Source of the DNA: Candidatus Magasanikiibacteriota bacterium
GTDB lineage: Bacteria; Patescibacteriota; Patescibacteriia; Magasanikbacterales; GWA2-37-8
Assembly (NCBI GenBank): GCA_009694865.1
Contig: SICD01000002.1
Span: 1 to 61,634 of the forward strand
Length of the DNA stretch: 61,634 bases
Reading direction: 5' to 3'
Shown: positions 1 through 61,634 of the stretch, in pieces
How positions within the stretch are numbered: the first letter of the stretch is position 1
Layout of the letters: the number at the start of each line of letters is the position of its first letter
The notes under the pieces: model-generated
The model's input: the letters and a program-made list of their open reading frames with translations, nothing else
Told to the model about the DNA's origin: nothing
The model's database searches: none
Program-made: the position numbers and the translations under genes

Positions 1-265
1 AGGGACAAGAATTGTGATCCCGGATTCGTTTGTTCTCCGTCAGGACAATGCATCCATGCCACGTTGCCGGGGCCAGGCGAGCTCCTGTCCCCTCACCCAT
101 AGAAACCTCACGGCCGGCCCTCAACAAGGAGAAACAGGCAAAACAAAACATACCCCTCTCGCGCAGAACGTGAGTCAGGGGTCCCTCGCCAGGTCACCTC
201 ACTCATTATGGTTACAAAAAAATTGTAATTATGGTAAGGGTGATCTGGGGAAAAAAGAAAATAAA

Positions 266-298
266 AACACTTTACAAAAATTGTAGAGTGTTTTTTGT
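266..298. terminator. Bidirectional rho-independent terminator-like hairpin downstream of hppA
   Basis: 10-bp stem AACACTTTAC/GTAGAGTGTT (one G-U) with a 7-nt loop. An A-run precedes it and a T-run follows, so a U-tract follows the hairpin on either strand. Confidence 0.55.
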
Positions 299-382
299 TA
301 AGTGAGTGCTCTCGGTAGCCCACCCACCCCTACCCCCACAGTCATTCGACATGGCAGGCGACCCGAGCGGGGAATTGACGAC

Positions 383-2380
383 TTATTTTATTAGTAATCC
401 GACGATAAGAAGCGCGACGATGTTGGCTACTTTAATCATGGGGTTAATGGCGGGGCCGGCCGTGTCTTTATACGGGTCGCCTACCGTGTCGCCGGTAACA
501 GCCGCTTGGTGGGCGAAAGAACCCTTGCCGCCGTAGTTGCCTTTTTCAATATACTTTTTGGCGTTGTCCCAGGCACCGCCGCCGGTGGTCATGGAAATTG
601 CCATAAATAGACCGGTAACAATAGTACCAACCAACAGACCGCCCAGCGCCTCAACACCGAAAGCCACTCCGACAATAATCGGGACCACCACGGGAAGAAG
701 GGCGGGAACAATCATTTGACGAATAGCGTCTTTGGTAACAATATCTGAACAAGCGCGGTAGTCGGGCTTAGCGGTGCCTTCCATAATGCCAACAATTTCT
801 TTAAACTGGCGGCGCACTTCTTCCACTACTTTACCGGCCACTTTCCCGACTGATTCCATTAATAAAGCGCCAAACAAATAGGGTAAGAGGCCGCCGATGA
901 ACAAACCGGTGAGTACTTTGGGGTCGTTAATTAAAAATTGAACTGAACCGGGAAGTTTGTGTGTGAAATCGGCGAATAAAACGAGTGACGCGAGGCCAGC
1001 CGAAGCAATGGCATAACCTTTGGTGACCGCTTTGGTAGTGTTGCCAACGGCATCCAGCGGGTCGGTAATAGCGCGCACACTCTCGGGCAGATCGGCCATT
1101 TCGGCAATGCCGCCGGCGTTGTCCGTAATGGGGCCGTAGGCATCAATGGTCACCACAATTCCCGCAAGCGAGAGCATGCTCACAGCCGCGATAGCGATGC
1201 CAAACAGACCGGCTAACCAAAAAGAACCAAGCATGGCGGCTAAAATTGCCAACACGGGTAAAGCGGTTGATTTCATTGATAAGGCGAGGCCGGCGATGAC
1301 GTTAGTACCGTGGCCGGTGGCGCTGGCTTTGGCGATTCCTTGCACTGGTCCATAGCTGGTAGAAGTGTAATACTCGGTGAGCCACACCATCACCGCGGTG
1401 AGAACAAGTCCAATGATAGCGGCTCCATATAGTTTATTTACGGAATACCCGGTGAGATTATTTAAAAGCCACTGAGTGAGCGGGTAAAAAGCCAGTAGAG
1501 ATAAAATTGCGGCGGCGGCCAAGCCTTTATACAAGGCTTGCATTACATTTTGGTTTTTGCCCAAGCGAATAGCCATGGTGCCAAGCATACAAGCTACCAG
1601 CGACGCGCCACCGAGTACCAGCGGATAAACAAGCACACGACTATTGCCCGGGAATAATTGGTCGCCTAATACCATGGCCGCGATAATCGTTATGGCGTAT
1701 GTTTCAAAAAGATCCGCTGCCATTCCGGCGCAATCGCCCACATTATCACCGACATTATCGGCAATTACGGCCGGGTTACGCGGATCATCTTCGGGGATGC
1801 CTTTTTCTACCTTGCCAACGAGATCAGCCCCCACATCCGCGGCTTTGGTATAAATTCCGCCGCCAATTCTGGCAAAAACAGAAATAAGGCTGCCGCCAAA
1901 ACCCAAACCAATCAAAGCCGAGACGTCTTTAGTAATTAAATAAAACGCGGATACACTCATAAGACCAAGACCAGCCACAAGCATACCGGTTACCGAACCA
2001 CCACGCACGGCCATGGTCATTGCAGGCACAAAACCTTTGGTCGCGGCCTCGGCGGTGCGGACGTTGGCACGAACGGAAATACTCATACCAATAATACCAA
2101 CAACACCCGAACAAAGCGCGCCCACTAAAAACCCAACGGCTGTCATCCAATCTATTCCCCGCCCCAGCAGAACAAAAATAATCACGGCCACAATCGCTAT
2201 GGTTTTGTATTGGCGTTTAAGATAAGCGGCCGCCCCTTCCTGCACCGCGCGAGCAATGGCTTGCATACGGTCGCTACCGGCCGATTGTTTCATGATCCAA
2301 GCACTCATAAGAATGCCATACACTACCGCGAGCAAAGCTGGAACCAAGGCTCCAACGAGAATAATTATGTTTTCGGTCAT
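383..2380 (-). CDS. hppA: K+-independent H+-translocating membrane pyrophosphatase
   Basis: 665-aa polytopic ORF with motifs [39 protein letters not shown] and GNTTKA (the Lys variant indicates the K+-independent type). Confidence 0.95.
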
Positions 2381-2483
2381 ACGGGTGATAGTTAAAAGTT
2401 GAAAGTTACAAAGGTCAAAGGCGCGGTGTCGCCCCGTTGATTTAGTGGCTATTCTATGCTAAACTATCGTCTACGTCAAGCCT

Positions 2484-3806
2484 ATGAAATACAAAGCTTT
2501 GTTGAATATTTTGCGTTTTTTGGTTTATATTAAACGTAGTATTTGGTGGGTGGGGGGTCGATTGCACCGAACCTTTTCTTTTTTATTGACCCCGTTTTGG
2601 CGAATGGCGCGACGAGGACACTATAAAACCGCCTACTTTTTACGGCGCACCGGCTTTACGCCACGCCGCGAGCTTTTGTTAAAACGGAGTTTTTTGCAAT
2701 TGATTCTAGCGGCCATTATCTTTTGTTTAACCATTCCTCAAACTAAGCTACTGGCTAAACCCGACCCTTTTTTCGCGGGGCAAAAAACCATCGCTTACCG
2801 ATTGTTAACTCCGCCGGAAGAATTTGACACGCAGGAAGTAGTATCGAACGAAAACATGGCTAACACTCCCGTGCCAGCGTGGCGGCTTGGGGCGCTGAAT
2901 GCCGGCACACTGACCGGCGGATCGGCTAATTACATAATTCCCGACCAATTATCCGTAGTGGCCGGCGGCCGATCCATCTCCAAGCCTTTCCTTATTCCCG
3001 GCGGCACGGTTGGCGGAGCAAGCCAACGAACTCAAATCGTGGATTATCAAGTTGAACCAGGTGATTCTTTAAGTACTATCGCGTACGAGTTCGGTGTCAG
3101 CGTAGCCACTATTTTGTGGGAAAATGGTTTAACGGAACGCACACTCATTCGACCCGGTGATATTTTGCGCGTTCCACCCACCACTGGCATCTTTCATAAA
3201 GTTGCAAAAAATGACACCCTCCTAAAAATTGCGAAACGATACGGCGTCTCAGCTGACGATATTATTAATTTTAACCATTTAAAAGAAAATGGTAGCGATT
3301 TATTAGTGGGAGAGCGTTTGATGGTGCCGGGCGGTGTCAAACCCAATGAACAGGCTATTGCCCGGGCGCCGCGCACCACCGGCAGTTTCCAACGCATCGC
3401 CACCTTGCCGCGTTCTTTGGCTTCGGCTTCCGCCCGAGGCTTTGTGTGGCCTTCCGGAGTTAAAACTATTACTCAATACTTTAGCTGGCGCCACCATGCC
3501 ATTGACGTTGCTGGACCATGGCAGACACCCAGCTACGCGGCCAAAGCCGGTGTCATAGAAAAATCTCAATGCGGTTGGAACGGCGGTTATGGCTGCTATG
3601 TTATTATTGATCATGGTGGCGGACTTAAAACGCTCTACGCCCACCACTCTGTGCTTTTGGTGTCTCCCGGTGAACGCGTGGAGGCCGGTCAAACCATTGC
3701 GCTGATGGGTAATACCGGTAATGTGCGCGGTCACACCGGTATTCACTTGCATTTTGAGTTTATGATCAACGGGGTGAGGGTGAATCCGCTGGGATACGTG
3801 AGATAA
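2484..3806 (+). CDS. LysM-domain M23 family peptidoglycan metalloendopeptidase
   Basis: Two LysM-like repeats (YQVEPGDSLSTIAYEFGVS, HKVAKNDTLLKIAKRYGVS) plus M23 motifs HHAIDVAG (HxxxD) and GIHLHFEF. N-terminal TM segment; the start codon is uncertain. Confidence 0.85.
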   Translation: MKYKALLNILRFLVYIKRSIWWVGGRLHRTFSFLLTPFWRMARRGHYKTAYFLRRTGFTPRRELLLKRSFLQLILAAIIFCLTIPQTKLLAKPDPFFAGQKTIAYRLLTPPEEFDTQEVVSNENMANTPVPAWRLGALNAGTLTGGSANYIIPDQLSVVAGGRSISKPFLIPGGTVGGASQRTQIVDYQVEPGDSLSTIAYEFGVSVATILWENGLTERTLIRPGDILRVPPTTGIFHKVAKNDTLLKIAKRYGVSADDIINFNHLKENGSDLLVGERLMVPGGVKPNEQAIARAPRTTGSFQRIATLPRSLASASARGFVWPSGVKTITQYFSWRHHAIDVAGPWQTPSYAAKAGVIEKSQCGWNGGYGCYVIIDHGGGLKTLYAHHSVLLVSPGERVEAGQTIALMGNTGNVRGHTGIHLHFEFMINGVRVNPLGYVR

Positions 3807-3842
3807 TACTTAATTCCTTTGAAATACAAAACACTCGTTTTT

Positions 3843-3970
3843 GTCATCCTGAGCAGAGCGAAGGATCTCTGGCTCACTCGTCAATAGACATATAACACCA
3901 GTAATTGGTTGGTGAGCCAGAGATTCTTCCGGAGTTTACACTGAACGTAGTGAACGTGTCGTCAGAATGA
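3843..3970. repeat. Family A inverted-repeat element (GTCATCCTGA...GGATCTCTGGCTCAC arms)
   Basis: Two arms in inverted orientation: GTCATCCTGAGCAGAGCGAAGGATCTCTGGCTCAC and GTGAGCCAGAGATTCTTCCGG...GTCAGAATGA. Related copies occur at 7 or more other sites in the window. Confidence 0.7.
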
Positions 3971-3999
3971 AAACGGTGCATTTCGTAATTCAAAGTAAT

Positions 4000-4263
4000 T
4001 TATCTTGGCAGATCAACCCCCCCTTTATTCCACGGATTACACCGTAAAATTCTCCACACAGTTTTCGGGAGGCCTACCAACAGGCCTCTTTTTTGTATCA
4101 CCTCAACAGCATATTGACTACAGGATGGATAAAAATGACAATACCCGTGTGGAAAGCGGAATTTAAAAAGCCCGTGGTCGGGCGAAATGGTTTTTTGATA
4201 TATTTTAATTAACCAGATAATTGTATTTTTTGGCAGGGATAAGAGAAAAAATAATGTCTGCAT
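4000..4263 (-). CDS. yidD: Membrane protein insertion efficiency factor YidD
   Basis: 87 aa with the motif [19 protein letters not shown]...RILRCNPW. Lies downstream of rpmH-rnpA as in the canonical operon. Confidence 0.85.
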
Positions 4264-4271
4264 ATACAGCT

Positions 4272-4357
4272 GTCATTCTGAACGAAGCGGGGCGCAGTGA
4301 AGAATCTCTGTCTCAACTACCAAACGGACAGAGATCCTTCGCTGCGCTCAGGATGAC
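4272..4357. repeat. Family A inverted-repeat element
   Basis: GTCATTCTGAACGAAGC...GAAGAATCTCTGTC faces GACAGAGATCCTTCGCTGCGCTCAGGATGAC. It overlaps the last codons of rnpA. Confidence 0.7.
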
Positions 4358-4752
4358 AAATAAATATTTGACCTCTTTAATAATAACATCACTTCTTCGC
4401 TAATCTCGGCGTAATTTTTTTCTAATATATTTTTACGAGCGACAAAAAGCAGATAGCGCCCACCAGTGATACGACCGTCTTTAATAAGGAGGCGAAGCAC
4501 TTCACGAATTTGACGTTTGACGCGATTGCGCTTAACCGCGCTTTTCGACACCTTAAGCCCCACGGTAATGGCCAACTTGAGCTGTTTTTTAAACTTATCC
4601 GGGTCTTCTTTTTTTGGGAAATAATTGGTTATTTTTGCTAATTCTAAATATTTAAGATCCAAAAAAGAACCATTCGCCCAGCGGCCATATTTCATGATGA
4701 GATTAAAATCTCGGACTTTAGTGAGGCGGTTTGATGTTTGGAGCATAATCAC
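4348..4752 (-). CDS. rnpA: Ribonuclease P protein component
   Basis: 134 aa with the RNR-type basic motif VSKSAVKRNRVKRQIREVLR. Located directly downstream of rpmH. Confidence 0.8.
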   Translation of the reverse strand: MIMLQTSNRLTKVRDFNLIMKYGRWANGSFLDLKYLELAKITNYFPKKEDPDKFKKQLKLAITVGLKVSKSAVKRNRVKRQIREVLRLLIKDGRITGGRYLLFVARKNILEKNYAEISEEVMLLLKRSNIYLSS

Positions 4753-4857
4753 TTGGTCTTTAAATTATACACTTTTGCTGTTTTTTTACAATAATAAGGA
4801 ATCTTCTCCGCTCGTTCCGACTCGCTACGAAGTGAATTTTCTCGCGAAAGAAAATTC

Positions 4858-4884
4858 AAACACAAAACCCGCCAACGGCGGGTC
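4858..4884 (-). terminator. Terminator/attenuator-like hairpin between rpmH and rnpA
   Basis: On the minus strand: GACCCGCC-GTT-GGCGGGT followed by TTTGTGTTTG. Confidence 0.4.
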
Positions 4885-4901
4885 TTTGGAAAAATTTGCA
4901 C

Positions 4902-5081
4902 CTAACTCTTAAAGCGGCGTAATTTACCGGTAATTTCATCGGACACGGTGAGCTTTTTGCGACCCTTGGCGCGACGGCGAGCGAGCACTGCTCGGCCTTG
5001 CTTGGTGCTCATGCGCTTCATAAATCCGTGGGAGCGAGCACGTTTACGTTTTTTTGGTTGATAGGTTCGTTTGGTTGACAT
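4902..5081 (-). CDS. rpmH: 50S ribosomal protein L34
   Basis: Hand translation gives [46 protein letters not shown]... (59 aa, below the ORF-track cut-off). Divergent from dnaA. Confidence 0.9.
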
Positions 5082-5183
5082 ACATCTAAATTATGGTATT
5101 TTATATAATAATGTATTATTTCAAAAGTAGCAAGAAGTATATAATATTAGAGTGAGTTTGTCAAGTTTAAATGTCAACAGGGT

Positions 5184-5214
5184 TTATTCACAGCTTATTC
5201 ACAGCTTATTCACT
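5184..5214 (+). promoter_or_regulatory. Three tandem DnaA-box-like 9-mers with 11-bp periodicity
   Basis: TTATTCACA, TTATTCACA and TTATTCACT start at 5184, 5195 and 5206. Each is a one-mismatch variant of TTATCCACA, about 90 bp upstream of dnaA. Confidence 0.6.
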
Positions 5215-5304
5215 TTTCTTTTGTTTTAGAACTGTGTTGCCACCCCCGCGCTTGTGTTATAATGAGCGAACGCTTTAAGGCAAAAAAGTATCTACCATTT
5301 AATT

Positions 5305-6696
5305 ATGCAGAATTACGAAATTTGGCAGGCCGTCCTTGGTGAATTAGAACTCTCTATTTCAAAAGCCAACTTCATTACATGGTTTAAAAACACTGGTATT
5401 ATTTCTTATCAAGAAGGTATGGTGGTTTTGTGCGTTCCTAATGCTTTTACCAAAGCCTGGATGGAAAAAAAATACCACCACACCATTATTACATCACTAG
5501 AACGCGTTACCGGCAAACCACTAAAGCGCGTGGAGTATAAAATTGAAAGTCTTAAAAATTTAGCAATTGAGCTGGTTATAACTAACAAGCCGCTGGAGGT
5601 GGCCTTACCGTCGTTTGCTGACCTAACACCAGCTGTACCTGTACAACTTTTCAATAATAATGGTGGTTTTACAGTAAATACTAAGTACCGTTTTGAAAAT
5701 TTTGTTGTCGGAAAAGGAAATGAGCTTGCCTATGCTGCGGCTCAGGCAGTGGTAAATCGACCGGGCACCGCTTATAATCCGTTGTTTATTTATGGCGGCG
5801 TTGGTCTTGGCAAAACGCACCTTATTCAAGCGGTAGGCAACGAATTGCGCAAAAATAATCCCGATATTTCCATTTTATACGTTAGCGCTGAAAAATTTTC
5901 CAACGATTTTATATCTTCAATTAGAGAAAAAACCGTTAAGGATTTTCAAAATCGCTACCGCACCATTGACCTTCTGCTCATTGATGATATCCAATTTATT
6001 GCTGGCAAGGAGGGCACCCAGGAATCGTTTTTCCATACCTTTAACGAGTTGCACCAACAAAATAAGCAGGTTATTCTGACGTCGGACCGGCCCCCCAAAG
6101 CTATCCCGGCCTTGGAAGATCGCTTAAAATCACGCTTTGAGTGGGGGATGATCGCGGATATCGCGGCGCCGGATTTTGAAACACGCGTGGCTATTTTAGA
6201 CCGTAAGTGTCAAGAAAAATTTTTTTTGTTGCCTGTGAAAATTTTGGAAAGCATTGCCACTTCGGTGCAAAGTAATATTCGCGAGTTAGAGGGGGCGCTT
6301 AACAAAATTATTGTGTATCACCAGCTTAAAAATCTGCCACCGAGCCTAGAATCGGTTAAAATGCTTTTGACGAGCTGGGCGGGCACCCCAGTGCGCCAAT
6401 CTTTGACCCCCCGCCAGCTTCTAGAGACGGTTAGCCAATTTTATTCTTTAAATGTTGAGGATATTATTAGTAAAAATCGTGAAAAAAAGATTTCTCTGCC
6501 GCGCCAGGTGATTATGTTTTTAATGCGTGAAGAACTTAAAATGTCTTACCCCGCGATTGGTGGTGAGTTGGGGGGTCGCGACCACACCACCGCGATGCAC
6601 GCCCACGAAAAAATTCGAAGAGAGTTGAACAACGACCTAAAATTAAAACAAGAGGTGGATTTAATTAAGCAAAGAGTCTATGTGAATAACTTGTAA
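5305..6696 (+). CDS. dnaA: Chromosomal replication initiator protein DnaA
   Basis: 463 aa with Walker A GGVGLGKTHL, LLIDDIQF, an AAA+ sensor region, and the C-terminal DNA-binding motif GGRDHTTAMHA. Confidence 0.97.
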   Translation: MQNYEIWQAVLGELELSISKANFITWFKNTGIISYQEGMVVLCVPNAFTKAWMEKKYHHTIITSLERVTGKPLKRVEYKIESLKNLAIELVITNKPLEVALPSFADLTPAVPVQLFNNNGGFTVNTKYRFENFVVGKGNELAYAAAQAVVNRPGTAYNPLFIYGGVGLGKTHLIQAVGNELRKNNPDISILYVSAEKFSNDFISSIREKTVKDFQNRYRTIDLLLIDDIQFIAGKEGTQESFFHTFNELHQQNKQVILTSDRPPKAIPALEDRLKSRFEWGMIADIAAPDFETRVAILDRKCQEKFFLLPVKILESIATSVQSNIRELEGALNKIIVYHQLKNLPPSLESVKMLLTSWAGTPVRQSLTPRQLLETVSQFYSLNVEDIISKNREKKISLPRQVIMFLMREELKMSYPAIGGELGGRDHTTAMHAHEKIRRELNNDLKLKQEVDLIKQRVYVNNL

Positions 6697-6954
6697 GTTA
6701 AGAGTGGATAAGCTTCCTGATTTACAGCTTTTTAATTAACACTCTATTCACGGTTTTTCCCCTGACACGAGACGAGGTGTGCATAAAAAAAATATTTAAA
6801 AATCTTTTCCACCGCGCGCCGTTTTTTCTCCACTTTTCGTAGCGCTTCTTTCCACTGTGTTTTTCTCTAAAACAAAACGTTTTTGCCACTTATCCAGTTC
6901 GCTCACACCCCTTATTACTATTATTAAAATATTTATATATAGTAAACAATAATT
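6681..6954. promoter_or_regulatory. Candidate oriC: DnaA-box cluster plus AT-rich unwinding segment
   Basis: TGTGAATAA (6681), AGTGGATAA (6703), CTATTCACG, TTTTCCACC, TTCTCCACT and TTATCCAGT, followed by an AT-rich tract from about 6914 to 6954 immediately before dnaN. Confidence 0.55.
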
Positions 6955-8082
6955 ATGAGGTTCTCGTGCACCAAGGAAAACTTATCCCTCGCCCTATCAC
7001 TCACTAGTGGTTTAACCGGGAAAAATAGCAACCTACCAATTCTGGGAAGTGTTTTGCTTAAAGCCGATCAGCAAAAAGTTGATGTGATCGCGACTAATTT
7101 AGAGCTGGCTATTGTAGTAAGTGTGCGCGCCAAAATTGACTTGCCGGGCACGTTTACAGTGCCTTCTCGAACCCTCGCTGAATTTGTAGCGCTTCTCCCA
7201 AACGAAAAAGTTGATGTGGAATTAGTGGGAAACGAGCTATTAATACATTGCGCAAAATCAACCACTAAAATTAAAGGCGGACCGGCCGACGAGTTTCCTA
7301 TTATTCCGACTCTCGAGGATGGAAAAGGTTTTTCGGTTGGCAGAAACGATCTTAAATCCGCTTTGTCCCAAGTGCTACCAGCAGTGGCTAAAAACGAAAT
7401 TAGGCCCGAGTTGGCCGGAGTGTTTTTTGGTTTTACCAGCGAAGCCGATGGTGGCAACAAACTTACGTTGGCCTCAACCGACAGCTACCGCTTGGCAGAG
7501 CGGGTGGTGCCGGTGACACAAGCCACCGAGGAGTGTCGGGTGGTAGTGCCTGGTCGCACCGCTCAGGAAATTAATCACTGTTTGCTGGCGAGCGGTGACC
7601 AAGGCGACCCAACGGTTAGCTTGATTTTAACAGACAATCAAATTTCCGTGCGCCACGAAGGGGTGCAAATTATTTCTCGTTTAGTTGAAGGTAATTATCC
7701 CGACTATGCTCAAATTATTCCCACCCAATTTAAAACCACCGCGGTTATCTCGGTTGATAAATTAAACAAAGAGCTTAAGGCGGCAGGAGTTTTTACTACA
7801 AGCGGTGTTAACGCGGCCACCCTGACTTTTAAGCCAACCACCGGGGTTGTAGAAATTACCTCCGCCTCACTTCAAACTGGCGATTATCATTCCGAATTCC
7901 CGGCCGAAATTACCGGCGCCGAAGTCACTGTTTTTCTTAATCACCGCTATGTGCTGGACGGTCTTAGCGCTGCCGGATCCGATACGGTTGAAATTAAAAT
8001 TGTTGACGGTGATAGTCCGTGCCTGATAACAGTGCCGGGAAATAATAATTTTCGTTACGTGGTGATGCCGATTCGGCAATAA
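6955..8082 (+). CDS. dnaN: DNA polymerase III beta subunit (sliding clamp)
   Basis: 375 aa in the canonical position after dnaA. It has a three-domain clamp-like sequence (LASTDSYRLAE, RLVEGNYPDY, MPIR C-terminus). Confidence 0.95.
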   Translation: MRFSCTKENLSLALSLTSGLTGKNSNLPILGSVLLKADQQKVDVIATNLELAIVVSVRAKIDLPGTFTVPSRTLAEFVALLPNEKVDVELVGNELLIHCAKSTTKIKGGPADEFPIIPTLEDGKGFSVGRNDLKSALSQVLPAVAKNEIRPELAGVFFGFTSEADGGNKLTLASTDSYRLAERVVPVTQATEECRVVVPGRTAQEINHCLLASGDQGDPTVSLILTDNQISVRHEGVQIISRLVEGNYPDYAQIIPTQFKTTAVISVDKLNKELKAAGVFTTSGVNAATLTFKPTTGVVEITSASLQTGDYHSEFPAEITGAEVTVFLNHRYVLDGLSAAGSDTVEIKIVDGDSPCLITVPGNNNFRYVVMPIRQ

Positions 8083-8130
8083 TACGAATTACACGGATTG
8101 ACGGGGGCCGATAGGGAAGGAGCAGGGTGC

Positions 8131-8159
8131 TTGACAGACATGTGAAAGTAAAGTATGCT
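8131..8159 (+). promoter_or_regulatory. Sigma70-like promoter, possibly giving a near-leaderless mRNA
   Basis: TTGACA (8131-8136), 17-nt spacer, TATGCT (8154-8159). The preferred ATG at 8166 follows only about 7 nt later. Confidence 0.4.
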
Positions 8160-8165
8160 TTATAT

Positions 8166-9398
8166 ATGCAAGGTAAAAATAAACCACTATTTTCACGTCT
8201 TCTTGAAACAACCCTAACACGCGCTCTGCGTCAACAGCAGTCGTGTCTTATTTTGGGTCCTCGCCAGAGTGGCAAAACTACGCTGGTCAAAAAGGCCTTA
8301 GCGGGCCGGGCGTCAGTTTTGGAGTATCCGCTCCAAAATCCGGCTGTGCGCCAAGGGCTTGAAATCGACCCAGAAAAAATTATTCGCGAGGTTCGGGCTT
8401 TTAAAAAAAATCCTACGGTTTTTATTGATGAGGCGCAGAAGGTTACCACCGTGTTCGATGCGGCGCAATATCTAATTGACGAACATCGAGCGAATTTTAT
8501 ATTGACCGGCTCATCGGCTCGTCAGTTGCGGCGGCGAGGGGCCAATCTTTTACCCGGACGCATCCGTCACTTTTATTTGGATCCTTTGCTTTGGGCTGAG
8601 CTAGGCTATCTTCGTGGTGCGACCATTCAACCCCTGGCAGTTAAAAACATCAATCCACTTTCGACCTACACGTTTTTTGATTCGCTGGTTTATGGAACCC
8701 TGCCGCGGGTAGCGCAGCTTCCTCGCGGCGAGCGCGCCGCGTATTTGCGGTCGTACGCCGAATTATATCTTGAAGAAGAAATCCGCGCCGAGGCGTTGAG
8801 TAGGAACCTTGGCGCTTTTGCCCGATTTTTAGAGTTGGCCGGGGCTGAATCTGGCACCGCGCCTAATTTGAGCAAGCTGTCACAAGAGACCGGCGTGAGT
8901 CAACCAGCTATTAAAGAGTTTTATCGGGTTTTAGAAGATACGCTAATCGCGATTCGCGTTGATCCCTATATCAAAAACGCTCGCAAGCGCATACTGTCTT
9001 CTTCGCGATATTATCTGTTTGATCTTGGGGTGCGTAACGCCGTGGCGCGTTTGCCACTTACCCCGCGTCTTATTAATGCCCAAAAAGGAATTTTGTTCGA
9101 ACACGCCGTGGTACTGGAATTGGTGCGCCGGGTGCGTGCGCTGAATAAAAATTATCGCATCTGCTACTGGCGCACCAGCGGCGGCGCCGAAGTGGATTGC
9201 GTAGTGGACATGGGAGCGCGCCTTATTCCTATTGAAATAAAAGCCTCCGAGCGGGTAAAACTCTCGGAGCTTACTGGACTGAAACATTTTTTGCTTGATT
9301 ATAAAAAATATGCCCGTCATGGCTACGTTATTACTTTAGGCAATCGTCCCGAGCAGTTGGCTGAAAACATAACGGCCGTGCCGTGGAACTATCTTTAA
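8166..9398 (+). CDS. AAA+ ATPase with C-terminal DUF4143-like domain
   Basis: Walker A LGPRQSGKTTL, Walker B VFIDEAQ, and a C-terminal pattern GGAEVDCVV...IPIEIK typical of AAA_14/DUF4143 proteins. The start was trimmed from the track ORF at 8127. Confidence 0.75.
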   Translation: MQGKNKPLFSRLLETTLTRALRQQQSCLILGPRQSGKTTLVKKALAGRASVLEYPLQNPAVRQGLEIDPEKIIREVRAFKKNPTVFIDEAQKVTTVFDAAQYLIDEHRANFILTGSSARQLRRRGANLLPGRIRHFYLDPLLWAELGYLRGATIQPLAVKNINPLSTYTFFDSLVYGTLPRVAQLPRGERAAYLRSYAELYLEEEIRAEALSRNLGAFARFLELAGAESGTAPNLSKLSQETGVSQPAIKEFYRVLEDTLIAIRVDPYIKNARKRILSSSRYYLFDLGVRNAVARLPLTPRLINAQKGILFEHAVVLELVRRVRALNKNYRICYWRTSGGAEVDCVVDMGARLIPIEIKASERVKLSELTGLKHFLLDYKKYARHGYVITLGNRPEQLAENITAVPWNYL

Positions 9399-9478
9399 GA
9401 GCCACCTCATTTTTGTGGCACGCGGTGGAGGAGCTTTGGTGGAAGGGGAAAAAAGAAAGGGAGTTTAAATTATTTCTT

Positions 9479-10927
9479 ATGGAAAATAAAAATCCAAAAT
9501 GGGTGCAAATTGTTAGTCGTCGTTTTACCCCTTTTCGTATTTATATTACGGCCTTGGGGTGCCGCGATGAAGTGCGCAGGTATTTGGGGCAGGGTTGCGA
9601 TTCTTTGGTAATTACCAAAGATGAACTCGGAAGCTATTATTTATTTACGGAAGATACAAAACGTTTGAGTGGATTAGTGCAAAAAAAGGTGCAAGACAGC
9701 CCAAATTTTTCGTCCGAACTCGCGGCAGAATGCCGTCGTGCCTGCGGCGAACTTGTTTACGTCAGCCAAAATAGCGCCGGCAATATTTCTCAACAAACAA
9801 ACCTTGATTTAAAAAATAATTTGCAGGCATATTGTGAGAGTTATATTAAATTTGCCAAGTTTATGGCAATTCCCGTGGCGCTGGAACGTACCCTTACTGC
9901 TAGTATTGAAAACGCTCTTGGCGGCGTAGTCGGCACAGAAAAAGTTAAGGAGAGTTTGGCAAAATTAATGACAACGCCAGCCTTGGCTGATTCCCAGAGA
10001 GAATCAGCCGACCTTTTACGTTTAGCTGTTGGGGTGAAAAAGAACGGTGTCGATGTTAGCGCCCTTGTTCACCATGCTGAAAAATATCGCTGGCTCTCTT
10101 GTTATAATATAGACGAGACGGCCTATGCAAATACATATTTTTCCGATCGTTTGGCCCTGCTGACAACAAAAAATGTTGATGAGCTGGCGAGAGAGCTGAC
10201 AGAAGTGGAGCAAAGACTACCGCACGATATCCAAATCTATCATCAAACAATCGAGGCGCTGTCTTTGCCAACGCAGCAGGCAAAAGAAACTGAATTATTG
10301 CGTGAGTTGGTATATTTGCGAACGTTTCGCGTAGAAATGCAATCCAAGGCTAATTATTATATTCAGCCCCTTTTTGAAGCCGTTGCTAGCCGATTAAAAA
10401 TTTCTTTACGTCACGTCTGCGCGCTTTTCCCAACTGAATTATCCGGGGCTTTGAGTGGTACGCCAGTACCTTCGGAAGCGGATCTAGAAGATCGTTGTCA
10501 AAATTATGCTTTTCGTTACGACGCTAACGGCGTGTTATTTAAAGTTGGTCAAAAAGAAACTGCGGCGATTGAAGAACAGGAGCTGGGAGTACAAATAACC
10601 GATGAAATTGCCGAGCTACGCGGTACTACCGCCTATCAGGGAGTTGTGCGCGGTCAAGTGCGCGTAGTGATTACCAAAGAAGAAATTCAACAATTTAAAA
10701 CCGGAGAAATTTTAGTCACCACCATGACCACGCCGGAGTTTGTACCGGCTATGAAAAAAGCCGCCGCAATTGTGACAAATGAGGGTGGTGTCCTTTGTCA
10801 CGCCGCCATTATGGCTCGGGAATTAAAGGTGCCGTGTGTGATTGCCACCGAGCGAGCTACCACCGTGTTTAAAAATGGCGACCAGGTTATTGTTGATGCT
10901 ACTAATGGCGTTGTAAAAAAAGTATGA
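9479..10927 (+). CDS. PEP-utilising-enzyme mobile (phosphohistidine swivel) domain protein with an unassigned N-terminal region
   Basis: C-terminal motif GEILVTTMTTPEFVPAMKKAAAIVTNEGGVLCHAAIMARELKVPCV. No ATP-grasp motif was recognised in the first roughly 400 aa. The start was trimmed to MENKNPKW. Confidence 0.7.
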   Translation: MENKNPKWVQIVSRRFTPFRIYITALGCRDEVRRYLGQGCDSLVITKDELGSYYLFTEDTKRLSGLVQKKVQDSPNFSSELAAECRRACGELVYVSQNSAGNISQQTNLDLKNNLQAYCESYIKFAKFMAIPVALERTLTASIENALGGVVGTEKVKESLAKLMTTPALADSQRESADLLRLAVGVKKNGVDVSALVHHAEKYRWLSCYNIDETAYANTYFSDRLALLTTKNVDELARELTEVEQRLPHDIQIYHQTIEALSLPTQQAKETELLRELVYLRTFRVEMQSKANYYIQPLFEAVASRLKISLRHVCALFPTELSGALSGTPVPSEADLEDRCQNYAFRYDANGVLFKVGQKETAAIEEQELGVQITDEIAELRGTTAYQGVVRGQVRVVITKEEIQQFKTGEILVTTMTTPEFVPAMKKAAAIVTNEGGVLCHAAIMARELKVPCVIATERATTVFKNGDQVIVDATNGVVKKV

Positions 10928-11697
10928 CTTCAGGGGGTGAGACAGTAACATTTTTAAGCCAGGGCAAAAAAATTGTCGGGGTGATTGAATGTCCTGAACA
11001 ATTAACAGCCCGAGCGGTTGTTTTCGCGCACGGGTTAAGCAATTCCAAAGATCCGGTGGATATTCCATTATTATACCGGATTAATAATGCATTACTTGCC
11101 GCTGGGTATATAACAATGCGTTTTGATTTTTTTGGTAGCGGCGAGAGCGACGGGCAGTTTTGTGACAAGACAATAAGCGCGATGAGAGAAAATTTTTTAG
11201 ATGCTCTGACATTTTTAAAAATTAAACACCCCGAAATAAATTGGATTGGAACGGTTGGGAAAAGTATCGGTGGAACGGTTTTAGCGCTCATCGGAGGCGA
11301 TCCGCGCCTGTCAGCCAGCGTGCTCATGACGATGCGTTATTCTCTTGCTCCATTTTTTGCAAAGTTTTGGAGTGGGCAGGACGAGGTGAATTTAAGTGGA
11401 AAAGTGCCGCCAACTGGAGCGGTAAAAGGAAAGTTTTCTTTAAGTAAAAATTTTTTCGCGGAGCTTCCGCAAATTGATGCGGACGTTGCCAAAGGTTTAA
11501 AACAAATGGCCAGGACGTTAGTTGTTATAAACGAAGGTGATGAAAAAATTTCTTTGGAAAGCGGCCGGGAAGTTTATGATAATTTAAGTGGTATTAAAGA
11601 GCTAATAACTATTCCAGGGCACGATCATGAATTAGCGGAAAATGAGGCGCAAATTACAATAAAGGTTGTTGATTTTTTTAACCAGCTAAACTCATAA
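10924..11697 (+). CDS. Alpha/beta hydrolase (dienelactone-hydrolase-like)
   Basis: 257 aa with nucleophile elbow GKSIGG and a late HDH motif. Overlaps the upstream gene by 4 nt. Confidence 0.7.
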   Translation: MTSGGETVTFLSQGKKIVGVIECPEQLTARAVVFAHGLSNSKDPVDIPLLYRINNALLAAGYITMRFDFFGSGESDGQFCDKTISAMRENFLDALTFLKIKHPEINWIGTVGKSIGGTVLALIGGDPRLSASVLMTMRYSLAPFFAKFWSGQDEVNLSGKVPPTGAVKGKFSLSKNFFAELPQIDADVAKGLKQMARTLVVINEGDEKISLESGREVYDNLSGIKELITIPGHDHELAENEAQITIKVVDFFNQLNS

Positions 11698-11704
11698 AAT
11701 TTTT

Positions 11705-12715
11705 ATGGTCATACTCACTTCTAAAAACGTAAAAAAATATGTGAACTCTCGGCAAAGTGATCTTCCCTTTACGTATAAAGGCATTTCTCAAATAGAGGAG
11801 ATTACCGAAGAGACTTACGTAAATTGGATTTTTCGTGTCGTATTTAAAACCGCCACCGGGCCTTTAGTGGTATATCTGCGCCAGTCTAGAAACTTTGTAA
11901 AGAAGAAACCAGAATATAAATTGCCGGCCGAGCGGATTGCGTATGAAGAAAAGATTTTGGGTACGCTCCAACAACTGGTGCCGGGCGTGGTGCCGGAAGT
12001 GATTTATTTTGATGCCACTAATAATGTGCTCTGGCTCGCAGATATTAAACAAGGGTGTCCTCTGTTGGTAAAAGAGCTGGTGGCGGGTCGGGTACACCCA
12101 GAAGCGGCCGCCTATTTTGGAAAAATTGTTGCAACCATTCATGGTAAAACTTTTGGGATAAAGCATAGCGTGGTTCGTGGCAGTGCGAGCCTTAACAAAG
12201 CGGCAGTGGATTTTCATTTGGGCATGCGTTTGGCGCCGGCCATTAAAATGTTCCCAAGCGAAGCTAAAAAGTTTTTAGCAGAGAGTCAAAAAGCTTCTAC
12301 CTGTTTGGTTCTCGGTGATTTAGCCTCAAAGAATATTTTTGTGGATGGCGATAAAGTTCGTTTTTTGGATCTGGAACGTTCGTTTATTGGTGACCCGGCT
12401 TTTGATTCCGCTTTTTTATTCTGTCATTTCTTACTAGAGGTTCCGCCGCGCTCATTATCTCAATCAATTAAGTTTGTTAAACAGTTTGTGGTTTCGTATT
12501 TACGAACGATTGGAAAATATATTCCTAAATCTAAAGCGAATCAGCTGGAAAAAAGAATTAGTAAATTTTTAGGCATCACGATTTTGTATCGGTTATTTGG
12601 ATTTTATTTGGTCGTTGGTATTTCTCCCGATAAAGATCGTTGGACGGAACTCGCCAAACGTCTTTTGGCCGGGACTCTTAGTATTAATAAGCTGTCGAGC
12701 AAGTTGCTTGAGTAA
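11705..12715 (+). CDS. APH/choline-kinase-fold phosphotransferase (methylthioribose-kinase-like)
   Basis: Catalytic-loop-like LGDLASKNIFVDGDKVRFLDLERSFIGDPAFD, 336 aa. Confidence 0.6.
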   Translation: MVILTSKNVKKYVNSRQSDLPFTYKGISQIEEITEETYVNWIFRVVFKTATGPLVVYLRQSRNFVKKKPEYKLPAERIAYEEKILGTLQQLVPGVVPEVIYFDATNNVLWLADIKQGCPLLVKELVAGRVHPEAAAYFGKIVATIHGKTFGIKHSVVRGSASLNKAAVDFHLGMRLAPAIKMFPSEAKKFLAESQKASTCLVLGDLASKNIFVDGDKVRFLDLERSFIGDPAFDSAFLFCHFLLEVPPRSLSQSIKFVKQFVVSYLRTIGKYIPKSKANQLEKRISKFLGITILYRLFGFYLVVGISPDKDRWTELAKRLLAGTLSINKLSSKLLE

Positions 12716-12736
12716 ATATTATTAAAAAATATTAGT

Positions 12737-13213
12737 ATGGAAAATATACACTCACAATCGCGAGAAGTGCTGGCAAGAACAAAAACAAAGAGTGGCAGGT
12801 TTGCGGATTTTTTGACCAATTCTTTCGGTACGATTGCGTTTTTGATTTTGAACGCGGTTTTCTTTTTGGTTTGGATATTACTTAACTCTAGCCTCATCCC
12901 CGGTGTTCACGCCTTTGATCCGTTTCCGTATGGCCTCTTAACTATGGCAGTATCGCTAGAGGCGATATTTTTGAGTATTATTGTTTTAGTGAGTCAGAAT
13001 CGCGCCGGGAAATTGGCGGATTTGCGCGAAGAATTGGATTTAAAAATTAATATTCAAGCCGAAAATGAAATCACTCGTCTTATTATTATGGTTGATGAAA
13101 TTCATGATCATTTGGGCTTGAACCCAGAAGATGACGACGAGCTAAAAGCGATGAAAATCAAAACCAATATAGAGATGATGGAAAAAGATTTGGAAAAGGG
13201 AAAAAATAATTAG
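12737..13213 (+). CDS. DUF1003-like membrane protein
   Basis: Two TM helices with FDPFPYGLLTMAVSLEAIFLSIIVLVSQNR and a C-terminal coiled segment. Confidence 0.65.
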   Translation: MENIHSQSREVLARTKTKSGRFADFLTNSFGTIAFLILNAVFFLVWILLNSSLIPGVHAFDPFPYGLLTMAVSLEAIFLSIIVLVSQNRAGKLADLREELDLKINIQAENEITRLIIMVDEIHDHLGLNPEDDDELKAMKIKTNIEMMEKDLEKGKNN

Positions 13214-13227
13214 GAGATTTTGTTTAT

Positions 13228-14337
13228 ATGGGTAGGGAGGAAAATAGAGAAAATGGTTTGGCAAGCTTGGCCGAAGAGTTGGGAAGTCGGATTGATGCCG
13301 CCTTAAAAAATAATCGGCTAATAAGCGAGCTAACACCGGATAGTTTTAAGGACTTTGACCGTGGTTTGCACGACGCGGTTTTGGAAATGCTTCCTTCAAA
13401 ATTGAACGGAAAGAGAGTAGAAAAAAATTGGGAACCATTCGTCCAAACCTTTCGAGAGACGCGACGGGATTTAGCGGCGCTCTGGCCAACTCCAGGCGAG
13501 CGAGCTGAACGCGACTTGGCGAGTGTTGTGAACGAACTTTTAGAATTGTTGGAAATAGAAAAGCCGGCAGCGTTTTCTTCGGCTTGGATAAAAGAAAAAA
13601 ATAAAGATTTATTTTATAGAGTTCGTTTTCAATGTACTGATGAAAATGGGCAACGCGACTGGAACAAAGTTTTAAAGCACCCCCTTTTTCCAAAATATTG
13701 GGTAGATCGTTGGCGCAATAAGCGTGGTGAAAAGAGCCTTCACCCGGCCGATGTAGAGGCCGCGCGTGAGGCTGTAAAAAAAGCCGTGCTGGGAGACAAG
13801 ATAAGTCCCGTATTTTTTCAAAAAAATCTCGACGCGGCTACTTTTCGTCGTATTAATGATGCTTTGCCAAAAACTGAAGAGGGTCGCGATTGGGAGCCTC
13901 TTTTTAGTCTTATAGACGACTGCTTGTCACGAGAAGATCGGGAGGAAAGAAAGCAGGCCCAAAGAAAAAAGGAGACAAAAGTAATAGCTTCGCCACGGAT
14001 AAAAAAAGATATACCGGCGCAAGATTCGAAAAAAAGTTTGTCTTTATTTTTAGAAGCTAGAGAAGAAATAGAACGGAAACTGCCGGAGAAGGCCCTTCTA
14101 AGTTTGGTTTTTGGAGCGAAGCGCGGAGACCAAGCCGCGGGTCGCGATTTAGAAAAATTGTTGACCCCACTGGTAATGGAGTGGAGCTCCTTAAAAATAG
14201 AATTTAAACGATACAGGTCAGACAATGGAGCGGCCATGGCGGTGCTGCGATGGTGTGTCGAAAGATATTCCGAAGGGATCCCAATGCCATTTATTGAATA
14301 TTTTAAGCTACATTTGCAACGGGCGGCTCGAAGATAA
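13228..14337 (+). CDS. Hypothetical protein with a C-terminal segment resembling sigma-70 region 1.2/2
   Basis: 369 aa, charged and helical. The last roughly 80 aa (AKRGDQAAGRDLEKLL...FIEYFKLHLQRAARR) follow the sigma region-2 pattern, but the ORF ends before regions 3/4. Confidence 0.5.
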   Translation: MGREENRENGLASLAEELGSRIDAALKNNRLISELTPDSFKDFDRGLHDAVLEMLPSKLNGKRVEKNWEPFVQTFRETRRDLAALWPTPGERAERDLASVVNELLELLEIEKPAAFSSAWIKEKNKDLFYRVRFQCTDENGQRDWNKVLKHPLFPKYWVDRWRNKRGEKSLHPADVEAAREAVKKAVLGDKISPVFFQKNLDAATFRRINDALPKTEEGRDWEPLFSLIDDCLSREDREERKQAQRKKETKVIASPRIKKDIPAQDSKKSLSLFLEAREEIERKLPEKALLSLVFGAKRGDQAAGRDLEKLLTPLVMEWSSLKIEFKRYRSDNGAAMAVLRWCVERYSEGIPMPFIEYFKLHLQRAARR

Positions 14338-14368
14338 AAAATCTCCCTTAGGTTAGGGAGATTTTTTA
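14336..14368. terminator. Bidirectional rho-independent terminator
   Basis: AAAAA-ATCTCCCT-TAGGTT-AGGGAGAT-TTTTTT between convergent genes (the 13228 ORF and nrdB). Confidence 0.7.
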
Positions 14369-14383
14369 TATTTTAATTGAGCG

Positions 14384-15418
14384 TTACCAGTCAAGCGTGC
14401 CACCGACTTTATATTCAGTGACGCGGGTTTCGAAAAAGTTTTTTTCTTTGTTTAAATCAATCGCTTCGCTCATCCAGGGGAACGGGTTGGGGGTGTTGAA
14501 TTGGGCGGGTAGGCCGACCCTGGCCAGGCGACGGTCGGCAATGTGTTCAATGTATTTGCGGAAGCCTTCGGCGTTCATGCCAAAAATTCCTTTGGGAAAA
14601 ACTTCGGCGGCAAATTTGGCTTCGAGGTCTACGGCTTGCTTTACCAAGTCGATAGCGTGGGTTTGGAATTCCGGGGTCCAGAGTTCGGGCTGTTCTTCTT
14701 TAATGGTGTTTATAATGTTAATGCCAAAGTTAAGATGTTGGCTTTCGTCCCTCATGATATATTGAATTTGTTCGGAAGCGCCAATCATTTTGTTTTGGCG
14801 TTGGAATCCAAACATAACGGCGAACGAACTGTAAAAGAAAATGCCTTCCAGTACGAGCGAGAACACAATCATGTTTTCCAGAAATTTTTGATCGGCATCA
14901 AAGGTGCCTGTTTTAAATTCGGAATTAAAAATACCTTCGTTGAAACTTAAAATAAAAGCGTCTTTGTTGTAGATAGCATCCACTTCGCGGTACATGTTGA
15001 AAATCTCGCCTTCGTCGAGGCCGAGCGACTCCACAATGTACTGGTAGGCGTGCGTGTGAATGGCTTCTTCGTAGGCTTGGCGCAAAATGTACATGCGACA
15101 TTCGGGAGAGGTAACATGCTTATACATGGCCAGAACAACGTTGTTGGCCGCAATGGAGTCGGCGGTGGTAAAGAAGCCCAGAACGGTTTTAAGGGCCTTA
15201 CGTTCGTCTTCCGTGAGCACCGTGGGTGAATTCCACTGTTCAATATCTTTCTGCATGCTAATTTCGGTAGGGAGCCAGTGGTTGGCGTTGCCCACGTTGT
15301 AAGCTTCCCATGCCCAGTGGTGTTTCATGGGGTAGAGCTGGATAACATCAGCATCCGCGCCGTTGATGACGCGGCGGGCGTTGATGTCGACTTTTGCGGA
15401 AGTTTTTGTTATGGGCAT
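14384..15418 (-). CDS. nrdB: Class Ia ribonucleotide reductase beta subunit
   Basis: 344 aa with diiron/tyrosyl-radical region motifs EEAIHTHAYQYI, FYSSFA and RDESQHLNF. Confidence 0.93.
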   Translation of the reverse strand: MPITKTSAKVDINARRVINGADADVIQLYPMKHHWAWEAYNVGNANHWLPTEISMQKDIEQWNSPTVLTEDERKALKTVLGFFTTADSIAANNVVLAMYKHVTSPECRMYILRQAYEEAIHTHAYQYIVESLGLDEGEIFNMYREVDAIYNKDAFILSFNEGIFNSEFKTGTFDADQKFLENMIVFSLVLEGIFFYSSFAVMFGFQRQNKMIGASEQIQYIMRDESQHLNFGINIINTIKEEQPELWTPEFQTHAIDLVKQAVDLEAKFAAEVFPKGIFGMNAEGFRKYIEHIADRRLARVGLPAQFNTPNPFPWMSEAIDLNKEKNFFETRVTEYKVGGTLDW

Positions 15419-15520
15419 AGGTGAATAATTAGGTGAGTAGGACGGTAGGGTGGTAGGCGAGTAGGAAGATTTTGGTTTTCGTTAATCACCCTACAATCCT
15501 ACCATCCTACTTACCTTCAA

Positions 15521-18346
15521 TTACCCTTGGCATGATTCACAACTGGGGTCGTTGATGGCGCAGGCTTTGGGGGTGGATGTTTGGGGGGAAACAAAAGTTG
15601 CAGCCATAATCGTTTCGGGGGTGGACATGGCAACAGTCTCGTCTTTGTTATTTTGCATGCCACGGGTGTGGGTTGAGCCGTATTCACTGGTATTAACAGT
15701 GGATTTTTCTACTTGCGAGGCGGCCAGAGAACGTAGGTAGTAGGTGGTTTTGAGGCCGAGTTCCCAGGCGTACATATAAATGTCGCTGAGTTCTTTGCCA
15801 GAGGTGCCGCTGAAGAAAATATTGATGGATTGAGATTGGTCAATCCATTTGCCGCGATAGGCGGCGGATTTTATAATCCAGCGCGAATCAATTTCAAACA
15901 CTTCTTTGTATTTAGCGCGAATGGCGGCGGGAATTTCGTTGATCGCGGAAATTTTACCATCGTTATATTTTATTTTGCCGAGCATTTCAAAATCCCACAG
16001 ACCTAATTTTTTAAGATCCTCAACCAAGTAAGAGTTGATGATGACGAAGTCGCCGGCTTGGTTGGATTTGACGTAAATATTTTTGTAGATTGGTTCCACA
16101 GTGGGGATACAGCCAACAATATTGGCGGTTGTCGCGGTTGGAGCGACAGCCATGCAGTTGGAATTTCTCATGCCATATTGTTTGATGGCGCCGCGGACCA
16201 CATCCCAATTTAGGGTAGTGGAACGATCCACGGGAATAACGATGCCGCGTTCTTTTTCTAATAGTTCAATGGTATCGACTGGTAAAATTCCCCGATCCCA
16301 CTTGGAGCCACGGAAGGTTTCGTAAGCCCCGCGTTCGCGGGCAAGTTCGGTGGAGGCAAGAATAGTGTGGTAGGAAACCACCTCCATGCTGTAGTCGGAG
16401 AATTTTACGCATTCGTCAGAATCAAAGTTAATACCCAAGAGATAGAGGGCGTCTTGGAAGCCGCGGATGCCGAGACCCACGGGGCGGTGGCGGAGGTTGG
16501 AGCGGCGAGCATCGTCGGTGGGGTAATAGTTAATGTCGATGACGTTGTCGAGCATGCGCATGGCAATATCGGTCACTTCTTTTACCAACGCTGTATCAAA
16601 CTGTCCGTTGGTGACAAATTTAGCAAAATTTAGTGAACCCAAGTTGCAAACAGCGGTTTCGTTATCGGAGGTGTTGAGGGTAATTTCGGTGCAGAGGTTG
16701 GAATTGTGAACAACGCCGATGTGGTCTTGGGGGCTACGGACATTGGCCGGATCTTTAAAGGTGATCCAAGGATGGCCTGTTTCAAATAGCATGGCTAACA
16801 TTTTTTTCCAGAGATCGCGCGCTTTGAGGCGTTTGAATAAAACAATTTTTCCTTCGTCGGCCATTTTTTCGTAGCGGGCGTATTGAGTTTCAAATCGTTG
16901 GCCGTAGATGTGGTGCAGATTGGGGGTTTCATCGGGGGAGAAAAGTGTCCAGTCGCCGTCTTCTTTGATGCGTTTCATGAATAAATCTGGAATCCAGTTG
17001 GCGGTGTCCATATCGTGTGTGCGAAGGCGTTCATCACCGGTGTTTTTGCGGAGCTCAAGGAAGCGTTCAACATCGTAATGCCAAGTTTCTAAGTAAACAC
17101 AGGCGGCGCCGCGGCGGCGGCCGCTCCGGTTGATGGCGACCGTGACATCGTTGGCAATTTTAAGGAAGGGAATAACACCTTGGGATTCCACGCCCGTGCC
17201 TTTAATAAAGGCGCCGGTGCCACGTAAGTTCGTCCAATCGGTGCCAATACCTCCGCTCCACTTGGAGAGCTGGGCGTTATCGCCGTAGGTTTTGAAAATG
17301 TTGTCGAGGGAATCGGAAACGGTGTTTAAATAGCAGGAAGAGAGTTGTGGTTTGGGTGTGCCGGCGTGGAAGAGGGTGGGGGTGGATGGAGTGTAAAGCA
17401 ATTTTGACATGATGTCATAAAATTTGATCGTCCACTCAGTTTTGTTTTGGCGTTCCTGAATAGCAGAACCCATGGCAATACGCATCCAGAACATTTGCGG
17501 AGTTTCAAGGGTTTGTTTGGTGTCATGATCGTTTACAAAATAGCGATCATACAAGGTTTGCAGTCCCAGATACACAAAAAGGTCATCGCGTTCAATTACG
17601 AGCGACCGACTCAACTCGTCTAAATCAAAGGCTAAAAGTCGCGGGTCGAGTCGCTCGATTTCTACGCCGCGGCGAATATTGCGAATGAAAGCGGCACGGT
17701 AGCTTTGTTCTAAATTTGCATAATCCAGCGTACCGCCAATAGTGTCTTTGTAGTTGGTGAAGAGTAATAAGCGGGCGGCCACTTTGGCATAACCGGGGTC
17801 TTGTTCAATCATCGCCCGTGTAGTCATGATAAGGGCGCGAGCGATGTTAGTGGTGGAAATTCCTTCATGTAATTCCGATCGGCACTGATTAAGAATTGCC
17901 TCTAAATTAACAACAGTCTCCAATCCTTTAACAGCAAATGTTAGCGACTTGCGAAGTTTTTCAATAGAGAAAGCTTCTTTGGCGCCGGAGCGTTTGGTAA
18001 TGATTAAAGCGTTTTTTTCAATTTTTTCTAACGTTGCTTTTTTCTTTTCGGCGCGCTCTTTGGCGTGTTCATAGCGATAAATAATATAAGATTTGGCAAC
18101 ATCATAAAATCCGCCCAACATCAATTCTCGTTCTACTAAATCCTGAATATTTTCTACGGCTGGGGTGGCGCTGGCAAAGAAAGTGGCAACATTCTGGACG
18201 ACTTGGTCGGTGAGTGTTTTTACTTTTTCCACTTCAAAACCGCTTCTTGCCTCCACAAATGCTTTTTGAATAGCAACCCCAATTTTTACCGGGTCAAAAT
18301 CCACAATACTGCCATCGCGTTTTTTTATTTTGGTAAGTGCCCCCAT
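15521..18346 (-). CDS. nrdA: Class Ia ribonucleotide reductase alpha subunit with N-terminal ATP-cone
   Basis: 941 aa with an ATP-cone-like N-terminus (IKKRDGSIVDFD), NLCTEI active-site motif, GGIG, and a C-terminal Cys pair CESC. Confidence 0.95.
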   Translation of the reverse strand: MGALTKIKKRDGSIVDFDPVKIGVAIQKAFVEARSGFEVEKVKTLTDQVVQNVATFFASATPAVENIQDLVERELMLGGFYDVAKSYIIYRYEHAKERAEKKKATLEKIEKNALIITKRSGAKEAFSIEKLRKSLTFAVKGLETVVNLEAILNQCRSELHEGISTTNIARALIMTTRAMIEQDPGYAKVAARLLLFTNYKDTIGGTLDYANLEQSYRAAFIRNIRRGVEIERLDPRLLAFDLDELSRSLVIERDDLFVYLGLQTLYDRYFVNDHDTKQTLETPQMFWMRIAMGSAIQERQNKTEWTIKFYDIMSKLLYTPSTPTLFHAGTPKPQLSSCYLNTVSDSLDNIFKTYGDNAQLSKWSGGIGTDWTNLRGTGAFIKGTGVESQGVIPFLKIANDVTVAINRSGRRRGAACVYLETWHYDVERFLELRKNTGDERLRTHDMDTANWIPDLFMKRIKEDGDWTLFSPDETPNLHHIYGQRFETQYARYEKMADEGKIVLFKRLKARDLWKKMLAMLFETGHPWITFKDPANVRSPQDHIGVVHNSNLCTEITLNTSDNETAVCNLGSLNFAKFVTNGQFDTALVKEVTDIAMRMLDNVIDINYYPTDDARRSNLRHRPVGLGIRGFQDALYLLGINFDSDECVKFSDYSMEVVSYHTILASTELARERGAYETFRGSKWDRGILPVDTIELLEKERGIVIPVDRSTTLNWDVVRGAIKQYGMRNSNCMAVAPTATTANIVGCIPTVEPIYKNIYVKSNQAGDFVIINSYLVEDLKKLGLWDFEMLGKIKYNDGKISAINEIPAAIRAKYKEVFEIDSRWIIKSAAYRGKWIDQSQSINIFFSGTSGKELSDIYMYAWELGLKTTYYLRSLAASQVEKSTVNTSEYGSTHTRGMQNNKDETVAMSTPETIMAATFVSPQTSTPKACAINDPSCESCQG

Positions 18347-18391
18347 AGAGTTGTTAGTAGTGGTTAGTAAATGGTTATTAATGTGGCAGTT

Positions 18392-18550
18392 GTCATTCCG
18401 AGCGAGGCGCCGCAGCCGACGAGGGATCTCTGCCCGTCGTTTGTCATTCCGACCGGAGCGGAGGAATCTCGCGAACCGTTAACGAGATCTCTCGACTGCG
18501 CTCGAGATGACAGGTGAGTGAGCCAGAGATTCCTCCTTCGTCGGAATGAC
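18392..18550. repeat. Composite Family A element (four arms) in the nrdA leader
   Basis: GTCATTCCGAGCGAGG..., GTCATTCCGACCGGAGCGGAGGAATCTC, ...CGAGATGAC, and GTGAGCCAGAGATTCCTCCTTCGTCGGAATGAC. Confidence 0.7.
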
Positions 18551-18649
18551 AATTAATTCCAAAGCGCCAAACATTTCGCAGCAGAGGGGTCCCTCAGCTT
18601 GTAGTGAGGAACCATTCGTCTCGAGATGTTCAGCGCCATGGAATTAATT
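18551..18649. repeat. Roughly 100-nt long imperfect palindrome (nested stems) in the nrdA leader
   Basis: AATTAATTCCA pairs with TGGAATTAATT, AACATTTCG with CGAGATGTT, and an apical stem GGTCCCTCA/TGAGGAACC has an 8-nt loop. Confidence 0.6.
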
Positions 18650-18760
18650 TTTGTAGAGAATAAAAATCTCATACCATTTTTAGTATGAGAGCGTCCCATG
18701 GCCCCGCAGTTGCGGGGAGGAGCATTGTAAAAGGTCTAACACCAGTATAGCACAGCCTAA

Positions 18761-18776
18761 ATACTATATGTAGTGG
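18761..18776 (-). promoter_or_regulatory. NrdR-box-like palindrome overlapping a possible -10 element
   Basis: ATACTATATGTAGTGG matches about 13/16 of the acaCwAtATaTwGtgt consensus. On the minus strand it overlaps TATAGT. Confidence 0.35.
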
Positions 18777-18830
18777 TAAAGCCTGTGGATAACTACTACC
18801 CGTTGATAAATTGTGTTTATTGGTTTTTGT

Positions 18831-19529
18831 TTATTTCCCCAACCGACGTTCAGTTTGGGCGTAAAATTGCAGGGCTTTTTCGAGGTCGAGGGGAGAAAAA
18901 TCGGGATACATTTTGGGGCTAAAAAACAGTTCTGCTTCGGCGGCGTCCCACATCATAAAGCCGGTAGACAAGTGGGGGTCGTTGCCCGTACGGATAATTA
19001 GGTCAACTGGTGGGAGGTTTTTGGTATAGAGGTGTTGTTTGATGCTCTTTTCGGTAATTTCGCTGGGTGCGGGCTTGATGGCCGCTATGTTTTGTATGGC
19101 TCGAACCATTTCGGCGGTGCCATTATAAGCTAAAAGGAAGGTTAGCTCAAAATTGTGGTAATTTTTTGTGGCATCGAGCGCGGTTTTAAGCGCGGCCTTG
19201 GTTTCGGAAGGGAAGTAGTCTTCCCATTCGCCAAAAGCGTTGATATGAACCTTGTTTTGGTGAACTAGTTTGGCTTTGGCGATTTTTTTAAAGTAGGCGG
19301 TAAAGATTTTAAAAAGAAATTGGACTTCTTTATTGTCTCGTTTGGTAACATTGTTTATAGATGCCCCCCAAAAAGTAAGGTTTTTAATGCCAGCCTCAAG
19401 CGCGGCAGTTAAAATTTTCTCGGTGGTTTTGGCGCCGGCGCGGTGCCCCATAAAAGTGGGCAGGCCCTTGGCCTTTGCCCAGCGGCGGTTGCCGTCCGGT
19501 ATGATGGCGATGTGAGCGGGGAGAGACAT
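18831..19529 (-). CDS. uppS: Undecaprenyl diphosphate synthase (cis-prenyltransferase)
   Basis: 232 aa with motifs HIAIIPDGNRRWA and LIIRTGN..R.S.F..W. Confidence 0.92.
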   Translation of the reverse strand: MSLPAHIAIIPDGNRRWAKAKGLPTFMGHRAGAKTTEKILTAALEAGIKNLTFWGASINNVTKRDNKEVQFLFKIFTAYFKKIAKAKLVHQNKVHINAFGEWEDYFPSETKAALKTALDATKNYHNFELTFLLAYNGTAEMVRAIQNIAAIKPAPSEITEKSIKQHLYTKNLPPVDLIIRTGNDPHLSTGFMMWDAAEAELFFSPKMYPDFSPLDLEKALQFYAQTERRLGK

Positions 19530-19578
19530 AAAGCCCGATTATGATAGCAGAAATTTTGGAGAACGGCAATTATACTAG

Positions 19579-19651
19579 TGGACCGATGGGGATTCGAACC
19601 CCAGACCCCCGCGTTGCAAACGCGGTGCTCTACCAGCTGAGCTATCGGCCC
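19579..19651 (-). tRNA. tRNA-Ala (anticodon UGC)
   Basis: Hand-folded cloverleaf GGGCCGATAGCTCAGCTGGTAGAGC...TTTGCAA...GGTTCGAATCCCCATCGGTCCA. Has the G3:U70 identity pair; no encoded CCA. Confidence 0.9.
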
Positions 19652-19860
19652 TCCTTCGTCCCGACCAAGTCGGCACTACGGAGGGCAAGCCCCCGTAGTT
19701 TTTACGAAATTAAGCTATTGTTGACTACAAGAATATACCAAAAATTTATCGAAAGGTCAATTGTGTGATATAATATTTACGATGAAATTAGGAAATTGAG
19801 AAATTTATAGAGAGAGGGTGGCAATTTCTTTATTTCTTAGTTTCCTTATTTCTTTTCTCT

Positions 19861-20271
19861 ATGGAGGAACTTTATTTTCTTGCCCAGGTGGTTATTGCCG
19901 CGTTCCTTGGGGCCGTTATTGGTTTTCAGCGGGAGCGGTCGGGTAAAGCCGCGGGTCCGCGCACCTATGCTTTGGTTACGGCCGGGGCGACGTTGTTTAC
20001 TATTTTATCGCTCCATGGGTTTGGCCCAGCCGAGGGCGGGCGCATTGCCGGTAATGTGGTAGTGGGCATTGGGTTTTTAGGCGCCGGGCTTATTTTCCAC
20101 AAGGGCAACCACGTGGAAAATTTAACTACGGCGGCAGGGCTTTGGACGGCGGCGGCGGTGGGTTTGGCGGTGGGTGTGAGATTTTATATTTTGGCCGTTG
20201 GTGTCACGCTTATTATGCTTTTGCTTTTGGCTATTAATGACAAGGCCTTTAAGAAGAAAACCAAGGGTTAG
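19861..20271 (+). CDS. MgtC/SapB family membrane protein
   Basis: 136 aa, four TM segments, motif GFQRERSGKAAGPRTYALV. Confidence 0.8.
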   Translation: MEELYFLAQVVIAAFLGAVIGFQRERSGKAAGPRTYALVTAGATLFTILSLHGFGPAEGGRIAGNVVVGIGFLGAGLIFHKGNHVENLTTAAGLWTAAAVGLAVGVRFYILAVGVTLIMLLLLAINDKAFKKKTKG

Positions 20272-20786
20272 ATTTTGAGGTAGAAACGGCCGAGCCAAAA
20301 GAGAATGGCGACGTAGACAAAATCAAAGTGGATACGTTTTAGGAGGTTTAAAATGTATAAAAGAAGGATGAAGGGGTAGCCAATAAGAATAAGGGGATTG
20401 TGGAGAACGCGACCGTTGGTGGTTTGGAGAAGAGATTTAGCGTCGCCGGTTGAAGGAATGGCGTGGAGGCCAATGGCGATACCGAGCCAAACATAGACCA
20501 GACGGTGCCATTCGGCATACGGCGGGGTGACTTTGGCGAAAAGGAATAACGTAAGAAGTGTGTTAAGCAAAAGCGGGCCAAACGAGATTAGAATTGCTTG
20601 AAAAAAATACCGCGGTTCTTCGTGTGTTACGAAACCCGCGGTTTTTTTATCGAATTGAAATAGTTTTACTTTATAAATTTTAACGCCGGCGAGGAGACAA
20701 AAAAATAAGTGGCCAAGTTCGTGTACGGCAACGCCTGGGGCGGTTAAGAGAGAGTAGAGATAGAACACAAGGTTTAATAGCGTCAC
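20268..20786 (-). CDS. Membrane-embedded HExxH zinc-metallopeptidase-like protein
   Basis: 172 aa, polytopic, with VAVHELGHLFF near the N-terminus. Confidence 0.55.
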   Translation of the reverse strand: MTLLNLVFYLYSLLTAPGVAVHELGHLFFCLLAGVKIYKVKLFQFDKKTAGFVTHEEPRYFFQAILISFGPLLLNTLLTLFLFAKVTPPYAEWHRLVYVWLGIAIGLHAIPSTGDAKSLLQTTNGRVLHNPLILIGYPFILLLYILNLLKRIHFDFVYVAILFWLGRFYLKI

Positions 20787-20787
20787 C

Positions 20788-22143
20788 TTAAGTTAGGGGG
20801 TTGCGGCGTTCGCCTGGAGGCTCACTCGCAATGACGCACGCAGCCAAAATCCAGAATAAAATCGCAAGATCGTTTTTAAAATAAGGCACATCAATTAGGC
20901 CATGTACTAAGAATACCACAAGAGCCGCCAAGAGACTAGCGCCGAGTATTTTATTGGAGTGTTTGTAAATCCTCCAGCCAATAGCCAATAGCCAATAGTA
21001 CATAGCGAAAAATGAGAGCATACCAATGAGGCCGATTTCCGTCCAGAAGTTGAGGAAGATGTTGTGGGGGTAGATGAGGCGTTCCATTTCGCGAACGTTA
21101 TAGTAAGGTTTTTGGATTTTGCGGAAAAATTGACCGATGCCGGCGCCGAAAACGAAATTTTTGGGAGATTTGCTTAGAAAGGTTTCGGTGTACGTCCAGA
21201 GGGTAAGGCGGTTAGCGGACGACTGCGATTTGTTTTGCAGAAGTCCTAAGCGATAAGTACTAAGCACTAAGCAAATACCAATAAAAACCCCGACCAAAGC
21301 GGTCTTTTTGCGTCCGATGAGAAAGAGAAAGAGCAACGTTCCGACAGCGACCGCAACGAGTGCGCCAAGGGATTTAGTGAGAAGGAGAGTGGCGACCGCC
21401 AAAAGCGTCATTACGAGGAGACCGAGGAACGAGGGCGACGTCGTAATCCCTTTGTTGTGGGAAGTTTGTAAGCTGGGGGATCGCGACGCTCGTACCTCGC
21501 TCGCGATGACGCCTAGTAGCAACATCACAATCGGTCCCAGGTAGAGCCCGACGGCATTGGGTGAGAGAAAAAAAGAAGTGACACGGTGGGTTTGGATGGC
21601 AATCCAGTCTACATTGCCAATGTGCCAGCCGGTGAAGTATTGGAGGATTCCGAAAATATTTATGCTCACGGTGGACAAGGCCAGAAACCAAATGAGGTCG
21701 GACGGGGTTAGCATTCCCCGCTTGGGCGGGGTAGGGGTGGGTGAGGATGCTTGCGGGGCGATTCGTCCCACCAACATCACAAACACCAACGTTGGTTCCA
21801 AAAAATACGCGCGCCATTGGCCAAGCGAGTAGTACCACATGTCGGAGATGAAGATGCTGGCGATTGAGGTTAGAAAAAAAAGAAGCAGGGAAATAAAGAA
21901 ATATTTGTGATTGGTGATTGTGGATTTAATATGCGGCCAGTCGGCGCGGGCGAATTTGATGATCCAGATTAAAAATAAAATTCCAAACATTACCTCTAGA
22001 ATAGTAGAGGGGAGCGGGCCAAGGCGGAGACGGATGAGATAGGCGGGGAGGGCAATAATAAATAAGCCCGTGGCGAGGCGGAAGTTGGTCCAGGCGAAGT
22101 GGGCGAAGGCCAGGCTGAAGAGGGTGAGTAACAAATAAGTCAT
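20788..22143 (-). CDS. O-antigen ligase (Wzy_C)-like polytopic membrane protein carrying an internal Family A repeat
   Basis: 451 aa with 10 or more TM segments and the Wzy_C-like motif YPHNIFLNFWTEIGLIGMLSF. The segment encoded by 21407-21510 is the repeat. Confidence 0.7.
   Translation of the reverse strand: MTYLLLTLFSLAFAHFAWTNFRLATGLFIIALPAYLIRLRLGPLPSTILEVMFGILFLIWIIKFARADWPHIKSTITNHKYFFISLLLFFLTSIASIFISDMWYYSLGQWRAYFLEPTLVFVMLVGRIAPQASSPTPTPPKRGMLTPSDLIWFLALSTVSINIFGILQYFTGWHIGNVDWIAIQTHRVTSFFLSPNAVGLYLGPIVMLLLGVIASEVRASRSPSLQTSHNKGITTSPSFLGLLVMTLLAVATLLLTKSLGALVAVAVGTLLFLFLIGRKKTALVGVFIGICLVLSTYRLGLLQNKSQSSANRLTLWTYTETFLSKSPKNFVFGAGIGQFFRKIQKPYYNVREMERLIYPHNIFLNFWTEIGLIGMLSFFAMYYWLLAIGWRIYKHSNKILGASLLAALVVFLVHGLIDVPYFKNDLAILFWILAACVIASEPPGERRNPLT
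21407..21510. repeat. Family A inverted-repeat element inside a CDS
   Basis: GTCATTACGAGGAGACCGAGGAACGAGGGCGACGTCGTAATCCC faces GGGATCGCGACGCTCGTACCTCGCTCGCGATGAC. It is read through as ...ASEVRASRSPSLQTSHNKGITTSPSFLGLLVMT... Confidence 0.65.
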
Positions 22144-22149
22144 AGGTGG

Positions 22150-22914
22150 TTAGGCGGTAATCATGGGGCGGCTGATGCTCCAGAGAAGGTCGAATAGTTG
22201 TTTAAACATTTCGCTGAATACTGGGCTGGTGATAGTTACTGCGGAACCTTCTGTTTTGGTAGCAAATATTGCTACGGTAGTGTCCCAAAAAAGAATAGTG
22301 GCTTGAAACGTAAGTTCACGTGGTAAAAATTTTGCTTCGCGGAGTTCGCGCGTATGGATAACGGGGGAATATTTTTTTATTTCGTGGCTTTCAACGCGGA
22401 GACTTTTTAGTTTAATGCCATGCTCTAAGCGGCGTTTTGTAAAGTGATATTTTTCGCCTAATATTTCTTGAAAATTTTTAGGTGAAACTATTTCATAAAT
22501 TATCTTGCTTTTACAGTTCATGGCTGATTCAAAAATATCGGTGAGGCGATCGCGGTAATAAATTTTTACTTTTGTTGAGGTAGTATAATCCTTTTTAATA
22601 GTTTGGAGTAGGGGGATGGCGGCGGCTACTTCGCGAAGTTTTTTTTCTAATAATCGTTTCAAAACTGTGGGGTCATGCGCTTCGTACACGTGGCGGGATT
22701 TGTGTTTGGACGCGCTAATAAGTCCATACTCGAGTAAGCGTTGGAGAATGGATTCGGTGGTGGTGGGTGGAAGTTCTGCTAAGCGGGCAAGCGGCGTAGC
22801 GGTGGTTTGCCCCGCCCGGAGGAGGGCTATATATACCCGCTGTTCTTTTTCTTTTAAACCAAACGACAACAATACTTCGGCGAGCTCTTGTTTTTGGAGG
22901 GGAGTTAAATTCAT
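22150..22914 (-). CDS. TrmB-family HTH transcriptional regulator
   Basis: N-terminal winged-helix pattern LKEKEQRVYIALLRAGQTTATPLARLAELPPTTTESILQRLLEYGLI, 254 aa. Confidence 0.7.
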   Translation of the reverse strand: MNLTPLQKQELAEVLLSFGLKEKEQRVYIALLRAGQTTATPLARLAELPPTTTESILQRLLEYGLISASKHKSRHVYEAHDPTVLKRLLEKKLREVAAAIPLLQTIKKDYTTSTKVKIYYRDRLTDIFESAMNCKSKIIYEIVSPKNFQEILGEKYHFTKRRLEHGIKLKSLRVESHEIKKYSPVIHTRELREAKFLPRELTFQATILFWDTTVAIFATKTEGSAVTITSPVFSEMFKQLFDLLWSISRPMITA

Positions 22915-23069
22915 ATCAACGATAATTTTCGTAGTTTTAATATACTTATTTTTATTATACTTTAGCTAAAATTTAATAGCAACATAGCTTATCCACAAAA
23001 AATTATGTTTTTAATTAAGGTGGTGCGGTAAGATGGACATGTTCGAACAACCACTAACGGAGGGAGATC

Positions 23070-23534
23070 ATGCAGAGAAAAATCCAAACACAGCCGATCA
23101 TTAGAACTGTCGATGCGGTGCTCACAGACTTTGAACGGGTGCTGCTTATTCGGCGAGCGAAGCCGCCGTTTATGGACAAGCTGGTTTTGCCCGGCGGACA
23201 CGTTGAGCGCTCGGACAAAAATCTCATCGAAGCGTGTCGGCGCGAGGTGCGCGAAGAAGTGGGGCTCGATTTGGCCGCTGGGCGATTCGAGTTTCTCTGT
23301 CGGCTCAGCACGCCGGGGCGTGACCCGCGACCGGGACGGCGTGTCTCTACTGTCTTTAAGGTTGAGCTGGATCGGTCGGAGTTCGACATGGCCAAAGCCG
23401 GAAGCGACGCGACGCAAATTGTCATTGTAGATAGGATCTTGCACCGCGAGGAAATGGGGTTTGACCACTTCGACGCGCTTGCGAAAATCGACTTCTATTG
23501 GGAGCAGATGATTCGTGACGACGATTTTTTCTAG
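23070..23534 (+). CDS. NUDIX hydrolase in a GC-rich island
   Basis: Nudix box GGHVERSDKNLIEACRREVREEVGL. Good RBS (GGAGGGA). Local GC is clearly above its flanks. Confidence 0.8.
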   Translation: MQRKIQTQPIIRTVDAVLTDFERVLLIRRAKPPFMDKLVLPGGHVERSDKNLIEACRREVREEVGLDLAAGRFEFLCRLSTPGRDPRPGRRVSTVFKVELDRSEFDMAKAGSDATQIVIVDRILHREEMGFDHFDALAKIDFYWEQMIRDDDFF

Positions 23535-23610
23535 CATTCAGTCGTTCTTTCACAGCCTTACCGAGCGGCTCACAATAGCTCGGAATCCACAAAGTGCATT
23601 TTGTCAGAAT

Positions 23611-23645
23611 AAAAAATCATCCCGAGCGTTTGGGATGATTTTTTG
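23611..23645 (+). terminator. Rho-independent terminator
   Basis: ATCATCCC-GAGCGTTT-GGGATGAT followed by TTTTT. Confidence 0.65.
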
Positions 23646-23929
23646 CGTATGTATCGATTTATATGCATTGTGTTCGTCGCCATTCAACAGGAGGGTGCCG
23701 AAGGCCATTATGCAGAAGAGTGGGGGCGATTTCGCCTAACGTTCGCGTATAGCCAAAGTCGCGCCCCGATCTAAGTAATATATTACATCAATTAGAGAGG
23801 GTCCAGTCCATCCACTCAATTAATAAAATCCCCGCGCAATTTGGGCGAAAAAATGCTACCTTATAAAATATATACTCAAGCATTTTTGAGCTGGCTATAC
23901 GCTGTTAAGTGATGTTTGAACAAAAAATT

Positions 23930-24286
23930 TTATGTCAGCTCATTTATCATGACATCTAAAATTCTGTTTAGAATGTCTATATCATCTTGTGTAGAAAATC
24001 TGGACCAATCTCTTGTTGTCATATATTCATTAAATTCTTTTATCTTTGCCAGGGTAACAGGATTCGATATTATCCCTTGTTCAACTAATGCGTTGATTCG
24101 TGCTCTGACCCCGACAAAACAGCTGCCGCGGCATTTATATAATAGATAGTTCGGATCTACAGGCATTAATTTTTTAGGAGGTAGATCCTCTAAATAATCA
24201 TTTCTATATGCAACAAAAGCAGCAAGATATTTTTTCCTTGTCTCTAGAGATTGGACAAGATTTTCGATTCTATTTTCCGGTGTCAT
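23930..24286 (-). CDS. Hypothetical protein
   Basis: 118-aa ORF with AT-rich codon usage like the host genome. No motif recognised. Confidence 0.45.
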   Translation of the reverse strand: MTPENRIENLVQSLETRKKYLAAFVAYRNDYLEDLPPKKLMPVDPNYLLYKCRGSCFVGVRARINALVEQGIISNPVTLAKIKEFNEYMTTRDWSRFSTQDDIDILNRILDVMINELT

Positions 24287-24402
24287 AAAATTTTTTGGCC
24301 AAATTTCACTTAACTACTTATATACCAACTCATTAAAAGATTAGCTAAGGTATAATAAAATTTTTCATAAAAGGTGGTTATAGACTGGTGGTATATAAAA
24401 GT

Positions 24403-24951
24403 TTACCACCTGAACTCCTTATTTCTCAACATCTCATTAAATCTAATAATATTATAGGCGATAAATTCGTTTTCAATGGTGCCATCAAGGGCCATTTTTA
24501 CTGCTTTTTTGAAAGGGATAAAGTGTGGTGTGATGAGTTCGCCGGGGTCGGGGGGGAGTGGAGACGAAAATAAATTTTTGGCGGCAAAAATATAAATGTT
24601 CCAGAGCAGTGTGTCGGAGGGGGATTTTTTGTGAATAAGTTTTATAGTTTTGGCACTGTAGCCGGTTTCTTCGCGTAGTTCGCGCAAGGCGGCTTTTTTG
24701 GGTGTGTCGTTTTTGTTATCGATACGGCCGCCGGGGAGAAACCAGACACTTTTTTTGTACTCGTGGCGGCGTTCTTTAATCATCAGCAATTCATTTTTTT
24801 CGTTGAAGGCTAAAATGGAAACACTGCCGGGGCGGGCGCAGTATTCAAACATCGTCTGACTACCATTTGGAAAAGTTACCGGGCGTTGTTTGATAGTGAA
24901 GATTTTTCCGTGGTATATGGTGGTGAGCGGGCCAAGTTTGAGTTTTTTCAT
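24403..24951 (-). CDS. NUDIX hydrolase (ADP-ribose pyrophosphatase-like)
   Basis: Nudix box LPGGRIDNKNDTPKKAALRELREETGY. Confidence 0.85.
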   Translation of the reverse strand: MKKLKLGPLTTIYHGKIFTIKQRPVTFPNGSQTMFEYCARPGSVSILAFNEKNELLMIKERRHEYKKSVWFLPGGRIDNKNDTPKKAALRELREETGYSAKTIKLIHKKSPSDTLLWNIYIFAAKNLFSSPLPPDPGELITPHFIPFKKAVKMALDGTIENEFIAYNIIRFNEMLRNKEFRW

Positions 24952-24992
24952 ACTAATTTTAAAACTTTTTTGAGAGAGTCATAGTATGAATT

Positions 24993-25307
24993 TCATGTCT
25001 CTTCTGCTAGCGATTTTATTGCTTTAGTTCGAGCTGCTTCATCGACGTTCTGTTGTACTGTTTTCACCACTTCTGCTAGCGCGATTAATTTTGGTAAATA
25101 TTCAACATACATAATCTCGCTATTTAATTTGCTTGATTGAGTAAGAATTAATTTTACAAGACGACTAATATCTCCAAAATCAACAAACCCACCGTCGGAT
25201 TGTAGAATGGTGGTAACTCTTTTTAGGACGTAACTTTCTAAGTCGTCTATTTCAGGTGTTAAATTTTTAATATCGGGTGGAAGTGTTTTTTCCAAGAAAT
25301 CTGGCAT
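24993..25307 (-). CDS. Hypothetical protein
   Basis: 104-aa ORF between NUDIX and ahcY on the same strand. No motif recognised. Confidence 0.45.
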   Translation of the reverse strand: MPDFLEKTLPPDIKNLTPEIDDLESYVLKRVTTILQSDGGFVDFGDISRLVKLILTQSSKLNSEIMYVEYLPKLIALAEVVKTVQQNVDEAARTKAIKSLAEET

Positions 25308-25326
25308 ATTCTTAATACAGGGTAAT

Positions 25327-26628
25327 TTAATATCGATAATTTTCCGGTTTAAATGGTCCGTTGACTGACGTGCCCAAATAATCCGCCTGTTTTTTTGTTA
25401 GCTTGGTTAATTTAACACCGAGTTTAGGAAGATGGAGACGAGCGACTTCTTCGTCGAGTTCTTTGGGCAGTACGTACACTTTGCCCGATTCGTAGATACC
25501 TTTGTTATTCCAGATGGCGAGTTGGGCGAGCACTTGGTTAGTGAACGAGGTGCTCATAACAAAGCTGGGGTGGCCGTGGGCGTTGCCGAGGTTGACGAGG
25601 CGGCCACGGGATAGGAGAACTAGGCATTTGCCATTGGCCCACACAAATTTATCTACCTGCGGTTGAATATTTTCTTCTTTAATATTGGTTTGACTCGTGA
25701 GCCAAGCCACGTCAATTTCCGAATCAAAGTGGCCGATGTTGCACACAATGGCGCCGTCTTTCATGGCGGTCATGTGTTTGCCGGTGATAATGTCGCAACA
25801 GCCAGTGGCGGTTACAAAGATATCACCGATTTTGGCAGCTTCATCCATGGTGGTAACTTCGTATCCTTCCATGGCGGCTTGCAGGGCATTGATGGGGTCA
25901 ATTTCGGTTACGAGCACGCGGGCGCCGAAGCCGTGCATGCTTTGGGCACAGCCTTTGCCTACATCACCAAAGCCGGCGACGACCACGACCTTGCCCGCGA
26001 TCATAATATCGGTGGCACGTTTGATGCCGTCGGCGAGGGATTCGCGACAGCCGTATTTATTGTCGAATTTTGATTTGGTGACGGAGTCATTCACGTTAAT
26101 GGCCACGGTGCCGAGGGTGCCTTTTTCCATCATTTGGTACAGCCGATGCACGCCAGTGGTGGTTTCTTCGGAAACGCCTTTTATTTCTTTTAACATTTCC
26201 GGGTGTTTGTCGTGCACAAGCACGGTCAAATCGCCGCCGTCGTCGAGTAGTAAATTCGGGCCTCGTCCGTTGGAAAATTTGAGGCTTTCTTCCACACACC
26301 ACCAGTATTCTGGTTCCGTTTCGCCTTTCCAGGCAAATACCGGGATACCCGCCTCGGCCACGGCAGCCGCCGCATGGTCTTGGGTAGAGAAAATGTTACA
26401 ACTACTCCAGCGCACTTCGGCGCCTAGTTCGGTGAGGGTTTCGATGAGGACAGCCGTTTGGATGGTCATGTGGAGACAGCCGGCAATGCGGGCGTCTTTC
26501 AATGGCTTTTGACCCTTATACTTTTCCCGTAGAGACATGAGGCCGGGCATTTCTTTTTCCGCGAGAATTATTTCCTTGCGGCCCCAGGCGGCGAGGGTAG
26601 TGTCGGCGACTTTGTAATCTGAATTCAT
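25327..26628 (-). CDS. ahcY: Adenosylhomocysteinase
   Basis: 433 aa with a strongly conserved SAHH pattern ([19 protein letters not shown]-binding [20 protein letters not shown]). Confidence 0.96.
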
Positions 26629-26643
26629 AATTTATATTTAATT

Positions 26644-27303
26644 TTATTTTAAATTTCCCTTAATCTCTTTGGGGGAATTATAATATTGTAAGTAAAATTC
26701 CCTGTCTGGTACCGCCAGAGGGAGCCCCGCTTCAATAATAGTATGTAATGTTAATTGAGCAAATTTATTTGGGGAATTTATTGCTCGACCATCTCCAAAG
26801 TGTATTGCCCCAAAGCGAACAAAAAATTCATATCGTCCTTTTGCCTCATTGATTTGGGCAATGAGTCCGGAGTGGTGGGCGTTAGGAACAAGATCAATTT
26901 CTGTGCCGTATGCGCTGTCCATTTCCGGTATTGCTATTGTACTCTGTTCCTGATTTCTGTCATCCCAAGCCACACGCGCTCCCTTAATATGTTCAATTGT
27001 AAGTTTAGTATCTATTAGTAAAACAATACGGTCCTCTTCGCCAACTCCAAATGAGCGTACACCGCCATCTTCCAGATCAGATATTAAAGCCGAAATATCA
27101 GATAGAGTTCCCACCGTAAGATCGTCTTGGGTTAGGCCGGGGAGCTCATTAGAAGGGATGGCTGGATTTAGCTGGTCGCTAAAACGATCGCCAAATTTTT
27201 CTTTAAGTCTGTCCCCAAAAAGTTTTTTGGCTCGTTCAACACGAGCGCTGCGTTCCCGCTCGCGCAGAGCTTCCACGGCTGCTAAGGAATCATATTTGAT
27301 CAT
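26644..27303 (-). CDS. Hypothetical protein, downstream partner of XRE regulator 1
   Basis: 219-aa ORF, 81 nt downstream of the XRE gene on the same strand. No motif recognised. Confidence 0.55.
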   Translation of the reverse strand: MIKYDSLAAVEALRERERSARVERAKKLFGDRLKEKFGDRFSDQLNPAIPSNELPGLTQDDLTVGTLSDISALISDLEDGGVRSFGVGEEDRIVLLIDTKLTIEHIKGARVAWDDRNQEQSTIAIPEMDSAYGTEIDLVPNAHHSGLIAQINEAKGRYEFFVRFGAIHFGDGRAINSPNKFAQLTLHTIIEAGLPLAVPDREFYLQYYNSPKEIKGNLK

Positions 27304-27384
27304 AGTTATAGCCCTTTTTCGTTATACGTCTTCGCATATCTCTAACCAAACCCCTCTTTCGTAAACGTGCGTACTTGCATTCCA

Positions 27385-27642
27385 CTACCTTAAATTAACT
27401 TCCAACCGTTTACCAAACGCACCCGCCACCTTTACTAACATGGCTAGGGAAAAATTTTGATTGCCTGCTTCCATGCGGGCCACGTTGCTTTGGGTGGTAC
27501 CGAGACGCTTGGCTAAGGCGGATTGGGAAAGTTTTTTTTGTTTACGGAGGCGAAGGATGTCCCCAGCAATTTTTAATTGGAGGCTTTTGAATTTTGTAGT
27601 GACGGTATTAGAAAATTTTTTCATATACTGTGTATATATCAT
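27385..27642 (-). CDS. XRE-family HTH protein (paralog 1)
   Basis: LSQSALAKRLGTTQSNVARMEAGNQNFSLAML. About 80% identical over about 66 aa to the ORF at 28164-28403. Confidence 0.85.
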   Translation of the reverse strand: MIYTQYMKKFSNTVTTKFKSLQLKIAGDILRLRKQKKLSQSALAKRLGTTQSNVARMEAGNQNFSLAMLVKVAGAFGKRLEVNLR

Positions 27643-27684
27643 TTGCGATATATATTGTCAAGTTAATTGTCCAGTCCGTCGTTC

Positions 27685-27852
27685 TTATAAAAGACGGTCG
27701 AGGTCGCGTTTGAGCTTCGCAGGGAGCACATCTTTTGTAATAAGCCGCTCGATTTCCAAAATATTTAGCAGGCCGGGCATTTCTTTTTCGGCGAGAATTA
27801 TTTCTTTGCGGCCCCAGGCGGCGAGGGTAGTGTCGGCGACTTTGTAGCTCAT
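27685..27852 (-). pseudogene. Chimeric remnant: duplicated first 27-28 codons of ahcY fused to 27-28 unrelated codons
   Basis: Hand translation gives [28 protein letters not shown] + [27 protein letters not shown]. Nucleotides 27771-27846 are 74/76 identical to 26541-26616. Its ATG overlaps the upstream stop codon (ATGA). Confidence 0.6.
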
Positions 27853-28148
27853 AACGCAGATTTAGTAAATGATTTAGACAGATTTTTATGCTCAAGTTTT
27901 TTCCCAATTAAAAAGCCAGCAAAAGCTAAGATTGTTGCATAAAAAAATGGTAAAAGTATAATTACTCCAGGCGCAATTCCACCACGGTATCCAAGCGCCA
28001 CGACTATTTTAATCAGGAGTGCTGGAAGAAGCATCGGCCAAGCAAGAATATAGGAGGGCTCTTGTCCCGAATTTAAAAATGGAAGAATACCAACGAATAT
28101 TCCTACCATTAATCCGACGAACAAACCGATCCATTTTTTATTGATCAT
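27849..28148 (-). CDS. Small membrane protein (3 predicted TM), downstream partner of XRE regulator 2
   Basis: 99-aa hydrophobic ORF, 15 nt downstream of the XRE paralog. Confidence 0.5.
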
Positions 28149-28163
28149 ACTATTTTATTTGTG

Positions 28164-28403
28164 TTACCCAAAATTCACTTCTAATCGTTTCCCAAACGTG
28201 TACGCTAGTTTGCCCAGCATGGCGAGGGAAAAATTTTGGTTGCCGGCCTCCATGCGGGCCACGTTGCTTTGGGTGGTGCCGAGTTTTTTGGCGAGCGTTT
28301 GTTGCGACATTTTTTTACTTTTGCGAAGTCGAAGTATATCGCCAGTAATTTTTAATTGGAGACGTTTGAATTCCGTGGCAGTGGTATGAGAAACATTTTT
28401 CAT
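28164..28403 (-). CDS. XRE-family HTH protein (paralog 2)
   Basis: MSQQTLAKKLGTTQSNVARMEAGNQNFSLAML. Confidence 0.85.
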   Translation of the reverse strand: MKNVSHTTATEFKRLQLKITGDILRLRKSKKMSQQTLAKKLGTTQSNVARMEAGNQNFSLAMLGKLAYTFGKRLEVNFG

Positions 28404-28419
28404 AGAGATCTGATTGACG

Positions 28420-28521
28420 ATACCCCTCTCTGCGTCTCTCCCCTAATGTAGGAGAGAGCAATTTGATCACCGCCCAACGTTCCCCTCCCCGCTTTTAGGG
28501 GGAGGACGGAAGAGGGGGTAT
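28420..28521. repeat. Family B GC-rich element: outer stem enclosing two hairpins (intergenic copy)
   Basis: ATACCCCTCT...AGAGGGGGTAT outer stem. Inner hairpins are TCTCTCC-CCTAATGTA-GGAGAGA and CCCCTCCCC-GCTTTTA-GGGGGAGG. Confidence 0.65.
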
Positions 28522-28584
28522 TCGGCACCACGTGAATTCGTCTGCAAGCCTACCATATCATTTATGATATGTTATGTCAAATTG

Positions 28585-29607
28585 TTAGAGTGCCATTTTT
28601 TCTTTATACGTCTTCTCATACCTCTCCCCAAACTCCTCTTTCGTGAAACTGTGTTCCTGCGTGCCGTAGGTCTCAATCGCGTAACTCGCCGCTACACTGC
28701 CAATTTGGGCGCAGATTTTGAGGTGCAAGCCTTTTTCGTAGCCTACTAAAAAACCAGCCCGAAAGGCATCGCCGGCGCCGGTGGGGTCATCAACAGACTT
28801 TGGGGGGCAGGGGGCGACTTCAATTATCTCTCCGTCGCTCGTGCTAATAATGGAGCCTTTTTCTCCAAGCGTGGTGATGAGTGTTTTGGTTTCTTTTAAA
28901 ATATTTTGGGCATCCCAGCCGGTTTTATCTTGAATCAGTTTAATTTCATAGTCGTTGCCAATTAAAAACTGGCTTTGGCTAATGAGGTGTTTGAGTTCAA
29001 CGTCCGTAAACGCTGTGATTTGCTGGCCCGGGTCAAACATTACCGGAATCCCGCGGCTATGACACTCATTACTATGCTTAATCATGGCGCGTTTGTCGGT
29101 AGGAGCGATTATTGCGAGCGACACGCTCCCACCACCCCCCACGGCTGTGGCCGCCCCTCCTCGGGCAGGAGGGGACACCAGCGCCTCCCCTCCTTTCCAA
29201 GGAGGGGTAGGGGTGGTTGCCGACGCTATATCTGCCGTGTCGTTGAGTGGCCCGCTGTAAAACGCGGTTACTTGGTTGTCGTCCATATCGGTGGTGATGT
29301 AGGCGGAGGCGGAGAGTTTGGTGGCATCTTGAAAAATGTGGTCGGTGGCGATGTTAAATTTTTTAAAATGATCGAGGTAATCTTTGGCATCTCGTCCGAC
29401 GGCAGAAACGATGAGTGGGTCGGCGCCGAGCATTTTCATGGTATAGCCAATGTTGCCGGCCGTGCCGCCCCAACTTCTCTCAAGTTTATCCACCACAAAA
29501 CAGACGTTTAAGATGTGCAATTGTTCCGGCATGATGTGATTTTTAAAACTGTCCGGAAAATTCATGATGTAATCGTAGGCCAACGATCCTGATACTAAAA
29601 TGGACAT
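28585..29607 (-). CDS. PfkB-family sugar/nucleoside kinase (adenosine-kinase-like) carrying an internal Family B repeat
   Basis: PfkB signature DPTGAGDAFRAGF and N-terminal GG motif WGGTAGN. The roughly 30-aa Pro/Gly-rich insert is encoded by 29128-29219. Confidence 0.85.
   Translation of the reverse strand: MSILVSGSLAYDYIMNFPDSFKNHIMPEQLHILNVCFVVDKLERSWGGTAGNIGYTMKMLGADPLIVSAVGRDAKDYLDHFKKFNIATDHIFQDATKLSASAYITTDMDDNQVTAFYSGPLNDTADIASATTPTPPWKGGEALVSPPARGGAATAVGGGGSVSLAIIAPTDKRAMIKHSNECHSRGIPVMFDPGQQITAFTDVELKHLISQSQFLIGNDYEIKLIQDKTGWDAQNILKETKTLITTLGEKGSIISTSDGEIIEVAPCPPKSVDDPTGAGDAFRAGFLVGYEKGLHLKICAQIGSVAASYAIETYGTQEHSFTKEEFGERYEKTYKEKMAL
29128..29219. repeat. Family B element inside the pfkB-family CDS
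   Basis: CCACCACCCC...GGGGTGG outer stem with hairpins CCCCTCCT-CGGGC-AGGAGGGG and CCCCTCCTT-TCC-AAGGAGGGG. Translated as TTPTPPWKGGEALVSPPARGGAATAVGGGG. Confidence 0.65.
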
Positions 29608-29653
29608 ATTGGGAAAGTTATCGCTGAAATAAGCGGGGTCTCGCGGGGAGGTG

Positions 29654-29794
29654 TTACATTGTTCAATTGCTACATTGTTAGTGAGTTTGTGACCTTACTG
29701 TATCAAAAAGTCTTGCCATTGTCTACAGTCCTTTAATGGCGTATAATCGTCAACAACTGGTTAACAATGTAGCCATGTAACAATTTAACAATTT
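29654..29794. promoter_or_regulatory. Five copies of an ACATTGTT/AACAATGT motif in the pfkB / transporter-kinase divergent region
   Basis: TTACATTGTT (29654), CTACATTGTTA (29670), TTAACAATGTAG (29761), CATGTAACAAT (29774) and TTAACAATTT (29785). The left and right groups are in inverted orientation. Confidence 0.45.
29719..29747 (+). promoter_or_regulatory. Sigma70-like promoter for the transporter-kinase gene
   Basis: TTGTCT, 17-nt spacer, TATAAT (29742-29747), about 55 nt before the ATG. Confidence 0.45.
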
Positions 29795-29802
29795 AAAGAA
29801 TT

Positions 29803-31053
29803 ATGAAATCCTCAAATAAAATTCTAGTTGGCTCCATTGCCATAGTCGTCGCAGCTCTTTTGTGGAGTTTGGACGGACTCTTTTTGCGGCCACATTTGTA
29901 TGTGCTACCACCGCCCTTAGTGGTATTTTTGGAGCATTCGTTAGGGTTTATTGTTTTGGCTCCGTGGTTATGGTTAAAGCGCAAGGAATTTAAACTGATT
30001 ACCAAAAAACAGTGGTTGACGGTTGGTTGGGTAGCACTTTTTGGTGGGGCTTTGGGGACTACGTTTTTTACTAAGGCGCTTTTCCTCACAGGGTTTAAAG
30101 ATATTTCTGTGGTGCTCCTCTTACAAAAACTTCAGCCCATTTTTGCAATGGTTTTAGCGGCAATTTTTTTGCGGGAACGCTTTTCGGCTCGTTTTTATGT
30201 GTATGCGGCTCTCGCTCTTCTCGGAGGATACTTAGTTGCGTTTAAAGATCCGCTGACGTTGACTGCAGTTGCCAAGACATCAATGACGATTGCCGGGTTT
30301 TCCGTTTTAGCTGCCTTTGCCTGGGGGTCATCTACCGCGTTTGGCAAATACTCGCTCAAAAATATTCACTATGGATTACTCGCCGCGCTTCGCTTTGGTT
30401 TTACAGTTTTAATTATGTTGGCTTTGGCCGCGAGCAGTTTAAAACAAATTCCGAGCGTGGGCGGCGAACAGTGGCGCACGCTTTTGATTATTGTATTCTC
30501 GTCCGGAGCGGTGGCCATGTATTTATATTATTTTGGTTTGAAAAAAGTTACTGCATCATTATCATCGCTCTGCGAATTAGCGTGGCCGTTCTCGGCCGTG
30601 ATTTTAGATTATATTTTGAACCATACCGTTTTAAGCTGGACACAGTACCTCGGCGGGCTGTTGCTAGTCGCGTCAGTCACCCATGTTACGTGGCTTAGCA
30701 GGTCGCGGACAATTGTGGGCAAGGTGCAGACAGGCCATGGGCAGGGCGATAAAATTGGGGCGCGGACGGCGAATTTAGATTTGGCGCTCGCCAAAAATTT
30801 ACCTAAAGGCTTGTATACTTGTGCGGTAATTGTCGATAGTAAAGAATACCGCGGGCTGCTATATTACGGTATTAATATGTTATCGAATAAAGATTGTTTG
30901 GAGGTACATTTACTAAATTTTAGCGGCGATTTGTACGGCAAAGAAATTAAAGTGATGACCGAGCAGTATGTGCGTTTCCCCAAAAAGTTCGCGTCAATTG
31001 GAGAATTGACGAAGCAAGTCAGCAAGGATTTGAAGTTGGCAACAGAGATTTAG
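29803..31053 (+). CDS. Fusion protein: EamA/DMT-family 10-TM transporter plus C-terminal riboflavin kinase domain
   Basis: About 300 aa of paired EamA-like TM repeats, then VGKVQTGHGQGDKIGARTANLDL...LEVHLLNFSGDLYGKEIKV...VRFPKKFASIGELTKQVSKD (RibF C-terminal/flavokinase pattern). Confidence 0.75.
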   Translation: MKSSNKILVGSIAIVVAALLWSLDGLFLRPHLYVLPPPLVVFLEHSLGFIVLAPWLWLKRKEFKLITKKQWLTVGWVALFGGALGTTFFTKALFLTGFKDISVVLLLQKLQPIFAMVLAAIFLRERFSARFYVYAALALLGGYLVAFKDPLTLTAVAKTSMTIAGFSVLAAFAWGSSTAFGKYSLKNIHYGLLAALRFGFTVLIMLALAASSLKQIPSVGGEQWRTLLIIVFSSGAVAMYLYYFGLKKVTASLSSLCELAWPFSAVILDYILNHTVLSWTQYLGGLLLVASVTHVTWLSRSRTIVGKVQTGHGQGDKIGARTANLDLALAKNLPKGLYTCAVIVDSKEYRGLLYYGINMLSNKDCLEVHLLNFSGDLYGKEIKVMTEQYVRFPKKFASIGELTKQVSKDLKLATEI

Positions 31054-31151
31054 ACCTGCCTGCGCTGAAGCTTCGGCAAGGCAGGCTGTTTGGTAAATGA
31101 TTTAGACAGATTAAACAGAAAATCCGCTGATGAGGCGGAGTTTTTTGTATG

Positions 31152-31754
31152 TTATTGTTTAAACAATTTTTTTTTAAATATATATCCTACTAACCCAGCA
31201 CCAGCAAGAATAAGCAGGCCGACTTTAGCATGTTCAATAATGGGACCCACGCGACCCCAGGCTTCGCCAAAGAAGTAGCCGATGAGGAGATAGGCGGTGG
31301 CGGCGGCAAAGGCGCCGATAATGTTAAAGACGAGAAATTTTTTATACCGCATTTTTACCATCCCAGCGACAAATGGCACCACCGGCCGCAGGGGCCCCAC
31401 AAAACGAGCCAGAATAACACTAAAATCTCCGTAACGATGGAAAAAAGCTTCGCCCTTGGCTTCATACTCTGGTTTAAATAGCCTGCTTGTTTTAATGCGC
31501 TCCGCGCTGTGCTTGCCAATGTAGAAGCTGGCGGCGTCACCTAAAACTCCTCCAATTGCGGCAAACCAAATGAGGTCGCCAATATCAATAATGCCTTGGC
31601 TCGCCATGAAGCCGGCAAAAATAAGCGCGGTCGTACCCGGAACGAAGAGCCCGACAAACGCTAAGGACTCCAGTAGAGACACAAGTAGTATTATCCAGTA
31701 TATCCAAACGCCCAAATTCTGAATTTTAGGGAGTAGAACGAGAAGATAATCCAT
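31152..31754 (-). CDS. DedA-family membrane protein
   Basis: 200 aa with motifs FVGLFVPGTTALIFAGFMA and RFVGPLRPVVPFVAG. Confidence 0.8.
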   Translation of the reverse strand: MDYLLVLLPKIQNLGVWIYWIILLVSLLESLAFVGLFVPGTTALIFAGFMASQGIIDIGDLIWFAAIGGVLGDAASFYIGKHSAERIKTSRLFKPEYEAKGEAFFHRYGDFSVILARFVGPLRPVVPFVAGMVKMRYKKFLVFNIIGAFAAATAYLLIGYFFGEAWGRVGPIIEHAKVGLLILAGAGLVGYIFKKKLFKQ

Positions 31755-31772
31755 ATCTTGAGAATACCATTA

Positions 31773-33158
31773 TTACAAAATTTTTTCTCCAATGGTAAAC
31801 AAACTAAACCCAGCAAAAATGCAGAAAATAACTATAATGACGATACGCCTCGCCAGGCGCGGCTGGAGGGCTTTGGGCAGTAGTTTGTAGTTCATAATAT
31901 TGACGAGCGCGATATGCACGGTCATGGCCATGGCGTTAAGAATTGCACCGAGAATAATAAGCGTCTTTGGCTCGTAAATGTTAAGCAGAAACAAAATAAT
32001 CCCGAATGCAATTTGCGCCCAAAGGAAGACAAAATAAATTTTAGACAGATTAATGGATCCGGTTTCGTCGGCGCCTAATTTTTTAAGCGCGTAATTTTCC
32101 GCCATAATGCGCGAGGTGGAATCGAGTACGCCTAATTGGGTTTGGAAGAGCATTATCGATACGACCAATAGAAAAAGCGAGCCAACGAGAGGGGCGATTT
32201 TTTGTCCAATAATTATTCCTTCATTAATAACAAAGTGAATGCCAGTGGTGTTGTCCGGCAGGCCATAAGCGGTGGAGTAGGCAAGAAGCATCAAAAGCCC
32301 CATAGCCAAAGAACCAACGAACCAAAAAATTATGAGATGTTCCAGGTTAATGCGGCGCCACCAAACGCGGAATTGTTTAATATTTTCGGGATTTAGAGTA
32401 AAATGTTCGCCGGTAAGTTTAATGGTTTGTGTTTGTTTGAGATTGGTAAAGAGTCCGGAAATTTTTTGGGCGTACCGGCCCATGCCGTAGCCTTTTTCTT
32501 TAATATAAATAGATTGGGTGAGATTTAAATTACCGCCCGCACCGGAATACGCAAAAGCGGCGAGGAATGTGGCCAGACTAATTCCGGCGGGAAACCACGA
32601 GAAATTTTTGCCGCGTCCGATAAGACCAGTGGCCAGTTCTGTCCAAGCGCTAGGTTGGCTTACAAGCACCGCCAGGATAAGTATGAATGGCACGCCGAGC
32701 AAAAGAACGATTTTGGTAATTTTCTCCATGGTGGCATAGACTGTTTTGCCGACGCTTAAAATTGTCCCAACGAGAACAAGTAAGAGCATGGCCAACCATT
32801 TAAATTGAGCAATGCCGAAGATTGCGGCAAATGCTTGGGCGGCGGCGGCAATAATACCAGGCAGGCCGAAACCGACAAAAGTTGAGATAATGAACCAGTA
32901 CGGCGCCCAGGGGAATATTTTGTTAAGACCAACAAAAACACTTTCGCCCTTAATAAGAGCGTAACGTTCAATTTCCATGTTAATAAAAAATTGGCAGGAG
33001 ATGCCCAGAATTGCCGCCCAAACAAGGCCCAAGCCGTAGTTGGAAGCGAGATATGGCCACAAAATTATTTCTCCCGATCCCAGGCCCAGGGCGAGAATAA
33101 TAAAACTGGGACCAAGGAGTCTGGCGAGGGGGATGGCTCTGGGAAATGGTTTGGACAT
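31773..33158 (-). CDS. Nramp-related metal-ion transporter family protein
   Basis: 461 aa, about 11 TM, Nramp-like N-terminal pattern GPSFIILALGLGSGEI. The canonical DPGN motif was not seen. Confidence 0.55.
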   Translation of the reverse strand: MSKPFPRAIPLARLLGPSFIILALGLGSGEIILWPYLASNYGLGLVWAAILGISCQFFINMEIERYALIKGESVFVGLNKIFPWAPYWFIISTFVGFGLPGIIAAAAQAFAAIFGIAQFKWLAMLLLVLVGTILSVGKTVYATMEKITKIVLLLGVPFILILAVLVSQPSAWTELATGLIGRGKNFSWFPAGISLATFLAAFAYSGAGGNLNLTQSIYIKEKGYGMGRYAQKISGLFTNLKQTQTIKLTGEHFTLNPENIKQFRVWWRRINLEHLIIFWFVGSLAMGLLMLLAYSTAYGLPDNTTGIHFVINEGIIIGQKIAPLVGSLFLLVVSIMLFQTQLGVLDSTSRIMAENYALKKLGADETGSINLSKIYFVFLWAQIAFGIILFLLNIYEPKTLIILGAILNAMAMTVHIALVNIMNYKLLPKALQPRLARRIVIIVIFCIFAGFSLFTIGEKIL

Positions 33159-33159
33159 G

Positions 33160-33504
33160 CTATTTTTTTAATTCCGGTGGAAGATTTTTTAGTAGAAATC
33201 CATTTTTGACGGTGGAGAGAGAAAGAGATCCGTTTCTGTCAGTGGCTTTATCTTTTATAATCATAACTGGCTCAAAGCCTTCCGGCGCCTCGGGGTTTTC
33301 TTCAAAATCAAAGTCAATAATTTGCCAGTGTTCAGCCTGGTCTTCAGCCGGGCTCACTTCGTCGTTGATTGTAAACCTGAGCTTGTTAAACTCCACCGTG
33401 GCTCGATGGCGATTAGTTTGGTTATCGATGTCGTTATATAACCCGCGTGTAAAATGTTCCGCTCCCCGAGGTCGAAATGTTCCCATAGTGATTGTTTTAT
33501 ACAT
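33160..33504 (-). CDS. Hypothetical acidic protein
   Basis: ORF trimmed to the first ATG that does not overlap trhO. No motif recognised. Confidence 0.45.
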   Translation of the reverse strand: MYKTITMGTFRPRGAEHFTRGLYNDIDNQTNRHRATVEFNKLRFTINDEVSPAEDQAEHWQIIDFDFEENPEAPEGFEPVMIIKDKATDRNGSLSLSTVKNGFLLKNLPPELKK

Positions 33505-33527
33505 TATTAATAGTGTTTTAATATTGT

Positions 33528-34571
33528 TTAAACGCATTCTGTCCCGCAAAACACTCGCCCATTACTTTCATAACATTGCTCGCAACAAATAAAATGGGCG
33601 TTGCAGCTTTTAAGATTACAGTTGACGTAGTTTTCACTTGAGGCATTGCATTTGTCACAACGGCCGACGATTTCATGGGGCGTGGCGGGTGAGTTGAAGG
33701 CCATAGTAACGCGGCCGTCGAAAACGTAGAGTTTGCCTTTAAAATCTTCTTCGGGATATTTTTCCATGTAGGTAACGATGCCATTTTCCAGTTGGTACAC
33801 GTCGTTGAATCCATTTTGGAGAAGGAAGCCAGAGGCTTTTTCACAGCGCACGCCGCCGGTGCAAACCGTCACCACTGTTTTATTTTTAAGAGGCTCAAGA
33901 ATCGGTAAGATTTGAGACAAGTTGCGGAAATTTTTTAAGGGCGGCAGAATGGAATTTTGGAAAAAACCAATTTTGTGTTCGTAGTCGTTGCGCATGTCCA
34001 CAATATAAAATTCTTTTGGTTCACGAGAGATCAGACATTCCTCAATTCCCCCCTCGCAGGGGGGCACACGGGGGGTGTTGGTCGTTGGTTCGTTTGTTGT
34101 TGAGTGGTGAAGGCCGCCAACACCCCCCACGTCGCCCCCTTGCGAGGGGGGATTAGTAAAGCAGTTGTTACAGACCGTCTTGTTTGATCCATGAATCCAA
34201 CTATGTAGTTCTTCTGCTTTGATGTATTTCCCCGTTATTTGCGTTGGGTTTATATCGGCGTCGCCTAAGTGTCCGCTGACAATTTCTTTGCGTGCTTTAA
34301 TGGAGAGCCGAGGGAAAGCTTCTCCAGTACCCACACTTTTTTTGAAATCAATGTCCGCAAAGCGTAGGTCGAGCCGCGTCGCTTGAATATATTTTTCAGT
34401 ATCGTCTACCAAGCCTTCCACGGTTCCGTTAATGCCTTCTTCGGCAATAATAATACGGCCTTTAAGGTTGAGGCGTTCGCACAGCTCACGCTGAGTAGTG
34501 ACGAGTTCGGCTGGATTATTGATGTGGGTGTATTTGTAGTAGAGGAGAATTTGGAACATATTATGTGTCAT
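33528..34571 (-). CDS. trhO: Rhodanese-domain tRNA uridine(34) hydroxylase-like protein (UPF0176/YceA) carrying an internal Family B repeat
   Basis: N-terminus ILLYYKY...LKGRIIIAEEGINGTVEG, rhodanese active-site loop CTGGVRCEKAS, C-terminal Cys cluster. The insert is encoded by 34047-34151. Confidence 0.85.
   Translation of the reverse strand: MTHNMFQILLYYKYTHINNPAELVTTQRELCERLNLKGRIIIAEEGINGTVEGLVDDTEKYIQATRLDLRFADIDFKKSVGTGEAFPRLSIKARKEIVSGHLGDADINPTQITGKYIKAEELHSWIHGSNKTVCNNCFTNPPSQGGDVGGVGGLHHSTTNEPTTNTPRVPPCEGGIEECLISREPKEFYIVDMRNDYEHKIGFFQNSILPPLKNFRNLSQILPILEPLKNKTVVTVCTGGVRCEKASGFLLQNGFNDVYQLENGIVTYMEKYPEEDFKGKLYVFDGRVTMAFNSPATPHEIVGRCDKCNASSENYVNCNLKSCNAHFICCEQCYESNGRVFCGTECV
34047..34151. 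repeat. Family B element inside the trhO CDS (105 nt)
   Basis: CCCCCCT-CGC-AGGGGGG, a 12-bp stem GGGGGGTGTTGG/CCAACACCCCCC, and CCCCCT-TGCG-AGGGGG. Translated as NPPSQGGDVGGVGGLHHSTTNEPTTNTPRVPPCEGG. Confidence 0.65.
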
Positions 34572-34588
34572 TGTGAGGAGCGGCGGTT

Positions 34589-34738
34589 TCCCCTCCTTAC
34601 CAAGGAGGGGTTTACGGGGTGGTTAGCCGTCCTCTGCGCAAGCGTGACTGGCCAACGTTGGCTCACGGCTGGTCAAACGATGGCAAACCACCCCCGCCCC
34701 GATGCGAATCGGGTCGCCCCTCCTTGGTAAGGAGGGGA
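34589..34738. repeat. Family B element, large intergenic copy
   Basis: Terminal hairpins CCCCTCCTT-ACC-AAGGAGGGG and CCCCTCCTT-GGT-AAGGAGGGG flank the long-range stem GGGGTGGTT...AACCACCCC. A Family A arm (GTCATTGTGAGGAGCGGCGG) abuts at 34568. Confidence 0.65.
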
Positions 34739-34752
34739 AGCCAGCTAGCGAC

Positions 34753-35202
34753 TTATTGTTTCATCGGGTGCAAATGGGCGGCCACACCGGCGGCCAGGGC
34801 GATGATGGCGATGTTTTTGATAATGTATTGGCCTTCGAGAGTGGGAATTAAAAAACCATTCCACGTGACGGAACGAAGTAGTATAAGAGGTAGAATGGTT
34901 GTAATCATGTGAACGACAAGAAATAGAATGGCGACTCGTTCGGCGTTGGGAATAAGGAAAAGGGCGCCGATGATCATTTCAAAGATGCCAAAGAGGATGA
35001 TAAAGGTATTAAACGTAATAAAGGGCAAGGTTTTGGTTAACAAATCCGCTACCAGCGGGTTGGCAGGGCTTTGGCCAATTATTTTTAAGGCGCCAAACCA
35101 AAAAAAGACAATAAAAATTGCGGTTCGAGCGAGTGGGCCGTTGTATTTTTTTAAGAAACGGATAATGGTGTGATCGGTTTGAAAAAGGAATTTGAAACTC
35201 AT
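34753..35202 (-). CDS. Membrane protein (DoxX/DUF417-like, tentative)
   Basis: 149 aa, four TM helices. Family assignment rests on weak pattern recognition only. Confidence 0.4.
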   Translation of the reverse strand: MSFKFLFQTDHTIIRFLKKYNGPLARTAIFIVFFWFGALKIIGQSPANPLVADLLTKTLPFITFNTFIILFGIFEMIIGALFLIPNAERVAILFLVVHMITTILPLILLRSVTWNGFLIPTLEGQYIIKNIAIIALAAGVAAHLHPMKQ

Positions 35203-35208
35203 GGGGGT

Positions 35209-35523
35209 TTATTTTTTATTCGCGTATTTGGTGTACGTTTTGTCGGCAAAAGCGGCGACCTTAACTACTTTTTCGCCTGTTTCTTTTAGGTTTTTTATTT
35301 TACTTTTTACTAACCATATTTTTAGAAGAATGATGCCACTGGGGATGAGGAAGCAAAAACCAAGTACGGCGGGGAGCGCGGGGAGTAGGTAGAGGCGAGC
35401 CCACGAGCTGGAATCATCGGCAGTTAAGAAGAGCCCCCCACCAACACCAATAAGCCCGAGGCCGATGGCGACGAGCGTTTTTAAGAGACTGGCGATTTTG
35501 TGGGAGATTTGCTTCAGTTCCAT
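35209..35523 (-). CDS. Small membrane protein
   Basis: 104 aa with 2-3 hydrophobic helices. No motif recognised. Confidence 0.4.
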   Translation of the reverse strand: MELKQISHKIASLLKTLVAIGLGLIGVGGGLFLTADDSSSWARLYLLPALPAVLGFCFLIPSGIILLKIWLVKSKIKNLKETGEKVVKVAAFADKTYTKYANKK

Positions 35524-35583
35524 GGGGCTATAATAGCGGATTGTGAGGTTTTGGGCAAGGGGTGTTATACAAAAAACTAGCCG

Positions 35584-35970
35584 TTATTTAGTGGCTAGTT
35601 TTTTAATTGCGCGGGCGAGTTGTTTATCAAAGGTTATGACGGTGTAGTCGCGGGCGAGGTAGAGGAGGGCCGTGTCGGGGAAAGATAGTGTCGCTGGTGC
35701 CTCGGTTTTAAAGAAGTTAATCACTCGTCTCGCCCATACTTCGTTTGAGAAAAGGATATCACAATTATTGTTGTCGCTAATAAAATTAAGAAAAAATACA
35801 GCTAATTCTTTGTTTGCTTTTGCGGTGAGCACCGTGCACGTTTCTACCATAATATATTCCGGCACCACCACGGGGAGGATAACCTCGGTCATTACTTTTG
35901 CCGCGGCGGCGTGCTGATTATCGAGCTCATTCATATAGGCCACCCAAACACTTGAGTCTAAAATAATCAT
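35584..35970 (-). CDS. vapC: PIN-domain toxin VapC
   Basis: 128 aa, N-terminus MIILDSSVWVAY (catalytic Asp), and a 4-nt overlap with the upstream small gene. Confidence 0.8.
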   Translation of the reverse strand: MIILDSSVWVAYMNELDNQHAAAAKVMTEVILPVVVPEYIMVETCTVLTAKANKELAVFFLNFISDNNNCDILFSNEVWARRVINFFKTEAPATLSFPDTALLYLARDYTVITFDKQLARAIKKLATK

Positions 35971-36203
35971 AGACCGTAGACGATTTTATCAATATCTCGG
36001 CTTAAATTTTTGTCACCACCCTTGAATTGAAGATTTTTTAGGTCAGCCCAGCTGTATTTTTTTTGTGGCGGCGTGGGCGGCTCAATTCGAAACATGGTGG
36101 TAGTATGATTGAGTACCACAAAAGAGGCGCCCCGAAAGGCCTCTTTGGCGATTTTGGATAAATTACGGTGGAGTTCTTTAAGACCGATGGTTTTTTCTCG
36201 CAT
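35967..36203 (-). CDS. Antitoxin of the VapBC pair (Phd/YefM-like)
   Basis: 78 aa, IGLKELHRNLSKIAKEA...FVVLNHTTTMFRIEP. Overlaps the vapC start. Confidence 0.65.
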   Translation of the reverse strand: MREKTIGLKELHRNLSKIAKEAFRGASFVVLNHTTTMFRIEPPTPPQKKYSWADLKNLQFKGGDKNLSRDIDKIVYGL

Positions 36204-36269
36204 AGGATATGATGTTAAAAATAGTTATAACTTTAGTATAACAAAAGTTATACTTTTTGTCAAAGTTGT

Positions 36270-36656
36270 TTAATGTCGTAACCAGTATAAAATAATCATC
36301 CCAACCAGGGGCGGAACAAAGACGACAGGGAAAAACAGTAACGCGCCAACAAGTTCTATCCAGCGATCGCGGGGGTTATTACTGCCCACCGCTTGCCAGC
36401 TGTACCAGGGATCAACCGAGGTCGGTGAAGGTTTAAGGGTAATACCATAGTGGCGGCCAATAATTTTGCGCAGCCCCCGATCGATGGTAAGCAGATAGAA
36501 AATAACCCACAGGAGTTCGAGAAGAATGGCGCCGATGATGATGGCGTAGATTGGTAAATGGATAAACCACGGGGACAGGAAATTTTTTATGGTGGTGAGA
36601 AAAAATAACAGGTTCATAATGGTAGATGGGTATTTTAGTTTATATTTTTTAGGCAA
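36270..36656 (-). CDS. Membrane protein, unknown function
   Basis: 128 aa with three TM segments. Overlaps the upstream ORF by 8 nt. Confidence 0.45.
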   Translation of the reverse strand: MPKKYKLKYPSTIMNLLFFLTTIKNFLSPWFIHLPIYAIIIGAILLELLWVIFYLLTIDRGLRKIIGRHYGITLKPSPTSVDPWYSWQAVGSNNPRDRWIELVGALLFFPVVFVPPLVGMIILYWLRH

Positions 36657-36975
36657 ATTTTTTAAGCAACAACACTGAAATTATCGCGAGACCCAGACCA
36701 AGCAGCTCCCACGCGTTTAATTTTTCTTTAAAATAAAAAACGCCGACTAACGTAAGCGCGGTGATAGTGGTAAGAGCGTAGATGACGCCGAGGCTCCCCA
36801 GTTTGGTGTGTTTAAACGCGTAGAACCAACCAACAGCAGTGGAAGCATACACCACAAAACCTATTATAAACCAGCGTACGTTAATATAGCCAGGCCCTTG
36901 GCCGGCATATTTAAGGATAGCGTCGCCAAGGACGCCGACCAGGCTCATGAGAATTATAACTAAGAACACTCCCAT
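36649..36975 (-). CDS. Small 4-TM DMT/SMR-superfamily-like membrane protein
   Basis: 108 aa, four helices, half-EamA-like pattern. Confidence 0.5.
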   Translation of the reverse strand: MGVFLVIILMSLVGVLGDAILKYAGQGPGYINVRWFIIGFVVYASTAVGWFYAFKHTKLGSLGVIYALTTITALTLVGVFYFKEKLNAWELLGLGLAIISVLLLKKFA

Positions 36976-36977
36976 AT

Positions 36978-37199
36978 TTATTCGGCGTTGGTTTGGTAGG
37001 CGGGCATCTCCTCGGAGATAATGCCATGATCGGGATACTTCTCTTTAATTGCGTCCACAATAATTTTATTGGCAATTAAATCAGCTTCGGTAACCACGTC
37101 CCCGAGATTTTCTTTGGTATATTTAACACCAATTTTTCCGAATTGTTCCAGCACCGCCGCTCCGGATTCAAGTGTAATTTTTTTAATAAATTCTTCCAT
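36978..37199 (-). pseudogene. N-terminal fragment of an inositol-monophosphatase-family gene
   Basis: The 73 aa end with DVVTEADLIANKIIVDAIKEKYPDHGIISEE. The ORF stops just before the expected WxxDPxDGT motif, whereas full-length relatives are about 260 aa. Confidence 0.55.
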
Positions 37200-37290
37200 A
37201 AAATTATGCTATTTTTGTGATCACTCTTACTGGCAAGGCTTCAGCTTCTAGTTTTAGAGATAGAGCGATGATTTCGAAGTGTTGACTAAA

Positions 37291-37869
37291 TTATTGTAAT
37301 GGTGCCCAGCTCCAGGGCACATTAAAGGCCTCGCAGTGGATGGTGATAGCGTTATAATCGGTCAGGGTTAGATTGGCCGGGAGTTCGTAGGTTTGTTGGC
37401 CGGTGATGCTTTTGAGTTTGCCCAAATTCAATCCGGCTTTAATATCGGCGCGCGAACTCGGCGCGGTATTTTTGGTAAGATAGATTTGCAGATCCGGTCC
37501 GTTTGGAGTTTTAAAATCATCGCCCAGTACTACGTAATTTTTTCCGTCTTTAATCATTAGGCTCGCGTTTCCATCGGTCATGTAGTTAAGACGCGTAAAC
37601 TTTCCTGCTCGGGCCACGGCGCCAGTAAAATTTTTATCGGCCGTGACCCTAGCGGTCGGGACATTTGAGGCGGACGGATTATTTTTCATTGAGTCAACCA
37701 TTTTTTGGGTTGCGACTTCAACCGGGTCTTCGGCCGGCCCGGCAGTTGGTGATGGTGTGGCGGGGGCGGTTGGGACAGCCGTTGACGACGGGGCGGTTGG
37801 GGCGCTGGCGCAACCAGCGCCCAGGAACAGGAGGGCGGCGAGACTGAAAAGAGCGGTGCGAGTTTTCAT
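37291..37869 (-). CDS. DM13-domain lipoprotein
   Basis: Lipobox LFLGAGC, a Pro/Ala/Thr linker, and a DM13-like pattern GNASLMIKDGKNYVVLGDDFKTPNGPDLQIYL. Confidence 0.7.
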   Translation of the reverse strand: MKTRTALFSLAALLFLGAGCASAPTAPSSTAVPTAPATPSPTAGPAEDPVEVATQKMVDSMKNNPSASNVPTARVTADKNFTGAVARAGKFTRLNYMTDGNASLMIKDGKNYVVLGDDFKTPNGPDLQIYLTKNTAPSSRADIKAGLNLGKLKSITGQQTYELPANLTLTDYNAITIHCEAFNVPWSWAPLQ

Positions 37870-37919
37870 AGAGAATACGTTAATCCCGATTTTGCTTCGC
37901 GCAAAATCGAGGAGAATAA

Positions 37920-40172
37920 TTATTTTAAAAATTTACTTTTCACTAATACATACCCTATCACTAGTGCCGCAATAATGATGACCGCGCCGATATACGTCCC
38001 AATTGATTGGAATTTTCGCTTCGCGGAGATTTTAAAATACCAATAGAGCTGGCCGAGGAGAGCGAGGGCGGTTATGGAAAGGAGGAGATAGCCGGCGGGA
38101 TTTTTAAGGAGATCGGGGTTAATGAACACAAAGTGAAAGATGGCGGAGAGATAAGCGATATATACTAAGCGATGCAAGTTTTTCCATCTCCGGGCGCCCA
38201 GTTTTTCTACTGCCCAATCGGTAGAGGTTAACGCCATTGCCAAAAAAATTGGCAGGGCAATGGAGCCAAAGATAATGGGGTTTTTGATGGGGTTAAAAGA
38301 ATAGTAGGCAAACTGAATTTGCCAGTTAAATAAGTAGTGCGATACGCTTAATACGTGTACCACGACTAGGACCAGGCCAGACACCCCAAGATAGCGCCTA
38401 ATACGCCAGTACTGCGCCAAGCGCGGCCACCATTTAAAAATAGCGCTCGTGAACAGGGCCGCGCCAATGAGTGTCGCGCCGCTTAAAGCCGCGCTGCGCA
38501 GAAGCGCGCCACCAAATTCTTTGGGAATTAAATAATAGTATTGGTATAAAAATTCCAGGGCCCAGAGCACAGTTGGAATTGGCAGAAATATTAGCAGTTG
38601 TTTCCAGTGCCTCGACCGCTGGGTAGAAGAGGAGTTTGGCGCGGGCGCGTCAGTAAGAGCGACTTCAATTTCAATATTGTTACCAACAATGCGGAGCGGA
38701 TATTTGGTTTGGGGGCGAGTAGCCGGCGGACCAACTACGGCACCACTGGTTACGTCAAAGCGCGCGCCATGCAAGGGGCACTGAATAATTTTGCCTTCAA
38801 ATTCTCCATCGCAGAGCGAACCGCCGGCGTGCGAGCAGGTATTATTAATAGCGTGGAACTCGGCGCCGACTTTAAAAATGGCAATTTTTTGTCCTCGCAC
38901 CAGGCGGCAGAGCGGACGGCTGGTAGAGATATCGCTGGTTTTGGCAAGAGCGATCCATTGTTTTACACTCGGCGCTCGGCGCGCGCTTCGGTCCACGACT
39001 GCAATTGTGGTACCAGTGCGAGAGAGTCCCAGCAGTGGCGCGGCTTCGTTGGCCATGTTGTTAATTAGGTCGGCAATTACGCGGGCCGCGAGCGTGCTAA
39101 AAATTAAGCCGTTCCCGCCAAAGCCAGTGGCGACAAATACTTTGTTGTTAGTATGGGGATGAGAGAAGACATAAGGTAGGCCATCTTCGGTATGAAATAA
39201 ACTGCCCGACCACTGGTGTGTAATTTCATGCTTTCCCGCGAGACGCTCCTTAAGAAAACTGTCTAATTTTGGAAATGGCTGATGAGCGCCAGCTTCTTTA
39301 AAATCAACATCAGCGCCGCCGAGAATTATGGTATTCGCATCAATGCGGCGATAGTAAAAATAGGGGTCATAGGTGTCCCAGAACAAGTCATTACTTAATG
39401 GCGGGTTATCGTAACGGGCGGCGGCCACATAGGATACTTTGGGGTGTATTAGCTGTTGGAGTTCGGAAAAATAATCGAGCGGCCGGCCGGTGGCAATGAC
39501 GATTTGTTTGGCTTGGATTGTGCCGGAGGTGGTTATAACGCTTACAAGCCCTTGGCTCAGGTCAAGATCGGTTACCTCGGATTCTTCAAATATTTTTATT
39601 TTATTTTTATCAAGCCGTTCGAGCAGGGCTAGCAGTAATTTGCGGATATTGGTCTTGCCTTCGCCGGAGAATTTAATGGCTTGCGTGTAGGGGGCGGCCA
39701 AGCCAGTGGGACGAGTTACCAGCGAGGCCAGGGGGTCAGCCGCTTGAATTGCTTCCCAGGTAGCAATAAGTTCGGGATTATTCTCGGCGTAGCTGGAATA
39801 ATACGAATCACAGGGAGTAAAATCACAGGCGATGTTTTCTGATTTGATAAGGGTAAATAATTGTTCTTGGGTGGCGCGCGTGGCGGTAAGCAGTTGTTTT
39901 AAGAAATCCGTTCCGTATTTCTCCTTTATCATCGGGAGCGAGGTGTCTGGTACCCGGGTTAAGAAGCCGGTAGTGGCGGCGCTGTCGCCGGTCGCGATGT
40001 GGTTTTTTTCGAGGAGCACCACAGATTTACCCGCCCGCACCAAATTCCAGGCGGTCATGACCCCGGCAATTCCGCCGCCAATAACGCATACGTCAGTTTC
40101 AACACTACCCATGAGCGCGGGGTAACGCTTTTCGTCTGGTACGCTGTCCATCCAGGGGGAAGTTGGTTTCAT
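37920..40172 (-). CDS. Three-module redox protein: FAD-dependent oxidoreductase (DAO) + Rieske [2Fe-2S] + C-terminal ferric-reductase-like 6-TM domain
   Basis: VIGGGIAGVMTAW dinucleotide fold; Rieske CSHAGGSLCDG...CPLHGARF; a C-terminal roughly 230-aa TM region with His pairs (HVLSVSH; HRLVYIAYLSAIFH at 13-residue spacing). Confidence 0.75.
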   Translation of the reverse strand: MKPTSPWMDSVPDEKRYPALMGSVETDVCVIGGGIAGVMTAWNLVRAGKSVVLLEKNHIATGDSAATTGFLTRVPDTSLPMIKEKYGTDFLKQLLTATRATQEQLFTLIKSENIACDFTPCDSYYSSYAENNPELIATWEAIQAADPLASLVTRPTGLAAPYTQAIKFSGEGKTNIRKLLLALLERLDKNKIKIFEESEVTDLDLSQGLVSVITTSGTIQAKQIVIATGRPLDYFSELQQLIHPKVSYVAAARYDNPPLSNDLFWDTYDPYFYYRRIDANTIILGGADVDFKEAGAHQPFPKLDSFLKERLAGKHEITHQWSGSLFHTEDGLPYVFSHPHTNNKVFVATGFGGNGLIFSTLAARVIADLINNMANEAAPLLGLSRTGTTIAVVDRSARRAPSVKQWIALAKTSDISTSRPLCRLVRGQKIAIFKVGAEFHAINNTCSHAGGSLCDGEFEGKIIQCPLHGARFDVTSGAVVGPPATRPQTKYPLRIVGNNIEIEVALTDAPAPNSSSTQRSRHWKQLLIFLPIPTVLWALEFLYQYYYLIPKEFGGALLRSAALSGATLIGAALFTSAIFKWWPRLAQYWRIRRYLGVSGLVLVVVHVLSVSHYLFNWQIQFAYYSFNPIKNPIIFGSIALPIFLAMALTSTDWAVEKLGARRWKNLHRLVYIAYLSAIFHFVFINPDLLKNPAGYLLLSITALALLGQLYWYFKISAKRKFQSIGTYIGAVIIIAALVIGYVLVKSKFLK

Positions 40173-40250
40173 AATTTTTTAAGTGCGGCGGCCACGGCTT
40201 TTTTGGTGATTTTTTTGATGAATTCTTCCATACTATACTATTCTATCTAA

Positions 40251-40625
40251 TTATCTAACAATTTCGTGTTTAAAAAATTTTTCAACAAAATTTACCGCAT
40301 TTTCAATTTCTTCGTCGGATAAATATTTTCCTTCCGGCACAATGATTAGTTTGTCATCGTCGTCTTCTAAGCGGTGAATGATTGCGACACATATTCCGCC
40401 CGCTTCTTTTAGCGGCTCCTGCGGACCAATAAAGTAGGCGTCGAGCGCGTCTCCATCGGAGGCAGTAGTGCCTGGAATAAATCCATAGTTATATTGATAC
40501 ATGATATTTTTATACACGGTGCCGTAGGGTTGGTCGATTATAATTTTTACCTTTTTTCCAAGATATTCTAGGCACATTTCTAGACTGATTGATTTATTGT
40601 TTTTGAGGGGCGTCAGTCCATCCAT
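40251..40625 (-). CDS. Short family-I inorganic-pyrophosphatase-like protein
   Basis: YNYGFIPGTTASDGDALDAYFIG...RLEDDDDKLIIVP resembles the PPase active-site region. Only 124 aa. Confidence 0.55.
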   Translation of the reverse strand: MDGLTPLKNNKSISLEMCLEYLGKKVKIIIDQPYGTVYKNIMYQYNYGFIPGTTASDGDALDAYFIGPQEPLKEAGGICVAIIHRLEDDDDKLIIVPEGKYLSDEEIENAVNFVEKFFKHEIVR

Positions 40626-40744
40626 ACTGCTTGCTTATGTAGTTAAATTTTGTTATTGTTAGTCAATAGAATTGCTCGTATCATAGCAGAAATTGATTAG
40701 AATTACCAGATGTTCACATTATTACAGTGTTGGCTCTCAATCAA

Positions 40745-40799
40745 GGGGATTGCCACGCCTGCCTGCCGGTAGGCAGGTCGCTACGCTCCTCGCAATGAC
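40745..40799. repeat. Family A arm upstream of and overlapping the glycosyltransferase start
   Basis: The reverse complement reads GTCATTGCGAGGAGCGTAGCGACCTGCCTACCGGCAGGCAGGCGTGGCAATCCCC. Confidence 0.6.
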
Positions 40800-42114
40800 A
40801 CTTGTGCAGCCAAAAATTCTCATCCTCCACGACTATTTTTTGTATAAAGGCGGCGGGGAGCGGCTGGTGATTAGCCTTGCCAAAAATTTGGGAGCAGATG
40901 TAGCCACGGCGTTTATTGCCAAGGACGCGTTTGACCCGCGTGAGCACGGAATAAAGACGATTGAACTGTATAAAGAAAAACCCTGGTCGCGAGTGCCGGG
41001 GTTTAGGTATTTGCAGGTGCAGTTGTCGTTTTTGTTTAAGACGAAATTTGTACGGAATTATGATGTAGTGATTTATAGTGGGGATTGTTTGGTGGCGGTG
41101 ATAAGGGCGTTGGGGTGGCGTGGATTGTGGCGAACCAGCGAGACCTCTCCCCAACCCTCCCCCCTGCGGTGGGGAGGGGGGCCAATCACACCTCCTCCAC
41201 CGCAGGGGAGGAGGCAGGAGGAGGATTCACATCATCTACGCAACATCGCCTATATGCATTCACCGCCCAGGCATTTGTATGATTTGTACAAGGAACGACT
41301 GGCGGCCTATCCTTGGTGGAAGAAAATTATTTTTGTGCCGTTTGTTTGGTTTAACCGCTGGCGATTTGAGTGGTTGTGTCGGAAATTGGATACAATTGTA
41401 ACTAATTCGGAGAATACGCGTAAAAGAATACAGCAGTATTTGGGTTTAGACTCAGTGGTGGTGTATCCACCGTGCGATACGTTGGTGTTGAAGAATGGGA
41501 GCGAGACCTCTCCCCAACCCTCCCCCCTGCGGTGGGGAGGGGGGCCAATCACACCTCCTCCACCGCAGGGGAGGAGGCAGGAGGAGGACTCGTCACCGGT
41601 CCACCCTTATTTTTTCTCCTGGGCACGATTGTATGATGTTAAGCGCGTGCCAATGATTGTGGAGGCCTTTATTAAAATGCCGGATAAACAGTTGATAGTG
41701 GCATCGGGTGGCCCGGATTTAGAAAAAATCCAAAAAATGGCGGCAGGACATTCGAATATAAAAATTTTAGGTTGGATTAATGACGAGCAGTTGATTGAGT
41801 ATTTAGGGAAATGTTTGGCAACGATTTATATCCCGATGCAGGAAGATTTTGGTATGACGGCGGTGGAGAGTATGCAAGCGGGGAAGCCGGTGATTGGGGT
41901 GGCGGAGGGCGGGCTCCTTGAAATTATTGAAGATAATAAAAATGGATTGATGTTAGAATCAAATTTTACGGTGGATGATTTGTGCGCGGCGGTGCAGTCA
42001 CTTACGCCGGATCGAGCCAGTGTAATGGAGAGTGTGTGCGAAGAAACCGCAAAGAAATTTTCCGAAAAAAGTTTTATTGAGGGGATGAAGAAAGTGATTG
42101 AAGGTGTTTGTTGA
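40795..42114 (+). CDS. GT4-family glycosyltransferase carrying two identical internal Family B repeats
   Basis: Start trimmed to MTLVQPKILILHDYF. C-terminal GT1/GT4 pattern EDFGMTAVESMQAGKPVIG. Inserts lie at 41137-41225 and 41500-41588. Confidence 0.85.
   Translation: MTLVQPKILILHDYFLYKGGGERLVISLAKNLGADVATAFIAKDAFDPREHGIKTIELYKEKPWSRVPGFRYLQVQLSFLFKTKFVRNYDVVIYSGDCLVAVIRALGWRGLWRTSETSPQPSPLRWGGGPITPPPPQGRRQEEDSHHLRNIAYMHSPPRHLYDLYKERLAAYPWWKKIIFVPFVWFNRWRFEWLCRKLDTIVTNSENTRKRIQQYLGLDSVVVYPPCDTLVLKNGSETSPQPSPLRWGGGPITPPPPQGRRQEEDSSPVHPYFFSWARLYDVKRVPMIVEAFIKMPDKQLIVASGGPDLEKIQKMAAGHSNIKILGWINDEQLIEYLGKCLATIYIPMQEDFGMTAVESMQAGKPVIGVAEGGLLEIIEDNKNGLMLESNFTVDDLCAAVQSLTPDRASVMESVCEETAKKFSEKSFIEGMKKVIEGVC
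41137..41225. repeat. Family B element, copy 1 inside the glycosyltransferase CDS
   Basis: 89/89 nt identical to 41500-41588. Hairpins are CCCTCCCC-CCTGCGGT-GGGGAGGG and CCTCCTCC-ACCGCAGG-GGAGGAGG. Confidence 0.85.
41500..41588. repeat. Family B element, copy 2 inside the glycosyltransferase CDS
   Basis: Identical to copy 1, offset by 363 nt (same reading frame). Both encode SETSPQPSPLRWGGGPITPPPPQGRRQEEDS. Confidence 0.85.
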
Positions 42115-42251
42115 TACTTTTTGGTAGCAAAAAGTATCCAAAAAACCATTGGGGCGCCATAACTCCCGCCAAAGGCGGGCAGGCGCCTCTATCTCGGTGG
42201 CTCCTTGCCCCGTCGAATGACGGGGGAACAAGGCCGCCCCCAAACCCCCAG
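42113..42251 (+). repeat. Family C structured repeat, copy 1
   Basis: GATACTTTTTGGTAGCAAAAAGTATC hairpin + CAAAAAACCATTGGGGCGCC...variable...AACAAGGCCGCCCCCAAACCCCCAG. Overlaps the glycosyltransferase stop codon. Confidence 0.7.
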
Positions 42252-42273
42252 ATGTGCGCGAATTAAATTTATT

Positions 42274-43614
42274 ATGACAATGCGAAAGCTTGTTTCTGTA
42301 TTATTTATCATTCTAATGATTGGGTTATTTGGAACTCATTTTTTTGTTGTTCCAGCGCGGGCAGATGACACGGGGGCGACGCAGCAGCAATTGGAACAGC
42401 AGCTCCAAGATATTGAAAAGCAGATTTTGGTTTTAGAAAAACAGCTGGCAACTACCGCGAGCCAAAAGAAAACGCTGGCGAGTCAGATTAAAAAATTGCA
42501 GACCAAGCAAGACCAGTTGCGGCTTCAGATTAAGGCGACTAATTTAAAACTCAATAAAATTGCTAAAAATATTGCTGTTACCGAAGTGGCAGTTGCGTCA
42601 ACACGCGCGACGATTCAGGATCAACAGCGCCAAGTGGCGGTGTTTCTACGGCTAATGAACCAGCAGGATGAAACGCCATGGTTAGTGCTCATAACCGAAG
42701 CGGGGGGTCTTAATAAAATTTTTACTGAAATTCAAAATTATATTATTATCTCGTCGGAGCTCGGGCGTTTAACCAAAGCTGCCAAGACAAGCCAAGTTAA
42801 ATTGGAGGGACAAGTCGCGAGTTTAACTGACGCGAAGAACGATACAACGGAACTATTGCAAATAAAAATCGTGCAACAGGCGGCGCTGGGTGGTCAGCTC
42901 ACGGAGCAGAGTGATTTGCTGGTTGAAACCAAAGGCAAAGAGAGCAATTTTCAATCCCTGCTCACAGATAGCAGGAAAGCCGCTGCCGAAATTCGCGGAC
43001 GCATTTATGAGCTATTTGGCACCACCAAGAATATTGATTTTGGCCAGGCCGTGGCAATTGCGGAATTTGTGGCGGCAAAAACTGGTATTAGACCGGCGTT
43101 TCTTTTGGCGATTCTTACACAGGAGTCGAATCTTGGTAAAAATGTAGGTACATGTAACCGAATTGGAGATCCGCCTGAGAAAAGTTGGAAAGTTGTTATG
43201 AAACCGGAGCGCGACCAGGAACCGTTTTTAAAAATTACCCAGGATTTAGGTTTGGACACGGATACGACTCCAGTCTCATGTCCGCTAAAAGATAAAAAAG
43301 GGAAGCAATTTGGGTGGGGCGGGGCGATGGGGCCGGCTCAGTTTATTCCGTCTACGTGGATGGGGTACACGGCGAAAGTGAGCGCGCTCACGGGGAAGAC
43401 GCCAGCCAACCCGTGGGATATTCGTGACGCGTTTGCGGCGTCAGCGATAAAGTTAACTCATGATGGAGCGGACGGTACCAGCGAGGGGGAGTGGAAGGCG
43501 GCGATGAAGTATTTTTCTGGCTCAACCAATACGCGGTATCGGTTTTATGGCGATAATGTCCTCACAATTGCGGAGGGGTATGAAAAAGATATACAAGCAT
43601 TGAAGAATCAGTGA
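42274..43614 (+). CDS. Secreted coiled-coil protein with C-terminal lytic-transglycosylase-like domain
   Basis: Start trimmed out of the repeat to MTMRKLVSVLF (signal/TM). Long Gln/Leu coiled coil, and a C-terminus AILTQESNLGKNVGTC...GAMGPAQFIPSTW. Confidence 0.7.
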   Translation: MTMRKLVSVLFIILMIGLFGTHFFVVPARADDTGATQQQLEQQLQDIEKQILVLEKQLATTASQKKTLASQIKKLQTKQDQLRLQIKATNLKLNKIAKNIAVTEVAVASTRATIQDQQRQVAVFLRLMNQQDETPWLVLITEAGGLNKIFTEIQNYIIISSELGRLTKAAKTSQVKLEGQVASLTDAKNDTTELLQIKIVQQAALGGQLTEQSDLLVETKGKESNFQSLLTDSRKAAAEIRGRIYELFGTTKNIDFGQAVAIAEFVAAKTGIRPAFLLAILTQESNLGKNVGTCNRIGDPPEKSWKVVMKPERDQEPFLKITQDLGLDTDTTPVSCPLKDKKGKQFGWGGAMGPAQFIPSTWMGYTAKVSALTGKTPANPWDIRDAFAASAIKLTHDGADGTSEGEWKAAMKYFSGSTNTRYRFYGDNVLTIAEGYEKDIQALKNQ

Positions 43615-43625
43615 CGATAGTGGCT

Positions 43626-43745
43626 GATACTTTTTTGATGGCAAAAAAGTATCCAAAAAACCATTGGGGGCGGCTAACTCGCTTCAGGAATATCTTTTCA
43701 CCGCGTGTTGAGTTAGCTCAAACAAGGCCGCCCCCAAACCCCCAG
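43626..43745 (+). repeat. Family C structured repeat, copy 2
   Basis: GATACTTTTTTGATGGCAAAAAAGTATC + CAAAAAACCATTGGGGGCGGCTAACTC...GAGTTAGCTCAAACAAGGCCGCCCCCAAACCCCCAG. Confidence 0.7.
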
Positions 43746-43784
43746 GGTGGCGTGGACAAAGTTTTTAGAAAGTGACAGTGATTA

Positions 43785-44345
43785 TTATTGCTTTTTGAGA
43801 AGTACGGACAACTTTTGTTTTATTTTGGCAAGTTTTGGATTAATCACCGCCGCGCAGTAAGCCTGGTCGGGGTTGCGGGCGAAATAATTGTGGTGGTATT
43901 CTTCGGCTTCGTAGAATTTGGTGAGTGGCTCCACAGTAGTGACGGCGTTAACGCCGTCTTTTTGTAACTCCGCAATATATTTTTCCGCGGCGATTTTTTG
44001 TTCATCGTTTGAGCATAAAATGGTGGAGCGATATTGCGTGCCCATGTCATTGCCTTGGCGGTTGAGGGTGGTGGGGTCGTGGCTGCCAAAAAAGACGGTT
44101 AAAATTTCTTCCAATGAAATAATGGCGGGGTCAAATTCTACGCGCACTACTTCGGCATGGCCGGTGGCGCTACCGCAGACGGATTCGTAGGTTGGGTTTG
44201 GTATTGTGCCACCGGCATAACCGGGCACAACGGAAATGACGCCGCGGATCTTTTTTCCGCCCGAGGCGGATCCACCTAGGGTGGAAAAAACGGCTTCGGT
44301 GCACCAGAAGCAGCCGGAGCCGAGGACGATAGATTGGGTGGGCAT
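43785..44345 (-). CDS. msrA: Peptide methionine (S)-sulfoxide reductase
   Basis: [10 protein letters not shown] active-site motif, [28 protein letters not shown]. Confidence 0.92.
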
Positions 44346-44357
44346 GGGGATTATTTG

Positions 44358-44750
44358 TTATTGATGTCGGGGGTGGGCATCTGGGTACAGGAGTGGCTCC
44401 TCTTTTTCTCCAATTGTGTCTACCCCCGGGTAAGTATCGTTTTCTCCAAGTAAATCATCACGCCGTGCACGCATCGCGCTGGTGCGCTCATTTTCTTGTG
44501 CTCGTTTATTTAATTCACGCAGCTCCTCCCGTTCAGCCAGTTCAGTCCGTAGTTGTTGTATAGCCACTTTAAAATAAGCATTGTTTCGTTTTTCAACATA
44601 ATTTGGTTCGCCGCGTTTACCATAAAATTTTTCCAGCGCTTTTCCGACGGAAAATTGTAACGTGTAACCACTGTCAACCCACGTTAAGGCTTCAGCAACT
44701 ATTTTGTTGATTATGACGGTTTCTAAGCCGTTGCGTTTTGGTAGTGTCAT
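44358..44750 (-). CDS. Hypothetical protein
   Basis: 130-aa ORF overlapping the upstream gene by 4 nt. No motif recognised. Confidence 0.5.
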   Translation of the reverse strand: MTLPKRNGLETVIINKIVAEALTWVDSGYTLQFSVGKALEKFYGKRGEPNYVEKRNNAYFKVAIQQLRTELAEREELRELNKRAQENERTSAMRARRDDLLGENDTYPGVDTIGEKEEPLLYPDAHPRHQ

Positions 44751-45580
44751 AGTGGGCGGGCGTTTATATAATGGCGCCGTTCTTTTTTGTTTAATTTTTC
44801 AATCGCGTATCGCAACATCGTGCGGGGCATGGTTGGATGATGTTGATTGAGAAATTTTTTCAGTAGGGGTGTATTGCCATACGCCAGCATTTCGCGTTTG
44901 CCAACTTCACGGAGCATCCAGCCGGTGGCTTTGTGAATTAAATCATGTTTGTCGTTAAGAAGCAAGGTGGCGAGGTGAATGGTTTCTTTGAAACGATTGG
45001 CGCGGATGAAGGCGAAGGTGGCGACGATGGCGATGCGGCGTTCCCAGAGGTTTGGGGAGCGGGCGAGGGTGGTGAGAAGAGCCAGCCGTGACTGAACCCC
45101 CCTCTCTGTCTCCCCCCTTATAGGGGGGAGAGGAATACGTTTGCCCTCCCCTATAAGGGGAGGGACGGAGGGTGGGGTTTTCGTTTCGCGTTCATCGTTC
45201 ACAAGATATTCCCCCACAATCTGCGAGGCGGATGCGTCCACTAAATCCCAATTATTAACGCGTTTGGCATTTTTGAGGTAGAAAGAAAATATTTTTTTCT
45301 TTTGAGATCCAGTACCTGTTTGAAATTGATGTACCAAGATGACGAGCGCGATGAAACGTCCCTCATGAATTTTTGATTTGAGTAGTTTTTGGATGTCGGG
45401 GAGGGGTAGAGTATAAAAATTTTTAGCAATTTTTCTTCGTTCGGGCACGGTGAGACCTAAAAATTTGTCGCCTTCGCCGTATTCGCCATGGCCGGTTTTG
45501 TAAAATCCACTGTATATTTTGGCTTTAGCGGGGTTGGCGTGGGAGTGGAGGATTTTTTTGAGTTGGGATAATGTCGGCAT
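44747..45580 (-). CDS. DNA alkylation repair (AlkD-like HEAT-repeat) protein carrying an internal Family B repeat
   Basis: Start trimmed out of a Family A arm to MPTLSQLKK. Motif VNNWDLVDASASQIVGEYL. The insert is encoded by 45095-45179. Confidence 0.8.
   Translation of the reverse strand: MPTLSQLKKILHSHANPAKAKIYSGFYKTGHGEYGEGDKFLGLTVPERRKIAKNFYTLPLPDIQKLLKSKIHEGRFIALVILVHQFQTGTGSQKKKIFSFYLKNAKRVNNWDLVDASASQIVGEYLVNDERETKTPPSVPPLIGEGKRIPLPPIRGETERGVQSRLALLTTLARSPNLWERRIAIVATFAFIRANRFKETIHLATLLLNDKHDLIHKATGWMLREVGKREMLAYGNTPLLKKFLNQHHPTMPRTMLRYAIEKLNKKERRHYINARPL
45095..45179. repeat. Family B element inside the alkD-like CDS
   Basis: Hairpins TCTCCCCCC-TTATA-GGGGGGAGA and CCCTCCCC-TATAA-GGGGAGGG within an AACCCC...GGGGTT outer stem. 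Translated as TPPSVPPLIGEGKRIPLPPIRGETERG. Confidence 0.65.
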
Positions 45581-45587
45581 ACATATA

Positions 45588-45623
45588 GTGAGCCAGAGAT
45601 TCCTCCTGCGACGTCGGAATGAC
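45588..45623. repeat. Family A arm
   Basis: GTGAGCCAGAGATTCCTCCTGCGACGTCGGAATGAC, nearly identical to the arm at 18517-18550. Confidence 0.65.
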
Positions 45624-45628
45624 AATGT

Positions 45629-46495
45629 CTATTCCTGACTCGGATAAATTAAGCTTCCGTCATACGTTCCCCCGGCGATGTCGGGTCTGCGATCGACTTT
45701 GGTGTTGTTGGTGCCGGGGCCGCAATCTGGGTTCAGTGGGGCGGCTTCGAAGTGGTTATTTTCGATGGTTGGTTTGGCGCCTTGTTCGCAGTTTATTGAG
45801 AGCTGCGCATCGTGGAGAAAATTGTTGGTGACGATATTGTCATTTCCAGCCTTAAGGCCAATAGCTTGGTGCCAGCAGTGGTAAACTTCGTTGTGATCAA
45901 TACGGTTGCCGGAGGAGAAAATATCAATGCAACTCCAGAGTGAATCATGTACTCGGCTGTTGGTGACAGACACATTATTGCCCTGCACATTGATGCCATT
46001 GTGGGCGTAGCTCACCTCAACATGATCGAGCTTGCTTCCGCTCGCGAGCACAAGTTCATCCCAATCGGCGTACTCGGGTTTGGCCTGTGCGGACGTAAAA
46101 ATAATTGGTTGTACGGCGGTGCCGATGGCGAGTATTCTTCCGTAAATTTCAAAATGCGATTTATTGTAACCGGTGTGGCCGGTGGGATCGTTGTGTTTGG
46201 TGATGAAATCGTCCGCGTATTTTGTCCACGGGGTGTTGGGAGCATTGGGATTTTTTTCAAATAGAATTTTCGTGCCGGGTTCGATCGTCAATGGTGCCCA
46301 TGGGGCGAAGTAGGTATCGCCAGTGATGTGGATGGTGCCACCCCAAATTTCGGAGCGAAGATGAATACCGGAGCGGGTAGTATTGAAAATGTTTTGGGGA
46401 GGAAGGAAGAGAAAAATTTTGAAAAAAATTAGAATCGTGAGGGGGGCGGCGATCAAAGTGGTGAGAATTTTATAGTGGGAGATGAATTGAAACAT
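45629..46495 (-). CDS. Membrane-anchored right-handed parallel beta-helix repeat protein
   Basis: N-terminal TM segment, then PbH1-like repeats (HNGINVQGNNVSVTNSRVHDS, NRIDHNEVYHC, DNIVTNNFLHD). Confidence 0.7.
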   Translation of the reverse strand: MFQFISHYKILTTLIAAPLTILIFFKIFLFLPPQNIFNTTRSGIHLRSEIWGGTIHITGDTYFAPWAPLTIEPGTKILFEKNPNAPNTPWTKYADDFITKHNDPTGHTGYNKSHFEIYGRILAIGTAVQPIIFTSAQAKPEYADWDELVLASGSKLDHVEVSYAHNGINVQGNNVSVTNSRVHDSLWSCIDIFSSGNRIDHNEVYHCWHQAIGLKAGNDNIVTNNFLHDAQLSINCEQGAKPTIENNHFEAAPLNPDCGPGTNNTKVDRRPDIAGGTYDGSLIYPSQE

Positions 46496-46529
46496 GTAAT
46501 TATTTTTGTAACGTGTTTTTATTTTTTAA

Positions 46530-47177
46530 CTATTTTTTCCCCAACACAAAATTATTCCACCAGTATGTTTTTATTTGGATAATTGAAAAACCAGCGTTTA
46601 GCAAAAATTGAGCCAGTTCGTCTCGGCTATAATACGCGTGGGCGTATTCGAGCGGTTTGATTATTTTGGTGACGAGATATTTGAGGACACGATTGTTGAA
46701 AGCGATGTCGGCAAGAAGGAAGAGACCGCCCGGTTTGAGGACGCGATGAATTTCGCGGAGGGTGTTTCCAGGTTCGGAAAAATGGTGGAAGGCTTCGGAG
46801 CACAGGATAATATTAAAAGTTTGATCGGGGAATGGGAGGCTGCTTGCGTTGCCTTCGCGAAATGTTAGGTTGGTTAATTTGTTTGTTTTGGAGCGGGCGG
46901 TGGCAATCATTTCTGGCGTTAAATCAAGGCCGGTGAATTGCGTGGCCGGAAATTCGTGGGCGAGGCGATAGAGAACTTCGGCAGTGCCGCAGGCGACGTC
47001 GAGCATAGTGGTGCCGGTGCCTAGAAGTAGAGGTTCAAAATTTTGAACCTCTACTTGTTTGAGAAGGGAAATAATTTTTCGATAGAGTGGTTCAAAAAAT
47101 AACCGTGAACGCAGGCGGTCATATTTTTTGGCCCAGCGGCCAAAGAAGGCGCGGTTGTGAGATTCGTGGGTGTTCAT
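46530..47177 (-). CDS. Class I SAM-dependent methyltransferase
   Basis: Motif I MLDVACGTAEV, FNIILCSEAFHHF, and LKPGGLFLLAD. Confidence 0.85.
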   Translation of the reverse strand: MNTHESHNRAFFGRWAKKYDRLRSRLFFEPLYRKIISLLKQVEVQNFEPLLLGTGTTMLDVACGTAEVLYRLAHEFPATQFTGLDLTPEMIATARSKTNKLTNLTFREGNASSLPFPDQTFNIILCSEAFHHFSEPGNTLREIHRVLKPGGLFLLADIAFNNRVLKYLVTKIIKPLEYAHAYYSRDELAQFLLNAGFSIIQIKTYWWNNFVLGKK

Positions 47178-47222
47178 AATGTGCCTTTAGTATATCATGC
47201 CGGGTGGGTGGAGGAAATTGTG

Positions 47223-47255
47223 AAAATAAAAACAGCCTTATGAAAAAGCTGTTTT
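47223..47255 (-). terminator. Rho-independent terminator of the GC-rich-island gene
   Basis: AAAACAGC-(11 nt)-GCTGTTTT with a U-run on the minus strand. About 22/28 nt are shared with the hairpin at 56301-56328. Confidence 0.55.
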
Positions 47256-47319
47256 ATAGGGACCTCGATGATAGCGCCCCCTCGACGCACCTCGAGGTAG
47301 AATGCGTCGGATTGGTCCC

Positions 47320-47667
47320 CTAGAGGCCGTGGCGAAGCAGGAAAGCCTCGACCGCCCTAACGACCGCATGATCGGCGGTACCGTCGGCGAGGATGTGCTC
47401 GTCTCGGTAGAAGCAGAACCAGCCGTTGTCGGCGCACACCTGCGCCAACTTTTCCCGGGCACAGTCCATGCGAGAAGATGCCCGCACCATCACCGGACCC
47501 TCCGACCAGTCCTTCTTCGGAAGCGAATCGATGGTGCCGCCCCAGTGCTGCTCGTCCAGCATTACCCCACGATCACTGAGGAACTGGAGCAGGTTTTGGG
47601 AACTCATCGCCGCGTCGATGCTTTCCAGGCTGACGTAGCCTGGAAAGAGATACACTTTTACCTTCAC
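47320..47667 (-). CDS. Hypothetical protein in a GC-rich island
   Basis: 115-aa ORF with a GTG start 6 nt after AAGGAGG. GC content is far above its flanks. Competing overlapping ORFs lack an RBS. Confidence 0.55.
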   Translation of the reverse strand: MKVKVYLFPGYVSLESIDAAMSSQNLLQFLSDRGVMLDEQHWGGTIDSLPKKDWSEGPVMVRASSRMDCAREKLAQVCADNGWFCFYRDEHILADGTADHAVVRAVEAFLLRHGL

Positions 47668-47804
47668 GATGATCCTCCTTTCTCCCGCGCCAGTGCGGGA
47701 GTGGCAGAACCATAGCAGAGAGAGAGAGTTGTAAAGGCCTGTGGGGTGGATAAAAAAACAGAAATTCGTGGAGAATTTCTATAAGTGTTTTTGATTGTGT
47801 GATT

Positions 47805-47899
47805 GATACTTTTTGGTGGCAGAAAGTATCGCAAAAACCACTGGGTGGCCAGAACTCGTCGCTTCACTCCTCAAACAGCTGGCCCCCCAGACCCCCAAG
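47805..47899 (+). repeat. Family C structured repeat, copy 3 (diverged)
   Basis: GATACTTTTTGGTGGCAGAAAGTATC + GCAAAAACCACTGGGTGGCCAG...CTGGCCCCCCAGACCCCCAAG. Confidence 0.6.
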
Positions 47900-47913
47900 G
47901 AAACAATTTTTTC

Positions 47914-47975
47914 TTATTTTACTTTTCGTTCGCGTTTGGGGATTTTGAAGGAGATGAGGTTGCGCTGTTGGTTTA
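47914..47975 (-). pseudogene. Remnant of a recQ 3' end
   Basis: The reverse complement encodes ...NLISFKIPKRERKVK*, compared with the recQ C-terminus ...NLQTKISLKIPKRERKIK*. Nucleotides 47897-47955 match 50010-50068 at about 54/59. Confidence 0.6.
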
Positions 47976-48137
47976 GTAAATTATAGTGGCTAAAGTAAGG
48001 TGCTGTTTTGATTTTAGCCTTGATAAGAACAAGCCCGCTCTCTTGACATTTTTAACCACAAGGTTTATAGTTATGGCATAGAGTATGAAATGTTACATAC
48101 TACAACATACTAGACTAATAAATTACAATTGCCCAAG

Positions 48138-48162
48138 ATCCCGACCAAGTCGGGATTTTTTA
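48138..48162 (+). terminator. Terminator-like hairpin 14 nt upstream of the helicase start
   Basis: ATCCCGAC-CAA-GTCGGGAT followed by TTTTT. Shares the CCCGACCAAGTCGG core with 19661-19676. Confidence 0.4.
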
Positions 48163-48175
48163 ATGTAATAACACT

Positions 48176-50008
48176 ATGCAAGAAAAATTAAAGAAGACAA
48201 TTCTTGACCAGTCTCGTAAGCATATTGCAGACATTCGTCAAAAAATTGATGATACTATTAAGCGTCGTGAGGCTAAAACAGCTGTTATGAAAAAATCGGC
48301 AATCTCAATGTTGCCCGGCGACGCAATGGCCCAGTATAAAATTGCGGCCAACAACCAAGAGCAAGTCGAAAATCTTAAACAACTTTATCCGTCGCCCTAT
48401 TTTACCCGTTGTGAATTTGAAATTAACGGTGAGAAAAAAATAATGTATTTTGCTAAGTTTTCTTTTAGCGACGAAAAAATATATTCATGGATTACCCCAG
48501 CCTCGACGCTCCGTTTTGAGAACCCTGGCCCCGCTTCTTACGCTCGACCAGACGGAAAAGTACAATCAGGGGTATTGCTGAGTAAAAATCAGTACATGAT
48601 TGTTGACGGCAAGCTATTATTTCTTTCGACCGAAAGTACGGAACACAGAAGGGAGCTGATCTACCAAGAACATTTTACCCGTCAAAAGTCCGGTTTTATT
48701 TTGCCAGAAGTAGTGGAGCAAATGGAAAAAGCACAAGACCAAGTGGTGCGTGCTCCGTATCGTGGGCCTTTTCTCATTTCTGGCCCGGCTGGTTCAGGAA
48801 AAACAACATTGGCGCTCCATCGCGTTGCCTACTTAATGCAATCGCCGGAAACCGCTGAGCTATTTCCGACTAATTCTATATTGGTTTTAGTCCAAGATAT
48901 CGGCACTAAAGAATATTTTTCGCACTTGCTTCCCGAGTTAGGTATACGAGGAGTGGAAATTATCACGTTTGCGGAATGGGCTTTGACTATACTGGATTTA
49001 AGTAACAATTACCACGTTATTGTTCGCTATGGCACCAACGAGCAAGAAAGAAATTTGTATGAGTATAGCAAGATTATTGCTTTAAAACAGTTACCGAACG
49101 ACACAAATTTTAACAAAAATATTTGGGGGTTGCTTCAAAAAATTTATAAAAATGTTTTTAACAAAGCCCAACAAGAGCTATTCGTTCAACAAAAAAACGA
49201 GCTCGCGCTAGACCGTTTTGATCTAACCATTTTATTGAAGTACTATTTCAAAACGTATGGACAGTTTACGATACGTAAAGATTATTATGAGGAATTGGCC
49301 AGTGGGTCTTATCGTAAAAAGAACAACGCCTTTCAAGTAGAGTATAATTTAACAATTATTGATGAGTTCCAAAATTATTTGCCCGAACAACTGGCCTTGC
49401 TTAAAACGTGCCTTAATCATCGGTTGGAGTCAATAGTATACGTTGGCGATTTGGCACAACAAACGCAATTAGGAACGGTGAGAGATTGGGATAGTATTGG
49501 AGAAAAAATCGAAAGCAATAGACTGGTTACTCTTCAAAAGGTATATCGCAACACGAAACAAATTTTGAACTTTATTCGTGAGCTTGGTTATGCTGTCCAA
49601 ATACCGCAAGGAGTTAAAGAAGGTCGGTTGGTAATGGAGTATGTGTTTGAATCAAAACAAGAGGAGATAGCCAAAATTAACAAAATTTTATTGGACTCTA
49701 GTGGTGGTGCCATTGGGATTCTTGCGAAAGATAGAGAATACCTCGATGAATTTAAGAGGGAGTTTGGCGAGAACCCAAATGTGCACTGTCTAAACATGCT
49801 GGAAGCGCAGGGTGTAGAATTTGAAACGGTTTGTCTTGTTGGTATTGATAAAAGTTCTTTTGGCGTTGATGGGTTGCCACAGGCGGCGCTAGAAGAAATA
49901 AAAAAAGTTCAGCGAGATTTATTATATGTGGCACTTACTCGTGCCATGTCGGAATTGCACATTATGGGCAAGACGAGATTAAAAGATATTTATGATAGCA
50001 GTTTTTAA
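48176..50008 (+). CDS. UvrD-superfamily helicase, HelD (helicase IV)-like
   Basis: N-terminal coiled coil, then PYFTRCEFEI...MYFAKFS...SWITPASTLRF. Walker A GPAGSGKTT, Walker B IIDEFQN, C-terminal LLYVALTRAMSELHIMG. Confidence 0.75.
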   Translation: MQEKLKKTILDQSRKHIADIRQKIDDTIKRREAKTAVMKKSAISMLPGDAMAQYKIAANNQEQVENLKQLYPSPYFTRCEFEINGEKKIMYFAKFSFSDEKIYSWITPASTLRFENPGPASYARPDGKVQSGVLLSKNQYMIVDGKLLFLSTESTEHRRELIYQEHFTRQKSGFILPEVVEQMEKAQDQVVRAPYRGPFLISGPAGSGKTTLALHRVAYLMQSPETAELFPTNSILVLVQDIGTKEYFSHLLPELGIRGVEIITFAEWALTILDLSNNYHVIVRYGTNEQERNLYEYSKIIALKQLPNDTNFNKNIWGLLQKIYKNVFNKAQQELFVQQKNELALDRFDLTILLKYYFKTYGQFTIRKDYYEELASGSYRKKNNAFQVEYNLTIIDEFQNYLPEQLALLKTCLNHRLESIVYVGDLAQQTQLGTVRDWDSIGEKIESNRLVTLQKVYRNTKQILNFIRELGYAVQIPQGVKEGRLVMEYVFESKQEEIAKINKILLDSSGGAIGILAKDREYLDEFKREFGENPNVHCLNMLEAQGVEFETVCLVGIDKSSFGVDGLPQAALEEIKKVQRDLLYVALTRAMSELHIMGKTRLKDIYDSSF

Positions 50009-50026
50009 GAAGGAAACAATTTTGTT

Positions 50027-51871
50027 TTACTTTATTTTTCGTTCGCGTTTGGGGATTTTGAGGGAGATTTTGGTTTGGAGATTGTGCGACTGACAGTAAG
50101 TGGAAATCGCGGAGATAAATTGTTGCCCGTATTTTGAAGTTTTTAAATCGCCGAAGCCGGAGATTTTGCGGATGTCCTCAAGAGACATAGGGAGATAGGT
50201 GGCGAGTTCGAGAATGGTGGCGTCGGAAAAAATAAGATAAGGCGGGACGTTTTCGGCGCGGGCGAGATTCGTACGGATGAGTTTGAGATTGGTGAATAAT
50301 TCTGGTTCAGAGGGGACGTCTTCTTGTTGAGGTGCCACTGGCTGTGACCGTACGGCAGTTTTTATTAACATTACGATTTCTTTGCCTTGGAGCACGGGCA
50401 CGCTTTTTTCGGTGAGTTTTAAAACGGGGTACTCCAGGCCGCCGACGCGGAGGTAGCCGAGGCCGACGAGGTCTTTGAGGTAGCGGAGCCAGAGTTCTTT
50501 GGGGAGGTCGGCGCCGGCGCCGTAGGTTTTGAGGGCGCGATGTTCGTCTTTCATTTTTTCTGATTTGGAACCGCGCAAAAAATCTGTCACGTAGTGGCGG
50601 CCGTACTGGCCTTCCAGGCGCGCGACGGCGGAGAGGGCTTTTTGGGCAATGAGTGTGCCGTCGAATCGTTCCACTTCGGTGAGACAGGAGTCGCAACTGG
50701 CGCAGGCAGCGGAAGTTTCTTCCCCAAAATAGTTTAAGAGCAGTTTTCTACGGCAGTCACGACTTTCGCCGTAGGCCATCATTTGGTTAAGTTTTTTGAG
50801 GAGGATGGTGTTTTGTTCCGGATTATTTTCAATTTGTATAAATTTTTTTAATTTCATTACATCGCCGGCGCCGTAAAAAAGCAAGGCGTCACTTCTTAAG
50901 CCATCGCGACCCGCTCGCCCGGTTTCTTGGTAATAGCTTTCAATATTTTTGGGGAGATCGACGTGGATAACAAAACGCACGTTGGATTTGTTGATGCCCA
51001 TGCCAAAGGCAATCGTGGCCACGATAATTTTTACGTCATCTTTAATAAAAAGTTCTTGATTTTCTCGGCGCGTCTCCGGGTTAAGGCCCGCATGATATGG
51101 GCGCACGGAAAAACCTTGGAGATCCAGATTTTCGGCCAGGTCCTCGGCGGATTTTCGGGATAAAGTGTAGATGATACCAGAGTCATCGCGGTGTTTTTCT
51201 AAATAATTGCCGAGGCGATTGGTGAGGCTGTTTTTTGGTTCCACAAAATAGTGAATATTGGGGCGGTTGAAGCTGGAGAGAAAAACTTCGGCTTTTTGGA
51301 GGCCAAGTTTCTCCATAATGTCGCGGCGAGTGGTTTCGTCGGCCGTGGCGGTGAGGGCGATGGTGGGCGCGCGCGGGAATAATTCTTTGAGGCGGGCGAG
51401 CAGGCGATACTCGGGTCGGAAGTCGTGGCCCCAGGCGGAGATGCAGTGGGCTTCGTCAATGGCGAACAGTGAGACGTTGAGCGTTTGTAAGAATTGCAAA
51501 AATTCGCCGCTACCGCCGAGGAGTCGTTCGGGGGCGACGTAAAGGAGTTTGAGTTTGTTTTGTCGGAGTTCGTTCATTACCCACGTGCGGTCGTCGGTCG
51601 AGAGGGTAGAATTTAAAAAAGCGGCCGGGATGCCGTTCAAGCGCAGGGCGTCCACCTGATCTTTCATGAGGGCGATGAGAGGAGAAATGACGACGGTGAG
51701 GCCGGGGAAGAGAAGCGCGGGAATTTGGTAACAAAGCGATTTGCCACCGCCGGTTGGCATTACGGCAAGGGCATCACGCCCCTCGAGCACAGCGTTAATG
51801 GCGCCCTCTTGCTCGTGGCGGAATGAGTCGTAGCCGAATTTGGTTTTGAGGAGGTCGAGAGCGGAGGGCAT
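50027..51871 (-). CDS. recQ: ATP-dependent DNA helicase RecQ
   Basis: TGGGKSLCYQIPA, DEAHCISAWGHDFRPEY, Zn-binding Cys cluster, and a C-terminal HRDC-like segment. Confidence 0.95.
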   Translation of the reverse strand: MPSALDLLKTKFGYDSFRHEQEGAINAVLEGRDALAVMPTGGGKSLCYQIPALLFPGLTVVISPLIALMKDQVDALRLNGIPAAFLNSTLSTDDRTWVMNELRQNKLKLLYVAPERLLGGSGEFLQFLQTLNVSLFAIDEAHCISAWGHDFRPEYRLLARLKELFPRAPTIALTATADETTRRDIMEKLGLQKAEVFLSSFNRPNIHYFVEPKNSLTNRLGNYLEKHRDDSGIIYTLSRKSAEDLAENLDLQGFSVRPYHAGLNPETRRENQELFIKDDVKIIVATIAFGMGINKSNVRFVIHVDLPKNIESYYQETGRAGRDGLRSDALLFYGAGDVMKLKKFIQIENNPEQNTILLKKLNQMMAYGESRDCRRKLLLNYFGEETSAACASCDSCLTEVERFDGTLIAQKALSAVARLEGQYGRHYVTDFLRGSKSEKMKDEHRALKTYGAGADLPKELWLRYLKDLVGLGYLRVGGLEYPVLKLTEKSVPVLQGKEIVMLIKTAVRSQPVAPQQEDVPSEPELFTNLKLIRTNLARAENVPPYLIFSDATILELATYLPMSLEDIRKISGFGDLKTSKYGQQFISAISTYCQSHNLQTKISLKIPKRERKIK

Positions 51872-52019
51872 ATGTACGAAATACGAAAGCTACGAAAGTA
51901 CGAAATGCAATGGACGCGCTCTCATGATAGCTAAAATGTGGGGCGGAGGCAATGAGTTGTGTCCTTTGAAGCGCGACGGTTTTATATTTAATGTGGCCAC
52001 ATCTATATTTTTATTTCTG

Positions 52020-52104
52020 CGGAGAGGGTGAGATTCGAACTCACGGTCCCTTGCGGGACACGGCTTTTCGAGAGCCGCACTTTAGACCACTCAGACACCT
52101 CTCC
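52020..52104 (-). tRNA. tRNA-Ser (anticodon CGA)
   Basis: GGAGAGGTG...anticodon arm CGGCT-CTCGAAA-AGCCG, long variable arm, T-arm GTGAGTTCGAATCTCAC. No encoded CCA. Confidence 0.88.
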
Positions 52105-52152
52105 AATTAGATTTGAGATAATACTAGAGGAAAATTTGATTTTTAGCAAGGG

Positions 52153-53172
52153 TTATTGGTGTGGCGCGTAGTATTCGATGGTATCCGCGCCGATTTGATT
52201 AGTGTGGTCAAGTAAAAATTTTTCTGTGAGCCTCTGCGGTTCCTTGATGAAATCAACGCCCGCATTAAATATTTTTGGTGAGCGGATAATGATCCATTCA
52301 TTTACCAAACCACTTTTAAAAAAATGTTGGAGCAGGCGCGCGCCACCTTCCACGAGGACGCTGGTGATATTGCGGCGCGCTAGTTCTCTAAGAATGGTGG
52401 CGACGGTAATTTGGGCGTTACTGGTAAGGACGAGGGTGTTTTTGTCATTAAAAATTTTAGCATCTGGTGGAATAGTTGCCTGGCCAGAAATGATGACGCG
52501 GAGAGGATTACGTGGTCGTGTTATTTTTTGGGAGCGGACGGTTAATTCAGGATTATCAATTTTAACTGTTCGCGCGCCGACCATAATGGCATCACAGCGT
52601 TGGCGCAGTGTCTGAACAAATTCCCAAGCTTCGGGGCCGCTGATGGCGGTGCGGGCGCCCTCGCGCGCGGTTAGTTTATTATTTTTACTCACGGCAACTT
52701 TTGCCACGACGTAGGGTTTGTGATGGGCAATCCAATGGAAATAAATTCTATTTTGATAGCGCGCTTCGGTTACTAACATTCCATCTTCGACGATTAATTC
52801 AGCCGAGCGGAGTTTTACGGCGCCACCACCAGCTACGTCCTGGTTGGGGTCAGGGGCGGCGAAGACGACGTGCGCGATTTTTGATTCAAGAATGGCTTTG
52901 GTGCACGGCGGTTGCTTACCGGTGTGGTTGCAGGGTTCCAAGGTGACATAGAGTGTAGCGCCGGCGACATTTTCGCCACGAGCGGCAGCGTTTTTTAGTG
53001 CGATGACTTCGGCGTGGGCTTCGCCGTACGTGGCGTGGTAGCCCTCGCCGATTATTTGTCCATCCTTAACTATGACCGCACCAACCAGTGGGTTAGGCGC
53101 GACCCAACCCGCTCCCTGCTCGGCGAGTTCGAGGGCACGGGACATGTAGTGTTGGTCGATGGGGGAGGGCAT
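52153..53172 (-). CDS. ribD: Bifunctional riboflavin biosynthesis deaminase/reductase
   Basis: CMP/dCMP deaminase motifs HAEVIAL and PCNHTGKQPPC, plus a C-terminal RibD_C reductase-like half. Confidence 0.92.
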   Translation of the reverse strand: MPSPIDQHYMSRALELAEQGAGWVAPNPLVGAVIVKDGQIIGEGYHATYGEAHAEVIALKNAAARGENVAGATLYVTLEPCNHTGKQPPCTKAILESKIAHVVFAAPDPNQDVAGGGAVKLRSAELIVEDGMLVTEARYQNRIYFHWIAHHKPYVVAKVAVSKNNKLTAREGARTAISGPEAWEFVQTLRQRCDAIMVGARTVKIDNPELTVRSQKITRPRNPLRVIISGQATIPPDAKIFNDKNTLVLTSNAQITVATILRELARRNITSVLVEGGARLLQHFFKSGLVNEWIIIRSPKIFNAGVDFIKEPQRLTEKFLLDHTNQIGADTIEYYAPHQ

Positions 53173-53217
53173 TTACGGTATGTTAGAGGATGAAATTTAC
53201 TATTTGGCTGGGCTAAC

Positions 53218-53437
53218 CAAATTTCTAAGTACCTAATATCTAATTTCTAATAAAATGTCAAAGGCACGACTGTCATTCCGACCGAGCGTCACAGCGAGTG
53301 GAGGAATCCCTTGACCCCTGCGACTCAATGGTCAAGCGATTTCTCGACTTCGTCCCGAGCGACTCTGGACTACGCTCGAAATGACAACTGGACATTGGGA
53401 ATTATATTAGAAATTAGGAATTAGAATTTAGAAATTT
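53218..53437. repeat. Roughly 220-bp composite palindrome (AT-rich outer arms enclosing a Family A element) between ribA and ribD
   Basis: AAATTTCTAA...CTAATTTCTAATA...ATGTC faces GACAT...TATTAGAAATTAG...TTAGAAATTT. The core at 53272-53385 is GTCATTCCGACCGAGCG...CGCTCGAAATGAC. Confidence 0.65.
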
Positions 53438-53483
53438 ATAATAAAACCTACCACCTTACCCCGCCCCCGGTGAGAGGTTGGTG

Positions 53484-54149
53484 TTATTTATCGCTCTGGA
53501 GAAAATCAATAAGATGCCCTAATTTATTTTTTTTGGTTTCTAAATAGCGGCGGTTGTGAATATTTAGGGTGCTACCAAGTGGTAAGCGTTTGGTGACAGT
53601 GATGCCGTTTTTGGTGAGGTCTTTAATTTTTTCGGGGTTGTTGGTTAACAGGCGAATTTTGGTAAATCCTAATTTTTTAAGAATGGTGGCGGCGTCGGCG
53701 TAGTCGCGATCGTCTACCGGTAAATGGAGTTTGAGTTGGGCTTCCACGGTATCAAGGCCTTGGTCTTGGAGTTGGTAGGCTTTGAGTTTGTTGACGAGTC
53801 CACTGCCACGCCCTTCTTGGCGCAAGTAAATGAGTATGCCGCCCTCAGCGCCAATTTTTTTGAGGGAGAGGTGAAGTTGTTCTCCACAATCGCACCGGAG
53901 TGAACCTAAAATATCGCCGGTAAAACATTCGGAGTGGATGCGCACGAGGGGCGGTGCTTTTACCCGATTTCCTTTCGAGGAAATCGAGGATCCTCGATTT
54001 TGCGCCATAGTAAAATCGGGATTGTTTGGTCGTTTTATTAAAACAACATGCGGCGCGTCCGAGCGTTTTCCTGATACGGTGAAGATGTCAAAAATTCCCC
54101 AGGGGGTGGGGAGGTGGGCGGAATGGGTGGGGAGGGTGATTGTTGGCAT
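53484..54149 (-). CDS. ribA: GTP cyclohydrolase II
   Basis: VRIHSECFTGDILGSLRCDCGEQL, RQEGRGSGL. Start trimmed to MPTITL. No DHBP-synthase (RibB) half is present. Confidence 0.88.
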   Translation of the reverse strand: MPTITLPTHSAHLPTPWGIFDIFTVSGKRSDAPHVVLIKRPNNPDFTMAQNRGSSISSKGNRVKAPPLVRIHSECFTGDILGSLRCDCGEQLHLSLKKIGAEGGILIYLRQEGRGSGLVNKLKAYQLQDQGLDTVEAQLKLHLPVDDRDYADAATILKKLGFTKIRLLTNNPEKIKDLTKNGITVTKRLPLGSTLNIHNRRYLETKKNKLGHLIDFLQSDK

Positions 54150-54241
54150 GCGATTTTTTGTGTGGTTATGAGGTCGATGATAGCATTGGTTGCGGCGGTT
54201 AGTAAAGGGATTTGAGGCCAAATTGTTGGTTCCTTCCACTG

Positions 54242-54400
54242 TTAGAGAGGGAGTGAATCGTACTTGTCTTCGAACAAGGCAATTTTTTTTGACAGGTAGG
54301 TCTTACCAGCAGAAGTTTTGCCGGTGAGAAAAATAAGCCTGGTGACTTCTTCTTGGATATCTATTTGCACGTCTTCTTTATTGGAATATAGTTTTTCATA
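54242..54400 (-). pseudogene. Short fragment encoding only a P-loop NTPase/kinase N-terminus
   Basis: Hand translation gives ...EEVTRLIFLTGKTSAGKTYLSKKIALFEDKYDSLPL* (Walker A), about 45 codons with no good ATG. The frame differs from both neighbours. Confidence 0.35.
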
Positions 54401-54401
54401 C

Positions 54402-54845
54402 TTACCAACCAAATTCTGAATACGCTACGCCTGCTTGGAAATTTTCAAGAGCCGAGTGTACATACGGAATAACATTCATTGGTAAATTACTCAGCGGAAA
54501 CCATTTTAACTCATCGCATTTATTTGGTTCTTGTATGGAGGGCTCTCCGCTCCACGAATTAGCCGTTAGAAAAAAATCAATACGCTCTCCATCAAATTTT
54601 ATGCGGTGCATGACGTGCACAACCCGGATATTTTTTGGATCAATCGTAATGCCAGTTTCTTCTTTGGTTTCACGCACCACCGCTGTAATAACTGATTCGT
54701 CGCCATCCAAATGGCCAGCGGGGACGCTATAGTTACCATCCTCGTAACCTGTGTTGAATCGGCGGAGCAATAAAATTTTATTACTCTTAATCAAGAATAA
54801 GTGTACCGCGGGAATTAATTTAAATCTTTCTTTTGGCATATACAT
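54402..54845 (-). CDS. NUDIX hydrolase
   Basis: Nudix box AGHLDGDESVITAVVRETKEETGI. Confidence 0.85.
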   Translation of the reverse strand: MYMPKERFKLIPAVHLFLIKSNKILLLRRFNTGYEDGNYSVPAGHLDGDESVITAVVRETKEETGITIDPKNIRVVHVMHRIKFDGERIDFFLTANSWSGEPSIQEPNKCDELKWFPLSNLPMNVIPYVHSALENFQAGVAYSEFGW

Positions 54846-54850
54846 TACAA

Positions 54851-55576
54851 TTAAAATTCAAGCAACAACGCCATGTGGTCAGACACCTCTTCGGGTAGCA
54901 CCTCAAATTTTTTTACAGTTACATCAGGTGATACAAAAATATAGTCAGCAAACTTTCCTTCCTTGGTATAAAAAGAGCTGCGAGTAGATTTAATGTTGTA
55001 CGTTTTGATAAGATTTTTCATTCCGCCCCCAAGCATCGCGATACTGGTTGTGTCGGGGTTCAAATTAAAATCACCGCAGAGTATTTTGGGGGAAGGAACG
55101 GTGTCCATGAAGCTTTTAATTTTTTCCGACTGGGTAATTCTCGTTGGAGTATCATTTTTGTCGATGCCCGTCCAGAGACCGTGTACGTTGAGGATAGTAT
55201 ATGTGGTGCCTTGCAATTCGCACCGCATCCATTGAAGATTTCGAGAATGGTCTCCGCCACTACCGGAATAATTTAGAACCTCACAAATCCACAATGCCCC
55301 TTCTTCTATAACCGGTATTTCTTTTTTTATAAAAATCCCGATGCCGTAAATATTTTTTATAACTGGTCTAAAAAATGATTGGTGATCGGGAAGTAATTTC
55401 TGTAAGTCCGTATATAAATTAAGATTGGGTGGTCGCCGGTTATCGGACATTTTTTCTGGCGAGTTATGATAGATTTCTTGGAAACAAAATACGTCAGTGT
55501 CCTGATTGTTTTTAATAAAATGAAATAACGGCTCCCGAATTCTTCCGCCCCACAAATTAAGGGTTATTAATTTCAT
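54851..55576 (-). CDS. Endonuclease/exonuclease/phosphatase (EEP) family protein
   Basis: MKLITLNLWGG..., CFQE, GDFN, and C-terminal SDHMAL. Confidence 0.8.
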   Translation of the reverse strand: MKLITLNLWGGRIREPLFHFIKNNQDTDVFCFQEIYHNSPEKMSDNRRPPNLNLYTDLQKLLPDHQSFFRPVIKNIYGIGIFIKKEIPVIEEGALWICEVLNYSGSGGDHSRNLQWMRCELQGTTYTILNVHGLWTGIDKNDTPTRITQSEKIKSFMDTVPSPKILCGDFNLNPDTTSIAMLGGGMKNLIKTYNIKSTRSSFYTKEGKFADYIFVSPDVTVKKFEVLPEEVSDHMALLLEF

Positions 55577-55854
55577 ATTTTGAAGTGATATTTTATAAAT
55601 GCTCGGCCAGAACCCGATTTTAGGTATTTTTCAAAATTGAAAGCTATATATTTATCTTTAAAAGCAAAATATGCGACAAGTTCTAAGGGCAGTCGTTTGG
55701 TGGTGGCAGGCACTAAGCCTTTTTGGTGGCGGCCCACCCTTTCCTTAAGGTCGGACGTACAACCAATATAATACCCATTTTTACATTTTAAGCTGTAAAC
55801 ATAAAACATAGTCCCTCTCTTAAAAACAAAACCATTTACTGCGGACTTTGTCAC
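55573..55854 (-). CDS. GIY-YIG domain nuclease-family protein
   Basis: FYVYSLKCKNGYYIGCTSDLKERVGRHQKG. Overlaps the EEP gene by 4 nt. Confidence 0.8.
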   Translation of the reverse strand: MTKSAVNGFVFKRGTMFYVYSLKCKNGYYIGCTSDLKERVGRHQKGLVPATTKRLPLELVAYFAFKDKYIAFNFEKYLKSGSGRAFIKYHFKI

Positions 55855-56038
55855 GCTGAAACCTCGCCTTAACTCGAGAGAATTTAGGTAGTAAAATTAT
55901 TCCTAAAATTACTCCCCGCCTTCGCTACGGCTACGGCGAGGTGAAAGCGGGCTTGGCGAGACTACGTGGAAACCCAGATTACTTCTGTTCGTCTCGTGGA
56001 TGAGGATAGTCTAACTGAATGTTAGACCAGTGTAAAGA

Positions 56039-56242
56039 TCACGAACCGTCTCTTTCTCTTGGATCTTTCAGAAGAACACCACGCCCCACTCGTGCACGAG
56101 CTATATTGTATAGAGTGGCAACGTAGTCGAGCGTCTCTTTGCCAATTACCACGATCTCTTCGTCGGAAAGTTCGTCGTTAGGGATGCCGCTGTCAGTGAG
56201 TGCCTGGCGTAGCGAAGGATGTCTTCCGGAGTAATGTTCCAC
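56039..56242 (-). CDS. Hypothetical small protein
   Basis: 67-aa ORF with a GTG start after AGGAG. GC content is above the host average. Confidence 0.4.
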   Translation of the reverse strand: MEHYSGRHPSLRQALTDSGIPNDELSDEEIVVIGKETLDYVATLYNIARARVGRGVLLKDPRERDGS

Positions 56243-56437
56243 ATTGCTCCTATTTGCAATTCTTGGGAAAAGGACATAGAAATAAACATCTTAGTTAAAC
56301 AAAAACAGCCTTTACGAAAGCTGCTTTTGATGAGGCCGCGGTACGTTGCTGTCGCCCCACCAGCCCGCGGCGGCGCTTAATGTGGTGGCGAATGATTCGT
56401 GTGTTTCTCCTTGGCAGGTAGTCAGCCTTGAAGAAGA

Positions 56438-56779
56438 CTACTCCCGCATCAACTTCATGGCCTGCTTGAAGAAGCTCTGGCTGACGGTGTGGGCGATCAT
56501 ATGCTCGAGCATCGCCGCGATCCAGCCGTCCAGGCTGGCGTCGTTCGTACCCGCGCTCAGCTTCAAGAGCGCGGTAACGAGCTGTCGGGCGTCCTCATCT
56601 TCCGGCAACGGCATATCCAGGAAGAGGAGGATGACGCTGTCGGGACCCTTGCCCGCTTCGTGGTCCGCCCGGATGCGCTCTTCTGAATCGCCATAGTCGA
56701 GGCTCACCTTGAACCCCTTGCCCTTTTCCCCATTCTTCTTCCAGTAAACGATGATGAACCAACGCTCCTTATTATTCAT
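56438..56779 (-). CDS. Hypothetical protein in a GC-rich island
   Basis: 113-aa ORF with an ATG 6-7 nt after GAAGGAGAG. GC-rich relative to its flanks. A terminator-like hairpin lies at 56301-56328. Confidence 0.55.
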   Translation of the reverse strand: MNNKERWFIIVYWKKNGEKGKGFKVSLDYGDSEERIRADHEAGKGPDSVILLFLDMPLPEDEDARQLVTALLKLSAGTNDASLDGWIAAMLEHMIAHTVSQSFFKQAMKLMRE

Positions 56780-56806
56780 GAGATCTCTCCTTCACGGTTT
56801 TACCGT

Positions 56807-56860
56807 TTTTTGGGCCAGAACAATGTTGTCTATTCTGACGACATTGTTCTGGCCCAAAAA
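56807..56860. repeat. Perfect 20-bp inverted repeat with a 14-nt spacer upstream of the island gene
   Basis: TTTTTGGGCCAGAACAATGT (56807-56826) and ACATTGTTCTGGCCCAAAAA (56841-56860). Confidence 0.8.
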
Positions 56861-57162
56861 TCTGGGAAGGTGACTCACGCTTAAGAGCGAGTAAATATTT
56901 TATACATCTTAATCAACAAAATGTCAATAGTTTAGTGTGAATCTGGCAATTGGCCAGGTTAAGCGAAAACGGTGAGCCTGAACAGAAGACGAGATTAGAA
57001 CAAATGACTTGGCTAACCCAACCGCAATTATTGGTCAGGATTGAAAGCGTCTCGGGTTGTGTGCGATTTGATTCAACCGCAACTTTTACTTGATTCGAAA
57101 ATGTCGCTTTGTTGAGAGCAATTTCCGAGGTGCAACGGTTGAAAGAAATTGCGCGCTATCAT

Positions 57163-57210
57163 GCGGAAAAAATAAGATTCGAACTCACGGTACCTTGCGG
57201 TACGACAGTT
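57163..57210 (-). pseudogene. Decayed 3' half of a second tRNA-Ser(UGA)-like gene
   Basis: AGATTCGAACTCACGGTACCTTGCGGTACGACAGTTTT is identical to the intact gene, but the acceptor 3' strand GAGGGTG is replaced by AAAAATA, which disrupts the T stem. Confidence 0.6.
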
Positions 57211-57267
57211 TTTCCCCCTCGCGGGGGATCACCCGAGCTGTGGCTCTGGCGAGAGGGTGACAAGACT
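57207..57267. repeat. 61-nt direct repeat, copy 1 (anticodon-loop flanks plus 48-nt GC-rich Family-B-like insert)
   Basis: AGTTTTTCCCCCTCGCGGGGGATCACCCGAGCTGTGGCTCTGGCGAGAGGGTGACAAGACT, 60/61 identical to 57458-57518. Confidence 0.8.
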
Positions 57268-57278
57268 TACCACTACAG

Positions 57279-57363
57279 CGGAGAGGGTGAGATTCGAACT
57301 CACGGTACCTTGCGGTACGACAGTTTTCAAGACTGTTGGTTTCAACCGCTCACCCACCTCTCC
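57279..57363 (-). tRNA. tRNA-Ser (anticodon UGA), intact
   Basis: GGAGAGGTGGGTGAGCGGTTGAAACC..., anticodon arm ACAGT-CTTGAAA-ACTGT, long variable arm CGTACCGCAAGGTACCG, T-arm GTGAGTTCGAATCTCAC. Confidence 0.88.
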
Positions 57364-57457
57364 GCTCTCGTGATAAATTTTAATTTTCTACGCTGAAATT
57401 TTTTATTCTTCTTTTTTAATTTACTTTCAATAAAGTAGACTACTCCCATACGTGTAA

Positions 57458-57518
57458 AGTTTTTCCCCCTCGCGGGGGATCACCCGAGCTGCGGCTCTGG
57501 CGAGAGGGTGACAAGACT
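57458..57518. repeat. 61-nt direct repeat, copy 2
   Basis: Same sequence as 57207-57267 with one C/T difference. Confidence 0.8.
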
Positions 57519-57570
57519 GTTGGTTTAAACCGCTCACCCACCTCTCCGCTCTCGCGATAAATTTAATTTT
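57512..57570 (-). pseudogene. 5' half of the interrupted tRNA-Ser(UGA)-like gene plus duplicated upstream flank
   Basis: CAAGACTGTTGGTTTAAACCGCTCACCCACCTCTCC + GCTCTCGCGATAAATTTAATTTT, compared with the intact ...TTTCAACCGC...GCTCTCGTGATAAATTTTAATTTT. Confidence 0.6.
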
Positions 57571-57607
57571 CGGGTTTTTTTGGGTAACTCTTTGTTGAAA
57601 GAGGGAG

Positions 57608-58366
57608 TTATCTCGTGTCCGATAGTTTTCCTTCCCTAAATTTTTCCTCTGCCTCGCGCTTTAATGATAGGAGCAGTTCCATATTTTTTGGAACGGTCAA
57701 CCATGCTTCCATTTGTGTTAAGAACATAGTCGCGTCGGCATCAGTTTGGTTTGTTTTACCGACCAATTTTTCTACAAATAATTTGGCCATTTCCTGAATA
57801 TTAATTCCAGAAAAATCGGTTTCTCGCAACGCTTTTAGTAATAAATCATGTACCAGAGACCTCCCGCTAAAAAGCCTTTTATGAACCATAGGATTACGCG
57901 CAATTTCGAGTCTGTTCAATATCACTGGCGCATCTGCCAGAGAGAATTGCTGTGTAGCGTCTAGCCGCGTTTCTCTTTTGTCTATTAGCGCGTTTCGTAT
58001 TATTGGATTAGTAAGTAAATACGAAACCCCATCGGAGTATTTTTTTAGCGCCGCATATACTAAGTTAGTTCGGCGGCGTATTTTTTCTGCGTCAACAGTT
58101 AAATCTTTTTTTGTTATTATATAATCAATAGTACCTGTGGCTAGTTCTCCTATTATTTTATCGGTCAATTCGTAGCCGTTTGCAGTTTTTAATTTTACCA
58201 AAGAGGCTTCATCCATGTTTGAAACGATAGTTCTTAATACTCTCGATATTGCCGCACAAACAGCTTCGGGAGTATCGGAACTGTGGGTTCTGTATAAAGC
58301 TCGTTCGATAATACTATCCACATAGTCATCGTTCTCATGTTCAATAAGTTTACTTTCGTATGACAT
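57608..58366 (-). CDS. Hypothetical protein
   Basis: Track ORF trimmed to MSYESKLIEH (ATG at 58366) because the upstream part overlaps the end of the 1003-aa ORF. No motif recognised. Confidence 0.5.
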   Translation of the reverse strand: MSYESKLIEHENDDYVDSIIERALYRTHSSDTPEAVCAAISRVLRTIVSNMDEASLVKLKTANGYELTDKIIGELATGTIDYIITKKDLTVDAEKIRRRTNLVYAALKKYSDGVSYLLTNPIIRNALIDKRETRLDATQQFSLADAPVILNRLEIARNPMVHKRLFSGRSLVHDLLLKALRETDFSGINIQEMAKLFVEKLVGKTNQTDADATMFLTQMEAWLTVPKNMELLLSLKREAEEKFREGKLSDTR

Positions 58367-58473
58367 ATAATTCTGTTGTTTGTTTACTTTTGGCAAAAGC
58401 GTCAAATTGAAATTAAACTTGGCGAGGGTTTGGTAATTTTGTGCCTCTAAAATATCACAAATCGTGATATAAA

Positions 58474-61422
58474 TCAAGTGGTCGGAGGTTTTTTTAAGAA
58501 TCGGGCCGTGAGTGATAAAATTCGTTTTTTGCCGATGGCGGCGAGCCCCATGAGAGAGAGGCCGCTGACAGTTACTAGGGTGTAGGCCGTAGTAGTGTTG
58601 GGTGAGGAGTTGGCGGTGGCGACTGGTTTTGTAAAAATAATTTCTATGTCGTTTTGGCTTCGGGGCCAAAGTTGCGCGCCGGATTCCGGATGTTCCAGAA
58701 TGCCGGTAACTTTTATTTGGTCACCGACGTTAAAGGCTTGTTTGTCAATTTTCGCGCCGGCTTTAAAATACACGGGAATTTCGCCGCGGCCGTCATCCAC
58801 GTACATAAGATTGTTGGTGAGTTTGGTAATTTCGCCTTGCGCGCTCATGAGGGAACCAGCGTTAACATTTTCCATTTCATCGAGGGCGATGGGCTCGGCG
58901 ACGAGAATGCCATTGGTAGAGAGAATATCAACATCGTCTGACCGCGAGATATTGATTCGGGGAATGCTATTAGCCGCCGAGGTTTTACCGGCAATGGCCA
59001 CTCGGTCGCCTAGCGCCAATTCGGGAAAAGTTTTTTTGTTGGAATATATTTGGATGCCAGCCGAGCCATCATCGACATAAAAATATTGCGCGGAGAACGT
59101 GCCGGGGAGAGCGGTAACGAGGCCAGTGAAGCGCACGTAAGCGCCTTTGGCTAAATCACGAATCGCAGCGATGTCTCGACCGGTATTGACGACAAAATTT
59201 TGAACTGATTGTTTGATCGCAGGAGCTACAATTTTTTGTCCTAAAACAATTTGCGGTGCTAATGAGGGCGCAGTCACTCGCCCTGGTGTTGGCAGAGTCC
59301 ACACCCAACCTTTATCGCCTTTGGTATAACTCCGTCCAGCCACGCTTCGCAGATAGTTGACCCTAACAACACTTTGACCAGAGGCGGTGAGGAGCTCGAC
59401 AATGTCAGCGCTGTTGAGGAGCGAGAGGTGTGTTACCAGGCGATAAAATACCAGTGTCTCGTGTGCCTGGATGCGGGTATCATTTGGCAGGGTAAATGTT
59501 TTGTCCGAAGAGAGTTTTAGCTGCCACAGCGAAATATCGGCGGGGTTGGACGCAGAGTTATAGAGTTCAATAAATTCACTGGTGTCCGGGCCGGTGGGGT
59601 TTGGGAAAATTTCACTAATCACGATGCTCCGGTTATCTGTGGCTAATCCCGGAGCAAGAGACAGCGTTAATTTTTTTTGCCCGATTGTTCCGGCAGTGCT
59701 GGAAGTGGAGAGGGTAATTGTGTACGTCCCTTGCACAATAAACACATGCGACGCAGTTTCGCCTTGGCCGCTCGTACCATCGCCAAAATTCCAACTGTAG
59801 TGCAGGGTGCCACCACGCGGGTCAGCCGAGCCGAGAGCGGAAAATTCTACTACGTCGCCGGGCGCGGCAAATTTTGGCGCGTTAATTTTCCAAATAATTT
59901 CGACGCTATCCACGGTTTCAATGTTATTAGCGAATCCTTTGGTGATAGCAGTCGTCCAGTGCCAGGTTCCGTCCGTACTGCGACTATAACTTGCCTTGGG
60001 CTCGGCGCTGTCGTAACTGACATTGTCCGCAATCGCGCCGCTGGCACTAGACAGGCGAATTTCTTCGTCTGTCGTGTTATTAAGCGAAATGCCAGTGAGC
60101 GGGCGCGTGAAGACGGCCAATTCACCCGGGCCAATTGTTCCGGTTAAGTTAAAATTTTTGGTGGTGTCGGATAATTTCCAGCCCGATAAATTGACCGCGC
60201 TACTGGTAATATTTTTAATCTCAATAAATTCATCGGTTAAGTCCGAGCCTTCCGGGTCGGGCAGTAGTTCGTTAATAATGAGGGGTGAAGTGGAGGTGGC
60301 CCACACAAGTGAAGTTATTGGTGGTTGGTTATTAGTTGTTGGCGCCGAAGCATTTGTGTCAGTAATTTTAGCGGGTGGAACAATGATAATGTTAGTGCTG
60401 CCAGCGGTTGGTTGTGTTGTCACAGCCCAGTCGGCGTTATCGGAATTTGAATCCACGCCGTCGGCTTTGCGCGCCAGGGCTTGGCCGGTTTTAGGAAGCA
60501 GTGAATTGTTATAAGCAACCTGGTCAACGCTGGTTCCCGCGAAATCTTTTAGAATAACGATATCGCCAGAATTATTTAAGTGGTCGTTTGTGAGGGTAAT
60601 GACGCGCCAGCCAAAGGCCGGAATAGAGCCGTTAATACTCGCGATTGTGCACGAGGAGTTGGCGCGGCCATCACACAGTGTGCCGCCCGTTAAGTCCAAA
60701 TCGCTCGCGGACGGATTGTAGAGCTCAATCCACTCTGCACCGTTTCCCGGGTCAACCATAATTTCGTTTAATTTTATTTTCGACCAAAAAAATACCGCGT
60801 CGGAACCAGTTGGCCCGGTGGCTTTGCCAACGCTTGCCGAAGCTCCTCCGCCACCAATATCGGGAGACGGAGAGCTACCACCGCCAATCACATTGCTATT
60901 TTGGCTTCCCACCGTATCGCCGCTGACATGTTCCTGCCAATTACTACTCGTGTAATCGGCCAAGGTGGCATTTTTGCGCTCCAACGAATGGTGGTTGGGG
61001 GTAGCAAGATAGGTAAATTGTTCAATAAAAATATTCGCAGAATCTTTAAGACCAATTTCTTCGCCGCTTTCGCTTAAACTAGTCCATGATGAGTCAAATA
61101 TTGAACCAGCAAAACTAGGATGATCGGCCAAAAATTGTGTATTATCCTGCGTAATGGCGGCGTATTCACCGGGTTGGAGAATAGAATCGCTGCTATTTAC
61201 GGTTAAACCATGGTTAGTGGATGCTTCCCAAAATTTCCAACCGGTTATATCCACCGAAGCGCTTCCCTTATTATATATTTCCACCCATTCGTGCGTGCTC
61301 GTTGGGGACGCGCCAATTTCGTTAATGATGATATCCGTGTTTGTCGCGTGAATATTTTTTACAATAAAAAAATTACTAGCGAGAAGCATGAATACTAGTA
61401 AGTAAAAATAATTTTTTCGCAT
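58474..61422 (-). CDS. Large surface protein with multiple lamin-tail (LTD) domains, a PKD domain and a C-terminal TM anchor
   Basis: Start trimmed to MRKNYFYLLVF (RBS GGGAGGG). Four LTD-like repeats (IIINEIGASP..EWVEIYN, LNEIMVDP..EWIELYN, INELLPDP..EFIEIKN, ISEIFPNP..EFIELYN). PKD motif WNFGDGTSGQGETASHVF. Hydrophobic tail. Confidence 0.8.
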   Translation of the reverse strand: MRKNYFYLLVFMLLASNFFIVKNIHATNTDIIINEIGASPTSTHEWVEIYNKGSASVDITGWKFWEASTNHGLTVNSSDSILQPGEYAAITQDNTQFLADHPSFAGSIFDSSWTSLSESGEEIGLKDSANIFIEQFTYLATPNHHSLERKNATLADYTSSNWQEHVSGDTVGSQNSNVIGGGSSPSPDIGGGGASASVGKATGPTGSDAVFFWSKIKLNEIMVDPGNGAEWIELYNPSASDLDLTGGTLCDGRANSSCTIASINGSIPAFGWRVITLTNDHLNNSGDIVILKDFAGTSVDQVAYNNSLLPKTGQALARKADGVDSNSDNADWAVTTQPTAGSTNIIIVPPAKITDTNASAPTTNNQPPITSLVWATSTSPLIINELLPDPEGSDLTDEFIEIKNITSSAVNLSGWKLSDTTKNFNLTGTIGPGELAVFTRPLTGISLNNTTDEEIRLSSASGAIADNVSYDSAEPKASYSRSTDGTWHWTTAITKGFANNIETVDSVEIIWKINAPKFAAPGDVVEFSALGSADPRGGTLHYSWNFGDGTSGQGETASHVFIVQGTYTITLSTSSTAGTIGQKKLTLSLAPGLATDNRSIVISEIFPNPTGPDTSEFIELYNSASNPADISLWQLKLSSDKTFTLPNDTRIQAHETLVFYRLVTHLSLLNSADIVELLTASGQSVVRVNYLRSVAGRSYTKGDKGWVWTLPTPGRVTAPSLAPQIVLGQKIVAPAIKQSVQNFVVNTGRDIAAIRDLAKGAYVRFTGLVTALPGTFSAQYFYVDDGSAGIQIYSNKKTFPELALGDRVAIAGKTSAANSIPRINISRSDDVDILSTNGILVAEPIALDEMENVNAGSLMSAQGEITKLTNNLMYVDDGRGEIPVYFKAGAKIDKQAFNVGDQIKVTGILEHPESGAQLWPRSQNDIEIIFTKPVATANSSPNTTTAYTLVTVSGLSLMGLAAIGKKRILSLTARFLKKPPTT

Positions 61423-61634
61423 ACCCTCCCTATTGAAGTAAAATAATATTAGGTAGTGTAGCAAAAGACACACCGTTGTCAACAAATGTACTGTTGCAGC
61501 GATAAAGTTACCTTCTGTGGATAAAATCTTGAAATGCCGTTAAGCAAGCTCAGAGCGAGCTTTTGCGCCGGCGTCAGCCGGTGCATGCCAAAGCCGCTAT
61601 GGCGGCGTTTACTGTTGTAGATCGTGAGCCACTG

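Follow-up and report, generated by a model that had tools for sequence, protein, structure and literature searches.

The gene considered here encodes a GT4 glycosyltransferase of GT-B fold (positions 40795-42114, + strand, 439 aa; Pfam and fold searches) and belongs to the window, i.e. the whole stretch of DNA that was analysed (61.6 kb). The listed ORF (40693-42114) begins at an upstream TTG (40693) found within another repeat; the true start of the glycosyltransferase is likely the ATG at 40795. The assignment to the GT4 enzymes, made at first from the letters alone, is borne out by the Pfam matches (Glycos_transf_1, Glyco_trans_1_4 and Glyco_transf_4) and by PDB fold matches to MshA and BshA. 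Homologues of the protein (676) are chiefly from Patescibacteria/Magasanikbacteria, and the source organism is a Magasanikbacteria-like Patescibacterium. The E-x7-E motif is present (residues 350-358), the two-Rossmann GT-B fold is intact in the AlphaFold (AF2) prediction (mean pLDDT 88), and the dN/dS value of the gene against its orthologues is 0.08-0.11.

Two blocks of 93 nt (31 codons each) are repeated in this gene, both on the + strand: copy 1 at site 1 (41137-41229) and copy 2 at site 2 (41500-41592, with the end ...GGACTCG). The first-pass annotation had described 41137-41225 and 41500-41588 as identical over 89/89 nt, 363 nt apart and in the same frame of one gene. The repeat finder recovered this identity (41137-41228 = 41500-41591, 92 nt with 1 mismatch, spacing 363 nt) and a single ORF (40693-42114) does contain both copies; only the extent had to be revised, since the codon-wise block is of 93 nt, with two differences between the copies (GAT/GAC and TCA/TCG), both synonymous and both located at the 3' ends. 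The encoded peptide is the same, SETSPQPSPLRWGGGPITPPPPQGRRQEEDS, and the tryptic peptides expected from the inserts are TSETSPQPSPLR, NGSETSPQPSPLR and WGGGPITPPPPQGR. The GC content of the element is, as had been remarked, above that of its surroundings (69.6% versus 45.2% for the remaining gene). Its cores (24 nt and 25 nt) were found at two places only in the window, for a chance expectation of 0.00; there is no further copy within these 61.6 kb, and the exact variant is known from the two copies only.

Two REP-like units in inverted orientation (a doublet) make up the element, a unit being a conserved 5' tail (CGAGACCTCTCCCC) with a G/C hairpin of 8-10 bp after it. In copy 1, the core of which runs from 41139 (CGAGACC...) to 41229, the left unit hairpin is at 41155-41178 (CCCTCCCC-CCTGCGGT-GGGGAGGG) and the right one at 41191-41214 (CCTCCTCC-ACCGCAGG-GGAGGAGG), both on the + strand; their counterparts in copy 2 are at 41518-41541 and 41554-41577. 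Alignment of the element with its own reverse complement revealed that the right hairpin repeats the left unit in inverted orientation. The element has inverted repeats at its termini (CGAGACCTCTCC / GGAGAGGTCTCG, 11-13 nt), the pair of copy 2 (CGAGACCTC / GAGGACTCG) being better than that of copy 1. The two 8-bp stems per copy, with loops that are the reverse complement of each other, are as originally described, and the alternative long fold then suggested is even the minimum-free-energy structure: one long hairpin of -61.3 kcal/mol as RNA (z = -5.7; 0 of 200 shuffled sequences folded equally well).

Site 1 is in the N-terminal Rossmann domain, after helix 101-111 and before strand 149-154, and site 2 is in the linker joining both Rossmann domains. 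The confidence of the AF2 model drops only in the two inserts (pLDDT 44-64, and >90 elsewhere), which are without secondary structure: residues ~112-148 for site 1 (49-64) and ~230-270 for site 2 (44-55). The first reading had envisaged loop positions for both segments, and the model likewise predicts that they are disordered loops on an intact GT-B fold.

Orthologues were aligned (20, later 85) and the two sites were surveyed in 120 of them, 102 being scorable. Site 1 was in its basal state of 13 residues, without insert, in 74 of these 102, and site 2 in its basal state of 12 residues in 89. Both segments are thus lineage-specific insertions of a repeated element, absent from most orthologues. 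P0003, tied with P0002 as the closest relative (82% insert-masked identity), has neither insert. Both sites are also empty in L016, where the flanks have diverged (dS >1) so that the insertion junctions given by this comparison are not nucleotide-precise. Several lineages have different hairpin elements at the same two sites; in L001 and L002 (independent assemblies) the site-1 inserts are related to the window element and align with it, with termini and first loop in common. For the clade (P0005,(P0004,(P0002,(P0001,P0003)))), both sites are occupied by differing families or empty, the gain-and-loss tree being a neighbour-joining one based on 363 columns and given without support values. A low dN/dS (0.05-0.13) persists between orthologue pairs which both carry inserts. 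As the same two positions are reused, target preference could contribute beside selection.

These comparisons also bear on the soundness of the assembly. Perfect identity over 89 nt is about the size of short-read k-mers, and repeats of this sort do interrupt the contigs of related genomes; both points would suit a metagenome repeat mis-threaded into the gene, or the duplication of one real copy. Against this, the copies are in frame, they have unique flanks, their 3' ends differ at two bases, and they occupy positions where independent orthologue assemblies also have hairpin elements. Two in-frame insertions at exactly both tolerant loops are not easily made by an assembler, and an artefact is hardly credible. 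The near-identity of the copies fits the earlier suggestion of a recent insertion, or gene conversion, by an active element; that the element is active is probable.

The range of the family was determined with a DNA pattern made of the tail and the first hairpin, a scan which is blind to reading frames. Members were found in nine further loci, eight of them on contigs of Magasanikbacteria MAGs, four of which bear wrong record titles, and the family is present in at least 10 loci overall. L014 hints that relatives of the family may exist in the Ktedonobacterales. A stricter pattern, in which the two stems were fixed and the loops left free, gave no match in the GTDB representative genomes. The concatenated peptides from the open frames of the element recovered no entry of a 5.8-billion-protein database, the protein of the window included, sequences of this kind probably being discarded by the composition filters of HMMER. 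Members occur as doublets and as single units, single half-units being common. Of nine distinct scanned copies, seven are genic, one is intergenic and one is unclear. The genic hosts are CopA, a Mur ligase, GyrB, Sua5, DJ-1/PfpI, a PHP-like gene and a ComF-like gene; in all seven the host frame is open through the copy, and the insert lies within or next to Pfam domains. The genic copies are in both orientations and represent all six reading frames. Core lengths (88-91 nt) are not multiples of three; all junctions are nevertheless in frame. Alignment of 20 units gave a 10-bp stem in which six pairs are changed on both sides, with 90% of the cells paired, a level reached by none of 500 shuffles. 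The stems are therefore maintained by compensatory change, and conservation tracks base pairing, not codons.

The frame data bear on what becomes of the element after transcription. The first-pass annotation had left room for its removal at the RNA level; more generally, it could be removed post-transcriptionally or skipped by the ribosome, as in the programmed bypass of T4 gene 60 or of the yeast mitochondrial byp elements, and the enzyme would then lack the 31 residues. The very high stability of the hairpin (-61 kcal/mol) and the conservation of structure rather than peptide would suit such a mechanism, as would the likeness of GC-rich hairpin inserts in an AT-richer gene to byp elements. 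However, without translation about two thirds of the insertions are expected out of frame or with stops, while the seven genic copies, found irrespective of frame, and the two present here are all open and free of stop codons, in all six frames ((1/3)^7, i.e. ~5e-4, for the seven). Selection yields this pattern only if the elements are translated, so the open frame of all seven genic copies argues for translation. The codons on either side of the element are not a matched take-off/landing pair, the putative take-off site is not followed by a stop, and both differences between the copies are synonymous. A search of Rfam at a permissive threshold gave no match at gathering score, and hence no intron or ribozyme; there were only miRNA-precursor look-alikes (generic hairpins) far below threshold. 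An intein was also considered and rejected (31 residues are too few and splice-junction motifs are absent). Removal at the RNA level is unsupported, and removal or bypass of any kind is very improbable. Translation of the insert is what the frame statistics and the analogy with Rickettsia (see below) point to.

A translated insert need not be selfish DNA: the segments could be adaptive, as flexible Pro/Gly linkers, interaction loops or mRNA features (RNase sites, or sites of ribosome pausing at domain boundaries). The location of site 2, exactly in the GT-B inter-domain linker, the reuse of the same two positions in many lineages and the synonymous nature of both inter-copy differences are in keeping with this. 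Yet the insert peptides found at one site are unrelated across lineages, being derived from different DNA families and frames, and most orthologues, together with one of the two closest relatives, do without inserts. The same DNA units are found in unrelated genes, in six frames, and also between genes, and it is base pairing that is conserved, not codons. An adaptive origin is, on this evidence, unlikely.

At least three other genes of the window contain in-frame hairpin elements, all on the - strand. A differing GC-rich double-hairpin element (29116-29242) lies in a PfkB-family kinase gene (28585-29607) and encodes ...SATTPTPPWKGGEALVSPPARGGAATAVGGGGSVS...; a tails-in inverted doublet (CCCCCCTCGCAGGGGGG + GGGGGGTGT tail; 34036-34166) lies in a UPF0176/rhodanese gene (33528-34571); and another double-hairpin element (45085-45190), encoding ...ETKTPPSVPPLIGEGKRIPLPPIRGETERGVQS..., lies in a DNA-alkylation-repair gene (44750-45625), the Pfam match of which it breaks in two. 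A GC-rich segment at 37731-37822 was rejected as an element: it belongs to a DM13 lipoprotein-like gene and encodes an N-terminal linker rich in Ala and Pro. The genome-wide and clade-wide character of the habit, with the same two loops struck repeatedly by different families, had been overlooked at first.

No target-site duplication flanks any of seven doublets, which argues against a cut-and-paste DDE transposase, and no conserved target motif is common to the 5' flanks of 11 copies. A classical MITE, the deletion derivative of an insertion sequence moved by such a transposase, would also be small and present in many copies, with terminal inverted repeats (11-13 nt here). Such an origin is improbable, given the lack of duplication at the seven doublets, the frequency of single half-units and the absence of a DDE transposase among the 65 ORFs of the window. 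Moreover, the gene located between units of these families is not a transposase but a DUF559 gene (Vsr-like PD-(D/E)xK endonuclease).

At three loci of related genomes (L003, L011 and L017) the DUF559 gene stands between inverted units. These brackets, scored with gaps and with the left unit of L003 falling inside the called ORF, reach 48-60 for a shuffled maximum of 20-22. The median score of 135 ordinary ORFs is 16, and values of at least 35 are found in three unrelated ORFs only; a high score by chance is seen for the housekeeping gene NusG. The search for DUF559 homologues was shallow (five hits) and two added loci, one without units (L020) and one with the upstream unit only (L021), lowered the proportion of full bracketing from 3/3 to 3/5 readable cases, two loci being cut by contig ends. 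The DUF559 domain of L011 forms an in-frame insertion within Sua5/TsaC, an essential gene. The termini of the element in the rhodanese gene of the window are those of the L003 DUF559 bracket, around an interior of 44 nt versus ~396 nt. Tails point inward in the gene-carrying arrangement and outward in the glycosyltransferase element, so an extra step is needed to link DUF559 to the latter. tblastn and Pfam annotation of the 65 window ORFs gave no DUF559, transposase or RAYT gene; the sole small nuclease gene is of the GIY-YIG type and has no bracketing units. Because it is the gene bracketed by inverted units of these families, the DUF559 endonuclease is the best candidate for mobilising the element, although a tentative one that we would expect to fail more often than not.

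We propose that the blocks belong to a mobile palindromic element which is translated in frame as a tolerated loop, a reading to which we give a probability of about 0.78. Both would derive from a mobile element that is small and non-autonomous and, as a nested palindrome (imperfect, ~91 nt), is able to extrude as one long hairpin; the family is found in Magasanikbacteria-type Patescibacteria. As these genomes have little intergenic space, many insertions would fall within genes, and those that survive would be the ones preserving the reading frame and located in loops where additional residues are tolerated. The element would be transcribed and translated with the gene to give a disordered loop rich in Pro, Gly, Ser and Arg, leaving the enzyme functional; the conserved feature would be the nucleic-acid hairpin, with the peptide as a by-product. 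The near-identity of the copies would mean that, very recently, one came from the other or both came from one master, or that gene conversion maintains their likeness. As for movement, we infer a REPIN-like route based on the hairpin, on single strands or on nuclease and repair.

Should DUF559 be involved, the doublets would spread without target-site duplication, and the same permissive loops would see them repeatedly arrive, give way to others and disappear precisely, with a continual remodelling of surface loops across the small CPR proteome. It is conceivable, if doubtful, that a partnership not described so far operates in Patescibacteria, in which DUF559 genes are the autonomous members and REPIN-like doublets of 90-130 nt, the two of this glycosyltransferase among them, their non-autonomous derivatives, remodelling surface loops.

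To our knowledge, in-frame palindromic repeats have so far been regarded as a peculiarity almost confined to Rickettsia. What would be new here is a protein-coding-palindrome habit resembling that one in a new bacterial group and with a new element family. A case in Patescibacteria, with an unrelated GC-rich REPIN-like family, would point to an independent origin in genomes that are small and packed with genes, and in which mobile DNA finds hardly any landing place outside them. Such inserts may inflate protein families and split them up, lead alignments and structure predictions astray and interrupt CPR metagenome assemblies; recognising them should improve annotation. The repeated strikes at two loops would also amount to a natural map of the tolerance of the GT-B fold for 30-60 extra residues. 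The DUF559 association, if true, would provide a function for a very large domain of unknown function and a second enzyme class in the REP/REPIN model.

Several known systems can be compared with the element. The yeast mitochondrial GC clusters and byp elements are GC-rich, hairpin-forming mobile inserts in AT-richer coding sequence. The ribosome skips byp elements and their frame need not match, whereas all copies of the present element keep an open frame in phase with the host gene, pointing to translation. The known Vsr-like homing endonucleases are encoded in introns, inteins or phage genes, and their homing is directed at cognate alleles that are empty; we know of no dispersed hairpin-repeat brackets or short non-autonomous derivatives associated with them. 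Reportedly they are those of the EDxHD or I-Bth0305I type treated by Dassa et al. in 2009 and Taylor et al. in 2011. The likeness is that of a small Vsr-fold nuclease gene acting as selfish DNA, as may be seen in L011, within Sua5/TsaC. IS200/IS605-derived elements insert 3' of a fixed tetra- or pentanucleotide, without target-site duplication; such duplications are absent here too, but the 5' flanks of the 11 copies have no motif in common, and no IS200/IS605 TnpA was seen in the window.

With REPINs, i.e. REP sequences associated with RAYT transposases (Bertels and Rainey 2011; PMC3337134, PMC3116915), the element has in common two inverted REP-like imperfect palindromes which, with a spacer, form a long hairpin, the presence of singlets alongside doublets, two doublet configurations, a single-copy enzyme gene flanked by units and no evident target-site duplication. 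REPs and REPINs are, however, overwhelmingly extragenic, while the present elements are mostly intragenic and in frame (seven of the nine scanned copies and both window copies). The flanked gene is here a DUF559 Vsr-like PD-(D/E)xK endonuclease, not an HUH/Y1 RAYT, and no RAYT (HUH/Y1 transposase) was found among the 65 window ORFs.

The other comparison is with the Rickettsia palindromic elements (RPEs; Ogata et al. 2000, 2002), short palindromes of 100-150 bp (PMC1779305) found between genes and in frame in unrelated housekeeping genes, the ORFs of which remain intact (PMC10969869, PMC1779305); reportedly, the peptide encoded by each RPE family is conserved (PMC10969869). Among the features tested, the likeness includes a dispersed hairpin-forming repeat, in-frame location in unrelated intact ORFs and insert positions compatible with the fold (loops, by AF2). 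To these may be added lineage-specific proliferation of families and the lack of a known transposase of their own. The differences are a length of ~91 nt, a GC-rich composition (70%, versus 45% in the rest of the gene), the inverted REP-like doublet structure, the occurrence of units also as singlets, the use of six frames, and a host from another phylum, the Patescibacteria here being free-living or episymbiotic. The window element, found in a Patescibacterium, is thus at most an analogue of the RPEs and not a member of them.

In the GT4 glycosyltransferase gene (hereafter GT), the repeat finder aligned 41137-41228 with 41500-41591 over 92 nt (363 nt apart, 1 mismatch), and the first 89 nt of both copies are identical, as the first-pass annotation had reported. 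Codon-wise, the shared block is of 93 nt (31 codons), and the copies differ solely at GAT/GAC and TCA/TCG, both synonymous. A single ORF (40693-42114) holds the two copies, each encoding SETSPQPSPLRWGGGPITPPPPQGRRQEEDS; the true start is most likely ATG 40795, giving 439 residues. Because this ATG lies within a GC-rich repeat overlapping the start of the gene (40741-40800, …GCCTGCCTGCCGGTAGGCAGGTCGCTACGCTCCTCGCAATGAC), that repeat may provide the translation start or interfere with it. The GC excess noted earlier was found again (69.6% in the element versus 45.2% in the remaining gene; 46% in the window), as were the two 8-bp stems with reverse-complementary loops. The alternative long fold that had been suggested, in which the two halves of the element pair with each other, is the minimum-free-energy structure (-61.3 kcal/mol as RNA, z = -5.7), and alignment of the element with its own reverse complement revealed an imperfect nested palindrome of ~78 nt. 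Five of the six reading frames are open in the element. Its 24- and 25-nt hairpin cores have no further occurrence in the window (0.00 expected by chance). The initial observation is real and non-random.

The GT product matches the Pfam families Glycos_transf_1, Glyco_trans_1_4 and Glyco_transf_4, and 676 homologues were found at E <= 1e-5, the named ones being Patescibacteria, mainly Magasanikbacteria. The AlphaFold model (85 orthologues as input; mean pLDDT 88, pTM 0.85) resembles solved retaining GT4 enzymes, e.g. MshA and BshA, and the E-x7-E motif (residues 350-358) is intact. The dN/dS values were 0.08-0.11 against four orthologues, and equally low for pairs of orthologues both carrying inserts. 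From the intact motif, the fold match and the low dN/dS, we concluded that the gene is functional and no decaying pseudogene.

Whether the two segments are insertions at loop positions could be answered positively: most of 102 scorable homologues lack both, and the model shows disordered loops there. The basal 13 residues of site 1 (lying between SGDC... and NIAYMH; copy 1, 41137-41229) are found in 74 of the 102, and the basal 12 residues of site 2 (lying between YPPC... and YFFSW; copy 2, 41500-41592) in 89. In the remaining ones, exactly these sites hold insertions of at least eight to ten kinds that are unrelated to one another. In the model, just two stretches combine a low pLDDT (44-64) with a lack of secondary structure, residues ~112-148 and ~230-270. 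These are the insert regions, and the second lies in the linker that joins the two Rossmann domains. Each insert examined in four orthologous loci (L001-L004) is a strong nested hairpin at the DNA level. The family with termini CGAGACCTCTCC...GGAGAGGTCTCG occupies both GT sites of the window and site 1 of L001 and L002; another, with termini GTCATTCCGAGCGAGG...CTCGGAATGAC, occupies site 2 of L001, L003 and L004 and site 1 of L003, and has 8 matches in the window versus 0.36 expected (spans 4271-4358, 18392-18550, 53272-53385, 20820-20835 and 21495-21510). The orthologue P0003 (82% identity to GT, inserts masked) has clean empty sites and is tied with the insert-bearing P0002 as closest relative. 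Across the clade (P0005,(P0004,(P0002,(P0001,P0003)))), given by a neighbour-joining tree without support values, both sites carry differing families or are empty, which points to inserts having been gained, replaced and precisely lost.

Aligned with the inserts at site 1 of L001 and L002, the window element gives 73% mean column identity; the first loop, CTGC(G/A)G, is common to all three, as are the termini. A search pattern made of the tail and first hairpin retrieved eight more distinct Magasanikbacteria loci (nine matches, L012 and L015 being the same gene) and one look-alike in a Ktedonobacterales (Chloroflexota) MAG (L014:191-235, GGAGACCTCTCCCCCTACCCCCTCCCCGCTGCGGGGAGGGG); the range of this family (or of one resembling it by convergence) may include more than Patescibacteria. 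Four of the element contigs (L007, L008, L011 and L012) have record titles reading 'uncultured Gammaproteobacteria'; L007 and L011 share assembly CAZHNI01 with the contig encoding the GT orthologue P0004, and these labels are probably wrong. The copies are either single units (a tail plus a hairpin) of ~42-45 nt or inverted doublets, whose length from CGAG to CTCG is 88-91 nt. The hairpin is CCCTCTCCTC-TGCG-GAGGAGAGGG in α units and CCTCTCCTT-TGCRA-AAGGAGAGG in β units; doublets consist of α and inverted β, save the window element, which has an α-type loop in both halves. In 20 units compared, pairing in the 10-bp stem amounts to 90% and six pairs are altered on both sides, values reached by none of 500 shuffles: what the units conserve is therefore their hairpin. 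No target-site duplication was found at any doublet flank examined, and no conserved target motif is common to the 5' flanks of the copies.

The DNA scan, which ignored reading frames, gave nine distinct copies: one is intergenic, one unclear and seven lie in long ORFs. Six of the seven have hosts identified by Pfam (a CopA-type P-type ATPase, a Mur ligase, GyrB, Sua5/TsaC, a DJ-1/PfpI protein and a ComF-like phosphoribosyltransferase) and one lies in a PHP-like protein without Pfam match. The host frame is open across the element in all seven, and in five the insert falls within or beside Pfam domains; among the seven, each of the six frames and either orientation is represented (peptides ETSP..., RDLSP..., ARPLP..., ...GGEVS, ...GERSR and ...GRGLD). 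As core lengths are not divisible by three, the surviving junctions must have been filtered for frame, which argues that the insert is translated, since no such filter would operate otherwise. The first-pass annotation had also considered removal at the RNA level; were the element spliced or bypassed, the chance of seven in-frame copies out of seven would be ~5e-4. Moreover, Rfam revealed no intron, ribozyme or other known RNA family in the element, and the codons flanking the GT inserts include no matched take-off and landing codons and no following stop. On these grounds we consider removal highly improbable. The other proposal, an active mobile element tolerated as a protein loop, is well supported by the loop-site insertions and the in-frame copies in unrelated genes.

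In-frame hairpin insertion is a general habit of this genome. When 100-nt sites of the window were ranked by hairpin strength, six of the top eleven fell in long open frames. Insertions account for five of the six: the two GT copies, and GC-rich double-hairpin elements different from them in the PfkB kinase gene (29116-29242), the UPF0176/rhodanese gene (34036-34166) and a DNA-alkylation-repair gene (~45085-45190), where the Pfam match is cut in two. The sixth site, 37731-37822, was rejected as an element, being an Ala/Pro-rich N-terminal linker.

A few other features of the window deserve mention. Several shorter GC-rich pieces are present in a Wzy-like gene (20788-22143). An AT-rich 118-aa ORF without Pfam or PADLOC match (23930-24286, minus strand) has an imperfect inverted repeat of ~40 nt on its flanks, and the region 23895-24325 may be a small mobile cassette. 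Just downstream of GT, an SLT-like gene (42277-43614) sits between direct repeats (42112-42270 and 43625-43764) of a ~150-nt composite intergenic sequence, made of an AT-rich palindrome and GC-rich hairpins ending AACAAGGCCGCCCCCAAACCCCCAG. A 57-nt GC-rich repeat (TTTCCCCCTCGCGGGGGATCACCCGAGCTG...; 57211-57267 and 57461-57525) lies on both sides of tRNA-Ser(tga) (57278-57363). The region 4000-8082, with yidD and rnpA (4000-4752, minus strand), dnaA (5305-6696) and dnaN (6955-8082), is likely the replication-origin neighbourhood.

None of the window's 65 ORFs is a transposase, RAYT or DUF559 gene (DUF559 being a Vsr-like PD-(D/E)xK endonuclease domain). In relatives, DUF559 genes are bracketed by inverted units (hairpin-tail...tail-hairpin), with flank alignment scores of 60 (L017), 48 (L003) and 48 (L011) versus shuffled maxima of 20-22; 135 ordinary ORFs scored alike gave a median of 16 and a 95th percentile of 25, and three unrelated ones, one of them NusG, reached 35. 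Bracketing was complete in three of five readable cases (L020 has no units, L021 the upstream one only), a small and heterogeneous sample. At L003:4690-5180 and L017:2950-3405, free-standing genes lie between highly similar inverted hairpin-plus-tail units. In L011, the domain (~7170-7542) is in frame inside a Sua5/TsaC gene (6735-7886), with an inverted β unit on one side and a forward α unit on the other, of the CGAGACCTCTCC family as in GT; it has the appearance of a selfish nuclease gene lodged in an essential one. The L017 and L019 tails end ...TCTCGAT, the terminus kind of the GT family, and the contigs of L018, L019 and also L017 stop at most ~40 nt from the gene, which is what assembly breakage at a repeat would produce. 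The rhodanese-gene element and the L003 bracket have the same hairpin and tail around interiors of 44 nt and ~396 nt, respectively, the relationship expected of a non-autonomous element and its gene-carrying parent. The bracketed DUF559 gene would be that parent and the short doublets its non-autonomous, REPIN-like derivatives, a tentative reading to which we give well under an even chance.

Full-text searches turned up no account of such elements in Patescibacteria (candidate phyla radiation), nor of a link between DUF559 and repeats, and these bacteria go unmentioned in a 2024 MITE review. Most worth following up are the DUF559 association and the repeated targeting of the same GT loops. As to known systems, the family differs from REPs in lying mostly within genes and from classical MITEs in showing no target-site duplication at its doublets. 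Architecturally it comes nearest to the REPIN (PMC3337134, PMC3116915): RAYT-REPIN systems have two doublet configurations and repeats on either side of an enzyme gene (PMC3337134), and the DUF559 arrangement likewise has an enzyme gene between repeats, but the enzyme class would differ. As a functional analogue, likened by its described habit, the Rickettsia palindromic element comes closest: this palindromic repeat lies in frame in many housekeeping genes at fold-compatible positions (PMC10969869, PMC1779305).

What the first reader, a model, noticed from the sequence alone, without database searches (positions are those of the whole stretch)
47897..50068. The HelD-like helicase gene is bracketed by a 59-bp direct duplication of the recQ 3' end
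47897-47955 and 50010-50068 match at about 54/59 nt. The second copy is the true recQ terminus (...ISLKIPKRERKIK*) plus 17 nt of downstream sequence. The first copy is an orphan remnant still encoding ...ISFKIPKRERKVK*, with weaker similarity continuing to about 47975. The 2.05 kb between them contains only the helD-like gene. That gene is convergent with recQ, with an 18-bp gap. It is preceded by a terminator-like hairpin 14 nt before its ATG, with no obvious promoter or SD sequence. This has the same signature as the ahcY cassette: a gene inserted at the extreme end of a housekeeping gene with a long target duplication that keeps the host gene intact.
Basis: seen in the sequence. Interest (0 to 1): 0.65.

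Follow-up and report, generated by a model that had tools for sequence, protein, structure and literature searches.

The report
helD gene flanked by recQ-end duplication
In this uncultured CPR/Patescibacteria genome, a horizontally mobile helD-like helicase gene sits beside recQ between two 59-bp copies of the recQ end, which looks like a scar of homologous recombination with DNA from a relative, not a transposon footprint: real and instructive, but not a new kind of element.

Summary
Positions 47897-47955 and 50010-50068 match at 54/59 nt (self-BLAST E 1.7e-16). There are only two copies in the window, and Logan contigs from four metagenome runs confirm both junctions. The orphan is exactly 59 nt. 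The claimed weaker extension to about 47975 is not significant, and the nearest recQ relative (L168, 80% nt) aligns to the orphan only over 47897-47955.

The bracketed gene is a HelD-like helicase. This promoter-to-stop module occurs in six different contexts in related genomes, never with flanking repeats. Its synonymous divergence from a syntenic relative (pS 0.53) is well below that of five pooled background genes (0.70), so it moves horizontally.

There are no terminal inverted repeats. No recombinase was found among the ORFs searched, though a few ORFs of 100 aa or more were not searched.

Polarised by L168, the five repeat differences fit one crossover inside a 26-nt identical block. In the ahcY analogue, the orphan keeps the native 5' UTR and the intact gene takes its start codon from the insert. 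A target-site duplication cannot produce that.

Best reading: Campbell-type or one-sided homologous integration. This is a new member of a known kind, of modest interest.

The parts
47803..47896 (+). Copy of a structured intergenic repeat family ('D3'). It ends exactly where the orphan begins and is the presumed native flank downstream of recQ.
   Evidence: Other copies lie at 42111-42270 and 43626-43764. It folds as two stems with compensatory differences. A further copy elsewhere in the metagenome loses homology at exactly 47896.
47897..47955 (-). DR1, the orphan 59-nt copy of the recQ terminus: 14 codons (ISFKIPKRERKVK), the stop codon and 17 nt of downstream sequence.
   Evidence: It is 94.9% identical to the recQ end of relative L168, and that homology stops at both repeat borders.
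47956..48041 (.). 86-nt spacer of unknown origin between the orphan and the helD module. It is not detectably recQ-derived.
   Evidence: not significant; no match in any fetched locus; L168 does not align here.
48043..48071 (+). helD promoter, TTGACA-N17-TATAGT. DNA homology among six helD loci begins here.
   Evidence: 11/12 match. Searches show homology starting at the -35 box in L162, L166, L167, L169 and L170.
48072..48175 (+). Conserved 5' leader with a 5' stem-loop and a terminator-like hairpin (48138-48156) plus T-run (48156-48161). There is no SD sequence.
   Evidence: Fold z-score -4.4. Position and structure are conserved in six loci; the window's stem has a different sequence at the same place. 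No Rfam family matches.
48176..50008 (+). HelD-like (class I-like) SF1 helicase/ATPase, 610 aa, GC 0.395.
   Evidence: Pfam UvrD-helicase. NCBIfam HelD_BACSU 1.3e-38, below the family cutoff. PDB 6WVK chain H 3.8e-28 over residues 18-268. Motif is SWITP where HelD has DWRAP.
50010..50068 (-). DR2, the functional recQ terminus (ISLKIPKRERKIK*) plus 17 nt. It starts 1 nt after the helD stop codon.
50027..51871 (-). Intact recQ, 614 aa, with DEAD, Helicase_C, RecQ_Zn_bind, RQC and HRDC domains.
   Evidence: Closest relative is P0122 at 84-85% aa and 80.4-80.7% nt.
52019..52104 (-). tRNA-Ser(cga), between ribD and recQ. It lies at the edge of a lineage-specific block (~37.2-52.0 kb) that is absent between ribD and VTT in relative L173.

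Best explanation
**What it is.** A self-contained helD module (own sigma-70 promoter, conserved leader, CDS; 48042-50008) reached this genome on DNA from a related Patescibacteria lineage. That DNA already carried a short copy of the recQ terminus next to the helD stop codon.

**How it integrated.** Integration was by homologous recombination through that 59-bp homology. Either a circularised fragment of about 2.1 kb underwent a single (Campbell-type) crossover, or recombination was one-sided and homology-anchored. The crossover fell in the 26-nt perfectly identical block. A single crossover adds DNA rather than replacing it, so the homology tract is now present twice.
- DR1 is the orphan. It is still joined to the native downstream flank.
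- DR2 is a hybrid end that completes an intact recQ.

**Shown:**
- the duplication and its sharp borders;
- the intactness of both genes;
- helD's horizontal mobility and variable location;
- the absence of transposon features.

**Inferred:**
- the circular or one-sided intermediate;
- the donor arrangement (helD beside recQ);
- DNA uptake by competence.

**Consequence (inferred).** The two repeats could recombine again to excise a helD circle and restore a single recQ end.
For: 1. The repeat is a discrete 59-nt tract with sharp borders on both sides. L168 recQ aligns to the orphan only over 47897-47955 but runs on into the resident recQ.
2. Polarised by L168, four clustered differences (repeat positions 14, 16, 20, 25, next to helD) are derived in DR2. 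The single distal difference (position 52) is derived in DR1. A 26-nt identical block lies between them. This is the chimeric pattern that one crossover predicts.
3. helD is horizontally mobile.
 - Six homologs at 75-86% aa identity lie in six contexts: recQ; dnaN/Bro-N; a REP_ORF2 gene; rplT; gnd; HIT.
 - The window is syntenic with L162/L173 for dnaA, dnaN, RNR, ahcY and ribAD, but helD lies between dnaN and RNR there.
 - Synonymous divergence window-L162 is pS 0.527 (CI 0.47-0.59) for helD against 0.699 (0.67-0.73) for five pooled syntenic genes; each of ten syntenic genes gives 0.65-0.78.
 - helD GC is 0.395 against 0.46 for the window.
4. There are no terminal inverted repeats. No integrase or transposase was found among the window ORFs searched. 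There is no third repeat copy.
5. The ahcY analogue 22 kb away supports the same process. The orphan ahcY 5' piece keeps the 5' UTR seen in relative L171. The intact ahcY takes its ATG, four codons and upstream sequence from the insert. That insert also carries an 80%-identical orphan of the pfkB 3' end, which is the other flank of the orthologous slot.
6. Experimental precedent: single crossover of circular molecules gave 109-950 bp duplications of the homologous segment flanking the insert in E. coli (PMC3240628). CPR Saccharibacteria are naturally competent (PMC10187176, abstract).
Against: - No donor with helD next to recQ was found. None of about 160 recQ loci and none of six helD loci shows that arrangement.
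- No empty site or excised circle was seen, but depth is only 3-8x and only contigs were available.
- 59 nt with a 26-nt perfect block is near the lower limit for RecA-type recombination (own knowledge).
- The polarity argument rests on five sites and one outgroup. About 6 of 32 random assignments would also fit.
- DR2's changes lie where constraint is weakest (last two codons and the 3' UTR), so ordinary drift could explain them.
- The origin of the 86-nt spacer is unknown.
Confidence: 0.5

Rival explanations
1. Site-specific integration. The 59 bp would be an att site overlapping the recQ 3' end. The helD segment would be a decayed or integrase-less integrative element (like a cis-mobilizable element) that brought a replacement recQ end, with attL = DR1 and attR = DR2.
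For: - Direct repeats of this size covering the 3' end of a target gene are the classical signature of integrase-borne islands (own knowledge).
- The polarity pattern of the five differences is also what attP x attB exchange predicts.
- The locus lies in a lineage-specific block next to tRNA-Ser.
- Partial tRNA-Ser duplications occur 7 kb away.
Against: - No integrase or recombinase was found among the window ORFs searched.
- The 2.1-kb segment holds only helD.
- The same helD module in five other contexts carries neither the 59-bp site nor the 86-nt spacer.
- There is no third att copy.
Confidence: 0.15
2. True long target-site duplication. An unknown insertion mechanism makes nicks about 59 nt apart at the recQ end. 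The helD DNA is ligated in and the gaps are filled. The copies were identical at birth and have since diverged by 8.5%.
For: - The repeat brackets the insert exactly.
- The window holds two other inserts flanked by repeats of similar length: 77 nt at ahcY and 61 nt at tRNA-Ser.
Against: - There are no terminal inverted repeats and no transposase was found.
- Five other helD insertions have no duplication.
- The functional copy, not the pseudogene copy, carries 4 of the 5 changes, clustered within 12 nt.
- In the ahcY analogue the sequence just outside the repeat supplies an in-frame start codon, and the orphan keeps the native UTR. A target-site duplication would not produce this.
- Repeats of about 60 nt or more are what a homology threshold would give anyway.
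Confidence: 0.1
3. The orphan is the last 59 nt of a second recQ copy, either a paralogue or a replaced resident allele. Its body was deleted or overwritten, possibly when a block carrying helD plus the present recQ (or the left-hand block) came in by homology-facilitated illegitimate recombination.
For: - The orphan is closer to L168 recQ (3 differences) than the resident end is (about 6).
- recQ itself lies in a lineage-specific block, and its only close relative (L168) has different neighbours on both sides.
- recQ versus L168 pS is 0.52, as low as for helD.
Against: - This needs the truncation point and the helD block to coincide so that the two copies bracket exactly one gene.
- No other recQ fragment exists in the window.
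- The 14 nt of non-coding sequence at the outer end are identical in both copies, which is unexpected for diverged paralogues.
Confidence: 0.15
4. Assembly or binning artefact that joins two strains.
For: The source is a metagenome assembly at low coverage.
Against: Independent per-run Logan contigs from four runs span DR1 with both of its flanks and DR2 with both of its flanks at 100% identity. A separate ENA contig spans the whole locus.
Confidence: 0.02

Closest known systems
Campbell-type (single-crossover) insertion-duplication and homology-facilitated illegitimate recombination
   Same: The inserted DNA is flanked by a direct duplication of exactly the homologous tract. The target gene stays intact. 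No element-encoded recombinase is needed. Chimeric repeat copies are expected. Duplications of 109-950 bp were observed experimentally (PMC3240628).
   Different: This is a natural event in an uncultured CPR genome with only 59 bp of homology. The donor and the circular intermediate are inferred, not seen.
Integrase-borne genomic islands and cis-mobilizable elements flanked by att repeats at the 3' end of a gene
   Same: A direct repeat of tens of bp covers the gene's 3' end. The element supplies a replacement end. An orphan end is left on the far side.
   Different: No integrase was found among the window ORFs searched. The cargo is one gene. The putative att site does not travel with helD elsewhere.
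Transposon target-site duplications
   Same: Direct repeats of target sequence lie on both sides of an insert.
   Different: The length is 59 bp against the usual 2-15 bp (own knowledge). There are no terminal inverted repeats and no transposase was found. The copies differ in a crossover-like pattern.
Integron gene cassettes (attC, the '59-base element')
   Same: A single-gene unit is associated with a repeat of about 59 bp.
   Different: The repeat is coding sequence of the neighbouring gene, not an imperfect palindrome (fold z +0.9). There is no intI or attI and no array. The module carries its own promoter.
HelD, the RNA polymerase recycling motor (class I, B. subtilis; PDB 6WVK)
   Same: The N-terminal arm plus the 1A domain align (residues 3-273 to HelD positions 34-301). 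It has a UvrD-like motor and the FSDEK..W..P motif region.
   Different: It is 610 aa against 774 aa. The score is far below the NCBIfam cutoff (132 against 419 bits). The 'absolutely conserved' DWR motif reads SWI (PMC8655204). CPR is not among the described classes.

Membership tests
Transposable element with target-site duplication | Terminal inverted repeats or defined element ends | tested here: not met
   The ends of 47956-50009 and of 48042-50009 align no better than shuffles (p 0.80 and 0.55).
Transposable element with target-site duplication | A transposase encoded in the element or nearby | tested here: not met
   Only helD lies between the repeats. No transposase or integrase Pfam hit was found in the window ORFs searched. 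A few ORFs of 100 aa or more were not searched, and several searched ORFs had no hit at all.
Transposable element with target-site duplication | The same element elsewhere is flanked by duplications of the same length | tested here: not met
   Five other helD loci have no flanking direct repeat.
Integrase-mediated island / cis-mobilizable element | attL and attR direct repeats overlapping the 3' end of the target gene | tested here: met
   The 59-nt repeat covers the last 14 recQ codons plus 17 nt.
Integrase-mediated island / cis-mobilizable element | A tyrosine or serine recombinase in cis, or shown to act in trans | tested here: not met
   None was found among the window ORFs searched. The rest of the genome was not available.
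Integrase-mediated island / cis-mobilizable element | The att sequence travels with the element (attP) | tested here: not met
   There is no recQ-end sequence or 86-nt spacer next to helD in L162, L166, L167, L169 or L170.
Integron cassette | An attC imperfect palindrome, and an intI/attI platform | tested here: not met
   The repeat does not fold (-9.4 kcal/mol, z +0.9). There is no integrase, and the module has its own promoter.
Campbell-type / homology-anchored insertion-duplication | The duplicated tract equals a stretch homologous to the target, with sharp borders and direct orientation, bracketing the whole insert | tested here: met
Campbell-type / homology-anchored insertion-duplication | Chimeric copies: each repeat is part native and part incoming, switching at one point | tested here: inconclusive
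   All five differences fit a switch within repeat positions 26-51 when polarised by L168. With five sites and one outgroup, the chance of a compatible pattern is about 0.19.
Campbell-type / homology-anchored insertion-duplication | A donor arrangement exists (helD adjacent to a recQ end), or a circular intermediate exists | tested here: not met
   Not found in about 160 recQ loci, six helD loci or four metagenome runs. Sampling is thin: no helD above 86% identity is in the databases.
HelD (RNAP recycling motor) | An N-terminal secondary-channel arm homologous to HelD, plus a UvrD-like motor | tested here: met
   HelD_BACSU 1.3e-38 over residues 3-273. PDB 6WVK_H 3.8e-28. Pfam UvrD-helicase and UvrD_C.
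HelD (RNAP recycling motor) | Score above the curated family cutoff, and a conserved DWR motif | tested here: not met
   132.5 bits against a cutoff of 419. The motif reads YSWITP, against DWRAP described as absolutely conserved (PMC8655204).
RecQ | DEAD, Helicase_C, RecQ zinc-binding, RQC and HRDC domains, full length | tested here: met
   All five domains score above their cutoffs. The C-terminus matches relatives.

The most novel reading that the evidence does not exclude
The recQ/helD repeat (59 nt), the ahcY repeat (77 nt) and the tRNA-Ser repeat (61 nt) in one 61-kb window could be footprints of a dedicated insertion process that is still undescribed. Such a process would be recombinase-free, or encoded elsewhere in these CPR genomes. 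It would place promoter-to-stop gene modules at gene ends with target duplications of about 60-80 bp.
Probability: 0.07. Interest if true: 0.7.

Novelty: new member of a known kind. Interest (0 to 1): 0.33.

Why it matters
- **A dated trace of gene gain.** It gives a concrete, sequence-level trace of how small CPR/Patescibacteria genomes gain accessory genes from relatives. Short homologous gene ends act as anchors, the host gene survives, and an orphan end is left as a scar.
- **A possible general process.** Several such scars lie in one window (recQ, ahcY, pfkB, tRNA-Ser). This suggests the process is frequent in this lineage, which would fit the natural competence shown for cultivated Saccharibacteria.
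- **Unrecorded HelD-like proteins.** HelD-like proteins are widespread in CPR, horizontally mobile and preceded by a conserved leader. None of this appears in the HelD phylogeny paper consulted (PMC8655204).
- **What it is not.** It does not reveal a new type of mobile element.

Tried and rejected
- **Extension of the orphan beyond 59 nt.** Shuffle tests, Pfam HRDC on the translated extension and the L168 probe were all negative.
- **Third copies of the repeat.** None found. The collinear-looking bits at 45259-45301 are in the wrong order and lie inside a gene.
- **Synteny through recQ relatives.** The protein search found one useful relative, P0122/L168.
- **helD on phages.** No relative in IMG/VR. 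Only 23-29% partial hits in GenBank phages.
- **helD as a defence gene.** Only generic UvrD/GajB-type motor hits in PADLOC.
- **Rfam family for the leader or the D3 repeat.** None found. One sub-threshold snoRNA hit is chance.
- **Empty site or excised circle in reads.** Only Logan contigs at 3-8x were available, and no such joint was seen. The joints listed have sides of only 21-26 nt and were treated as spurious.
- **Full reconstruction of the ahcY/pfkB/XRE and tRNA-Ser rearrangements.** Not resolved.

Full report
**1. The observation**

The window contains a direct repeat at 47897-47955 and 50010-50068, 54 of 59 nt identical. In a self-BLAST of the whole window it scores E 1.7e-16. Its 26-nt perfect core occurs only at these two places, against 0 expected.

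Copy 2 holds the last 14 codons of a full-length recQ (50027-51871, minus strand; DEAD, Helicase_C, RecQ_Zn_bind, RQC and HRDC domains), then the stop codon and 17 nt. Copy 1 reads ISFKIPKRERKVK* in the same frame.

Between the copies lies one gene, 48176-50008 (+, 610 aa). It is convergent with recQ with an 18-nt gap.

Logan contigs assembled separately from four freshwater metagenome runs span DR1 with both of its flanks and DR2 with both of its flanks at 100% identity. A 6-kb ENA contig carries the whole locus. The structure is therefore real.

**2.

- *The weaker similarity beyond 47955 is not significant.* Shuffle tests give p 0.34-0.53 and there is no HRDC signal in the translation. The nearest recQ relative (L168: 80.4-80.7% nt, 84-85% aa) aligns to the orphan only over 47897-47955, while it continues into the resident recQ. 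The orphan is exactly 59 nt. The 86 nt at 47956-48041 are of unknown origin.
- *There is a promoter.* TTGACA-N17-TATAGT at 48043-48071 matches 11 of 12 positions.

**3. What the inserted gene is**

It is HelD-like. NCBIfam HelD_BACSU scores 1.3e-38 over residues 3-273, and PDB 6WVK chain H (B. subtilis HelD on RNA polymerase) scores 3.8e-28. The motor domains are UvrD-like.

It is not a canonical member. The score is well below the family cutoff, the protein is 160 aa shorter, and the DWRAP motif reads SWITP (PMC8655204). Homologs at 50-86% identity are widespread in Patescibacteria (Magasanikbacteria, Moranbacteria).

**4. The gene is a mobile module**

- *Variable location.* Six homologs at 75-86% aa identity lie in six different contexts: recQ (this window), dnaN/Bro-N (L162), next to a REP_ORF2-type gene (L166), rplT (L167), gnd (L169) and HIT (L170).
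- *Defined limits.* In all six, DNA homology starts at the -35 box and ends at the stop codon. None of the other five has flanking direct repeats.
- *Synteny with a relative.* The window is syntenic with the L162/L173 relative for dnaA, dnaN, RNR, MgtC, Wzy, ahcY, pfkB and ribAD. In that relative helD lies between dnaN and RNR.
- *Younger than the genome split.* Synonymous divergence between the two genomes is near saturation for ten syntenic genes (pS 0.65-0.78; five pooled give 0.699, CI 0.67-0.73). For helD it is only 0.527 (CI 0.47-0.59).
- *Composition.* helD GC is 0.395 against 0.46 for the window.

helD has therefore moved horizontally since these lineages split.

recQ itself sits in a block (~37.2-52.0 kb, bordered by tRNA-Ser(cga)) that the L173 relative lacks between ribD and VTT. 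The one close recQ relative, L168, has different neighbours on both sides and no helD in its 183 nt of downstream sequence. None of about 160 more distant recQ loci has helD beside it.

**5. How the duplication arose**

Transposition-type features are absent:
- no terminal inverted repeats;
- no transposase or integrase among the window ORFs searched;
- no repeat at the other helD insertions.

The five differences between the copies were polarised with L168. Four clustered changes (repeat positions 14, 16, 20, 25, the stop-codon side next to helD) are derived in the functional copy DR2. The single distal change (position 52) is derived in the orphan. A 26-nt identical block lies between them.

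A single crossover between a resident recQ end and a slightly different recQ end carried on incoming DNA predicts exactly this. The orphan would be native on its outer side, and the functional end would be incoming next to helD. With five sites and one outgroup this is only suggestive: about 6 of 32 random patterns would fit, and DR2's changes lie where constraint is weakest.

- In the closest relative (L171, AhcY 91%), pfkB is followed directly by ahcY.
- In the window, a 77-nt repeat (97% identical) of the ahcY 5' coding region brackets 1.15 kb of inserted DNA.
- The orphan (27770-27852) keeps its own ATG and the native 5' UTR (27853-27885), which matches L171.
- The intact ahcY takes its ATG, its first four codons and its upstream sequence from the insert.
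- The insert also carries an 80%-identical orphan of the pfkB 3' end, the other flank of the orthologous slot.

A target-site duplication cannot supply an in-frame start codon and a diverged copy of the opposite flank. Recombination with DNA from a relative that holds a different gene in the same slot can.

Experimentally, single crossover of circular molecules produced 109-950-bp duplications of the homologous segment flanking the insert (PMC3240628). CPR Saccharibacteria are naturally competent (PMC10187176, abstract).

**6. Best explanation and rivals**

- *Best explanation (confidence about 0.5).* Campbell-type or one-sided homology-anchored integration of a fragment of about 2.1 kb carrying helD plus a 59-bp recQ end.
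- *att-type integration by a recombinase acting in trans (0.15).* It shares the repeat signature but lacks the enzyme, and the site does not travel with helD.
- *Remnant of a second or replaced recQ allele (0.15).* The orphan's greater similarity to L168 and recQ's own accessory status favour it, but it needs coincident borders.
- *A true long target-site duplication (0.1).*
- *Assembly artefact (0.02).*

Not shown: the donor arrangement, the intermediate, and any excision product.

**7. Functional reading (inferred)**

- recQ is unchanged except for V to I at its penultimate residue.
- helD is transcribed from its own strong promoter through a leader that carries an intrinsic-terminator-like hairpin. 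This suggests attenuation-type control.
- No terminator separates the convergent genes, so read-through antisense to the recQ 3' end is possible.
- The repeats could mediate precise loss of helD.

**8. Verdict**

The finding is real and well explained by a known kind of event seen in an unusual organism. I classify it as a new member of a known kind, with interest about 0.33. The recurrence of similar scars in the same window is the part most worth following up.

Noticed in passing
window 42111-42270, 43626-43764, 47803-47896: A structured intergenic repeat family ('D3'): a perfect 11-12-bp hairpin, then a long G/C-rich stem with compensatory differences between copies (z -4.9, -3.8, -2.1). 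Two copies bracket the SLT-domain gene 42205-43614. A further copy elsewhere in the metagenome ends at exactly 47896. No Rfam match was found in either scan: the whole window at gathering scores, and 47700-48300 at E<=1, which covers only the third copy.
   Followed up: partly
window 26540-28665: The ahcY/pfkB slot is compound. It holds a 77-nt repeat of the ahcY 5' end (26540-26616 / 27770-27846, 97%), a 69-nt orphan of the pfkB 3' end (27315-27383 vs 28597-28665, 80%), and two XRE-type HTH paralogues (27386-27625 vs 28165-28404, 76%). Relatives have pfkB-ahcY adjacent (L171) or one MFS gene between them (L173). The orphan ahcY keeps the native 5' UTR.
   Followed up: partly
window 57163-57570: An intact tRNA-Ser(tga) (57278-57363) with 190 nt of context is bracketed by a 61-nt direct repeat (57207-57267 / 57458-57518, 98%). 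It lies inside a second, disrupted tRNA-Ser-like gene whose halves are separated by a 47-nt insert in the anticodon loop. The 3' acceptor strand of the outer copy is degenerate.
   Followed up: partly
window 48072-48175 (and L162:9892-10005, L166:5264-5379, L167:80-230, L169:165-278, L170:2684-2791): A conserved helD leader of about 100 nt: a 5' stem-loop (AGTATG...CATACT), then a terminator-like hairpin and T-run just before the ATG. Its sequence is at least as conserved as the CDS. The window's terminator stem differs in sequence but not in position. It is a candidate attenuator or cis-regulatory RNA with no Rfam family.
   Followed up: partly
window 47320-47667 (-) overlapping ORF 47302-47715 (+): A gene with GC 0.60, unusual for this genome (0.46), has a strong GGAGGA SD before a GTG on the minus strand. 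It has no Pfam, NCBIfam or PADLOC hit. The ENA annotation calls the opposite strand. It is probably another foreign gene in the recQ 3' flank.
   Followed up: partly
window 8127-14337: The dnaN-RNR slot holds helD, Bro-N and hydrolase genes in relative L162. Here it holds six other genes, including an AAA_14/DUF4143 ATPase that matches the PADLOC candidate defence family PDC-S01 (6.4e-70). This is a variable island right next to dnaA-dnaN.
   Followed up: partly
window ~37200-52000: This is a lineage-specific block between ribD and the VTT-domain gene, absent in relative L173. It is bordered by tRNA-Ser(cga) at 52019-52104. It contains recQ, helD, a methyltransferase, a beta-helix protein, an alkylation-repair gene, msrA, an SLT gene, a glycosyltransferase, a PPase fragment and a DAO-Rieske fusion. 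A 234-nt fragment of an inositol-phosphatase-like gene remains at 36972-37205.
   Followed up: partly
window 45095-45179, 28421-28519, 41137-41228 and 41500-41591: G/C-rich palindromic elements (CCCC...GGGG arms) lie inside or next to coding regions. One sits within the DNA-alkylation-repair ORF, whose Pfam match is split in two. A 92-nt pair (99% identical, 363 nt apart, in frame) sits inside the glycosyltransferase ORF. This is reminiscent of in-frame palindromic elements.
   Followed up: no
window 50027-51871 vs L168: recQ versus its only close relative has pS 0.52. That is as low as for helD and lower than ahcY versus the closest known genome (0.65). recQ has different neighbours on both sides in L168, so recQ itself may be an exchanged accessory gene in these lineages.
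   Followed up: partly

Follow-up and report, generated by a model that had tools for sequence, protein, structure and literature searches.

The tRNA-Ser(UGA) locus at positions 57163-57570 (minus strand) of the 61,634-nucleotide stretch of Magasanikiibacteriota DNA analysed here, hereafter the window, contains an intact tRNA gene nested between the two parts of a second, broken copy of the same gene, and each of these parts carries a GC-rich element (E) in what was its anticodon loop. We propose, with moderate confidence, that a cassette composed of a small GIY-YIG nuclease gene and a complete replacement tRNA entered the anticodon arm of a resident, E-bearing tRNA-Ser(UGA), that positions 29-41 together with E were duplicated upon insertion, and that the inner gene is the working one, the outer halves being dead by now. 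Since related bacteria show the same layout, the locus appears to be the trace left by a mobile cassette and not an isolated accident. Should this be correct, even an essential tRNA gene present in a single copy is open to invasion by selfish nuclease cassettes in the very small genomes of Patescibacteria, since the cassette brings a substitute with it, and a possible role emerges for the very common single-domain UPF0213 GIY-YIG proteins. The tactic of the replacement copy is known from fungal mitochondria and, partly, from the tRNA clusters of T4-like phages; we know of no description of it in bacterial chromosomes. Moreover, loci of this kind produce tRNA pseudo-fragments and repeats, which break assemblies and can confuse the annotation of tRNAs in metagenome-assembled genomes.

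A tRNA gene nested between the parts of another

An initial annotation of this DNA had listed most of the pieces of the locus, and all of them were found in their places by repeat finding and alignment (Table 1), including the nested geometry itself, in which the parts of a dead copy enclose a functional tRNA. A tRNA is recognised by ARAGORN and by Rfam in the inner copy alone, which is presumably functional. The outer 5' fragment is identical to the intact gene at 35 of 36 positions (BLAST), with the homology beginning about 25 nt 5' of the tRNA in local alignments; the 5' half and a leader of about 23 nt make up a 59-nt direct repeat (57328-57386 and 57512-57570, 93%). The 3' half forms a second direct repeat of 50 nt (57163-57212 and 57278-57327), whose copies lie only 66 nt apart. 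The first 38 nt of this repeat are identical, followed by five changes, all of them C>T, which convert CACCCTCT to TATTTTTT in the outer 3' fragment and all still pair with the 5' strand as G.U. This C>T cluster is one of three regularities of the locus left without explanation.

Table 1. Features of the tRNA-Ser(UGA) locus and of two neighbouring genes, in the 5' to 3' order of the minus strand. Positions are those of the window.
Feature	Position	Strand	Remarks
Outer tRNA-Ser(UGA), 5' fragment	57512-57570	-	Leader of ~23 nt (57548-57570) and tRNA positions 1-35 (57512-57547); ends CAGTCTTG
E copy 1, 48-nt GC-rich double-hairpin mini-element	57464-57511	-	Between anticodon positions 35 and 36
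AAAACT, outer 5' fragment's tRNA positions 36-41	57458-57463	-	tRNA homology stops here, 3 bp into the 3' strand of the anticodon stem
Spacer S	57387-57457	-	8-nt linker TTACACGT, decayed GIY-YIG start (ATG 57447-57449) and A-rich stretch
Leader of the inner tRNA	57364-57386	-	Last 13 nt (57364-57376), TTATCACGAGAGC, complementary to the trailer (inverted repeat)
Intact tRNA-Ser(UGA), inner copy	57278-57363	-	ARAGORN; Rfam RF00005, 59.7 bits
10-nt trailer (x), TGTAGTGGTA	57268-57277	-	Complementary to the leader; right junction of the nested segment at its 3' end
AGTCTTG, outer 3' fragment's tRNA positions 29-35	57261-57267	-	tRNA homology begins 3 bp into the 5' strand of the anticodon stem
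E copy 2	57213-57260	-	47/48 identical to E copy 1
Outer tRNA-Ser(UGA), 3' fragment	57163-57212	-	tRNA position 36 to end; begins AAAACTGTCG; five C>T changes in the 3' strands of T-stem and acceptor
Intact small GIY-YIG gene, 78 aa, UPF0213 type	55573-55809	-	1.35 kb downstream; Pfam PF01541, E = 5e-11; PDB 1zg2 (UPF0213)
tRNA-Ser(CGA)	52019-52104	-	5.1 kb from tRNA-Ser(UGA)

The 48 nt of E have two matches in the window, with 0 and 1 mismatch, where none is expected (100 shuffles). Alignment with the intact gene places the insert at CTTG|AAA, that is, between anticodon nucleotides 35 and 36 as originally proposed, and the 61-nt unit made of E and its anticodon-loop flanks is indeed a direct repeat with 60 of 61 identical positions (57207-57267 and 57458-57518). 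The ends of this repeat are symmetric, each of them 3 bp into the anticodon stem (AGT-CTTG-E-AAA-ACT). It had also been suggested that the second tRNA copy was split by the 48-nt element. The insert does lie in its anticodon, but the splitting is done by the 190-nt segment 57268-57457, on both sides of which positions 29-41 and the loop E are found. Within this segment, the spacer between the AAAACT that follows E copy 1 and the intact tRNA comprises 94 nt in all (57457-57364; S plus leader). A scan for promoters and terminators gave no informative signal. The search with a spurious ORF spanning the locus returned only ORFs that overlap ordinary tRNA-Ser genes, and this ORF was discarded.

A mobile double-hairpin element and the remains of a GIY-YIG gene

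E is a small mobile double-hairpin element and not an intron. Relatives of it exist in other genomes, which bears out the first impression that the 48-nt insert was a genuine small element. A 24-nt piece of E found a match in only one of 185,579 species genomes, a metagenome-assembled genome of Patescibacteria (L002), where an element of 48 nt sharing the first 10 and the last 28 nt with E, with a different middle, sits in the loop of a 5-bp stem. Short forms of 31 nt were recovered with a degenerate pattern search from three JGI metagenome contigs (L003, L004 and L005), and a regular expression run over all fetched DNA revealed further members in L005 and in the loci L008 and L011 described below. 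All members fold into two adjacent 6-bp hairpins, TCA(C/G)CC...GG(G/C)TGA and TCC(C/G)CC...GG(G/C)GGA, and the stem changes between copies are compensatory. Insertion sites are T-rich (TTG^AA, TTT^AA, TTT^TAA), TT[TG]^A occurring in several unrelated contexts. Moreover, one copy in L005 (E-b, 2064-2093) represents a filled site whose orthologous spot in L003 is empty, with no duplication of the target, and none of the nine E sites compared showed a target-site duplication. Terminal inverted repeats are absent from E, its structure being two side-by-side hairpins. The copies at unrelated sites in L002, L003, L004, L005, L008 and L011, together with the filled and empty orthologous sites, place E among the miniature non-autonomous mobile elements, and, if our reading is right, E defines a family of double-hairpin mini-elements that settle in the loops of tRNA-derived DNA.

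Like miniature palindromic elements such as the Rickettsia palindromic elements (RPE), REP and MITEs, E is a short, dispersed, GC-rich sequence that forms hairpins and is present at some orthologous sites and absent from others. It differs from them in the low copy number seen, in having neither terminal inverted repeats nor target duplication, and in its sites, which are loops of tRNA fragments and T-rich intergenic spots. The other GC-rich palindromic inserts of the window lie in frame within protein genes, in the manner of RPEs. Rfam gave no matches beyond the tRNAs for the loci of the window and L011, E itself being unmatched, and a scan of IMG/VR returned one partial look-alike of the second hairpin of E and nothing usable. 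In the literature on Patescibacteria, searches for palindromic elements or for introns in tRNA genes turned up no relevant report. The position of E on the 3' side of (C)TTG recalls the target sites of IS200/IS605-type or IS91-type elements. A derivation from either type is retained as a lead only, given that no HUH transposase was seen and that the left flanks vary (TTG, TTT, CTG). The likeness of the first 14 nt of E, TCACCCTCTCGCCA, to the mature 3' end of tRNA-Ser with its CCA is missing in the L002 copy and is probably a coincidence.

To judge from its first codons, spacer S is the decayed start of a small GIY-YIG gene. After the 8-nt linker it reads ATG GGA GTA GTC TAC TTT ATT GAA AGT AAA (MGVVYFIESK), and the four GIY-YIG proteins found in the window and its relatives start with M-x-Y-V-Y-x-(L/I)-x-(S/C)-x when aligned. 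A GTCTAC motif lies 9 nt after the ATG in the same register in S and in the genes of L007, L008 and L011, and the observed score of the match between S and the GIY-YIG start was reached in 17 of 20000 shuffles (permutation test). Towards its 3' end S is A-rich and similar to what separates the stop codon of the GIY-YIG gene from the tRNA in L008 and L011 (p = 0.02-0.03). From the upstream E to the ATG there are 14 nt in the window, 20 nt in L011 and 15 nt in L008. The similarity of S to the GIY-YIG genes spans only about 10 codons. A comparison of S with a decayed tRNA copy was not significant (p = 0.29).

The window also keeps an intact GIY-YIG gene (Table 1), which belongs to a second subtype and is 72% identical to that of L007. 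The GIY-YIG proteins of the window, L007, L008 and L011 are of the UPF0213 type and comprise 78-83 aa, that is, the catalytic domain only. A separate DNA-binding domain is absent from them, and they match only the UPF0213 single-domain protein 1zg2, although those of L008 and L011 also have weak hits to TIGR01453, a model of group I intron endonucleases. The scan of the window for recombinase and transposase families took in 16 ORFs, from 43.8 to 61.5 kb, and gave no match.

Recurrence of the arrangement in related bacteria

Nine related loci were fetched through homologues of a neighbouring protein of 1003 aa with a lamin-tail domain (LTD), by which the window can be assigned to the Magasanikbacteria-like Patescibacteria. 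Two flanking proteins, of 252 aa and 113 aa, are orphans and were of no use for synteny. The tRNA-Ser(UGA) gene is plain and uninterrupted, with neither extra fragments nor a GIY-YIG gene, in L010, L014, L015/L016, L018 and L020, which indicates that the arrangement of the window is the derived one. The tRNA-Ser(CGA) gene is also found in L010 and L020, and in the latter it directly adjoins tRNA-Ser(UGA). In the window, L007, L008 and L011 the tRNA-Ser genes have a GIY-YIG gene next to them. Partial copies of tRNA-Ser were detected by BLAST in three of these four loci as against none of the five without the gene (L010, L014, L015, L018 and L020; Fisher's exact test, p about 0.05 with nine loci). 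The exception is L007, which has the gene and no tRNA-Ser fragment detectable by BLAST.

The most complete case is L011 (GCA_964570525.1), a distant relative within Magasanikbacteria with an LTD protein 46% identical to that of the window. Its left part opens with a 5' fragment of tRNA-Ser (positions 1-20) that is interrupted in the D-loop by an E-family element of 30 nt; AAGGCA (positions 21-26) and a 14-nt linker follow. The middle part holds an intact GIY-YIG gene (13647-13898), a leader, an intact tRNA-Ser(UGA) and a 10-nt trailer, followed on the right by AGTCTTG, a 30-nt E-family element and AAAACTGTCG with the complete 3' half. The left part of this layout is also found in L008, with a 5' fragment identical at 21 of 21 positions to the intact gene of that locus, an E of 60 nt, AGGGCA, a 9-nt linker, the GIY-YIG gene, 4 nt and the intact tRNA; a 14-nt fragment of a tRNA 3' end lies further downstream. 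A broken outer tRNA-Ser around a GIY-YIG gene and an intact tRNA-Ser(UGA) is, in this regard, a recurring architecture. The right junction, between the 10-nt trailer and A29, is identical in the window and L011, whereas the left junction differs, falling after position 41 in the window and after position 26 in L011 and L008.

A pairing of about 13 nt between the leader and the trailer of the inner tRNA is shared by the window (10 Watson-Crick and 2 G.U pairs of 14) and L011 (11 and 2), as compared with only 2-5 Watson-Crick pairs in six other relatives. Both retain this complementarity, yet with leaders and trailers whose sequences are not the same in the window and in L011. The pairing of leader and trailer and the distances between E and the junctions are the other two regularities left without explanation. 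The GIY-YIG remnant in the spacer, the recurrence with an intact gene in relatives and the symmetric ends of the repeat, 3 bp into the stem, were all absent from the initial annotation.

Origin of the arrangement and its likeness to known systems

According to our favoured explanation, the resident, older tRNA-Ser(UGA) copy would already have had the 48-nt E in its anticodon loop when the GIY-YIG nuclease, or another nuclease, opened the arm by cutting both strands of the palindromic stem at AC^AGT, 3 bp into it (28|29 in the sense strand, 41|42 in the opposite one). The filling-in of the 13-nt overhangs would have duplicated positions 29-41 plus E, leaving the 61-nt repeat at both sides of the insert. 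The insert itself would correspond to the nested 190-nt segment, with the start of the now decayed GIY-YIG gene and a complete tRNA-Ser(UGA) bounded by its pairing 13-nt leader and trailer. The disruption would be harmless because the inner gene supplies the tRNA, the outer halves being left dead and drifting, and most of the nuclease gene of the cassette would have been deleted later. With E in the loop beforehand, a single event would account for the two near-identical E copies and for their identical 7-nt and 6-nt flanks.

In favour of such a cassette speak the symmetric AGT...ACT ends of the repeat, the design of L011 with its intact gene, the left part of L008, the remnant in S, the association of tRNA fragments with GIY-YIG genes and the mobility of E, as well as two precedents, SegB (PMC13096335) and the mobile endonuclease ORFs (mORFs) of fungal mitochondria (PMC3630166). 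Among the three origins offered by the initial annotation, the integration of a tRNA-bearing segment is the one nearest to these comparative data. Against the cassette weigh the GIY-YIG proteins themselves, which consist of a catalytic domain alone, lack one for binding DNA and are not known to act in homing. The anticodon arm of the inner tRNA is also that of the presumed target, and the immunity of the inner gene is left without explanation. The left junction varies between genomes, L007 lacks a fragment, the association comes from nine loci, and the similarity of S covers few codons. In addition, an outer copy that carried E beforehand requires another functional copy at that time, and the high identity between copies could also reflect gene conversion, which would blur the order of events.

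It is possible, though in our opinion rather unlikely, that no nuclease took part, and that the partial copies arose by template switching during replication and by unequal recombination, to which cloverleaf- and hairpin-forming DNA would make the tRNA-Ser region prone. E would then have colonised the T-rich loops of the dead fragments, gene conversion would have homogenised the copies, and the GIY-YIG gene would be just an old neighbour. Only in the window and L011 is the trailer almost the reverse complement of the leader, which fits snap-back synthesis on the folded tRNA strand with re-priming at A29, and E does enter TT[TG]^A sites in unrelated contexts. The order of the GIY-YIG and the two tRNA-Ser genes varies among relatives, as in a generally unstable region, and the 3' fragment, with its 38 identical nt next to diverged sequence, is suggestive of gene conversion. 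This explanation, however, is at odds with fragments occurring only where a GIY-YIG gene is present, with the order of fragment, E, linker and ATG kept in three genomes, and with a junction (x10|A29) common to two distant genomes whose leader and trailer sequences are different. Moreover, for a 60/61 repeat to arise whose flanks of 7 nt and 6 nt are identical, E would have had to insert twice independently, or a conversion event would be needed.

Going back to the cassette, E and the small UPF0213-type GIY-YIG proteins could form one system, a new kind of bacterial mobile cassette in which the nuclease would recognise the double-hairpin E and cut 7 nt before and 6 nt after it, and the cassette would enter tRNA-Ser genes carrying a complete replacement tRNA, with no need of an intron or an integrase. 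We regard this proposal as unlikely; if true, it would provide a function for a very widespread family of orphan proteins.

The second option of the initial annotation, with E acting as a recombination site, seems to us quite improbable. In this case, a 251-bp circle (E, AAAACT, S, tRNA, trailer and AGTCTTG) would have joined an E-interrupted tRNA through recombination between E-bearing stem-loops, assisted by a recombinase or transposase acting in trans. Two direct copies of E do bound the nested unit, and a small gene of L005 is similarly flanked by two E-family elements in direct orientation. The junction lies at +6 from E in the window, where E occupies the anticodon loop, as well as in L011 and L008, where it occupies the D-loop, and at -7 in both the window and L011; these constant offsets speak for some E-directed step. 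Nevertheless, the ORFs scanned around the locus (16 ORFs, 43.8-61.5 kb) include no recombinase or transposase, and the donor should already have had E between pieces of an anticodon arm next to non-tRNA DNA, which is the very structure that needs explanation. Besides, the E copies of L011 are in different loops, and a simple exchange between them does not regenerate a tRNA.

Two last explanations are hardly credible. The first is an arrangement acting at the RNA level, an intron-containing or split tRNA from which the intervening RNA would be removed so that the halves are joined, or else what is left of such a system, like the intron-like stage named as an option in the initial annotation. 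The G.U pairing kept by all five C>T changes of the outer 3' fragment would agree with it, and ARAGORN in intron mode can combine the inner 5' half with the outer 3' half into a tRNA that has an 'intron' of 115 nt, but calls of this kind are forced and built on trivial homology. The halves are not contiguous, being separated by another gene, and their joining would land between anticodon bases 35 and 36. With 48 nt and no match in Rfam, E folds as two simple hairpins and is too small for a ribozyme core; neither a group I, a group II nor a bulge-helix-bulge intron is recognisable here. The sequences beside the halves are identical direct repeats, not complements as in the split or permuted tRNA genes of the Nanoarchaeum type, and cannot bring the halves together, and the relatives, with their plain uninterrupted genes, need no such system. 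The second, a mis-assembly in which two alleles or two tRNA-Ser loci were collapsed or chained, could be suspected from a DNA source that is evidently a metagenome assembly and from a Logan unitig (L001, run SRR8561390) that breaks at the repeat, as unitigs are expected to do, yet the copies are not identical (differences at 1/36, 1/61 and 5/50 positions), S and the trailer are each unique and would not arise from an allelic bubble, the same unitig joins the degenerate outer 3' half to the downstream flank in an independent assembly, and GCA_964570525.1, an unrelated assembly, has the same geometry.

Among the known systems, the integrative elements that use tyrosine integrases to target tRNA genes would share with our locus the anticodon arm as a target, the restoration of function by the incoming sequence and, perhaps, a direct repeat of part of the tRNA, which here concerns both the 3' half, in copies 66 nt apart, and the 5' half. 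In contrast, the nested segment has only 190 nt, contains no integrase gene and brings a whole tRNA instead of its 3' part; the repeated core is 13 nt long (61 nt with E) and not a 7-nt loop overlap, and no integrase gene appeared among the 16 neighbouring ORFs either. Another parallel is offered by the GIY-YIG endonuclease SegB of phages T4 and T6, which cuts inside tRNA genes and drives the tandem amplification of units made of tRNAs and a truncated segB (PMC13096335). In both cases a GIY-YIG gene lies beside tRNA genes, and a tRNA with a truncated GIY-YIG gene is the duplicated unit. SegB is, however, a full-length phage enzyme of demonstrated cleavage that yields a tandem array, whereas here we find a nested copy and domains of 78-83 aa of the UPF0213 type in a bacterial chromosome. 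With regard to the free-standing GIY-YIG homing endonucleases, two of their features are found, the catalytic domain and a nuclease gene that is present or absent at a conserved site among relatives, with an intact target gene wherever it is absent, but, as the DNA-binding domain is missing, the locus is not a demonstrable member of that class.

By analogy, the locus would work most like the mORFs of fungal mitochondria, which carry a duplicate of part of the host gene and leave the native part downstream, as described for atp6 in Allomyces and for atp6, atp9, cox2 and nad3 in Glomus (PMC3630166). There too a copy of the interrupted host gene moves along with the endonuclease gene, the host gene stays functional and the displaced native piece becomes a fragment. 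What the mORFs bring is limited to the 3' end of a protein gene, with which it is fused in frame, unlike the whole tRNA gene seen here with resident fragments at both sides. Their characteristic order of host part, endonuclease ORF, duplicated host part and native fragment can be read directly in L011 and L008, and, with a decayed ORF, in the window.

C>T changes and a conserved region near the tRNA-Ser genes

At 57163-57182, the outer 3′ half of the interrupted tRNA-Ser differs from the intact inner copy at five sites, all of them C>T, which turn CACCCTCT into TATTTTTT. All five still pair with the 5′ strand, as G·U, and over the 38 nt preceding this stretch the outer half and the inner copy are identical.

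About 110 nt of conserved sequence, reading TTTCACCTCGCC...AAGGCGAGGTTTCAGCGTGACAAAGTCCGC, lie 3′ of tRNA-Ser(CGA) in L007 and L011, two related loci with a GIY-YIG gene beside tRNA-Ser genes; in L007, as in the window, the GIY-YIG gene comes after this region. The region, for which Rfam gave no match, may consist of a decayed tRNA fragment and a copy of E, the 48-nt double-hairpin mini-element of the locus, or else be an unknown RNA.

Coordinates of the conserved region and of the GC-rich inserts within protein genes
Feature	Location	Strand	Host ORF (strand)
Conserved region, ~110 nt	window ~55850-55960	-	
Conserved region, ~110 nt	L007 9990-10110		
Conserved region, ~110 nt	L011 14267-14390		
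Palindromic GC-rich insert pair	window 41137-41228 and 41500-41591		40693-42114 (+)
35-aa in-frame insert, DNA-alkylation-repair gene	window ~45083-45187		44747-45625 (-)
110-nt GC-rich three-hairpin element	window 34045-34154		33528-34571 (-)

GC-rich inserts inside protein genes

The glycosyltransferase ORF of the window contains two 92-nt GC-rich palindromic inserts, in frame and 99% identical, both translated as SETSPQPSPLRWGGGPITPPPPQGRRQEEDS; at both positions the orthologue in L008, another related locus with a GIY-YIG gene, has a shorter and different sequence. GC hairpins (45112-45160) also lie within the 35-aa insert of the DNA-alkylation-repair ORF; the L008 orthologue lacks this insert. 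A 347-aa ORF, which we take from its sequence to be rhodanese/TrhO-like, reads in frame through the three-hairpin element, whose end hairpins (CCCCCC-TCGCA-GGGGGG) are similar to the second hairpin of E.

Neighbouring genes and tRNA remnants in other loci

Another endonuclease family adjoins tRNA-Ser(UGA) in the related locus L015/L016, where an HNH nuclease gene (13579-14067) is located ~500 nt downstream of the plain tRNA. In the metagenomic contig L005 (1739-2093), two E-family elements in direct orientation stand on either side of a small opposite-strand gene, presumably for an RNA-binding (RRM-type) protein as judged by eye; the orthologous L003 locus lacks the second element. In L008 (11939-12110), tRNA-Ser(CGA) has on its 3′ side a perfect 17-bp hairpin and, beyond it, a scrambled set of tRNA-Ser pieces, some in each orientation; GTTCGAAT-AGCAAAGCG-CTCACCCTCTCCGC is among them.

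In the Patescibacteria genome L002 (420-700), a degenerate tRNA-Thr-like copy adjoins an intact tRNA-Thr(CGT) and holds in its anticodon loop a 39-41-nt two-hairpin GC insert different from the E-family element, which is itself carried there by a further tRNA-like remnant. This arrangement repeats the theme of the window with another tRNA and in another lineage.
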